From Rhodobacter capsulatus SB 1003 (GTDB taxonomy: Bacteria > Pseudomonadota > Alphaproteobacteria > Rhodobacterales > Rhodobacteraceae): a stretch of DNA of 32,000 nucleotides. The DNA is taken from assembly GCF_000021865.1 (NCBI RefSeq), contig NC_014034.1:2280001-2312000 (forward strand), given 5' to 3'. A model generated the notes under the pieces. The model was given only the letters and a program-made list of their open reading frames with translations. It ran no database searches and was not told the origin of the DNA. Shown here one piece after another: positions 1 through 32,000 of the stretch (the stretch's first letter is position 1; every line of letters starts with the position of its first letter). The position numbers and the translations under genes were made by a program.

Positions 1-1025
1 AGCCGCAGACCGACCCGCCCCGGGGGGCGCGGCTGCCGGGTTGAGGGCAGGTCAAGCCGCAGCTCCACCCCGCCCGCCTCAAGCCGCAGGACCAGCCGCT
101 CCTGCGCGCCCAGAAATTCGGCCCGTTCGATCCGCGCCGGGGCCCCCGCGGCCGGATCGCAAAGCGCAAGCGCCTGCGGGCGAAAGAAGGCCACCGCCGC
201 CTGCCCCTCGGCCAGCCCCGGGGCGGCAAACCGGCCCAGCGGCGTCACCAGCGCGCCGCCCGCCACCTGCCCCGGCAGGGTGCTGCCCGGACCGAGAAAG
301 CGCGCGGCGTAAAGCGTTGGCGGCGCGTGATAAAGGCTGCGCGGATCGGCCAAAGCCTCGATCTTGCCCGCCTGCATCACGGCCAGATGATCGGCCACCG
401 CCAGCGCCTCGGCCGGGTCATGGGTGACAAGGATCGCCGCCACCCCGATCTGGCGCAACAGCGCCAGCGTCTCGGCCCGGACGCTGTCGCGCAGCCCCTG
501 ATCCAGGTTGGAAAACGGCTCGTCCATCAGCAAAAGCCCGGGCCTCGGCGCCAGCGCCCGCGCCAGCGCCACGCGCTGGCTTTCCCCGCCCGAAAGCTGG
601 TGCGGATAGCGGTCCGCCAAAGCGCTTACCCCCGCCACCGCCAGAACCTCGGCCACCCGGGCCTTCAGCTCCGCAGAGGGCGCCCCGCGCAGGCCGAAGG
701 CCACGTTTTCCGCCACGCTCAGATGCGGAAACAGCGCGTAATCCTGAAACATGAAGCCGATGCCGCGCGCCTCGGGGTCGACGAACCGCCCCGGCCCCGC
801 CAGCACCCGCCCCGCCAGCACGATCTCGCCGCTGTCCGGGCGCTCGACCCCGGCGATCAGGCGCAGCAGCGTGGACTTGCCGCAGCCCGACGCGCCCAGC
901 AGACACAGGATTTCGCCCTGACCAAGGTTGAAGGAAATCTCCGCAAGCGCCGTCACCGCACCGAAACGGCGGCTGACGCGATCAAGACGAAGCCAGGAAG
1001 CGGCGGGCAAGGGCGCAGGTGTCAT
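1..1025 (-). CDS. ABC transporter ATP-binding protein (FbpC/PotA-like importer ATPase); 3' end lies beyond the window edge
   Basis: Not in the ORF track because it runs off the left edge. Hand translation of the minus strand from ATG 1025-1023 gives MTPAPLPAASWLRLDRVSRRFG... Motifs: Walker A GASGCGKST, Q-loop FQDYALFPH, signature LSGGESQRV, Walker B LLLMDEP, H-loop VTHD, followed by a C-terminal regulatory-type extension. I checked the frame codon by codon; it stays open to nt 3. Confidence 0.85.
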   Translation of the reverse strand, partial: MTPAPLPAASWLRLDRVSRRFGAVTALAEISFNLGQGEILCLLGASGCGKSTLLRLIAGVERPDSGEIVLAGRVLAGPGRFVDPEARGIGFMFQDYALFPHLSVAENVAFGLRGAPSAELKARVAEVLAVAGVSALADRYPHQLSGGESQRVALARALAPRPGLLLMDEPFSNLDQGLRDSVRAETLALLRQIGVAAILVTHDPAEALAVADHLAVMQAGKIEALADPRSLYHAPPTLYAARFLGPGSTLPGQVAGGALVTPLGRFAAPGLAEGQAAVAFFRPQALALCDPAAGAPARIERAEFLGAQERLVLRLEAGGVELRLDLPSTRQPRPPGRVGLR

Positions 1026-1099
1026 CGGCCCAATCTAGGCAACCGCGGCCAAAAATCCATCCCGCACCAGCGGATTTGCCGCCTGCTGAGCGCCCCGGT

Positions 1100-3217
1100 T
1101 CAGGCGTTCATGTCGCGCATGAGGCGGCCGTGTTTTCGGACTTCGGTGAGGACGGCGCCGAAGGTGGTCAGGCCGCGGGCCTTGAGGGCGGGCAGCAGGC
1201 GCAGGAAGGCCTCGGCCGTGGCGACCGTGTCGCCAAGCGCGGTGTGGCGGGCTTCCTCGGGGATGGTGATGCCCAGCCGATGCGTCAGCGCGTCCAGGCT
1301 GTGGCCCTCGGCGGCGCCGAAGACCACCGCCGACAAAAGCACCGTGTCGAGCACCGGATTGTCGAAATTCTTGCCGATCAGCAATTCCTTGCGGCGCAGG
1401 AATTCCAGATCGAAGGGCGCGTTATGGGCGACCAGCACCGCGCCCTCGGCGAATTTGTGGAACCGCCGCCCGACCTCGGCGATCGCGGGCGCGGTTGCCA
1501 CCATCGCCTCGGTGATGCCGTGAACCGCCGTCGAGGCCGCCGGGATCGGCCGCCCCGGGTTCACGAGCGTGTCAAAGACCTCGCCCGCCACCCGCCGCCC
1601 GTTGACGATCCGCACCGCCGCGATCTGCACGATCTCGTCGCCGCCGGTGGGAAAGAGCCCCGTCGTCTCGGTGTCGAAGACGACGAAGGTCAGCTTGTCG
1701 AGCGGGGTTTCGGCCAGCGCGCTTTCGCCGCCCCGCCCCAGCAGATCAAAGTCATAGACCACCTGGCGCGGCACCGGACGGGGCACCGGATGGGGATCCG
1801 GGCCGATCCGGCGTGCCTCGCGCAGCGGCAGGCAGAGCCGGTGCCGCCCCTCGTGCAGCCGCTCGGGCCACAGATCGGTCGCATGGACCGAGAGCACCCG
1901 CCGCCCGGTCACCTCGGCCTGGCCCACATCCAGCGGCTCGGAGAGCCACAGCTCCAGATCGGCAATCGCCACCGCCGCGCCGCGCCATTCGAGCGCGATC
2001 AGCGCCCCCGCGCCGTCTTCAAGCACCTCCAGCCGCTTCTCGGCCCGGCCCGGGCCCAGACGGCGCACCAGATGCGCGATCAGCGCCACCATCTCGAAGC
2101 CCTCCAGCCGCAGCAGCAGGGCCGCGGTCACCGGCAGCAGATCGCCCGCCCCCTCGGCCGCGACGCGGGCCTGCACGGCGGCGCCGAAATCCGAGGCGCG
2201 GATCATCGCAAGCGGCCACCAGTCGGCCCGCATCGCCTCGTGGCGGTCGTGCAGGCTGTGGATCGCCTGCGCAAGATGGCCCGCCTCGGCCCGGGCGGCC
2301 TCGCGCAGCTGCGCGCGGGCCTGCGGATCGGCGGGCCCGTCCTCGGCGATCAGCACGCCCATCAGCGATTGCAGCGCCGCGGCCGGACGGCGGATGCGGT
2401 CGAACAGCTCGTCCATCAGCGCCTCGCGCCCGGCATGGGCGCGCAGATCGGCCGAGACATCGCGCAAGGTCAGCACATAGCCCGCCAGGCGCCGCACCTG
2501 ATGATCCTCCCCCTCCGAGATCAGCCGCATCCGCGCGGCGAGCGTGCGGCCATCGGCCACCGTCGCGCACAGAAGATCCGAGGCGGCATCGGGATCGGCC
2601 GTCGCCAGAAGCCGCGCATGGGCATGGCGGATCGGCGCCGGGTGCAGATAGTCGAAGACCCGCCGGTCGAGCCCCGGCGCATGCGCCCCGCCCAGCAGAT
2701 CGACCGCCTGACCGTTGTAAAAGACCAGGGCATGATCGGCGGTGCACAAAAGCACCCCCACCGGCACGTCCGACAGCAGCGTCTCCAGCCGGTCCTTTTC
2801 GCGGGCAAGCCGGGTGGTCTCGCGCTGCACCGCCTCGGTCAGCGCCGAGCGGGTCTCGTTCAGATGCTGCGCGATCGCCGCCGCCGCCGGGGCCAGATCG
2901 CCCAGATAGCGCCCCGCGCTTTCATCCAGCGCGCTGTCGACCGCGGTCTGGGTGCGCGCCCGGATCGAGCCCGCCAGCCGCTCGATCGGCCGCGCCAGAT
3001 TGGCGTCGAACAGCGCCCAGACCACCCCGATCAGGCCCAGGATGACCAGCCCCGCCACGGTGCCGCCGATCACGAAGCCCGAAAGCGCCTCGGGCCGGGC
3101 GAGCTTGTGAAAGCCGAAGACCAGCCCCGCGACCAGCGCCGCAAGATTGCCCATCGCCAGCGCGGCGAAGAACAGGAAGATCCGGAGGCGCAGGCTGAGC
3201 CGGGCCAGCCCCATCAC
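1100..3217 (-). CDS. Membrane sensor (2 TM, HAMP, PAS, degenerate histidine-kinase-like region) fused to a DEDDh 3'-5' exonuclease (DNA pol III epsilon / RNase T-like) domain
   Basis: 705-aa ORF. N-terminal hydrophobic helices (IFLFFAALAMGNLAALVAGLVFGF; FVIGGTVAGLVILGLIGVVWALF). The C-terminal ~197 aa carry ExoI FDTETTG, ExoII AHNAPFDLEFL and ExoIII HTALGDTVATAE (H-x4-D, i.e. DEDDh). The start (GTG ATG at 3217-3212) overlaps the stop of the upstream receiver gene. Confidence 0.85.
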   Translation of the reverse strand: MMGLARLSLRLRIFLFFAALAMGNLAALVAGLVFGFHKLARPEALSGFVIGGTVAGLVILGLIGVVWALFDANLARPIERLAGSIRARTQTAVDSALDESAGRYLGDLAPAAAAIAQHLNETRSALTEAVQRETTRLAREKDRLETLLSDVPVGVLLCTADHALVFYNGQAVDLLGGAHAPGLDRRVFDYLHPAPIRHAHARLLATADPDAASDLLCATVADGRTLAARMRLISEGEDHQVRRLAGYVLTLRDVSADLRAHAGREALMDELFDRIRRPAAALQSLMGVLIAEDGPADPQARAQLREAARAEAGHLAQAIHSLHDRHEAMRADWWPLAMIRASDFGAAVQARVAAEGAGDLLPVTAALLLRLEGFEMVALIAHLVRRLGPGRAEKRLEVLEDGAGALIALEWRGAAVAIADLELWLSEPLDVGQAEVTGRRVLSVHATDLWPERLHEGRHRLCLPLREARRIGPDPHPVPRPVPRQVVYDFDLLGRGGESALAETPLDKLTFVVFDTETTGLFPTGGDEIVQIAAVRIVNGRRVAGEVFDTLVNPGRPIPAASTAVHGITEAMVATAPAIAEVGRRFHKFAEGAVLVAHNAPFDLEFLRRKELLIGKNFDNPVLDTVLLSAVVFGAAEGHSLDALTHRLGITIPEEARHTALGDTVATAEAFLRLLPALKARGLTTFGAVLTEVRKHGRLMRDMNA

Positions 3218-3609
3218 GCCCCCTCCGGGTCCAGCAGCCGGTGCAATTCGTCGCGCAGCTCCTTCAGCTCGAAGGGTTTGGCGATGAACCCGTCGGCGCC
3301 AAGCGCCAGCGCCTTGCGCCGCTCCAGCGCCGAGCCGCGCGCCGTCATCATCACGATCCGCACCCCGGCCAGCGCGCCATCGGCCCGGACCTGCTGGCAG
3401 ATCTCGTAGCCCGAGACCTCGGGCAGCATCACGTCGAGCAGCACCAGATCGGGGCGCTCGGCGCGGATGCGCTCGACCGCGCCCAGCCCGGTGGCCAGCC
3501 GCGCATGATCCAGCCCCTCGCGGCCCAGAAGATAATCAAGCGCAATGGCGATGTTGTCCTCGTCCTCGACGATCAGCACGCGCGGCCTGCCGCCGCTTTC
3601 CCCGGTCAT
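3214..3609 (-). CDS. Single-domain CheY-like response regulator receiver
   Basis: ORF 3214..3687 trimmed to ATG 3609 (MTGESGG), which is preceded by GGAGGA. An alternative ATG at 3663 lies 1 nt after the upstream stop. Receiver motifs: acidic pocket VEDEDN, phospho-acceptor LLDVMLP, MMTARG Thr, AKPF Lys. There is no output domain. Confidence 0.85.
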   Translation of the reverse strand: MTGESGGRPRVLIVEDEDNIAIALDYLLGREGLDHARLATGLGAVERIRAERPDLVLLDVMLPEVSGYEICQQVRADGALAGVRIVMMTARGSALERRKALALGADGFIAKPFELKELRDELHRLLDPEGA

Positions 3610-3664
3610 TCCGTCCTCCCGCGCGGGGGCCATCTCTGCCCGCCGCCTCTCCGCCCGCTGCATG

Positions 3665-5491
3665 TCAGCCCACCACGGCCTTGCCATGACCCAGCGCCGA
3701 TTGCATCGTGCGCACCACCACGAAAGCGTCGCGCAGATGCGCGCGTTCGAAATCGCTCAGATCCGAGGGCGCGAGGAAATTGTCCGGCGCCCGCCCGGAG
3801 CGGATCAGCCGGGCCTGGTTTTCCAGCCGCGTCGTCGCGATCAGGTCATAGGCCTCGATCAGATCGCGCGCCTCGCCGGGGGCGATCGTCCCGGCCTCCT
3901 CGGCGGCCTTCAGCCGGGCGCGGGTATTGGCGAGACCAAGCCGCCCGCGCAGCGCCTGCACCCGCGCCAGATCGATCACCGGCACCACCCCGTTCATCTT
4001 CAGATCGATGTGGTTGCGGTGCTCGCCCGAGCGGATCGTGGCAAAGCCGCGCAAGAGGCCCAGAGGCGGCGTGTGCTTGAGCGCATTGCCCAGCATATGC
4101 GCGATGAAGATCGGGCTTTGCGCCGCCAGCCGCAGGGTTTCTTCCTGCAGCGCGGTGAAGAGATCGGCGCCAGTGCCGCCGATCGGGCGCAGATCGAACA
4201 TCACCGAGGCCAGCATCTGCGCCTCGGGGTTCGGCGTGTCGATCCAGTCGTGGAAATAGCGCCGCCAGACCCCGAGCGGCTGGCACCAGCGCGCGGCCGT
4301 GGCCATCATCTCGCCCGGGCAATGCACGTAACCGCAGGCGTCAAGCCCGTCGCAGACGATCTTCGCCAAAGCGCGGAAATACTCCATGTCTTCGGGCTTT
4401 GCCGCATCATCCAAAATCAGGCAATTGTCCTGATCGGACACGCCAGTCTGTTCCTGCCGCCCCTGAGAGCCGCAGGCGAGCCAGAGATAGGGCACCGGCG
4501 GCGGCCCGAGATCGCGTTCGGCCATCACCAGAAGCCTGCGCGTCACCGCATCGGCGATGTCGGTGATCAGCCGCGTCACCACGTCATGGGCGTGATGCGC
4601 GCCGACAAGCTGCACCAGCAGCTGCGGGATCCGCGCGGTGACCGCGGCCATCTCGGCCAGGGTCTCGGCCGAGACCACGTCGCGAATGAGCACCGCCGCC
4701 GAGACCGCCTGAAACCGCGTCAGATCGGTCTGGGTGATCATGCCGACGAAACGCCCCGCCTCGGTGATCGGCAGATGGCCGATGCGCCGCTCCAGCATGA
4801 TATGCAGGATGTCGGAGCCGAGCGCGGTGGGCGGCAGGCTGACCGGATCCGCCGTCATCACCGCCGCCACCGGGGTTTCGGGCGCTTGCCCCTCGGCCAG
4901 GATCTTGTTCGACAGATCGCGCTGGGTGACGATGCCCAAAAGCGTCCCGTCCGCCGCGACGACGCCGAGCGAGGAAACATGCGCCGCGCGCATCTGCTGC
5001 GCCGCCGCGATCGCGGGGGTGTCGGGCGCGCAGGCAAGCGGCTTGCGCGCGATCAGATCGGCCACTTTCTGCGTCGCGATCTCGGTCGAGACCTTCTCGC
5101 CGCGCTTCCTGTTGAAGAAGCGCTCGAACGCCGGATAGGTCTCGATCAGCCGCTTGAAGCTGGGGGTGGGCAGCACAAGGCAGACCGTCTGCGCCGTCGC
5201 CCGCGCCTGGGTCGCGGCCAGCCCGTCGCGCAGAAGACCGCGCTCGCCAAAGGAATTGCGCGGACCCAGAAGCGAGACCAGCCCGCCATTGCCGTCGGTG
5301 ATTTCCACCGCGCCCTGCTTGATCAGGTAAAGCCCGCCCAGGGGCGTCTGATGCACATAGATCAGCGCCTGGGCGCAAAATTCCATGCGGCGAAAGGAAC
5401 GGGCCACCTCGGCCAGCTCGTCACGCGGCAGGGTATCATAGGGATGGACGGTTTCCAGAAAGGCAAGGACGGCCTGACGGTCGGGTTCCAT
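3665..5491 (-). CDS. cNMP-binding + tandem CBS + DUF294 (GlnD-like, Pol-beta fold) putative nucleotidyltransferase with DUF294_C substrate-binding domain
   Basis: ORF 3665..5752 trimmed to ATG 5491 (MEPDRQ, SD GGAGAG); the longer version would overlap actP. Contains a cNMP-binding-like segment (LYLIKQGAVEI...FGERGLL), two CBS repeats (VSSLGVV..GIVTQRDL; IGHLPIT..GMITQTDL), the NTase signature CGSQGRQEQTGVSDQDN and a helical C-terminal domain. Confidence 0.9.
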   Translation of the reverse strand: MEPDRQAVLAFLETVHPYDTLPRDELAEVARSFRRMEFCAQALIYVHQTPLGGLYLIKQGAVEITDGNGGLVSLLGPRNSFGERGLLRDGLAATQARATAQTVCLVLPTPSFKRLIETYPAFERFFNRKRGEKVSTEIATQKVADLIARKPLACAPDTPAIAAAQQMRAAHVSSLGVVAADGTLLGIVTQRDLSNKILAEGQAPETPVAAVMTADPVSLPPTALGSDILHIMLERRIGHLPITEAGRFVGMITQTDLTRFQAVSAAVLIRDVVSAETLAEMAAVTARIPQLLVQLVGAHHAHDVVTRLITDIADAVTRRLLVMAERDLGPPPVPYLWLACGSQGRQEQTGVSDQDNCLILDDAAKPEDMEYFRALAKIVCDGLDACGYVHCPGEMMATAARWCQPLGVWRRYFHDWIDTPNPEAQMLASVMFDLRPIGGTGADLFTALQEETLRLAAQSPIFIAHMLGNALKHTPPLGLLRGFATIRSGEHRNHIDLKMNGVVPVIDLARVQALRGRLGLANTRARLKAAEEAGTIAPGEARDLIEAYDLIATTRLENQARLIRSGRAPDNFLAPSDLSDFERAHLRDAFVVVRTMQSALGHGKAVVG

Positions 5492-5532
5492 GATCTCTCC
5501 TGTGCAGGCGGGGCCCGTGAAGGCGGGGGAAC

Positions 5533-5552
5533 GGGCGGGGAGGACCCCGCCC
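5533..5552 (-). promoter_or_regulatory. Intercistronic GC hairpin between actP and the NTase gene
   Basis: GGGCGGGG-agga-CCCCGCCC: an 8-bp perfect stem with a 4-nt loop inside the 70-nt gap. There is no U-tract, so it is not a canonical intrinsic terminator. It could act as a processing, stability or attenuation element. Confidence 0.35.
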
Positions 5553-5561
5553 GCCGCCGGA

Positions 5562-7298
5562 TCAATGCGCCGAGGCTTCGGCGGCGCCGATGCCGGTTTC
5601 CGAACGGATCTCCTGCGCCAGATAGCCGTCCCGGTCCTGATCGCCGCGCCGGCTCTTGTCGGTGATCGAAAAGAGCCAGATCCCCGCAAAGCCCAGCACC
5701 ATCGAGAAGAGCGCGGGCGAGGTATAGGGGAAGGGCGCCGAGCCCTTTTCAAAGCCGAGCGTGGCCTCCCAGACCGAGGGCGAGATCACGGTCAGCGCCA
5801 CCGAGCTGATCAGCCCGAGGGAACCGCCGATCACCGCGCCGCGCGTCGTCATGCCCTTCCACAGAAGCGACATGAAGAGCACCGGGAAGTTCGCCGAAGC
5901 GGCGATGGCAAAGGCCAGCGACACCATGAAGGCGATGTTCTGCTTTTCAAACGCCAGACCCAGAACCACCGCGACGATGCCAAGGCAGATCGTGGTGATG
6001 CGCGAGACCCGCAGCTCCGAGGCGCTGTCGGCCTTGCCGTTCTTGAACACGGTCGAATAAAGGTCATGCGACACCGCCGAGGCGCCCGAGAGCGTCAGAC
6101 CGGCGACCACGGCCAGGATCGTGGCAAAGGCCACCGCCGAGATGAAGCCGAGGAAGATGTTGCCGCCCACCGCCTGCGCCAGATGGATCGCCGCCATGTT
6201 GTTGCCGCCCACCAGCGTCAGCGCGCCCTTGGCATCATAGCTGACCAGACCCGGGTTGGTCAGGACATAGACGATGGCGCCAAAGCCGATGATGAAGGTC
6301 AGCATGTAGAAATAGCCGATCCAGACCGTCGCCCACATCACCGACTTGCGCGCTTCCTTGGCCGAAGGCACGGTGAAGAAGCGCATCAGGATATGCGGCA
6401 GACCGGCGGTGCCGAACATCAGCGCCATGCCGAAGGAAATCGCCGAGATCGGGTCTTTCACGAAGGTGCCCGGCCCCATGATCGAGATCCCCGCAGCCGC
6501 CGCCTCCTCGGGGGTCTTGCCCGCCGCCAGCGCCAGATCGGTCTTCACCTTGACCGAGTCCGCAAACAGGCTTTCCAGGCTGAAGCCGTAATGCACCATC
6601 ACCATCAGCGCCATGAAGCTGGCCCCGCCCAGCAGCAGACAGGCCTTGATGATCTGCACCCAGGTCGTCGCGGTCATGCCGCCAAACAGCACATAGACCA
6701 TCATCAGGATGCCGACGACGATCACCGCATAAAGATATTCCAGCCCGAACAGCAGCTTGATCAGCTGCCCCGCGCCCACCATCTGGGCGATCAGGTAAAA
6801 GGCCACGACGACCAGCGTCGACATCGCCGCAAAGACCCGCACCGGCGTCTGCGCGAACGGGAAGGCCGCCACATCGGCGAAGGTGAACTTGCCAAGGTTG
6901 CGCAGCCGCTCGGCCATCAGGAAGGTCAGGATCGGCCAGCCGACCAGAAAGCCGATCGAATAGATCAGCCCGTCATAGCCCTGCAGCATCACCGCCGCCG
7001 AAATCCCCAGAAAGGACGCCGCCGACATGTAATCGCCCGCGATCGCCAGCCCGTTCTGAAAGCCGGTGATGCCGCCGCCCGCGGTGTAGAAATCGGCCGC
7101 CGATTTCGTCCGCCCGGCCGCCCATTTCGTGATGAACAGCGTCGCCACCACGAAAAAGCCGAACATCGCGATCGCGGTCCAGTTCGTGGGCTGCTTTTGC
7201 ACCGCCCCCTCGATCGCGCCCGCCGCAAGGGCAAGGCCGGGCGTCAGGCTCAGCGCCGAGACCGCCGCAAGGCGGGTGAAGGTCGTGACCGGGCTCAT
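5562..7298 (-). CDS. actP: Cation/acetate symporter ActP (SSS family)
   Basis: 578-aa multi-TM protein. The N-terminal signal-like segment followed by [31 protein letters not shown] matches the ActP N-terminus pattern; [30 protein letters not shown] is a typical SSS motif. Its start overlaps the yjcH stop (ATGA). Confidence 0.93.
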
Positions 7299-7603
7299 TT
7301 CAGCACCTCGCGCTTCACCTGGGCGGTCAGCTCGTCATAGTCGCTGTTGGCGCGGAAGACGTAGATCGCCGTCACCACGATGGTGAACAGGATCACCCCG
7401 AAGCCGACCGGGATCCCCCAGGTCATCACCCCCTCGCCCATCGGCACGGCCAGAAGGTCCTTGCGAAAGGCGATGACGGTGATGAAGCCGTAATAGACCA
7501 GCAGCATCGCGATGGTGAGCAGCCAGCCGAACCGCAAGCGCTTTGTCTTCAGCGCGTGGTAGGCCGGGCTCCTGGCGATGCGTTCCAGCATCGTGTCTTG
7601 CAT
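7295..7603 (-). CDS. yjcH: DUF485 inner-membrane protein (YjcH), ActP partner
   Basis: 102 aa with two TM helices ([22 protein letters not shown]; [21 protein letters not shown]). It sits immediately upstream of, and overlaps, actP. Strong SD GAGGAGG. Confidence 0.9.
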
Positions 7604-7837
7604 GTGTTTTCCTCCTCGTTGAAGTCGTCCGCTCCGGCTTGCGCGGCGCGGTTTGGCCGTGTTGCCCCGGCCGTTGCTCTTGACCCGCCCGTAGCGGCGG
7701 GGGTTTCACACCCCCGCACCCCCGTGGCGTAGTTGCGCCAGGAAAAAGCACAGACTTTTGCCCGTTCACCCTGGCGCAAATCTCCCGGGGGGAGAGGTGG
7801 CGCGGGCAAGTCGGGGGGCGGCGCCCCCCGCCTCCGG

Positions 7838-9808
<1,971 letters not shown>

Positions 9809-9879
9809 GAAATCCTCCTGTGTCGGCGACCAAGGCCACCAGATGCCGCGGCACATCCGCGGCAGCTCTCCCGAGAGGC

Positions 9880-9953
9880 ATTGTAAACTGATTGTGTATC
9901 TTCCCGTAAACCCTTTTTTTGCCATGACAAAAATGTAAACGAATTTACGGAAA
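9880..9953 (-). promoter_or_regulatory. Candidate acs promoter with repeated GTAAA(C/T) motifs and nested palindromes
   Basis: An AT-rich island in an otherwise GC-rich genome. On the acs sense strand: TTTACG-N19-TACAAT (the -10 lies at 9880-9885). GTAAA-CGAA-TTTAC palindrome at 9935-9948. TTCCCGTAAA (9901-9910) is inverted relative to TTTACGGAA (9944-9952). TTTTTG-N6-CAAAAA lies between them. Confidence 0.4.
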
Positions 9954-10108
9954 CCAGATCCGGCCTGTAAATTAAATATCAAGGCGATTCAGCGCCTGAG
10001 GCATCTTGCGCCGATCGCAGGCCCGCCCCGGCCGCCGCCGGGCCTGCCCGAAAAACACGCCCAGGTTGCAGACCCTTCCGTCAGACCGGCGCCGGGGGGG
10101 ACAGGACC

Positions 10109-11215
<1,107 letters not shown>

Positions 11216-11219
<4 letters not shown>

Positions 11220-12838
11220 GGCGCCACCTCCGGCGCGGTCACGGGGGCGACGGCGGGCACGACGACGGACTGCGGCGGCACCAGCGCGCGGGCGGTCTGC
11301 TGCATGTAGCCCAGCACCGGGGCGGCCTTGAGCGAGAGCAGCACCATAAGCCCGATCAGCGCCACCACCGGGGCGATTTCCAGCGCCAGCACCCGCGGCG
11401 GCGGCGCATCGGCGGCCCAGAAGCTTTGCACGCCGACCCGCACCAGACCGATCAACGTCGCCAGCCCCGCGCCCAGCAGCAGCGCCGCAAAGATCCAGTG
11501 CAGCGCAGCGCTTGCCGGGCCCGCCGCCAGAAGCCCCTGCAACATCCCGAGCTTGCCCAGAAACCCCGCCAGCGGCGGCAGCCCCGCCAGCGCCAGCGCA
11601 CAGGCGCCAAAGGACAGGCCCAGCACCGTCAGCGTGCCCGGGATCGCCAGCCCGGCCCCGGGCGCGGCCTCTTCCTCGCGCTCGTCAAGACCGTAGGCAT
11701 CGGCGGTCAGCGCCAGAAGCCCGGCAATGCCCCCCTCCTCGCGGCTCATCGGCTCGATCAGCAGGAACAGCGCGCTGGTCGCAAGGGTCGAATTGAGCAG
11801 GTAAAACAGCGCCGCCGCCAGGATCGCGCCGTCCGCCCCCGCCAGCACGACCCCCGCCGCGGTCAGGATCGTGCCCGAGGAGACCAGCACCAGATGCGCC
11901 GCGATCCGGCCCAGCCCCTGCGCCGCCAGAATGCCGATGACGCCAAAGAGGATCGTCGCCATGCCGCCCGCGATCAGCACCGGGGCGCCAAAGCCCGCCG
12001 AGGCCCCCGCCCCCGCGCCAAACAGCAGAAAGGAGAGCCGCAAGATCACATAGACGCCGACCTTGGTCATGATCGCGAAGATCGCCGCCACCGGCGCGGC
12101 GCTGGCCATATAGGCGGTGGGCAGCCAGAAGGACAAAGGCCAGATCCCGGCCTTGATTAGAAAGGCGAGCCCCATCAGCGCCGCCCCGGCCTGAAACAGC
12201 GCCCGCCGCCCCTCGGGCAGATCGGGCACAAGCCCCGCCAGCTGCGCCATGTTCAGCGTGCCGCTGGCGCCGTAGATCAGGCTGACCCCGATCAGGAACA
12301 GCGCCGATCCGGTCAGGTTGACGGCGATGTAATGCAGCCCCGCGCGCACCCGCAGCTGCCCGCCGCCATGCAGCAACAACCCGTAGGAGGCCGCCAGCAG
12401 CAGCTCGAAGAAGACGAAGAGGTTGAACAGATCGCCGGTCAGAAAGGCGCCGTTCAGCCCCATCAGCAGGAACTGGAACAGGCTGTGGAAATGCGGCCCC
12501 TGCCGGTGCCAGCCCGCCGCCGCATAGACCAGCGCGGGCAAAGCCAGCAGCCCGGTCAGCACCAGCATCAGCGCCGAAAGCCGGTCGTTCACCAAAACGA
12601 TGCCCCAGGGCGCGACCCAGTCGCCCAGCCGGTAAAGCCCCGCCTCGGCCCCGCCCGGCCCCTGCGCCTTGGCCCGCGACAAAAGCTCGAGCGCGCAGAC
12701 CAGCGTCGCGAAGGCCGAGACCAGGCTGATCGCCAGTTTCGCGCGGCGCTGCCGGTCGTCATAGATCAGCATCAAGGCCCCGGCAAAGAACGGGATCAGG
12801 ATCGGCGCGATGATCAGATGTTCGGGCGCAGGGATCAT
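11216..12838 (-). CDS. mrpD: Monovalent cation/H+ antiporter subunit D (MrpD/PhaD, NuoN/ND2-like)
   Basis: 540-aa polytopic protein with proton-pumping-subunit motifs (FLTGDLFNLFVFFELLLAASYGLL; WLPTAYMASAAPVAAIFA). Confidence 0.92.
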
Positions 12839-13182
12839 GCCTCGGGCTCCTTGCCGTCGACATGGTCATTGCCGGTCAGCCCCCGCGCCGCGATCAGCAC
12901 GACCAGAAACAGCGCCGTCGCGGCAAAGCCGATGACGATCGCCGTCAGGACCAGCGCCTGCGGCAGCGGATCGGCATAGGCGGTCGGATCGATGAACCCG
13001 CCGCGCGGCATGATCGGCGGCACCCCCACCATCAGCCGCCCCATCGCGAAGATGAACAGATTGACCGCATAGGACAAAAGGCAAAGTCCGACGATCACCT
13101 GAAACGTGCGCGGGCGCAGCAGCAGCCAGACCCCCGAGGCGGCCAGAATCCCGATCGCGGCAGAAAGAACGATTTCCATCAC
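12835..13182 (-). CDS. mrpC: Monovalent cation/H+ antiporter subunit C (MrpC/PhaC, NuoK-like)
   Basis: 115 aa, 3 TM helices. ADPLPQALVLTAIVIGFA is typical of MnhC/NuoK. Confidence 0.9.
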   Translation of the reverse strand: MMEIVLSAAIGILAASGVWLLLRPRTFQVIVGLCLLSYAVNLFIFAMGRLMVGVPPIMPRGGFIDPTAYADPLPQALVLTAIVIGFAATALFLVVLIAARGLTGNDHVDGKEPEA

Positions 13183-16067
13183 GCGGCCTCCCGTTCCTTT
13201 TGCGCGGCGCGGTCACGCTCGCGCAGGCGGGCGATGCGCAGCGACTGGTGCGCGAGCGCAATCAGCATCAGCACGGTCACCCCCAGCACCAGCGCAAAGA
13301 CCCCGGCATCGAAGATCAGCGCCGTCGCCGCCGGAACCTGCCCGATCAGCGGCAGATCGACATACCGCGCATGCGCGGTCAGGAACGGATGGCCGAAGAC
13401 AAAGGCGCCCAGCCCCGTGCCCCCCGCGATCAACAGCCCCACCCCCATCCAGCGGATCGGCAGCACGGTCAGCCGCGCCTCGACCCAGCGCAGGTCATGG
13501 CCCAGATATTGCAGCAAAATCGCGATCGACACCGTCACCCCGGCGGAAAAGCCGCCGCCCGGCAGGTCATGGCCGCGAAAGAACAGGATCGCCGCCAGCA
13601 CGATCAGCACCGGGAACATCCAGCGCATGATCACCGAGGGCACCAAAAGCGCATGCGCCAGCGTCGGATCGCGCAGCCCGGCCTCTTCCTCGGTGCGGGT
13701 GGTGCTTTCGGGCGCGGGGCGGAAGCGGCGCAGCAGCGCAAAGACGGTGATGCCGACGATCGCCAGAACGGTGATTTCGCCAAAGGTGTCGAAGGCGCGG
13801 AAATCCACCAGGATCACGTTGACGACATTGGTGCCGCCGCCCTCGTGATAGGCGTTGCGCAGGAACCAGTCGCCGACATTGGGGATCAGCGGCCAGGTCA
13901 TCATCACATGGGCGACGGCGGCCAGACCGATGCCGACGGTCCCCGCGATGACGAAATCGCGCGCCCGGCGCAGCCGTGCGGGCAAAAGCCGATCGGCGGC
14001 GATTTCCTCGCGCCGTTTCGGCAGCCAGCGCAGGCCCAGCAGCAACAGCACGGTGGTGACGATCTCGACCAGCAGCTGCGTCACCGCCAGATCGGGCGCC
14101 GACAGCCAGGCAAAGGTCAGGCAGGTCACCGCCCCCGCACCGCCAAGCAGGATCACCGCGGCGAAGCGGTGGTATTTCGCCAGCGCCGCCGCCCCCAGGG
14201 CACAGGCCGCCCCCGCCGCCCACATCGCCGCAAAGGCCGGGTTCAGCGGCACCGAAAGCGGATCTGCCGCGGGCGCCAGCACGCCCCAGAGCGGCACCGC
14301 CGCCGCCGCCAGCGCCAGAAGCACGATCAGCCGCAGCTGCGGTTGCAGCCGTTCCGTCCCGAAAAGCCGCAGCCCCAGCCGCGGCAAGGTCCAGGTCAAA
14401 AGGAACATCGTGCGCTCGAAAAGCTTCTGCGCCCGCAGCCGGTGCAAGAGCGGCGGCCCCTCGGGCCCGCGCGCGATCGCGGCGTGAAACAGCGCATGCA
14501 GCCCCACCCCCGCCACCAGCGCGACGCAGCTCATCGCGAGCGGCAGCGTCAGCCCGTGCCACAGCGCGATGTCGGTATAGGGCAGATCCGGCCCCAGCAC
14601 CGAAACCGCCGCCAGATGCAGCACCGGGCCTAGCGTCAGACCGGGCAGGATGCCGACAAGAAGACAGATCAGCACCAGCGCCTCGACCGGGCGGCGCATC
14701 AGCGCGGGCGGCTCGTGCGGGCTGCGCGGCAGGTCGGTGGCGACGGGGCCAAAGAAGACGCTGGCGATGAAACGCAGCGAATAGGCGACGGAAAAGGCCC
14801 CCGCCAGCACCGCCCAATAGGGCAGCGCATTGTCCAGCCAGCTGCCGTTGTTCCAATCCGCCGCGGCGGCAAAGAACATCTCCTTGGACAAAAAGCCGTT
14901 GAGCAGCGGCACCCCCGCCATCGCAGCCGAGGCGACGATGGCCAGGCTTGCCGTCACCGGCATCGCGTGGCGCAGCCCGCCCAGACGGCGCATGTCGCGG
15001 GTGCCGGTCTCGTGGTCGATGATCCCCGCCGCCATGAACAGCGAGGCCTTGAAGACGGCGTGATTGAGCAGATGAAAGATCGCCGCCAGAATGGCGCCAT
15101 CGCTGCCGATCCCCGCCAGCGCGGTGATCAGCCCCAGGTGGCTGATCGTCGAATAGGCCAGCAACCCCTTGAGATCATGTCGAAAGATCGCAAGGAACGC
15201 GCCCAGGACCAGGGTTGCCATGCCGGTCCCGGTGACCAGATGGAACCACAGATCGGTCTGCCCCAGCACCGGCGAGAAGCGCACGAGCAGGAACACCCCC
15301 GCCTTCACCATCGTCGCCGAATGCAGAAAGGCCGAGACCGGCGTCGGCGCCGCCATCGCGCCGGGCAGCCAGAAATGAAACGGCATCTGCGCCGATTTGG
15401 TGAAACAGCCGATCAGAAACAGCCCCAGCACCAGCGGATAAAGCGGATGCGCCCGCACCAGATCGCCCGAAGCCAGAACCCGGTCCAGATCATGGCTGCC
15501 GACGATCTGCCCCAGAAGGATCATCGCCAGCAGCAGGCACAGCCCCCCCGCCCCGGTGACGATCAGCGCCATCCGTGCCCCGTCCCGCGCCGCCTGCCCC
15601 TGATGCCAATAGCCGATCAAGAGGAAGGACAGGATCGAGGTCAGCTCCCAGAACACCACCAGCATCAGGATGTTGCCCGACAGCACCACGCCGACCATGG
15701 CCCCGGTGAAGGCCATCAGAAAGGCGTAAAACCGCGGCACCGGATCGGTTTTCGACAGGTAGTAGCGCGCATAGATCAGCACCAGACTGCCGATGCCGAA
15801 GATCAGCGAGACGAAGAGCCAGACGAAACCGTCCATGCGGAAGCTCAGATCCAGCCCGAGCGCGGGCACCCAGCCGATCTGGCCGCGCACCACCTGCCCC
15901 GCGCCGATCGCCCCGTGCAACAGCGCCAGCACGACGCCCCCCGCCGCCAGAAACAGCCCCGACACCCAGGCCGCCGCGTCATGCGCGCGCGGCGACATCG
16001 TGCTTGTCGCCAAAGCCGCCGCAAAGGGCAGCGCCACAAGGATCAGCAGCAGGTTCTCTTCGATCAT
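13179..16067 (-). CDS. mrpA: Fused MrpA/MrpB (PhaAB-type) antiporter subunit
   Basis: ORF 13179..16196 trimmed to the ATG at 16067 (MIEENLLLILVALPF). 962 aa: a NuoL/ND5-like N-terminal part (WELTSILSFLLIGYWH; HSATMVKAGVFLL) plus a C-terminal MrpB-like extension (GGGFSAGV motif). Confidence 0.9.
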   Translation of the reverse strand: MIEENLLLILVALPFAAALATSTMSPRAHDAAAWVSGLFLAAGGVVLALLHGAIGAGQVVRGQIGWVPALGLDLSFRMDGFVWLFVSLIFGIGSLVLIYARYYLSKTDPVPRFYAFLMAFTGAMVGVVLSGNILMLVVFWELTSILSFLLIGYWHQGQAARDGARMALIVTGAGGLCLLLAMILLGQIVGSHDLDRVLASGDLVRAHPLYPLVLGLFLIGCFTKSAQMPFHFWLPGAMAAPTPVSAFLHSATMVKAGVFLLVRFSPVLGQTDLWFHLVTGTGMATLVLGAFLAIFRHDLKGLLAYSTISHLGLITALAGIGSDGAILAAIFHLLNHAVFKASLFMAAGIIDHETGTRDMRRLGGLRHAMPVTASLAIVASAAMAGVPLLNGFLSKEMFFAAAADWNNGSWLDNALPYWAVLAGAFSVAYSLRFIASVFFGPVATDLPRSPHEPPALMRRPVEALVLICLLVGILPGLTLGPVLHLAAVSVLGPDLPYTDIALWHGLTLPLAMSCVALVAGVGLHALFHAAIARGPEGPPLLHRLRAQKLFERTMFLLTWTLPRLGLRLFGTERLQPQLRLIVLLALAAAAVPLWGVLAPAADPLSVPLNPAFAAMWAAGAACALGAAALAKYHRFAAVILLGGAGAVTCLTFAWLSAPDLAVTQLLVEIVTTVLLLLGLRWLPKRREEIAADRLLPARLRRARDFVIAGTVGIGLAAVAHVMMTWPLIPNVGDWFLRNAYHEGGGTNVVNVILVDFRAFDTFGEITVLAIVGITVFALLRRFRPAPESTTRTEEEAGLRDPTLAHALLVPSVIMRWMFPVLIVLAAILFFRGHDLPGGGFSAGVTVSIAILLQYLGHDLRWVEARLTVLPIRWMGVGLLIAGGTGLGAFVFGHPFLTAHARYVDLPLIGQVPAATALIFDAGVFALVLGVTVLMLIALAHQSLRIARLRERDRAAQKEREAA

Positions 16068-16191
16068 GCGCCCGCAGCTGTCCTTTCCGGGTTTGAAATC
16101 ATGGAGGAGCCCGTCGCGACACCGGCCCCGGCGGTCCGCGCAAGCAGGCTGCCGCGGGGCCGGGCCCCGGACGTTGGCAGGGCATATCTGT

Positions 16192-16221
16192 CTCATAAAG
16201 GGGTTGTTTACGCCATTTCAA
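16192..16221 (-). promoter_or_regulatory. Candidate sigma70-type promoter of the mrp/pha operon
   Basis: On the minus strand: TTGAAA-N18-TATGAG, in the only AT-rich patch of the divergent mrpA/sbcD spacer. This would give a 5' UTR of ~120 nt containing a GC-rich imperfect hairpin. Confidence 0.3.
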
Positions 16222-16363
16222 GACGATGCCTTGCGTTTTTGCCCCGCGGCCCGCGCGGTCGTTTCGGGTGGCCCTTGGCGGCGGCGCGGTCTAATCTGGC
16301 GCCGTTCCGGCCCGCCTGCCCCCTCCAACCCACCCCGTTCCCGACCGCAACCGCGAAAGCCCC

Positions 16364-17581
16364 ATGCGCATCCTGCACACCGCCGACTGGCATATCGGAC
16401 AGACCCTGAACGGCTGGTCGCGCGAGGCCGAGCACCGCGCCTTCCTGGCCGATCTGGGCGAAATCCTGCTGGCGGAACAGGTGGATGCGCTGCTGGTGGC
16501 GGGGGATGTGTTTGACGGGCTCAACCCCTCGGGCGAGGCGCAGCGGCTGCTTTACGCGGCGCTGGCGGGCTATGTCCGGGCCAATCCGCGGCTGCAGATC
16601 GTGCTGACATCGGGCAATCACGACCCGGCGCAGCGGCTGGAAGCCCCCGAGGCGGTGCTGCGCGAGCTGGGCGTGCATGTCCTTGGCACGCTGAGCCGCG
16701 GCCCCGGGGGGATGGATCTTGACCGCCATCTGATCCCGCTGCGCGACCGGGCCGGGCAGATCCGCGCGCAGGTTCTGGCGCTGCCCTTCCTGCGTCAGGC
16801 CGATCTGCCGGGGCTGCGCCTGGGCGCCGAGGAGGGGACCGAGGGCGCCGTCACCGCCGCGCTGCGGGCGCTGCTGGCCGAGACGGTCGCGCGCGCCGCA
16901 GCGATCGCGGGCACGCTGCCGCTGATCGCGATGGCGCATCTGACCTGCGCGGGCGGGCTGGAAAGCGCGGGCGCCGAGCGGCGCATCCTGATCGGCGGCG
17001 ATCATGCCGTGCCCCCCGATGTCTTTCCCCCCGCGCTGGCCCATGTCGCGCTCGGTCACCTGCACAGGCCGCAATCGCTCGACGGCGGGCGGGTGCGCTA
17101 TTCCGGCGCGCCCTTTCCGCTTTCGGCCAGCGAGATCGGCTATGACCACGGCGTCACGCTGCTTGATCTGGCAGGCGGCGCCGCGCCGCGCCATATCCCG
17201 CTGCCGCGTCCGGTGCCGATGCTGCGCCTGCCCGCGCAGGGAACCGCCCCCCTGCCCGAGATCCTCGCCGCGCTCGACCGGCTCGCCCTGCCCGACCGCC
17301 CCCGCGCCGAGGGCCCCTTCCTCTATCTCGCGCTGCGGGCCGACCGCCCGGTGACCGAGATCACCGCGGCCCTTGATGCCGCGCTCGAGGCGTTGCCCCT
17401 GCGGCTGGCCGGGCTGACGATCACCCGCCCCGAAACCGCCCGCCCCGCGGCCGCCCCGCCGCAGGATCTGACCCGGACCACGCCCGAGGCGCTGTTTGCC
17501 GCGGCCTTTCGCGATCTGCACGGCACCGAGCCCGAGACCCGCCATCTGAGCGCCTTCCGCGACGCGCTGTCCGAGGTCTGA
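16364..17581 (+). CDS. sbcD: Exonuclease SbcD (Mre11-type nuclease subunit)
   Basis: MRILHTADWHIG, VAGDVFD, TSGNHD, AMAHL and ALGHLH: the calcineurin-like phosphoesterase motifs I-V of SbcD/Mre11. Confidence 0.93.
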   Translation: MRILHTADWHIGQTLNGWSREAEHRAFLADLGEILLAEQVDALLVAGDVFDGLNPSGEAQRLLYAALAGYVRANPRLQIVLTSGNHDPAQRLEAPEAVLRELGVHVLGTLSRGPGGMDLDRHLIPLRDRAGQIRAQVLALPFLRQADLPGLRLGAEEGTEGAVTAALRALLAETVARAAAIAGTLPLIAMAHLTCAGGLESAGAERRILIGGDHAVPPDVFPPALAHVALGHLHRPQSLDGGRVRYSGAPFPLSASEIGYDHGVTLLDLAGGAAPRHIPLPRPVPMLRLPAQGTAPLPEILAALDRLALPDRPRAEGPFLYLALRADRPVTEITAALDAALEALPLRLAGLTITRPETARPAAAPPQDLTRTTPEALFAAAFRDLHGTEPETRHLSAFRDALSEV

Positions 17582-17585
17582 GCCC

Positions 17586-20500
17586 ATGCGCATCCTGTCG
17601 ATTTCCGGGCAGAACATCGCCAGCCTCGCGGCGCCCTTCCGCATCGATTTCACCACCGCGCCGCTGGCGGGCGCGGGGCTTTTCGCGATCACCGGGGAAA
17701 CCGGGGCGGGCAAATCCTCGATCCTCGATGCAATGTGCCTCGCGCTTTACGGCGATGCGCCGCGGCTTTCGGCGGGGGCGCGGTCCGACAAGGTGCCCGA
17801 TGCCGCGGGCGAGGAGATCAGCGCCGCCGACAGCCGCGCGATCTTGCGGCGGGGCGCGGCGACGGGCTGGGCCGAGGTGCGGTTCGCCGGCCGCGACGGG
17901 CTCGAGTATATCGCGCGCTGGCAGGCGCGGCGGGCCCGCGACAAGGTCGAGGGCAAGCTGCAAACGGTGGCGCGCAGCCTGGCCCGGGCCGAGGACGGGC
18001 AGGTTCTGGCGGCGCAGACCCAGGCGGTCAGCGAACAGGTCGCGGCGCTGACCGGCCTGTCCTACGAGGAATTCCGCCGCACCGTCCTTCTGGCGCAGGG
18101 CGATTTCGACGCCTTCTTGCGCGCCGACACCGGGGAACGCGCGACGCTTCTGGAAAAGGTCACCGGAACAGGGCTTTACCGGGCGGTCTCGATCCGGGTC
18201 TATGAACGCACCGAGATGGCCCGGGCGGAACATGCGCAGCTTCTGGCCCGCGCGGCCGAGCATCGGCTGCTGGACGACGCGGCCCGCGCGGCGCTGACCG
18301 AAGAGATCGCCGCCCGGACCGCGGCGACGGCGGCGGCAACGGCGGAACGGGCCGGGCTGAGCGAGGCGCTGGCGCGGCACCGCCGCCATGCAGAGGCGGT
18401 CCGGCAGGTGCAGGCCGCCGCCGCCGCGCTGGCCGGGGCCGAGGCGCTCCAGGCCGAAGCGGGTCCGGCCCGAGCGCAGCTTGACCGGCTGGAGCGGGCG
18501 GCGCCGCTGCATCTGCCCTGGCAAGCCGCCGCCGAGGCCCGCGCCCGTCTGGACGCGGCCCGAAGCGGCGCCGAAGCGGCCGCGGCTTCCCGCAGCCTGG
18601 CAGCGCAGGCGCTTGCGACACGCGCAGATGCCGCCGCCCGGGCGACGGCGGCGGGGACGGAAACGGAAGAGGCCTTCAAGGCCTTCGGCCGGATCTGGGA
18701 CCGCGCCGCCGCGCTGGATGCGCAGATCGCGACTGCGGCGACCGAGGCGGAAGCCGCCCGGACCCGCGCCGCCGAGACCGCGCGCGCCGCCGCCGGGATC
18801 CGCCGTGCCGAAGCCGATCTGGCCGCGGCCGAGACCCGAGCGCAGCAGGCGCGTCAGGCCGCCGAGGCGCGGCTGGCAGAGCTTGCCGCGCAGGCGCCGC
18901 TTGCCGATGACTGGCCGCAGCTGCGCCGCGATCTGGCCGATCATCGCGCGGCCTGCGCGGCGCAAGCCGCGGCCGCGACCGCGGCACAGGCGGCGCAGGA
19001 CCGGGCGCAGGCGCTGGCGCAGGAGGCCCGCGCAGCCGCCGCGGCCGAGGCCCGTGATCAGGCCGCCGACAGCGCCCTGGCGAAAGCGGCGGCGGCGCTG
19101 CAGCAGGCGCTTGCGCCGCTTGAAGCCGCGCATCCCCCCGCCCGGACCGCCGATCTGGCGCGGATCGAAACCGATCTGGCCGAGCTGACCCGGGCGCTGC
19201 GCGATGGCGCCGAAGCCGCGGCTCTGGGCGCGGCGGCGCAGCGGGCGGCCACCGCGGCCGCCACGGAGGCCGCCTTGGCACGGGCGCAGGAAAGCGCTGC
19301 CAAACAAGACCTTGACCGCGCCGAGACGCAGATCGCCGCGCTGACGGCGCCGCTTGAACAGGCCGATCTGGCGCTTTCCGACGCCGCCCGCAGCCTGCGG
19401 GCGCAGCTGAGCGCGGGCAGCCCCTGCCCGGTCTGCGGCGCGCTTGAGCATCCGACCCCGGCCGAGGCGGGGCTGGCGCATCTGGCCGAGCGGCTGCGCG
19501 CCGATCAAGCCGCCGCCCGCGGCGCGGCACAGGCGGCGCGCGACGCGCTGACCGCCGCGCAGGGCGCCCGCGCGACGGCCGAGGCCCGCGGCACACAGGC
19601 GGCCGAGGATCAGCGCCGCGCCCAAACCCGCGCCGAAGCCGCCCGCGCGGCCTGGGGCGACACACAGCCGCGCGTCTCGGCCCGGCCGCTGGCCCCCGCG
19701 CTGCCCGGGACCCCGGACCCGACCGCCCTTGCCGCGGCGCAGGACCGGCTTTGCGCCCTGCAAACCGCCGAAGCCGCCGCTCAGGCCGAGATTTCGGCGC
19801 TGCGCACCCGCCTGACCGAGGCCGAGCGCGACCGCGAGCGCCTGCGCCGCGCGCTTTTGGCGCATCGCGGCACGCGCGAGCGGCTGGCCGTGCAGCAGGC
19901 CGAAACCGCGCAGGAGGCAGCCCTGGCCGAGGCCCGCCGGACCGAGGCCGCGGCCCGGCGCGACGGGCTGGCGCTGGCGCTGGCCCCGGCGCTGGCACGG
20001 GCGGGCGAAGACGACCCGGCCGCGCCCGGGCTGGCCGAACGGCTTGCCGCGACGGTCTCGGCGGTCGGGGCGGCGCGGACGGGGCTGCAGGCGGCGCAGG
20101 AGGCGCTGAGCGCGCTGGCCCCGCAACTGGCCGCGGCGCGACGGGACAGCGAGACGGCGACGGCGCAGGCCCAAAGCGCGGCGCAGGCGGCGCGGGACCG
20201 GGACGGCGCATGGGCGGCGCTGCGCGCCGAACGGGCGCCGCTTCTGGACGGGCAGCCCACCGCCCTGCATCGCAGCCGCTTCAACGACCAGCGGCTGGCG
20301 GCGCAACGGGCGCAACAGGCCGCCGCCGCCGATCTGGCCACGGCGCAGGCGGCGCTGGCCGCGGCCGAAGCCCGCGCGGCGGAAACCGCCCGCGCGGCCT
20401 CCGAGGCCGCCACCGCGCAGCGCGCGGCCGAAGCCGACCTTGCCGCCGCGCTGGAGGCCGCCGCGATGAGCGCGGCAGAGCTTGCGGCGCTCATCGCCCT

Positions 20501-21302
20501 GCCGCCCGGCACGGCCGAGCGCCTGCGGGCCGATCTGCGCGGGCGTGACGATGCGGTGACGGCGGCGCGCTCGGCCCTTGGCGCGCGCAAGACCGACCTG
20601 CAAGAGATTGAGGATCAAGGAAATCCCGCCGAAGACCCCGAAGCGCTTTCGGCCCGTCTTGCGGCGCTCGAGGCCGAGGCCGAGCGCCGCGCGCAAGAGA
20701 TCGGGCAGCTCTCGGCCGAGCTTGCGCGCGATGCGGCGACGCGGGCGGCGCTGGCCGGTCTGGCTGTGGAAACCGAAGCCGCGCGGGCCGAGCTGGAGGT
20801 CTGGGAGGCGGTGAACAAGGCGATCGGCGCGCGCTCGGGCGACCGCTTTGCGCGGATCGCGCAGGCGATCACGCTCGATGTGCTGGTCGAACATGCCAAC
20901 CGCCATCTGGCCGATCTGAACCCGCGCTACCGGCTGCGCCGCGCCGCCGAACTGAGCCTGCAAGTCGAGGACCGCGACATGGGCGACACCGCCCGCGCCA
21001 CCCGCAGCCTCTCGGGCGGGGAGCGATTTCTGGTCTCGCTGGCGCTGGCGCTGGCACTCTCGCAGATGGGCGGCAAGGGCACTTTCGCGGGCACCCTTTT
21101 CATCGACGAGGGCTTTGGCGCGCTGGATGCGGGCAGCCTTGATCTGGCGATCGACGCGCTCGAGACGCTGCAATCGCAGGGGCGGCAGGTCGGGGTGATC
21201 AGCCATGTCGAGGCGATGCAGGCCCGCATCGCCACCCGCATCGCCGTGCGCAAGGAGGGCGGCGGCCGGTCGAGCCTGCGCGTCGAAGGGCCCGGGGTCT
21301 GA
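17586..21302 (+). CDS. sbcC: Exonuclease SbcC (Rad50-type SMC-like ATPase)
   Basis: Walker A GETGAGKSSILDA at the N-terminus. A very long Ala/Glu/Arg-rich coiled coil with a central zinc hook, CPVCGALEHP. C-terminal signature LSGGERFLVSLALALAL and Walker B LFIDEGFGALD. The start lies 4 nt after the sbcD stop. Confidence 0.93.
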   Translation: MRILSISGQNIASLAAPFRIDFTTAPLAGAGLFAITGETGAGKSSILDAMCLALYGDAPRLSAGARSDKVPDAAGEEISAADSRAILRRGAATGWAEVRFAGRDGLEYIARWQARRARDKVEGKLQTVARSLARAEDGQVLAAQTQAVSEQVAALTGLSYEEFRRTVLLAQGDFDAFLRADTGERATLLEKVTGTGLYRAVSIRVYERTEMARAEHAQLLARAAEHRLLDDAARAALTEEIAARTAATAAATAERAGLSEALARHRRHAEAVRQVQAAAAALAGAEALQAEAGPARAQLDRLERAAPLHLPWQAAAEARARLDAARSGAEAAAASRSLAAQALATRADAAARATAAGTETEEAFKAFGRIWDRAAALDAQIATAATEAEAARTRAAETARAAAGIRRAEADLAAAETRAQQARQAAEARLAELAAQAPLADDWPQLRRDLADHRAACAAQAAAATAAQAAQDRAQALAQEARAAAAAEARDQAADSALAKAAAALQQALAPLEAAHPPARTADLARIETDLAELTRALRDGAEAAALGAAAQRAATAAATEAALARAQESAAKQDLDRAETQIAALTAPLEQADLALSDAARSLRAQLSAGSPCPVCGALEHPTPAEAGLAHLAERLRADQAAARGAAQAARDALTAAQGARATAEARGTQAAEDQRRAQTRAEAARAAWGDTQPRVSARPLAPALPGTPDPTALAAAQDRLCALQTAEAAAQAEISALRTRLTEAERDRERLRRALLAHRGTRERLAVQQAETAQEAALAEARRTEAAARRDGLALALAPALARAGEDDPAAPGLAERLAATVSAVGAARTGLQAAQEALSALAPQLAAARRDSETATAQAQSAAQAARDRDGAWAALRAERAPLLDGQPTALHRSRFNDQRLAAQRAQQAAAADLATAQAALAAAEARAAETARAASEAATAQRAAEADLAAALEAAAMSAAELAALIALPPGTAERLRADLRGRDDAVTAARSALGARKTDLQEIEDQGNPAEDPEALSARLAALEAEAERRAQEIGQLSAELARDAATRAALAGLAVETEAARAELEVWEAVNKAIGARSGDRFARIAQAITLDVLVEHANRHLADLNPRYRLRRAAELSLQVEDRDMGDTARATRSLSGGERFLVSLALALALSQMGGKGTFAGTLFIDEGFGALDAGSLDLAIDALETLQSQGRQVGVISHVEAMQARIATRIAVRKEGGGRSSLRVEGPGV

Positions 21303-21396
21303 CGCTTTTTTCCGCCGATGCGTCGGCGCCGAAACGCGGGCGGCGGCGGCGGCATGCAAGGATCGGCCAAGCCGCGCAGCAAGGAAGGAACCCGCC

Positions 21397-22299
21397 ATGG
21401 CCGACAGACGCGATCACCGGATCATCGACGGCAAGGCGGTGCAGCAGCGCCTTTTGGCCGGGATCCGCGCCGAGCTGGAGGCGGCGGCAGAGACCCATCC
21501 GGTCGGGCGGCTGGTGTCGATCTCGATCGGCCCCTCGCCCGAGATCGAGGTCTATGTCCGCAATCAGGCCCGCGCCGCCGCGACCGCCGGTCTGCCCTTC
21601 GAACAGGTGGTCTGGGAGGCCTCGGCGACGCAGGAGGCCTGCAAGCGCAAGATCGCGGCGCTGAACGATGACCCCTCGGTGCTGGGGATCATCCTGCAAC
21701 GCCCGGTGCCCGCGCATATCCATGTCCGCTCGCTGCAATCGGCGATCCATCCGCTGAAGGATGTCGAGGGGATGAACCCCGCTTCGATAGGCAATATCGT
21801 TTACAATGACATCGCGCTCGCGCCCTGCACCGCGGCGGCGGCGGTGGAGATGGTGCGCGCGACCGGGCTGCCCTTGCCGGGGCTTGAAGTGGTGATGATC
21901 GGGCATTCGGAAATCGTCGGCAAGCCCGTCGCCTTCCTGCTGATGGCCGAGGGGGCGACGGTGACGGTGTGCCACCACATGACGCGCTCGGTCGCGATGC
22001 ATTCGCGGCGTGCCGATGTGGTGATCGTGGCCGTCGGCAAGGCGCATCTGATCGGGCCGGAGATGATCAAGCCCGGCGCGGCGGTGATCGACATCGGGAT
22101 CAATCAGGTCACCGATGCGGCGGGCAAGGTGCGGATTCTGGGCGATGTGGACACCGAGGCCGTGCGCGAGGTGGCGGGCTGGATCACCCCGGTTCCGGGC
22201 GGCGTCGGGCCGGTGACGGTGGCGATGCTGATGCGCAACGCGCTGACCGCGCATCGCCGTCAGGTGGCGGCGGGCTGGCTGGAAGCCGCCAAGGCCTGA
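21397..22299 (+). CDS. folD: FolD-family methylenetetrahydrofolate dehydrogenase/cyclohydrolase paralogue (atypical YxxxK motif)
   Basis: ORF 21205..22299 trimmed to ATG 21397 (MADRRDH, SD AAGGAAGGAA). Motifs: IIDGKAV, LGIILQRPVP, DVEGMNP, PCTA, IGHSEIVGKP, VIDIGIN, ITPVPGGVGPVTVAML. Confidence 0.9.
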   Translation: MADRRDHRIIDGKAVQQRLLAGIRAELEAAAETHPVGRLVSISIGPSPEIEVYVRNQARAAATAGLPFEQVVWEASATQEACKRKIAALNDDPSVLGIILQRPVPAHIHVRSLQSAIHPLKDVEGMNPASIGNIVYNDIALAPCTAAAAVEMVRATGLPLPGLEVVMIGHSEIVGKPVAFLLMAEGATVTVCHHMTRSVAMHSRRADVVIVAVGKAHLIGPEMIKPGAAVIDIGINQVTDAAGKVRILGDVDTEAVREVAGWITPVPGGVGPVTVAMLMRNALTAHRRQVAAGWLEAAKA

Positions 22300-22370
22300 C
22301 CGGGCCGGAGCTGGAACGGAGGCGGAACGGCGGGTGCCGATCACGGGAAAGTGGTCTGACCCCGGTCCAT

Positions 22371-22406
22371 TGCGACGCTTTTCAGCCGCAAGGCGTCGCA
22401 TTTGGG
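22371..22406 (+). terminator. Possible weak intrinsic terminator downstream of folD
   Basis: TGCGACGC-N14-GCGTCGCA (8-bp stem) followed by TTTGGG, about 70 nt after the folD stop. The T-tract is short. Confidence 0.4.
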
Positions 22407-22500
22407 CCACCTTTCCGCGCGACACAACGTTAGCGAGAGTTGATTTTTCCGTCAATCAAGATACCCGAAGGGAGAGTGCCCTCACGCCCCCCCTTCACCC

Positions 22501-22537
22501 GGCGGTGCGCGCCCCGAAGGGACGTGCGCGCACCGCC
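22501..22537. repeat. Very stable GC hairpin / palindromic element in the folD-downstream spacer
   Basis: GGCGGTGCGCGC ... GCGCGCACCGCC: 12-bp perfect arms enclosing CCCGAAGGG (an inner 3-bp stem). No flanking T- or A-tract on either strand. Confidence 0.5.
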
Positions 22538-22629
22538 GCAAACCCGGATCGGTCGAAAGCTCAAATGCGCCGGAAATTCGGCGCGATCTTAGCGCCGTCT
22601 TCACCTTCGCCCGCGATGGTGCCCCCGAT

Positions 22630-23415
22630 GTGGCCGGTCAGGATCCTGCAGTGACGTGGTTTTGCCCTTCCCCTGGCGTCCTTGGCTGGACCGGCCCCGC
22701 TCTGGCGGCGCTGGTCGGGCTGGGCTGTGCCACGGCGGCTTTCGCGGCCGAACCGGGCACTGCGACCGATTACCAGGGCGCCTGCAGCCTGACCGCGGCC
22801 GGGGGCGAGACGCTTTTTGCGGGCGATTGCGCCATCAGCCGCCGCCCCGCCCCCCCCGCCTCGGCCGAGGATCGCTGCGCCTATCAGCGCTATGAGGTGC
22901 TCTTTCCCGGCATCGGCCTGGCGGTGGTGGAACGCGGCAACGACCCGGACTGCCCGCCGCGGTTTCAGGACCGCCCGGCCGCCTTTCTTGCGCGCGACCG
23001 GCAGGGTCAGCTGGTTCTGGCCACGGCCGAGGGGGCGCTTTTGCGCTTTTCCCCCGGTCCGGCCGATCCGCCCGCGCCGGTGCCGGTTCTGGACGATCTG
23101 TTCCGCGGCTTCGAAACCTGCCGCCCCGGGCCGGAATATCAGGCCTTTGCCCGGCAGCTGCGCAAAGTGCTGGCCTCCGGAGAGGACGGGCCGGGCGCGA
23201 TCGCCTGGCCCGCCGGAAACCCGCCGCCGGGCCAGAAGCTGCGCAGCCGCCAAAGCGGATCCTGGCAGCAGATCGACGTTCCGCTGCGCGGGCGCTATCT
23301 GGGTCTTGCCCTGGCCGGGCTGCGGCTGGAAACCGGGATCGGCACCGGGCAGCGGCGCGACACCCTGATCTTCGCAGGCCCGCCCGGACCGCTGGTCTGT
23401 CCGGGGCTAGACTGA
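22630..23415 (+). CDS. Hypothetical secreted (periplasmic) protein, Cys-containing
   Basis: High GC3 in this frame. The track start is GTG 22630; an alternative GTG at 22651 has AGGA 7 nt upstream. Signal-peptide-like N-terminus (GPALAALVGLGCATAAFA/AEP). I recognise no family motif. Confidence 0.6.
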   Translation: MAGQDPAVTWFCPSPGVLGWTGPALAALVGLGCATAAFAAEPGTATDYQGACSLTAAGGETLFAGDCAISRRPAPPASAEDRCAYQRYEVLFPGIGLAVVERGNDPDCPPRFQDRPAAFLARDRQGQLVLATAEGALLRFSPGPADPPAPVPVLDDLFRGFETCRPGPEYQAFARQLRKVLASGEDGPGAIAWPAGNPPPGQKLRSRQSGSWQQIDVPLRGRYLGLALAGLRLETGIGTGQRRDTLIFAGPPGPLVCPGLD

Positions 23416-23425
23416 GCGCCCGGGC

Positions 23426-23893
23426 TCAGAAATCCTGATTTCGCAACAGCTGCGCCGGGATCGCCAGACCCGCGCCGATCGCCGCCAGGGTGAAGATGAC
23501 GCGGATGATATGCTCGGCCGCCGAGACGAAGATCTCGACCGCATTGCCGGGATGGGGCGCGGTCAGGGCAAAGAACCCGAGCAGCGCCTCGCCGAAAAAG
23601 GCGCCCGGCACCATCGGGATGCAGCCCGCCAGCGCCACCGCGTTGCAGGCCGGGCCCAGCTGGCCGCGCAGCGCGGAGACCGTGCAGGAGGTGACGATGG
23701 CGGCGGCAAAGGTCGCCCCCTCGAGGCTCCAGGCGAGATCGAGCCCGCCGGTGCGGACCATCAGCGCCAGCGCCCCGGCCGCGGCGCACCAGGGCAGCGC
23801 CCGCAGCCCGAAGTTGAACAAGACGCCGAAACCGGCGGCGGCGGCGGCGCCAAACAGCGCCTGATGCAGCAGATGCGGCAGGAAATCCCACAT
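23426..23893 (-). CDS. Threonine/serine exporter family protein, small subunit (YjjB-like, ThrE_2/DUF3815)
   Basis: ORF 23426..24745 trimmed to the ATG at 23893 (MWDFLPHLL). 155-aa protein with 4-5 TM helices, 2 nt downstream of the YjjP-like gene, which is the classic split ThrE arrangement. Confidence 0.8.
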   Translation of the reverse strand: MWDFLPHLLHQALFGAAAAAGFGVLFNFGLRALPWCAAAGALALMVRTGGLDLAWSLEGATFAAAIVTSCTVSALRGQLGPACNAVALAGCIPMVPGAFFGEALLGFFALTAPHPGNAVEIFVSAAEHIIRVIFTLAAIGAGLAIPAQLLRNQDF

Positions 23894-23895
23894 GA

Positions 23896-24690
23896 TCAAC
23901 TCCTCATCCCCAGAAGTTCCTCGGCAAACCAGATCCCGGTCGCGGCGAAAAGCATGATCATCAGCACCCAGACCGCGCGGGCGCTGCCCATCGTCGGATA
24001 GCCGTCCATGATGTCGGTCTGCGCATTGGTCGAGGGCACGCCCGGCACCAGAAGCAGGATCGAAGCCATCATCGCCAGCTGCACCGTGCCGCTTTGCAGC
24101 GCGATCGCGCCCAGCCCGCCCAGCGTCGCCGACAGGAAGGCGATCGCCCCGGCGACGATGAAGATGTTCACGCCGCGATGCAGCAGGTGGTGGCGGATGT
24201 ATTGCCCGATCGCCCCCGCCAGCCAGACCGGCCCGAAGGCCAGCCAGTCGACGCCCAGAAGCCGCCCGAAGGAGGCGCAGGCCAGCCCCACCGCCAGCGC
24301 GGTGAACCAGGCCGCATGCCGCGGCGTCTCGCGCACCAGACGCGCCAGTTCCGCCTCGACCTCCTCGACGCTCATGCCGCCCCTTTCGGCGCGCGAACAA
24401 AGCTCGCGCACCGCCAGATCCAGCCGGTGGTTCACCCCCAGCCGCCCGACCTGCAGCATCCGCGTGATCGTCTGATCGGCGACATGCACCGTCATCGCGA
24501 TCGAAGTATAGCCCGAGCGCAGCCCGATCGTCTCGACGCCGAAGCCGCGCGCGATCATCGTGATGCCGCGGTGCACGACGCTGACCGAGGCGCCGCTTTC
24601 CATCATGATCCTGCCCGCCTTGAGCGCCGCATTGGCGTAACGCTCCAGCTCGCGGTGGCGGATGACCACCGGATCGTCCCGGCTCTCCAT
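23896..24690 (-). CDS. Threonine/serine exporter family protein, large subunit (YjjP-like, ThrE/DUF1212)
   Basis: ORF 23896..24822 trimmed to ATG 24690 (MESRDDPVV). Soluble N-terminal part (ALKAGRIMMESGASVSVV) followed by TM helices, with LLLVPGVPSTNA characteristic of ThrE-family proteins. Confidence 0.8.
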   Translation of the reverse strand: MESRDDPVVIRHRELERYANAALKAGRIMMESGASVSVVHRGITMIARGFGVETIGLRSGYTSIAMTVHVADQTITRMLQVGRLGVNHRLDLAVRELCSRAERGGMSVEEVEAELARLVRETPRHAAWFTALAVGLACASFGRLLGVDWLAFGPVWLAGAIGQYIRHHLLHRGVNIFIVAGAIAFLSATLGGLGAIALQSGTVQLAMMASILLLVPGVPSTNAQTDIMDGYPTMGSARAVWVLMIMLFAATGIWFAEELLGMRS

Positions 24691-24766
24691 GAGCTTCCCC
24701 TTCTTGCAACCGGCCCCCCGTAGCAGCCCGGGCAAGGCGGGGCAACCATCGAAACGGCCCTGCATA

Positions 24767-27574
24767 TCAGCTATGCCCGCCCTCCCGGCGGACAAGGGCA
24801 AGATCCTGATAATCTTGCGCAAAACTCGGCCGGATCCGGCCTGTCAGCCGGCCTGCCGCAACGGCGGCGCCGGTGGCGCCCTGCATGCGAAGACCGCGTA
24901 CGCTCCCGCAGGTCTGCGCCTCGCCCAGCAGCGCCTGCGTCGCGGCCGCGTTTTCCTCGAACATCGCCGCATTGTGCTGGGTGACCTGATCAAGCTGGTT
25001 CACCGCCGCGGTGATTTCCGAAATCCCCGCCGATTGCTCGCCCGCGCCGGTCTCGATCGCGGCCAGCAAAGCATCGAGCCGCGACACCAGATCCTCGATC
25101 CGGCCAAGCGCCGCATCCGAGCCGCTGGCCAGTTCCACCCCCTCGCCGACCTGCCGCACCGAGGTCGCGATCAGCCCGGCGATCTCGCGCGCGGCCTCGG
25201 AAGACCGCTGCGCCAGCCCCCGCACCTCTGACGCGACGACGGCAAAACCGCGCCCGGCCTCGCCCGCCCGCGCAGCTTCCACGCCCGCATTCAGCGCCAG
25301 AAGATTGGTCTGGAAGGCGATGTCGTCGATGACACTGGTGATGCGGGAAATCTGCTCCGAGCTTTGCGCGATGTCGGTCATCGCCTGCAGCGTGCGGCGC
25401 ACCACCTCGCGCCCGGCGGCGGTGGTCTCGCGGGTCTGGCCGACCGCCCGCGCCGCCTCGCGCGCGCCCTGCAACGCCTGCGCGACCGAGGCCGCCATCT
25501 GGTTCATCGCCGCCGCGGTTTCCTCCAGCGAGGCCGCCTGCGTCTCGGTCCGCCGCCCCAGCTCGCCCGAGGCCGCGCCGAGCTGATGCGCCTCCGATTG
25601 CACCGAACCGCTGGCCCGGACGATCTCGCTCAACAGCTCGGCCATCCGCGTCACCGCCTGGTTGAAATCGCTGCGCAGCCCCTCGTAAGCCGCGGGGAAA
25701 GCGGTCTCGATCCGCGCCGTCAGATCGCCCGCCGACATCGCCCGCAGCGCCTCGGCCAGCCGCGACACCACCAGCTGCTGCTCCTGCAGCTGCGCCGCGC
25801 GCTCGGCCTCGGCCGCGTCGCGCAGCCGCCGCCGCTCCTGCCGCTCGGCTTCCTGCCGGGCCTGCTCCTGCCGGTCGCGGTCGCGCTCGGCCTCGGCCGC
25901 CGCCAGCGCCGCCTGTTGCGCCGCCCGCTCGGCCGCCGCCGCCGCCTCGGCCCGGTCCATGTCCTCGCGCATGCGCCGGGTGCGGTCGTTCAGCGCGTCG
26001 CGAAACACCGTCAGCGCCCCGGCCAGCGCGCCGATTTCGCCCGCCCCCGGCCGCAGCCCGTCCACCGCGCCGGTGTCGCCCGCCGCCAGCCGCGCCGTCG
26101 CCTGCGTCACCCGCTGCAGCGGCCGCACGATGCCAAGCCAGGCCAGAAGCGGTGCCAGAAGCCCGAAGATCGCGCTCAGCCCCGCCAGCGCCAGCAGCGT
26201 GCCGATCGCCCCGGAGGTGCGGTCATGCACCGCGCCGCTGGTGCCGTCGATCCGACCGAGCACCGTTTCCGCCGCCGCCGCCGCCCCGGTGGTGATCGTG
26301 TCCATCGCCGCATTGGCGGCGTCAAAGGCGGTCTCGGCGGCGGCCCGCGCCTTGATCGCGCGCAGATGCGCCTGCGCCAGCCCCCTGGCCGGATCGGTCC
26401 GGTCCAGAAGATCGCGCAGCAAGGGCCGCAGATCCGGCGGCAGCTGCGCCATCTGCCCCGCCACCACCGCCCGCGCGGCCTCCAGCGCGGCGCTTTCGCG
26501 GTCATAGCTTTCCAGACTGCGGCTCAGCGCCAGCCGCAGCGCCGAGGCGACCAGATCGCGCGCCCGCGCCTCGATCCGCGCCGCCTCGATCATCGGCGCC
26601 ACGTCGCGGGTCAGAAGCGTGTCGATCGTCGTCGCATTGGCCTTGCCCGCCTCGATCGCATTCAGCGTCAGCGCGAAGGCCAGATCATCGACGGCAGAGC
26701 CGAGCCCCAGATCGACCTTTGTCGCAAGGCTTTGAATCTGCTGACGCAATTGCGGATCATCGCGGCTGCCGGGCCGCGCCAGATCGCGGGCCAGACCGGC
26801 CAGACGGGCCAGATCGGCGCGCAGCGGCGCCAGCGGGCCCGTCGGCTCGATGGCGACGATCTTGTCCTGCATCCGGCTTTCGCCGGCGGCCACGCTGTCG
26901 CGCACGATCGCCTGACCGGCGACATCGAGCCCCGGCACCATCGCCAACGCCGCGCCGCGCAGCACGTTCACCTCGACCCGCAAGGCCAGCGCATCGCTGA
27001 GCCGGGCGAAATCGCGGTCGACCAGATCTTCCAGCGTGGTCTTCACCCGGCCCGAGGCCGCCTCGCCGCCCATCACCATGTTGAAATAGGCATCGTCGCC
27101 GATCTCGACCAGCCGTTCGGAAATGCGGGTGTTCACCTCGAAGATGCCCGCCACCGCCGCATCCGTCTCGGCCAGCGCGGCAAAGCCCTGCTGCCGGGCA
27201 TCGACCAGATCGCCCGCCCGCGCGCCGATCGTGCCGACCGCCTCGCGCAGCCCCGCGGGGGCGTCGCGCAGCGCGGCGTCAAGCCCGGCCAGCGTCCGCT
27301 GCAGGTGCTGTCGCGCCGCCTGCAGATCCCCGGGCGTTCCGGCCGAAAGAATGTCGACCATCGCCTGCGCCAGATCCCCGGTCGCGCCCGAAAGCGCCAT
27401 GGTCTGGCGCAGCTCCGGCACCTCCTGCTCGGTCAGATCGCGGACGACGGTGTCGGTGTCGCGAAAGACATCGAGGCTGATGCCGACCGCCAGCGCGGTC
27501 AGCGTCAAAAGCGCCAGAACGATGCCGACGATCTTCGCGCCGACGCTGGCGAAAAGGCGGGTAAGACGGGTCAT
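24767..27574 (-). CDS. Methyl-accepting chemotaxis protein with a very large helical periplasmic region
   Basis: ORF 24767..27649; preferred ATG at 27574 (MTRLTRLF) with GGGGGA 7 nt upstream. TM1 is [18 protein letters not shown], followed by ~450 periplasmic residues and TM2 [24 protein letters not shown]. Then a HAMP domain and the conserved signalling hairpin [43 protein letters not shown]. Confidence 0.9.
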
Positions 27575-27593
27575 GCGCATTCCCCCGGGCCGC

Positions 27594-28796
27594 TCAGCCG
27601 CCGGTCCCGGGCGCGGGCACGGGGGTCGCCGCGGGCGTGAGTTCGGCAATCGTCCCCGCCGGAGAGATCTCTGTCAGGAACACCTGATCCAGACCCTGAT
27701 TGTCGCCCGGACCGAACTGCAACTGCAGCCCGTCCAGATCGACGTCGCGCAGATCTTGCAGCGCCGTCAGATAGCTGGAACGGGTCGGGTTCGGCCCCGC
27801 CGCGGCCAGCGCCGCCAGCGCCAGACGGCCGGTCAGATAGCCCTCGAAGGAGACGAAGCCGCCGTTCGCCGCCGGATCCAGCGCCGCGAGCGCCGCCTGA
27901 TAGCGCGCCACCACCGGAATGTCGGTGTCGAACGGATAGGGCACGACCTGCGAAATCACCACCCCCGCGCCCTCGGCGCCGAGTTCGGCCAGAAGCGCAT
28001 CGGTGCCGACAAAGGAGATGTTGACCATCTCGGGGCGATAGCCGATGCGATGGGCGACGCGGGCGAATTCGGCCACCGGCTTGTAGGCGCCGACGAGCAC
28101 CACCGCCTCCACCCCGGCGCGGCGCAGGCCCAGAAGCGCGGTCTTCACCGCCAGGGTGTTGCGCACATAGGCACCGCGCGCCGTCAGCTGCAGCCCGCGT
28201 TTCGCAAGCGCCGCCTCCAGCGCCGCAAGCCCGGCCCGGCCGAAACTGTCGTCCTGATAAAGGAATGCCGATCTTCTGCTTGCCCGGGTCTCGACCAGAT
28301 GTTGCACCCAGGCCTCGGCCTCGGCGCCATAGGAGGGGCGCAGGTTGAAAACATTGCGCAATTTCGGATCGCGCAGGAAGGCCGCGCCGGTAAAGGGGCC
28401 GATGAAGGGCAGCCCCGCCGCCTCGGCCAAGGGCTGCGTCGCCTGCGAGGTCGGCGTGCCCACCGCCCCGATCAGCGCCAGATGGGCATTGCCCGCAATC
28501 ACCGCCCGGGTGCGCTCGGCCGAGGTTTCGGGCTCGTAGCCGTCGTCAAAGGCCTCCAGCCGCAGCTTCCGCCCCAGCACGCCGCCCGCCCGGTTCGCCT
28601 CTTCGAAAGCGGCGCGGATCCCGAGGTTCATGCCGGTGCCAAGCGCCGCCGCGGGCCCGGCCAGCGGCGCCACCTGCGCGAAGGCCAGATCGCCCCCGCC
28701 CGGGGCCTGCTGCGCCGCGACCGGCGCGGTCCCAAGGCCCGAAACCAGCGCGCAAAGCGTCAGCAGGCGCGCGGCAAGAACAAGCGGCTTTGGCAT
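27594..28796 (-). CDS. Periplasmic solute-binding protein, type I (LivJ / Peripla_BP_6-like, branched-chain amino acid type)
   Basis: 400 aa. Signal peptide [29 protein letters not shown]. Family-typical segments [18 protein letters not shown] and [15 protein letters not shown]. The stop lies 19 nt upstream of the MCP start. No ABC permease or ATPase genes are adjacent. Confidence 0.9.
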
Positions 28797-28867
28797 CCCG
28801 GTCTCCTGTGTCAGTCGGGGTTCAGGACTAAAGGCGAAGGCTTTCCATGCGATTAACGGCCCCCGGA

Positions 28868-29455
28868 TCAGCCGCGCAGCGCCCCCAGAAGCAGCGACAC
28901 CGAGACCAGCGCCAGCCAGCCCGAAGCGATCCGGCGCAGCCCGCCCGCCCGCGCCTCACCCGCCCGAGCATGCGACAGCGCGCCGAACCCGCCCCAGAGC
29001 AGCGCCACCGCGACGACCAGCGCGCAAAAGACAAGAAGCCGCGCCGCGATCTCGGCCGGGCTCGGCGCGGGCAGCAGCACAAGGCCGAAGATCAGCGCCT
29101 TGGGGTTGAGTGCCGTGGTGACGAAGATCCGCCCGGCGCCGATCGCGAAGCCCTCGGCCCCCGCCGCCGCCGAGCACCACAGCCGCACCGCCAGCACCAT
29201 CACCCAAAGCGCCGCCGCCAGCTTCAGCAGCAGCGCCGCCCCGGGCGCCCGGGCCATCAGCCCCGCCCCCGCCAGCGCCAGCGGCACAACCGTGAGCAGA
29301 TAGCCCGCCAGCTCCGCCGGAACCAGCCGCAGGACCCGGGCCAAGCCATGACTGGCGCCCGCGACCGCCATCAGCGTGTTCGTCGGCCCCGGCGCCAGCA
29401 GCAGCGCCAGCACCGCAAGGGAAAAAGCCGCAAGGGTCATGGGGACGATCCGCAT
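28868..29455 (-). CDS. LysE/RhtB-family amino-acid efflux protein
   Basis: ORF 28868..29563. The start is either ATG 29455 or ATG 29440 (MTLAAFSLAVLALLLAPGPTNTL, the LysE-family PGP motif). About 6 TM helices; TTALNPKALIFGLVLLP is family-typical. Confidence 0.8.
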   Translation of the reverse strand: MRIVPMTLAAFSLAVLALLLAPGPTNTLMAVAGASHGLARVLRLVPAELAGYLLTVVPLALAGAGLMARAPGAALLLKLAAALWVMVLAVRLWCSAAAGAEGFAIGAGRIFVTTALNPKALIFGLVLLPAPSPAEIAARLLVFCALVVAVALLWGGFGALSHARAGEARAGGLRRIASGWLALVSVSLLLGALRG

Positions 29456-29589
29456 CTTTGGTGGCGCGACCGGGCTACGCCGGAACCGCGGCCCCGGCAA
29501 CAGCAAAAGCGTCGAAACGTCGCAGCTTCGGAGGGCAGTGTCGGGGGGCAGCCCCGGCCGCAACCGGACCGGGCCGCCACGGGGCCCCG

Positions 29590-29612
29590 ATTTCGGGTCG
29601 AAATGCCCGAAA
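29590..29612. promoter_or_regulatory. Interleaved palindromes in the LysE/Rrf2 divergent spacer (candidate operator)
   Basis: ATTTCG-GGT-CGAAAT (29590-29604) overlaps TTTCGGG-N8-CCCGAAA (29591-29612), about 55-75 nt upstream of the Rrf2 start codon. Confidence 0.35.
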
Positions 29613-29664
29613 CCCCGACAAGATCGACATTGATAAACGCCCCGCGCCCCCGTAAGGCTGGGAC

Positions 29665-30117
29665 ATGATCACGCAGAAGATGAAATACGCGCTCAAGGCG
29701 CTTCTGGAGCTGGCCGACGAGGCCCGGCGCGACAGCCCGCAGGCGCTGACGATCGAGGAGATCGCCACCCGGTCCGGCACGCCGAAGCGGTTTCTGGAGC
29801 ATATCCTGCTGGATCTGCGCAAGGCCGGGGTCGTGGCCTCGATCCGCGGCCGGTCGGGCGGCTACAGCCTGCTGAAGGCGCCGCGCGACGTGTCGATTTC
29901 GGAACTCGTGCGCCGCATCGACGGGCCGATCGCGCCCTTGCCCTGCCTGTCGCGCAGCGCCTATCAGCCCTGCGACGATTGCCACGACGAGGCCGCCTGC
30001 CGCATCCGCAAGGTCTTTGCCGAGGTGTTCTGGTCCTATCTGGTGCTGATCGACTCGCTGACGCTGGAAGACATGCTGGCGGCGGGCAATCCCGCGGCGA
30101 AGCTGCTCGAAGACTGA
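29665..30117 (+). CDS. Rrf2-family transcriptional regulator with a four-Cys cluster
   Basis: MKYALKALLELA plus a winged-helix segment (IEEIATRSGTPKRFLEHILLDLRKAGVVASIRGRSGGYSL). C-terminal cysteines PCLSRSAYQPCDDCHDEAAC. Confidence 0.9.
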   Translation: MITQKMKYALKALLELADEARRDSPQALTIEEIATRSGTPKRFLEHILLDLRKAGVVASIRGRSGGYSLLKAPRDVSISELVRRIDGPIAPLPCLSRSAYQPCDDCHDEAACRIRKVFAEVFWSYLVLIDSLTLEDMLAAGNPAAKLLED

Positions 30118-30200
30118 TTACCCCATATCGTCAATGCCTTGCGGGTCGATCTTCGGGTCGGCCCCTGGTTTTGCGCGGCGCGGCGCAGAAGATTCCCGCT

Positions 30201-30277
30201 TAATCACGATGAAATAGAGCGTGATTATTCCCTTGATATACACGACTTATGCGGTAGATTTTAGGGAAGATCTTCCC
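30201..30277 (+). promoter_or_regulatory. Candidate promoter and operator set for the small ORF
   Basis: TAATCACG-N11-CGTGATTA (30201-30227), then TTGATA (30233-30238)-N16-TAGATT (30255-30260), then the perfect 14-bp palindrome GGGAAGATCTTCCC (30264-30277), then SD AAGGAAAGGAG. Confidence 0.4.
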
Positions 30278-30301
30278 GTGCCCCAAGGAAAGGAGCCCGC
30301 C

Positions 30302-30517
30302 ATGAGTACCGCCCTTGCCTTCGCCCCGCTGCCGCGTGCCGCCCTGCCGCCTCATCCGGCCGCGATGCCCGCCGAGCCGCCCATCGCGCTGAGCCTTGCG
30401 CCGTCGCTGCGCCGGGCCTGGGCGGCGGTGCTGCGCAGCGCGCCGCCCTCGCATCTGCTGACCACGGCGATTCTGGCGCTGCTCTGGTCGGGCGTGTTCC
30501 TGTGGCGCTTCGCCTGA
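30302..30517 (+). CDS. Small (71 aa) Pro/Ala-rich protein with a single C-terminal TM helix; hypothetical
   Basis: ATG 30302 is preceded by the strong SD AAGGAAAGGAG. GC3 is ~88% by my codon-by-codon count, consistent with coding in this genome. C-terminal hydrophobic helix HLLTTAILALLWSGVFLWRF. It has its own promoter-like elements and a shared terminator. Confidence 0.5.
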   Translation: MSTALAFAPLPRAALPPHPAAMPAEPPIALSLAPSLRRAWAAVLRSAPPSHLLTTAILALLWSGVFLWRFA

Positions 30518-30548
30518 CCTGACGGACCCGAAGGACGGGCCTGAAACG

Positions 30549-30586
30549 AAAAGGGGTGTGACGGGACCGCCGTCACACCCCTTTTT
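30549..30586. terminator. Bidirectional rho-independent terminator between the small ORF and zapA
   Basis: AAAA-GGGGTGTGACGG-gaccg-CCGTCACACCCC-TTTTT: a 12-bp perfect stem flanked by an A-tract and a T-tract. It lies between the convergent stops at 30517 and 30605. Confidence 0.8.
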
Positions 30587-30604
30587 CCGGGGCGAGGCAC
30601 CGGC

Positions 30605-30988
30605 TCAGCCGGCCGCGGCCTCTTCGACCCGGTCGGCCAGCGCCTCGGCGCGGGCGGCGATCTCGGCCAGGGTTTCGGTCACCGCCGCGGGCACCACCGG
30701 CACCTCGATGCGGACCGGATGCGCCTTTGCCGCCGCCAGCTGCGATTCGAGCGCCTCGACCCGGGCGCTCAGCACCCGGACATTGTCCTCGGCCCCGGCG
30801 GCCTTGTCGGCCAGCATCAGCCCCGCCATCAGCAGCATCCGCGCCTCGGGAATCCGGCCCAGCTGCTGCGAGAGCGACTGCGCCTCATTGTCGAGCATCG
30901 CCGCCGCGGCGCGCAGATATTGTTCCTCGCCCTCCTGACAGGCCACGTCGAAATCGCGCCCGCCGATGGTGATGCGCAACTCAGCCAT
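30605..30988 (-). CDS. zapA: Cell division protein ZapA
   Basis: MAELRITIGGRDFDVACQEGEEQYLRAAAAMLD, followed by MLLMAGLMLAD and a C-terminal coiled coil: the typical ZapA fold signature. Confidence 0.85.
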   Translation of the reverse strand: MAELRITIGGRDFDVACQEGEEQYLRAAAAMLDNEAQSLSQQLGRIPEARMLLMAGLMLADKAAGAEDNVRVLSARVEALESQLAAAKAHPVRIEVPVVPAAVTETLAEIAARAEALADRVEEAAAG

Positions 30989-31562
30989 TGTCCGATCCCC
31001 CCGCCGGTTGTCCCTTCACATGCGCCGCCACGATCGGGGCCAGCCCGGTGACGATATCCGACAGCTCCGAGGCCTCCCAGGCCCGGGCCGCCCGCAGCGC
31101 CTCCAGCTCGGCCTGCATCGACAGGTTGACCAGGGCGGGATCGATCCGCCCTGCCCCGTCGATCAGCTGCCGGTTCACCTCGATCAGGTCGTTGTTCGCC
31201 CGCTTCAGCCGGTTCGCCTCGACCTGCACCGCCTCGAGCGCCCGCGTCGCCTGGCTGAGCCGCTTTTCCAGCGCGGCCAGCATGGTTTCCTGCTTTTCGC
31301 GGATCGCCAGAACCCGTTCGGTCAGCTGCGCGCTGGCCGCCCGTTCGGCCTCCAGTTCCGCCTGCAGCGCCAGCACCTCGGCCGAAGGCCCGGTGTCGAC
31401 GGGCGCCAGATCGACCGGCGCCACGGGATCGGGTTCCGGCGCAGGCGCCGCCGCCTGCGCGGCCAGAGCCGCCGCGCGCAGATCGCCCAGCGTCTCGACG
31501 CCGCGCCCGATGCGTTCCAGCGCAAAGGCGATGCGGCGCTCATATTCGGCCAGTTCGGTCAT
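30981..31562 (-). CDS. Coiled-coil protein encoded upstream of zapA (DUF4164 / ZauP-ZapB-like)
   Basis: 193 aa with heptad-rich segments (LQAELEAERAASAQLTERVLAIREKQETMLAALEKRL; LEAVQVEANRLKRANNDLIEVNRQL). It overlaps the zapA start by 8 nt. This synteny is typical of alphaproteobacteria. Confidence 0.65.
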   Translation of the reverse strand: MTELAEYERRIAFALERIGRGVETLGDLRAAALAAQAAAPAPEPDPVAPVDLAPVDTGPSAEVLALQAELEAERAASAQLTERVLAIREKQETMLAALEKRLSQATRALEAVQVEANRLKRANNDLIEVNRQLIDGAGRIDPALVNLSMQAELEALRAARAWEASELSDIVTGLAPIVAAHVKGQPAGGSDNG

Positions 31563-31837
31563 GCCATCCTCGCTAACTGCCCTTGGTCTTCGTTCTTGTC
31601 GTTCGTCTCGTTCATCCGGTCGCCACCGTCAACACTCCGGCCCGGCCCGGGGCGCCCGCGCGGTGCGAAAAGGCGCCGCGGCGAATCGCATCCGCCCGGT
31701 GTCCCGCCCCATTCTAGCCGCTGCGTCGCGCTCCTCCCACCTTTTTGCATCAAGCACTTGGGAGCCAAGCTTGAATCTGCCCCGATCCCTGTTATCACCG
31801 TCACCGAAGATTTCGGCGCAACAAAGGACGCACCCTC

Positions 31838-32000
31838 ATGGATCTCGCCGCTCTGCGGGCCAAGACCCCCGATCACTGGAAGCTTGCCACCGCGATCCGC
31901 GTGCTGGCGATCGATGCCGTGCAGGCGGCCAATTCGGGCCACCCCGGCATGCCGATGGGCATGGCCGATGTCGCCACGGTTCTGTTCCGCAACCACCTGA
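31838..32000 (+). CDS. tkt: Transketolase, N-terminal 54 codons (continues beyond the window)
   Basis: Hand translation from ATG 31838 (SD AAGGA) gives [54 protein letters not shown]. The segment [12 protein letters not shown] is the transketolase ThDP-binding N-terminal signature. Confidence 0.85.

Follow-up and report, generated by a model that had tools for sequence, protein, structure and literature searches.

A DUF294 protein and a small soluble exonuclease are encoded as a pair beside actP in Pseudomonas (PA3232/3, PP_0353/4, Pflu5625), where they belong to the CrbS/R (MxtR/ErdR) regulon. PA3232-PA3235 are co-induced (PMC9765439), Pflu5625 lies within the CrbS/R regulon (PMC5715377), and no genes depend more strongly on MxtR/ErdR than PP_0353/PP_0354 (bioRxiv 10.64898/2026.09.07.749794). 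On pyruvate, the Pseudomonas exonuclease mutant behaves like actP/yjcH mutants; on 20 mM acetate, the Pseudomonas mutants show no phenotype. A neighboring 'RNase T domain' gene shows cofitness with DUF4212/SSF in Shewanella and P. stutzeri (Price et al.); its label, 'COG2905 (RNAse T domain protein)', fits either gene of the pair. Hence, the gammaproteobacterial pairs that the earlier note had mentioned are real, and an uncharacterized nucleotidyltransferase (NTase)/exonuclease pair beside the acetate permease is already known.

The Rhodobacter capsulatus locus analyzed here, within a window of 32,000 nucleotides, carries a variant of this pair. The exonuclease, soluble in Pseudomonas, is fused in R. 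capsulatus to a membrane pseudo-kinase and is accompanied by a receiver; a layout of this kind was not found described in the literature searched. Our tentative preferred reading takes the locus as the form that an accessory control module, widespread among operons for monocarboxylate (acetate-type) symporters, has in Rhodobacter. The module would write an NMP mark onto a protein and erase it again.

Layout of the locus

Downstream of yjcH-actP, all on the minus strand, lie the genes for a 608-aa DUF294 protein, a 131-aa receiver and a 705-aa exonuclease fusion (Table 1). With GC3 values of 0.82 to 0.91 in a genome of 70% GC, these reading frames are real genes. The acs product carries Pfam ACAS_N, AMP-binding and AMP-binding_C, and ActP has a Pfam SSF match and falls below the TIGR02711 equivalog cut-off (800 versus 1099). 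Positions and junctions agreed with the earlier note, from acs (9808-7838) through the ATGA-type 4-nt overlap of yjcH and actP and the 70-nt gap between the actP stop and ATG 5491 of the DUF294 gene to the overlap of the receiver stop TGA (3216-3214) with GTG 3217/ATG 3214 of the 705-aa frame. Homologues of the 705-aa protein start one codon later than GTG 3217, which makes ATG 3214 the likelier start. GGGAGGA lies 4 nt 5' of the receiver ATG 3609 and, judged from the sequence, translation of the receiver gene is coupled to that of the sensor-exonuclease gene.

Table 1. Features of the R. capsulatus locus, with positions in the window
Feature	Position	Strand	Basis or remark
acs, acetyl-CoA synthetase, 656 aa	7838..9808	-	NCBIfam TIGR02188 1024.9 bits, cut-off 725
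GC hairpin, 8 bp, CGGGGGGC-gcc-GCCCCCCG	7812..7830	-	8 nt past acs stop
Second terminator-like site between acs and yjcH	7765-7750	-	Sequence
yjcH (DUF485), small membrane partner of ActP	7295..7603	-	Pfam DUF485 E 1.9e-30
actP, cation/acetate symporter, 578 aa	5562..7298	-	NCBIfam PRK09395 subfamily 927 bits, cut-off 750
GC hairpin GGGCGGGG-UCCU-CCCCGCCC, putative attenuator or mRNA stabilizer	5532..5553	-	In actP-DUF294 gap
Regulatory nucleotidyltransferase (predicted), 608 aa	3665..5491	-	Pfam
 cNMP-like domain	5135-5386	-	Pfam cNMP_binding E 2.7e-13
 CBS pair	about 4712-5074	-	Pfam CBS x2 E 7e-24
 DUF294 NTase core, G341-S342...D353-Q-D355	4223-4633	-	Pfam DUF294 E 5e-47
 DUF294_C helical domain	3689-4114	-	Pfam DUF294_C E 2e-43
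Stand-alone receiver, 131 aa; REC about 3244-3579	3214..3609	-	Pfam Response_reg E 2e-25
Membrane pseudo-histidine-kinase::DEDDh exonuclease, 705 aa	1100..3217	-	AF2 model, Foldseek, Pfam
 TM1	3101-3193	-	AF2 model
 TM2	3008-3094	-	AF2 model
 HAMP-like/signaling helix	2774-3007	-	AF2 model
 PAS	2453-2773	-	AF2 model
 His-less DHp, D273 at His position	2222-2452	-	AF2 model and H-box analysis
 CA-like domain, followed by a linker	1808-2206	-	AF2 model
 Exonuclease	1103-1702	-	Pfam RNase_T E 3.5e-40, residues 512-671
Terminator-like hairpin and T-run, TCCGCTGGTGCGGG ATGGATTTTT	1053..1074	-	26 nt past exonuclease stop

The hairpins past its stop suggest that acs may form its own transcription unit, and the first of them folds with -26.4 kcal/mol, no better than shuffles. 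The conserved hairpin in the actP-DUF294 gap has a stem of 8 to 9 bp and no U-tract, and R. viridis (locus L006) has an identical stem past its actP stop. Because of this hairpin and the 234-nt acs-yjcH spacer with its two hairpins, co-transcription of acs, yjcH-actP and the DUF294 gene is at most plausible. The fold energy of the terminator-like hairpin 3' of the exonuclease gene is also no better than that of shuffles.

The DUF294 nucleotidyltransferase and its possible target

Pfam confirmed all four parts of the architecture that had been read from the 608-aa protein: cNMP-binding, tandem CBS, DUF294 and DUF294_C. The protein contains CGSQGRQEQTGVSDQDN, and its residues G341, S342, D353, D355 and D433 are invariant (alignments A4 and A6). 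The top Foldseek matches, and the sole ones above noise, are GlnE (1v4a, 3k7d) and DrrA (6yx5), both protein AMPylators; these matches are weak (E about 2e-3) and come from a low-confidence AF2 model (pLDDT 60). Anantharaman et al. grouped DUF294_C with the C-terminal domain of GlnD/GlnE (PMC3710099). The resemblance of the NTase to GlnE and DrrA favors a protein over an oligonucleotide as its target, which weakens the oligonucleotide-signal half of the earlier writer/eraser proposal.

What could such a pair do for acetate uptake? We hypothesize that the DUF294 protein, as a GlnE/GlnD/DrrA-like writer, attaches an NMP to an uptake or activation protein, most likely the symporter, its small subunit or Acs, and that its CBS pair senses adenylate status. 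The mark would act as a brake, which the DEDDh enzyme would lift by cleaving the phosphodiester between NMP and target to release 5'-NMP. The bond chemistry would be that of exonucleolysis, except that the leaving group would be a hydroxyl of the protein and not a 3'-OH. We consider this use of the two enzymes plausible and infer an effect on acetate uptake. The N-terminal cNMP-like domain is divergent. Gating by cyclic nucleotides, as proposed earlier, is doubtful because this domain lacks the phosphate-binding Arg (ATQ versus RSA in CRP/PKA) and Hyphomicrobiales-type DUF294 proteins lack the domain altogether.

The same enzymes could instead edit RNA 3' ends, the NTase adding untemplated nucleotides to symporter or acs mRNA, a small RNA or tRNA and the exonuclease trimming them. 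Such editing would govern how stable the transporter message is or how well it is translated, and would place control at the post-transcriptional rather than the protein level. In its favor, DEDDh enzymes act on nucleic acids as 3'-5' exonucleases, and this one has an ordinary DnaQ/RNase_T domain whose catalytic residues are all present; poly(A) and CCA-adding enzymes belong to the Pol-beta NTases, a polymerase-like domain and an exonuclease in one chain form a classic synthesize-and-trim arrangement, and the hairpin at the actP 3' end is conserved. We nevertheless regard RNA editing as possible but on the unlikely side: the structural relatives found for the NTase are GlnE and DrrA only, not PAP, CCA-adding enzymes or CD-NTases, its C-terminal domain is of the GlnD/GlnE type, membrane anchoring would be odd for an RNA enzyme, and no RNA families were detected in the window.

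Synthase/hydrolase pairs are typical of nucleotide signaling, both enzymes bear sensor domains, and dinucleotides are cleared by DEDDh enzymes, Orn among them. Upon a change in adenylate status, the NTase might thus convert NTPs into a linear or cyclic (oligo)nucleotide messenger, and the exonuclease might degrade it, tuning ActP/Acs. We think this very unlikely, however, since the NTase does not resemble CD-NTases, GGDEF or DisA-type synthases, the exonuclease is unlike Orn, no effector or receptor is conserved across the examined loci, and a synthase in one chain with its own hydrolase would be futile unless tightly switched.

The sensor-exonuclease and its receiver

In residues 1 to 500 of the 705-aa protein, Pfam found no HAMP, HisKA or HATPase_c and only sub-threshold PAS matches (E 0.007 to 0.13). 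The AF2 model (pLDDT 76) and Foldseek matches of the N-terminal part to WalK, VicK, ThkA, LOV-HK and NifL, including full-length histidine kinases, uphold the 2TM-HAMP-PAS-degenerate kinase first read from the sequence, on which the Pfam HMMs stay silent. The H-box-like motif has Asp for His; of 49 family representatives, 39 have E or D here and none has His, which makes the sensor a pseudo-kinase, and R276 is retained in 46. The 2TM hairpin has almost no periplasmic loop.

The catalytic residues of the DEDDh exonuclease are intact: D515, E517, D603 and D663 never vary, whereas H658 is invariant in alignment A1 and nearly so in A3. Foldseek matched the C-terminal part to epsilon, PolC and DinG exonucleases. 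The domain is nearest to Pol III epsilon, PolC and DinG-type DnaQ, not to Orn, and RNase T is more distant, so the analogy to short-oligonucleotide trimming by Orn/RNase T finds no specific support. This nearness in sequence to DNA-proofreading epsilon/PolC also speaks against a protein-NMP eraser, and we know of no DEDDh enzyme that removes an NMP from a protein.

The receiver retains its full set of phospho-acceptor residues: across 77 loci, conservation reaches at least 95% for each of the acidic pocket EDEDN, the phospho-Asp (VLLD), the Thr (MTARG) and the Lys (KPF). In the protein-NMP reading, the 2TM hairpin of the Rhodobacterales protein would anchor the eraser at the membrane, where it would have two inputs. 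The first would be the HAMP-like/PAS module and the second a phosphorelay, in which a kinase encoded elsewhere would phosphorylate the receiver, and the receiver would then bind the His-less DHp-like helices and switch the exonuclease. Such signaling from receiver to pseudo-kinase would be 'reverse', like that of DivK-DivL.

Conservation and linkage across loci

The module is strongly conserved. In a sample of 80 Paracoccaceae species loci, which are phylogenetically non-independent, the receiver and sensor-exonuclease lie downstream of DUF294 in 66 of 67 loci, the symporter pair lies upstream in 61 of 62, and adk and acs are present in 54 of 55. The linkage persists across two unrelated small-subunit/symporter types (ActP/YjcH versus SSF/DUF4212), and in Bradyrhizobium and a MAG the module still accompanies acs or symporter genes in a different order. 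The neighborhood census thus bears out the proposed link of the pair to acetate-type uptake genes.

Public records name the 705-aa protein 'DNA polymerase III subunit epsilon', and its exonuclease reaches the TIGR00573 family cut-off (110.7 versus 71.5). It would then be an epsilon-like proofreading or repair enzyme near acetate genes by chance, which is scarcely credible and effectively refuted by gene context. The place after DUF294 and the symporter genes is kept in all but one of the loci counted above, other lineages have the system's soluble exonuclease in one chain with DUF294, the domain here comes after a membrane sensor of 500 residues, its gene is translationally coupled to a receiver, and the dnaQ equivalog cut-offs are missed (TIGR01406 113 versus 223; NF004316 110 versus 196).

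Where the exonuclease lacks the DHp/CA-like part, the receiver gene is absent (4/4 loci), which supports an action of the receiver on that part; against it, two loci of the long type (L092, L099) have no adjacent receiver. The signal could also run the other way, with the receiver as output or phosphate sink: the His-less kinase-like core would bind or sequester the receiver or act on receiver-phosphate, reporting membrane/PAS status into another two-component pathway, and the exonuclease would work independently. Pseudo-kinases such as DivL act by binding a single-domain regulator, the acidic residue at the His position could mimic the phosphorylated state, and neither the window nor the 10 kb around the Paracoccaceae loci has a kinase for the receiver, which also counts against the phosphorelay input. 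We consider this direction quite unlikely, however, because the receiver occurs only with a DHp/CA-like insert between PAS and exonuclease in one chain, which makes it most simply an added input to the exonuclease, and because the HisKA phosphatase motif (E/DxxT/N beside His) is lost (D-R-I-R-R). In the Bradyrhizobium-type loci L004 and L005, an SLC5-HisKA-HATPase_c kinase lies in the gene run of the module, and no DNA-binding regulator was called in either.

L005 encodes RNase_T::CBS::DUF294 as one complete chain, and so do 7 independent metagenome contigs. These recurrent fusions support the functional coupling of NTase and exonuclease that the earlier note had supposed, and in two of the seven contigs the fusion adjoins DUF4212-SSF.

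The Rhodobacter form of a known acetate-response pair

The acetate response is already known to include the DUF294/exonuclease gene pair, still uncharacterised, and the putatively receiver-controlled membrane pseudo-kinase::exonuclease of R. capsulatus is new relative to the pair known so far. The pair is among the most strongly acetate-induced gene pairs of pseudomonads, and its position beside acetate-type symporters is conserved in both gamma- and alphaproteobacteria. Propionate induces PA3232-PA3235 of P. aeruginosa (nuclease, DUF294 protein, actP and yjcH) about 16-fold (PMC9765439), and Pflu5625, the DUF294 protein of P. fluorescens, belongs to the CrbS/R regulon, its deletion having no acetate phenotype (PMC5715377). 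In P. alloputida KT2440, PP_0353 (exonuclease) and PP_0354 (nucleotidyltransferase, NTase) are the most MxtR/ErdR-dependent genes; both mutants grow less on propionate, and on pyruvate the PP_0353 mutant is impaired like the yjcH and actP-I mutants, which the PP_0354 mutant is not (bioRxiv 10.64898/2026.09.07.749794). The authors of this September 2026 preprint call the function of the two genes unclear. In Shewanella amazonensis and P. stutzeri, Price et al. observed cofitness between DUF4212/SSF and a gene nearby that they label 'COG2905 (RNAse T domain protein)', and they suggested that it affects symporter expression; their text is ambiguous, and we suspect from the gene position that the exonuclease is meant. 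Our literature search for the membrane pseudo-kinase::exonuclease fusion or its receiver found no paper.

The Pseudomonas pairs (PA3233/PA3232, PP_0354/PP_0353 and Pflu5625) share with R. capsulatus the NTase architecture (cNMP, two CBS, NTase), an RNase_T-type exonuclease and a response to acetate or short-chain acids, PA3232-PA3235 being co-induced with actP and the others being direct CrbS/R (MxtR/ErdR) targets. However, their exonuclease is small and soluble, they have neither the receiver nor the membrane pseudo-kinase, and they are under transcriptional control via CrbR/ErdR. The earlier note had placed such a pair beside actP in some gammaproteobacteria, and PA3232-PA3235 are a case of this; in P. 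putida and P. fluorescens the pair does not adjoin actP.

The coordinates, motifs and junctions in that note all proved correct. For the 705-aa protein the top database match is 100% identical, in agreement with the R. capsulatus origin of the window. Acs is confirmed by NCBIfam, and ActP is a predicted acetate symporter matched at the subfamily level, with 927 bits for PRK09395 (cut-off 750) and 800 bits for the stricter TIGR02711 equivalog, which is below its cut-off of 1099. Third-position GC of 0.82-0.91 separates the real frames of the cluster from the numerous spurious ORFs of this 70% GC genome. Long antisense ORFs of 616-796 aa shadow every cluster gene; as gene candidates they fail the GC3/GC2 test, and we regard them as a high-GC artefact that should not be annotated.

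Features of the window and of comparison loci (L numbers)
Sequence	Feature	Position	Strand	Remark
Window	acs	9808-7838	minus	234-nt gap to yjcH
Window	yjcH/DUF485	7603-7295	minus	4-nt overlap with actP
Window	actP	7298-5562	minus	70-nt gap to DUF294 gene
Window	Hairpin 3' of actP stop	5532-5553
Window	DUF294 gene	5491-3665	minus	608 aa
Window	cNMP-like domain	5135-5386		residues 36-119 of the 608-aa protein
Window	Receiver gene	ATG 3609, stop 3216-3214	minus	Response_reg (Pfam)
Window	Fusion gene	GTG 3217 / ATG 3214	minus	705 aa; start overlaps receiver stop
Window	PAS-like domain, residues 158 and 162	2743-2752 region
Window	Antisense ORFs	1019-3409, 3545-5665, 5490-7340, 7733-9886	plus	artefact
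Window	Mrp-type antiporter operon	10109-16196	minus	upstream of acs
Window	sbcD-sbcC	16364-21302	plus
Window	folD	21205-22299	plus
Window	Chemotaxis and binding protein genes	24767-28796	minus	overlapping ORFs
Window	ORF, 231 aa	28868-29563	minus	no Pfam match
Window	ORF, 193 aa	30981-31562	minus	no Pfam match
L001	U178	9054-9590
L002	U178	9068-9604
L003	U178	9085-9606
L001-L003, L008-L085	adk	about 7000-7800 in most
L004	Small ORF and SLC5-type kinase	12159-15206		Bradyrhizobium-type
L005	Small ORF and SLC5-type kinase	11466-14513		Bradyrhizobium-type, MAG
L005	RNase_T::CBS::CBS::DUF294::DUF294_C	20188-21423+
L006	Hairpin 3' of actP stop	about 2981-3008		R. viridis
L007	Second DUF294 paralogue	10001-11821		R. 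viridis

The regulator genes may be co-transcribed with actP; hairpins follow the actP stop and acs. The one directly 3' of the actP stop is a perfect 8-9 bp GC hairpin, whose stem is the same and whose loop is different in R. viridis; a U-tract is absent. Since the fold energies of the intergenic hairpins in this GC-rich DNA are not better than those of shuffles, only position and conservation in R. viridis speak for them. The actP-3' hairpin could be an attenuator of read-through into the regulator genes or a protector of the actP message. An Rfam search of the window found no RNA family.

Upstream of acs lies an operon for an Mrp-type multisubunit cation/proton antiporter, followed by sbcD-sbcC and folD; the folD ORF as listed overlaps the end of sbcC by about 100 nt, hence its true start is probably further downstream. 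Further on, overlapping ORFs apparently couple the gene of a 960-aa methyl-accepting chemotaxis protein to that of a Peripla_BP_6 binding protein, and two ORFs have good codon bias.

A species-representative genome scan with the DUF294 protein returned 80 loci, all from Paracoccaceae and 64-88% identical, which were annotated by phmmer against reference proteins. This census, proposed in the earlier note, links the pair to the symporter and acs genes: receiver, sensor and exonuclease follow DUF294 in 66 of the 67 loci with enough downstream DNA, the symporter pair lies upstream in 61/62 and adk plus acs are present in 54/55, counts that are non-independent events within the Paracoccaceae; independence rests on a few other lineages and the literature. 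A large protein database searched with a profile from 49 diverse representatives returned the same Paracoccaceae clade. The commonest order is acs-adk-DUF4212-SSF-DUF294-U178-REC-fusion, where REC is the receiver and U178 a small membrane protein. In R. capsulatus and R. viridis, yjcH-actP replaces DUF4212-SSF and U178 is missing; their arrangements are derived forms, in which the transporter type was swapped next to a control module that stayed where it was. A different order is seen in Bradyrhizobium icense and a MAG: the receiver, the fusion, a small ORF and an SLC5-type HisKA/HATPase_c kinase, in this sequence, point in one direction, and a cNMP-less DUF294 gene with acs or with DUF4212-SSF points in the other. 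A PADLOC search gave only generic DEDDh matches and none for DUF294, so that the module does not correspond to any known defence system.

The transferase and the exonuclease

Pfam bears out the earlier domain reading of the 608-aa protein: cNMP_binding, two CBS, DUF294 (PF03445, 159.6 bits, gathering 21) and DUF294_C (PF10335, 148 bits, gathering 22.5), within COG2905. The Pol-beta NTase motif G[SG]...DxD and the third acidic residue, which would serve catalysis, are present (G341, S342, D353, D355 and D433) and do not vary in alignments of 6 and 28 sequences, some of them just 26% identical. PDB sequence and profile searches found no solved structure related to the DUF294 core. With the AF2 model of the protein, the top four Foldseek matches were 1v4a, 3k7d (two chains) and 6yx5, followed by noise; the only matches above noise are both NTase halves of the glutamine synthetase adenylyltransferase GlnE and the Rab AMPylator DrrA. 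The match (E 2e-3 to 2e-2) is only indicative, because the model is weak (pLDDT 59.7, from a 2-sequence alignment), and it is in line with published work that places DUF294_C in one group with the C-terminal domain of GlnD/GlnE (PMC3710099).

The likeness to the protein nucleotidylyl transferases GlnE, GlnD and Legionella DrrA would extend to the layout: a KNTase_C-clan helical domain C-terminal to a GlnE/DrrA-like NTase core, attached small-molecule sensor domains, and a reversible mark whose writer and eraser are encoded together or fused. The eraser is a second NTase domain in GlnE, an HD domain in GlnD and the PP2C-like SidD in the DrrA system. The partner here differs, being a DEDDh exonuclease, and a sequence-level PDB match is absent.

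The earlier note had the protein gated by cyclic nucleotides, which now appears doubtful. The cNMP-binding domain itself is recognized (PF00027, 50.1 bits, gathering 27.5). The phosphate-binding cassette of this family reads Gly-Glu ... Arg-Ser/Thr-Ala, with the Arg being R82 in CRP and R209 in PKA; in the cassette FGERGLLRDGLA-ATQ (…GERGLLRDGLA-ATQ…) Gly-Glu is kept and the phosphate-binding Arg is replaced by Ala, as it is in Paracoccus, Thioclava and Frigidibacter. This replacement makes binding of cAMP or cGMP doubtful, and, judged by the cassette, the ligand is probably not a cyclic nucleotide bound in the canonical way. In Hyphomicrobiales-type DUF294 proteins the cNMP domain is missing altogether. 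Both CBS motifs retain the G-h-h-T-x-x-D ribose-binding pattern. Rhodobacter viridis encodes a second paralogue of DUF294 (80% identity with the protein of the window), which stands alone between a MacAB-type exporter and tex with no exonuclease, receiver or symporter nearby.

The DEDDh exonuclease noted at the C-terminus of the fusion is well supported, with RNase_T at residues 512-671 (PF00929, 138.7 bits, cut-off 24) and TIGR00573 (DnaQ family) at 110.7 bits (cut-off 71.5). All 49 representatives share D515, E517, D603 and D663; H658 varies little among them and not at all in 36 Paracoccaceae sequences. Foldseek matches of the C-terminal part are Pol III epsilon, PolC, the DinG exonuclease domains, ExoX and RNase T; Orn is not among them. 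For residues 506-705 the best are epsilon 2gui (32% identity, TM 0.83) and the PolC exonuclease (38-39% identity). The DnaQ, PolC and DinG domains are thus the closest in sequence and structure, but the NCBIfam cut-offs for dnaQ equivalogs are not reached (TIGR01406, 113.4 bits, cut-off 222.7; NF004316, 109.7 bits, cut-off 196), and in its context and its fusions the exonuclease matches a signalling protein rather than a replisome subunit. The annotation 'Pol III epsilon' is therefore effectively excluded.

A complete RNase_T::CBS::DUF294::DUF294_C single chain occurs in one MAG and seven independent metagenome contigs, twice beside DUF4212-SSF, which argues that transferase and exonuclease act on the same substrate. 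The soluble RNase_T::CBS::CBS::DUF294::DUF294_C form (about 700-750 aa) recurs in metagenomes (L005, L086-L092); in L092 it directly follows a long sensor-exonuclease gene, near an SLC5 kinase and a receiver. The 1154-aa sensor-exonuclease-CBS-DUF294 protein P0206 was not accepted as Rosetta-stone evidence, since it occurs just once, on a 5-kb contig, and has an exonuclease that ends before motif III.

The pseudo-kinase and its receiver

The N-terminal 500 residues of the fusion had been read as 2TM-HAMP-PAS-degenerate kinase. Searched with Pfam to an E of 10, residues 1-499 gave no match to HAMP, HisKA or HATPase_c and only a sub-threshold PAS (16.8 bits, gathering 21.8), and a PDB sequence search returned only FixL (E 0.09). 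In homologues PAS is above cut-off (PF00989 in the database protein P0237, 33.2 bits, cut-off 22.6; precomputed PF08448 in others). As HMMs alone could not confirm the architecture, structure prediction was needed. The AlphaFold model, built from 36 full-length homologues (mean pLDDT 76), contains two TM helices in a loop-less hairpin (2-residue turn), a long helical region (TM2 continuing to residue 90, a loop, and helix 108-148), a PAS-like alpha/beta domain (154-253), a helical hairpin (255-332), an alpha/beta domain (338-470), a low-confidence linker and the exonuclease (510-704). Foldseek matched the N-terminal part to full-length histidine kinases, LOV-kinases and NifL over 340-475 columns (E 4e-13 to 1e-7), among them WalK 9a5d (E 4e-13, 475 columns), LOV-HK 8a6x, VicK 4i5s, ThkA 3a0r and NifL 9qq6, the last being another PAS-containing kinase-like non-kinase. 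Hence the model upholds the two TM helices and a PAS-DHp-CA fold that the HMMs miss, and HAMP is a likeness seen by eye in the RPIERL and LGDLAPA motifs, which have no Pfam HAMP match.

The kinase is indeed degenerate. The H-box-like F-D273-R-I-R276-R-P278 on the first hairpin helix aligns to S-H-E-L-R-T-P, and among 49 representatives, the most divergent of them about 32% identical to the protein in the window, the His position holds Glu in 27, Asp in 12, other residues in the rest and His in none, with the Arg retained in 46. The CA-like domain lacks the N-, G1- and G2-box residues. With the kinase fold present and the HMM and phospho-His tests failed, we call this part a pseudo-kinase, and the whole fusion family is one; the loss is not a recent decay in R. 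capsulatus. C158 of the PAS-like domain is nearly invariant family-wide and H162 is also kept in Paracoccaceae (motif VLLC..DH.LVFYNG); the two may form a redox or cofactor site.

Pfam confirms the stand-alone receiver (Response_reg, 89.4 bits, cut-off 30.2), and its acidic pocket, phospho-Asp, Thr/Ser and Lys are each at least 95% conserved among 77 loci. A close parallel is DivL-DivK of Caulobacter, in which a pseudo-histidine kinase is bound by a single-domain response regulator. Both systems combine a histidine-kinase fold without phospho-His with a stand-alone receiver in which the phospho-Asp is retained. The His position of DivL is occupied by Tyr, and DivL passes its signal on to a second kinase, CckA, whereas the fusion has Asp or Glu there, has lost the N-, G1- and G2-box residues and carries its exonuclease output in cis.

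The sensor region alone has relatives in 784 clusters at 50% identity, in two architectures of about 700 aa and about 460-510 aa, the short one being without the DHp/CA-like part. The receiver gene is absent from 4/4 inspectable short-form loci, whose operon is otherwise the same (…DUF4212-SSF-DUF294-U17x-exonuclease), and in long-form loci it lies directly upstream of the fusion, with two exceptions (L092 and L099). The receiver therefore travels with the kinase-like insert. U178, of 171-178 aa with two N-terminal TM helices, two invariant Cys and no Pfam match, lies between DUF294 and the receiver/exonuclease genes in 65/67 Paracoccaceae loci and in all four short-form loci; it was lost in R. 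capsulatus and R. viridis, the window holding no counterpart, and may be an accessory sensor for the loop-less TM hairpin of the fusion.

Which kinase serves the receiver? None is encoded in the window, and neither the window nor the 10 kb around the Paracoccaceae loci contains an SLC5-type kinase. A candidate comes from Bradyrhizobium-type loci, whose gene run with receiver and fusion also includes an SSF-HisKA-HATPase_c kinase of 922-924 aa. It resembles the SLC5-fused kinases of the CrbS/CbrA type but, in L004 and L005, lacks a C-terminal receiver, and no DNA-binding partner was called. An 89-91-aa ORF without a Pfam match lies directly upstream of it, an arrangement similar to CbrX/CbrA.

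A proposed reversible mark on acetate uptake

The observation made in the earlier note thus stands, and its interpretation as a writer/eraser pair is partly supported. We hypothesize that the transferase would read the adenylate status via its CBS pair and mark some component of uptake/activation with an NMP, and that the DEDDh enzyme would remove the mark, releasing 5'-NMP. Loss of the exonuclease phenocopies transporter loss and loss of the transferase does not; accordingly, the mark would inhibit and the exonuclease would be the release enzyme. In Rhodobacterales, release would take place at the membrane and integrate PAS/HAMP-like input with a phosphorelay, the receiver docking on the His-less DHp; where encoded nearby, the relay kinase would be the SLC5-type sensor. 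The clues added by the Rhodobacter form are an exonuclease at the membrane with PAS and kinase-like modules, its fusion to the transferase in some lineages, and a receiver gained and lost together with the kinase-like part. Along with the published mutant data, they lead to a testable model in which energy status and a phosphorelay set a mark that brakes and releases uptake. We put forward the whole proposal tentatively, as a serious possibility short of a probable one; that the receiver has the reversed role seems quite unlikely.

The most specific version, in which a DnaQ-fold protein de-nucleotidylylase erases the NMP mark of a GlnE-like transferase from the symporter or Acs and the alphaproteobacterial switch is a phospho-receiver on a His-less core, is rather unlikely as it stands. 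If the mark is on a protein, the pair would provide a new eraser fold for protein AMPylation/UMPylation and a new kind of two-component output, namely, an enzyme-borne pseudo-kinase instead of a transcription factor. In the main rival reading, an RNA 3' end would be tailed and trimmed. This agrees with the canonical chemistry of both folds and with the effect on symporter expression that Price et al. suggested for the cofit gene, but the kinship with GlnE/DrrA and the membrane tether fit it less well, and we consider it doubtful; it would amount to a dedicated tailing/trimming system for one operon. A nucleotide messenger made by the NTase and degraded by the exonuclease appears very unlikely. 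Either a mark on a protein or edited RNA ends would explain how ATP-consuming acetate activation is restrained from running away. Finally, the adk gene that lies between acs and the symporter genes in 54/55 Paracoccaceae loci, and that the window lacks, fits AMP recycling for Acs and an adenylate-sensing CBS pair.

Follow-up and report, generated by a model that had tools for sequence, protein, structure and literature searches.

A gene of Rhodobacter capsulatus SB 1003 encodes a membrane-anchored protein of 705 amino acids in which a sensor histidine kinase scaffold, lacking the residues of kinase chemistry, ends in a DEDDh-type exonuclease domain. By sequence comparison, the family to which it belongs is a dedicated pseudokinase with an intact DEDDh output, and the R. 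capsulatus protein is no decayed copy. That a normal receiver protein is always encoded beside it suggests a new form of two-component signaling, one that switches a nuclease rather than a gene. All coordinates below refer to the window, the whole stretch of 32,000 nucleotides that was analyzed (NC_014034.1, positions 2,280,001 to 2,312,000). The gene and the parts of its product are as follows.

1100..3217, minus strand: pseudo-histidine-kinase/DEDDh exonuclease fusion, membrane-anchored, 705 aa (open reading frame, homology, models)
3014..3193, minus strand: two predicted TM helices, residues ~9–39 and 42–68 (AF2 full-length model, hydrophobic sequence)
2813..3013, minus strand: HAMP-like helix-loop-helix and signaling helix, residues ~69–135 (model; WalK/VicK structural alignment)
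2453..2800, minus strand: predicted PAS fold, residues ~140–255 (sub-threshold Pfam, model topology)
2219..2452, minus strand: DHp-like helical hairpin without His, residues 256–333 (AF2, Foldseek, hhalign, family counts)
2378–2404, minus strand: H-box equivalent F-D273-R-I-R276-R-P278-A-A (alignment to HK853)
1808..2206, minus strand: CA-like (Bergerat-type) domain without ATP-binding motifs, residues 338–470 (AF2, Foldseek, hhalign, family counts)
1691..1807, minus strand: Pro-rich linker of low model confidence, residues 471–509 (model, family alignment)
1103..1690, minus strand: DEDDh 3'–5' exonuclease domain, residues 510–705 (Pfam, catalytic residues, fold)

The reading frame opens with a GTG at 3217. 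An ATG one codon further in, at 3214, suits the homologues better and is the likely true start.

The earlier note, made by eye from the letters, had read a complete exonuclease domain at the C-terminus, and database searches bear this out. Residues 512–671 match Pfam RNase_T over the full length of the model (positions 1–164; E 3.5e-40; 138.7 bits against a cut-off of 24). The Exo I D-x-E, Exo II D and Exo III H-x4-D motifs are all present (D515, E517, D603, H658 and D663), and the five residues are invariant in 40/40 homologues. In the full-length model, the exonuclease fold matches that of PolC (9qpc) with an rmsd of 1.9 Å over 191 columns, and Pol III epsilon (2gui) matches with a TMt of 0.81. 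By its residues the domain is catalytically intact, and 3'–5' activity is predicted. It shares its fold and all five DEDDh residues with the DnaQ-like enzymes (PolC exonuclease, 2p1j/9qpc; Pol III epsilon, 1j53/2gui; ExoX; RNase T). Unlike them, it lies outside any polymerase and is tethered to a membrane signaling scaffold. Its clade also differs from other DnaQ-like enzymes in an N-terminal R-x-x-[VF]-Y-D-F-[DE]-L motif and in linkage to DUF294 and symporter genes. The motif falls in the Pro-rich linker, where R484-x-x-V-Y488-D489-F490-D-L-L (nt 1739–1768) is near-invariant; the motif occurs also in shorter exonucleases of the same clade.

The middle region, about 250 residues that no Pfam model covers, is by structural model and profile comparison related to HisKA/HATPase_c: a DHp hairpin followed by a Bergerat-type CA fold. 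AF2 models residues 256–500 with a pLDDT of 86.5 as two long helices and then an alpha/beta sandwich. When this model is compared with the PDB by Foldseek, the best 50 matches are all histidine-kinase DHp+CA cores or their relatives (e.g. HK853 at E 2e-9, DivL and ChpT, with ~230 aligned columns). A family profile built from 83 representatives aligns in hhalign to five true kinases with a probability of 99.1 and a P-value of 1.4e-17 over 212 columns. The full-length model matches WalK over 473 columns and VicK (4i5s, HAMP-PAS-DHp-CA) over 422; its pTM is low (0.41), which makes the geometry between domains uninformative. The kinship emerged only from structure and from this comparison of the 83-representative profile with the five-kinase alignment. 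Pfam HisKA and HATPase_c have no match at E<=1 in the R. capsulatus protein or in any of 31 family members (0/31), and HisKA appears below threshold in only two distant members (E 5e-4 and 3e-3). Searching PDB sequences with a profile of the middle region gave noise only (E>0.3), and a shallow Paracoccaceae alignment, compared in hhalign with HK853 by itself, fell short of significance (E 0.18). The DHp/CA-like fold proposed in the earlier note is thus predicted by AF2, Foldseek and hhalign together, and the alternative that the region is unrelated to HisKA/HATPase_c found no support in fold or profile–profile comparison.

The kinase motifs themselves are gone. In the hhalign alignment, D-R-I-R-R-P stands opposite H-E-L-R-T-P of HK853, which places D273 at the phospho-acceptor H260 and keeps the H-box R and P as R276 and P278. 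The earlier claim that Arg replaces the phospho-acceptor has to be corrected here: the aligned residue is Asp273, and it is Glu in most of the family. The loss of the N-box Asn and of the G1 and G2 boxes, also claimed, is as described. R386 occupies the place of HK853 N380, the N-box Asn that is a Mg-ATP ligand; W411 stands at the adenine-binding Asp of the G1 box (DxGxG); and the G2 lid is deleted, with a 12-residue gap facing the HK853 ‘GTGLGL’.

Homologues agree with this picture. The family comprises 557 clusters at 50% identity, nearly all of ~700 aa, and the architecture is kept in members down to ~35% identity. Counts were made on the 83 divergent representatives. Position 273 is Glu in 51 and Asp in 16 (67 acidic) and His in none; the N-box Asn is kept in two; and Trp takes the place of the G1 Asp in 78. 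Other residues have become conserved: R276 in 81/83, G413 in 82/83, H445 in 80/83 and W450 in 78/83. The near-invariants of the CA-like domain are W411, G413, W424, H445 and W450. Position 277 (His+4) is variable (R31, A19, Q9, G8, T1), and position 274 (His+1) is mostly Gly, with no conserved acidic residue. Because the homologues lack His and the ATP boxes (0/83 with His, 2/83 with Asn, 78/83 with Trp), the family reads as a dedicated pseudokinase, and the newly conserved residues, alongside the disappearance of His, N box, G1 and G2 throughout the family, show selection for a non-kinase role. Alignment of homologues had been proposed as a check on the earlier reading of a retained sensor-kinase scaffold with a nuclease as output; the losses proved conserved and the DEDDh residues invariant. 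Most short forms (~220–480 aa) come from truncation at the ends of short contigs, from wrongly called starts or from a gene split in two, as in one Roseovarius locus (L089, 465 aa + 237 aa), and they are no evidence for a stand-alone exonuclease version in these lineages.

The N-terminal part resembles that of a membrane sensor. The two TM helices read by eye agree with the full-length AF2 model (helices 9–39 and 42–90) and with the hydrophobic sequence. The outside loop between them is very short, and a periplasmic domain is absent. For the HAMP-like segment the evidence is divided. The position after TM2, the ‘ARPIERL’ motif and a predicted helix-loop-helix stand, and the WalK/VicK structural alignments run across residues 69–135; Pfam HAMP has no match at E<=1 in the fusion protein, and hhalign of the linker against four HAMPs (EnvZ, CpxA and two MCPs) was not significant (E 0.22 over 6 columns). 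We use ‘HAMP-like’ as a label of predicted topology only; HAMP is unproven. The PAS-like segment proposed for residues ~140–255 is clear in the model as a five-stranded antiparallel sheet with helices at its flanks (strands 154–158, 163–167, 212–219, 225–232 and 247–253), and it falls within the alignments to VicK, YF1 and LOV-kinase structures. Its Pfam scores are all sub-threshold (PAS_8, E 0.011; PAS_4, E 0.048; PAS, E 0.23), and PAS_4 or PAS matches are recorded in some homologues.

The fusion gene lies downstream of a receiver gene, in a cluster headed by an acetyl-CoA synthetase gene.

7838..9982, minus strand: acetyl-CoA synthetase, head of the cluster
7295–7603, minus strand: DUF485 (yjcH-like) (domain search)
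5562–7298, minus strand: SSF cation/acetate symporter (actP-like) (domain search)
3665..5491, minus strand: cNMP-binding/2xCBS/DUF294 nucleotidyltransferase/DUF294_C gene (open reading frame, Pfam, locus comparison)
3214..3687, minus strand: stand-alone receiver (REC) gene, its stop overlapping the start of the fusion gene

The DUF294 reading frame is open to 5752; its likely start is a Met near 5491, past the end of actP.

The receiver has the residues of phospho-chemistry (acidic pair, D85, T115 and K137), all of them conserved; the phospho-acceptor Asp, the Thr/Ser and the Lys of REC are invariant. In all Paracoccaceae loci that have an upstream flank (75/80), REC is the gene directly upstream of the fusion gene and its stop overlaps the fusion start; the remaining five are cut at the gene itself. 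The contig scan used clade-specific peptide patterns and covered Paracoccaceae only; more distant contexts came from exact-protein look-ups. Five of these, among relatives of ~35% identity, have the same arrangement: L081, L083-85, L091 and the contigs that carry P0172 and P0194. Two genes downstream in L083-85 comes a genuine HisKA+HATPase_c kinase of 924 aa. REC is lacking beside a PAS-exonuclease variant without DHp/CA (L093) and beside a second variant (P0156, L092), in which the DHp is degenerate.

DUF294 and SSF symporter genes accompany the exonuclease gene in Paracoccaceae, Roseovarius, L091, L092 and L093, and the linkage takes the form of a fused protein in P0172. Some distant members (L081, L083) have no DUF294 or symporter neighbors, so that an association with carboxylate uptake does not extend to the whole family. 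The same neighborhood is described in gamma-proteobacteria: P. aeruginosa PA3232–PA3235, P. putida PP_0353/PP_0354 and Shewanella Sama_1525 combine a carboxylate symporter (actP or DUF4212-SSF), a cNMP-CBS-DUF294 protein and an RNase T-type exonuclease. These exonuclease/DUF294 and symporter genes are induced by acetate or propionate, dependent on MxtR/ErdR and cofit with the symporter (PMC9765439; 10.64898/2026.09.07.749794; 10.1101/072470). The P. putida pair of PP_0353 (exonuclease) and PP_0354 (cNMP-CBS-NTase) contains the genes most dependent on MxtR/ErdR (10.64898/2026.09.07.749794), and a DUF4212 symporter has an RNase T-domain protein among its cofit partners (10.1101/072470). Those papers present the exonuclease as an exonuclease-domain protein only, with sensor part and receiver unmentioned; the comparison made here is one of descriptions, and orthology and a shared architecture are tentative. 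Rfam RNAs were absent from the window. An anti-phage role was considered with PADLOC and rejected: only generic DEDDh-domain models match the fusion protein, the matches to REC are generic, weak and partial (E 8e-5 and 4e-4), and DUF294 has none.

The closest earlier case of a receiver being read by a kinase scaffold is DivL of Caulobacter crescentus (PDB 4q20; PMC4211667), which ranks fifth among the Foldseek matches of the middle-region model (E 8.6e-9). DivL too is built of PAS, DHp and CA, and within its HK fold a non-phosphorylatable residue has taken the place of the phospho-acceptor His. It reads the phosphorylation state of the single-domain receiver DivK, which reverses the usual flow of information. 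The residue at the His position is Tyr in DivL and Asp or Glu in the fusion family. DivL has no enzymatic output and regulates another kinase (CckA), whereas the fusion family carries the DEDDh exonuclease and, compared with DivL, keeps nothing of the N, G1 and G2 motifs: Trp stands at the G1 Asp, and the lid is deleted.

We consider it somewhat more probable than its opposite (roughly 55%, for the whole explanation including the removal of 3'-terminal nucleotides) that the nuclease is gated by a His-less DHp which reads, as DivL does, the phosphorylation state of the adjoining receiver. The fusion protein would be dimeric and membrane-anchored, with a signaling scaffold like that of WalK/VicK (TM hairpin, HAMP-like linker, PAS, DHp, CA-like), predicted to be unable to bind ATP or autophosphorylate, with the DEDDh 3'–5' exonuclease as its output. 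The co-translated receiver would be phosphorylated elsewhere, by a separate kinase as in the operons of some relatives, or possibly by acetyl phosphate; the absence of histidine kinase genes from the window counts against this explanation. The receiver would dock on the His-less DHp, with its acidic residue at the former His position, and docking together with signals through TM, linker and PAS would set the scaffold conformation and thereby nuclease activity or substrate access, the same logic by which DivK~P controls DivL, itself a pseudokinase. The nuclease would most likely strip 3'-terminal nucleotides added by the DUF294 transferase, at an RNA 3' end or on a small nucleotide product, and their removal would tune carboxylate (acetate) uptake and assimilation. 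More tentatively, and less likely than not, the phosphorylated receiver, read by the scaffold, switches the exonuclease as ‘eraser’ of a cNMP/CBS-regulated DUF294 ‘writer’. One partner would attach 3'-terminal nucleotides to an RNA and the other take them off, or the two would produce and break down a small nucleotide signal, and so control the output of the carboxylate symporter, which the TM hairpin possibly senses.

Other readings share parts of this evidence. TM, linker and PAS alone might control the nuclease, with the DHp/CA-like part as a dimerization scaffold and the receiver in another role (phosphate sink or connector to another pathway). The L093 variant indicates that PAS can couple to the nuclease directly, and a TM hairpin without a periplasmic domain is reminiscent of the intramembrane-sensing kinases, which read a transporter partner (the Foldseek matches include BceS, 8g3a). 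We nevertheless think this rather unlikely: REC is strictly adjoining and translationally coupled where the DHp is intact, loci with a missing or degenerate DHp have no REC, and a pure dimerization role does not require the conserved R276 and acidic 273. HisKA-type kinases dephosphorylate receivers via residues beside the His, and this phosphatase activity survives in some mutants of the His (EnvZ-type). The DHp could likewise keep a His-independent phosphatase or phosphate-draining activity, the protein mainly switching the receiver off while the nuclease is constitutive. Retention of the R and P of H-E-x-R-T-P fits such an activity, but neither the Thr/Asn that defines the HisKA phosphatase motif, at position 277, nor the acidic residue at 274 is conserved, and we judge it improbable.

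Two further alternatives have very little in their favor. The database name is ‘DNA polymerase III subunit epsilon’ and the exonuclease domain is similar to those of PolC and epsilon; a proofreading subunit or other DNA-repair exonuclease with an irrelevant N-terminal extension is still highly improbable, given scores far below the NCBIfam equivalog cut-offs (TIGR01406 dnaQ_proteo, 113.4 vs 222.7; NF004316 PRK05711, 109.7 vs 196), the membrane anchor, the 500-aa N-terminal part conserved in 557 clusters and an operon that holds acetate-uptake and signaling genes. Hardly credible at all is a recently decayed kinase whose middle region has no selected function. That no sequence model detects HisKA or HATPase_c might suggest decay, but the losses recur in all 83 representatives and are accompanied by newly conserved residues, the AF2 fold is of high confidence and the architecture is kept down to 35% identity.

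A receiver-read scaffold that gates a nuclease would differ from the systems that it most resembles. WalK/VicK (4i5s; WalK model 9a5d) and HK853 (2c2a, 3dge) have the same order of modules (TM, HAMP, PAS, DHp, CA; only HAMP-like in the fusion protein), the same H-box R and P and an adjoining, translationally coupled receiver gene. In contrast, the fusion protein lacks the His, the ATP-binding motifs and any Pfam HisKA/HATPase_c match and has the extra C-terminal nuclease, and its receiver is without a DNA-binding output domain. Reuse of a DHp/GHKL-like fold for protein–protein signaling is known from NifL (9qq6), the plant phytochrome HKRD (phytochrome A, 8isi) and ChpT (4fpp)/Spo0B, and 9qq6, 8isi and 4fpp are all among the Foldseek matches. 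None of these proteins has a nuclease; NifL still binds nucleotide, and ChpT and Spo0B retain the phosphotransfer His. The statement in the earlier note that no characterized protein has this layout agrees with searches of sequences and folds in the PDB, of Pfam and NCBIfam, and of the literature, where searches for a pseudo-histidine kinase with an exonuclease, or for DEDDh with histidine kinase, found nothing relevant.

Two-component systems are the main signaling device of bacteria and, as far as is known, act mostly through transcription, c-di-GMP turnover, methylesterase activity or protein binding. If the preferred reading is true, the family would add a new output class and wiring principle, in which a former kinase core reads without catalyzing and the response is regulated nucleolysis instead of transcription. 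It would also be a second, enzymatically tractable case of DivL-like reverse signaling. Public databases mis-name these proteins ‘DNA polymerase III epsilon subunit’. The DUF294/exonuclease genes beside acetate and carboxylate symporters are strongly regulated and have fitness effects in Pseudomonas and Shewanella; the fusion offers a handle on them. If the reading of an ‘eraser’ and a ‘writer’ is true, it would explain what the DUF294/exonuclease pair, widespread in acetate regulons of Pseudomonas, Vibrio-type and Rhodobacter-type bacteria, is for.

The fusion gene is the last of a minus-strand cluster that reads, in order, acs, DUF485, an actP-type SSF symporter, a cNMP-CBS-CBS-DUF294-DUF294_C protein, a stand-alone receiver (REC) and the fusion gene.

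Features of the window
1-1035, minus strand: ABC-transporter ATP-binding protein (Walker A 'GASGCGKST'), ~65 nt downstream of the fusion gene, leaving the window at its start
1074-1061: terminator-like hairpin 3' of the fusion-gene stop, between that gene and the ABC-transporter gene
1100..3217, minus strand: fusion gene, 705 aa counted from GTG
3214..3687, minus strand: REC
3665..5491, minus strand: DUF294 gene
5562-7603: symporter of the ActP + DUF485 type
10109-16196, minus strand: unrelated Mrp/Pha-type multisubunit cation/proton antiporter cluster
16364-17581, plus strand: sbcD, unrelated
17586-21302, plus strand: sbcC, unrelated
21205-22299, plus strand: folD, unrelated
24767-27649, minus strand: MCP with HAMP
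27594-28796, minus strand: periplasmic binding protein

The fusion-gene start overlaps the REC stop, and its start codon is ambiguous (window 3212-3217): GTG 3217 overlaps by 4 nt, and ATG 3214, one codon later and aligned with homologue starts, by 1 nt. Database proteins 99-100% identical to the fusion protein exist, one named R. capsulatus. In the 100%-identical representative (P0001) the annotated protein has 695 aa, 10 residues fewer, from a start that would cut into the conserved N-terminal 'RLSLRLR' motif.

Sequence models identify only the C-terminal domain. Pfam RNase_T matches residues 512-671 (E 3.5e-40), PAS models score below threshold, and HisKA, HATPase_c and HAMP give no Pfam match even at E<=1. 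NCBIfam yields exonuclease-domain matches only, all well under equivalog cut-offs (dnaQ_proteo 113 vs 223). These cut-offs, together with the anchoring in the membrane and the make-up of the operon, rule out a genuine Pol III epsilon. PADLOC, consulted for a defence system, matches the generic DEDDh domain only, and that reading was rejected. Searching PDB sequences with the whole protein finds DnaQ-like exonucleases only, and a middle-region profile matches nothing meaningful there. The middle region lacks any Pfam model, with HisKA/HATPase_c matches in 0 of 31 members.

Structure prediction identifies what the sequence models miss. The model of residues 256-500, built from an alignment of 31 homologues (A2), has a mean pLDDT of 86.5 and shows long helices at fragment residues 2-35 and 43-78, then an alpha/beta sandwich. 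Foldseek against the PDB gives 275 matches at E<=0.001, of which the best 50 are all histidine-kinase DHp+CA cores or known look-alikes. Among these 50 are HK853 complexed with RR468 (E 2e-9), DivL 4q20, LvrB, WalK/YycG, CpxA, KinB, ZraS and ChpT, each aligned across about 210-240 columns. TM-scores are near 0.4 and rmsd is large because the DHp-CA hinge angle differs; the fold does not. The full-length prediction (pLDDT 77; low pTM, 0.41) gives the following layout.

Domain map of the full-length model (residues)
9-39: TM1
42-~68: TM2, helix running on to 90
~91-107: loop including short helix 99-105
108-149: helix
154-253: PAS fold
255-289 and 298-333: DHp hairpin
338-470: CA-like domain
473-490: linker, low confidence
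510-704: exonuclease

In Foldseek the full-length prediction aligns best with a model of full-length WalK (473 columns), with VicK 4i5s, a HAMP-PAS-DHp-CA protein (422 columns), and with LOV-kinases. For the exonuclease domain the matches are PolC (rmsd 1.9 A), DinG-exo and Pol III epsilon (TMt 0.81), and its DEDDh residues are intact. The layout proposed by eye in the earlier note is thus real, as judged by the predicted model and the matches to WalK, VicK and PolC; its least secure part is the HAMP label, which neither Pfam nor hhalign against four genuine HAMPs supports.

To place the kinase motifs, a profile built from 83 divergent representatives of the family was aligned by hhalign to five kinases: HK853 (sequence identical to PDB 2c2a), EnvZ, PhoR and CpxA from E. 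coli K-12, and the genuine kinase of locus L083 (Prob 99.1, P 1.4e-17, 212 columns).

Kinase motifs in HK853 and the window protein
H-box: HK853 S-H260-E-L-R-T-P-L; window F-D273-R-I-R276-R-P278-A
N-box: HK853 N380; window R386; Asn in 2/83 representatives
G1 Asp: HK853 D411; window W411; Trp in 78/83 representatives
G2 lid: HK853 'GTGLGL'; window 12-residue gap

The earlier note had Arg replacing the phospho-acceptor His; the alignment instead puts Asp273 there and retains the kinase Arg and Pro. Sub-threshold HisKA matches in two distant members agree, their register setting Asp at the His position. Among the representatives, position 273 is Glu in 51, Asp in 16 and His in none, and R276 is kept in 81. 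The same note correctly read the N-box Asn as lost and GxGxG-type boxes as absent, and the His and Asn losses that it wished to see checked hold across homologues. The former nucleotide pocket is lined by new near-invariant residues (G413, W424, H445, W450). Together with the motif loss, these indicate selection for a new, non-kinase role, and the family analysis rules out a decayed kinase. Computationally, the scaffold is of kinase type and predicted to be incapable of binding ATP or accepting phosphate.

Searched against 1.84 billion representatives, the A2 profile recovers 557 clusters (50% identity) at E<=0.001. The members are mostly ~690-730 aa long and carry the domain at ~250-500, the architecture of the window protein. 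Shorter entries were rejected as a separate form: they come from short contigs or are mis-called or split genes. Databases call the proteins 'DNA polymerase III subunit epsilon', '3'-5' exonuclease' or 'PAS domain-containing protein'. Directly before the exonuclease, the Pro-rich low-confidence linker carries a near-invariant R-x-x-V-Y-D-F-D-L-L (residues 484-493; window 1739-1768, minus strand), with D489 in 83/83, F490 in 81/83, R484 in 77/83 and Y488 in 76/83. Other architectures of this clade of exonucleases (P0335, P0364) share the motif, as does the exonuclease ORF of a split Roseovarius gene (P0348). It could belong to the fold of the nuclease, serve as a docking peptide or be autoinhibitory.

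Gene order is conserved. We compared 80 Paracoccaceae loci, and in all 75 with sufficient upstream flank DUF294 then REC lie immediately upstream of the fusion gene; with longer flank, an SSF symporter is present in all and acs in most. REC keeps its acidic pair, phospho-acceptor Asp, Thr/Ser and Lys (82/82 for each of the last three), so that by its residues the receiver is intact, and it is predicted to be translationally coupled to the fusion gene. Linkage to DUF294 and carboxylate symporters is persistent. In a comparison of the window with L002-L080, its symporter type occurs in the closest Rhodobacter loci only (L001-L003, 87-98% identity). The other Paracoccaceae loci have at the same place a ~30% identical SSF symporter without DUF485, probably of the type that goes with DUF4212 in L089.

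Relatives at only ~35% identity keep the REC-then-fusion pair, with a 4-bp overlap in four cases; on the P0194 contig the two are adjacent with a 47-nt gap. In L091 the pair stands beside a convergent DUF485-SSF-CBS-DUF294 cluster. In L081 (4930-10205), genes of LapG-like (Peptidase_C93) and LapD-like (LapD_MoxY_N-GGDEF-EAL) type immediately precede the pair on the same strand, which may point to a tie with c-di-GMP signalling; pGpG is broken down by DEDDh oligoribonucleases. In L083 (7564-16556), L084 and L085, next after the pair come a 97-aa protein, a genuine 924-aa HisKA+HATPase_c kinase, a STAS protein, a second REC and a chemotaxis-like CheA/CheW/CheR/CheD cluster; the kinase is a candidate phosphorylator of the receiver. 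On the P0172 metagenome contig, PAS-DHp-CA-like-exonuclease and CBS-DUF294-DUF294_C form one 1154-aa chain, with REC and DUF4212 genes adjoining. This is a Rosetta-stone-type link between exonuclease and DUF294 nucleotidyltransferase, with a partial RNase_T match (1-107 of 164) that may reflect an assembly or frameshift artefact.

Two variants depart from this pattern. L093 (5576-6981, a Rhodovibrio MAG) has a 138-aa ORF homologous to the TM and HAMP-like part, then a 326-aa PAS-exonuclease ORF, with DHp and CA wholly absent; the two may be one gene broken by frameshift. The L092 protein (P0156) has a short DHp without the R-x-P motif. Both exonuclease genes still come after DUF4212-SSF-DUF294, and both loci lack REC, so REC co-occurs with an intact DHp, as expected if the DHp is where REC docks. 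In Roseovarius, L092 and L093, a conserved ~170-aa membrane protein (L089:4729-5235, L092:5470-5988, L093:5038-5562; 34-44% identity among the three) separates DUF294 from the REC/sensor genes; Pfam does not match it, and the window has no counterpart.

We infer that the receiver would be phosphorylated by a separate kinase, like that of L083-85, or, more speculatively, by acetyl phosphate in an acetate operon, and would dock onto the DHp. Docking, with TM, linker and PAS inputs, would alter the scaffold conformation and gate the nuclease. The closest precedent for such reading is DivL, a His-less kinase that reads DivK~P (PMC4211667). Possibly the PAS drives the nuclease and DHp/CA is mere scaffold, but this leaves the REC/DHp co-variation unexplained. 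The DHp might alternatively be a His-independent phosphatase, but Thr/Asn at His+4 is not conserved.

Since the partner, DUF294, is a nucleotidyltransferase of the Pol-beta type, the simplest idea for a substrate of the gated nuclease is a writer/eraser pair, DUF294 and exonuclease, acting on either the 3'-terminal nucleotide of an RNA or a small nucleotide product. Published data on the Pseudomonas and Shewanella proteins, known here from papers only, are consistent with these proteins acting in symporter expression or function. An RNase T-domain protein was cofit with a DUF4212 symporter; the authors' speculation was that symporter expression requires this protein (10.1101/072470). Dependence on MxtR/ErdR is strongest for PP_0353/PP_0354, whose phenotypes are mild (10.64898/2026.09.07.749794), and PA3232-PA3235 are induced ~16-fold on propionate (PMC9765439).

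Like the earlier note, which knew of no characterised protein with this layout, we found no kinase-like scaffold joined to a DEDDh nuclease among solved structures, family models or literature. Taken singly, both pseudo-histidine kinases and DEDDh nucleases are familiar. The family is of real interest for two-component signalling and bears on the unexplained DUF294/exonuclease genes of acetate regulons.
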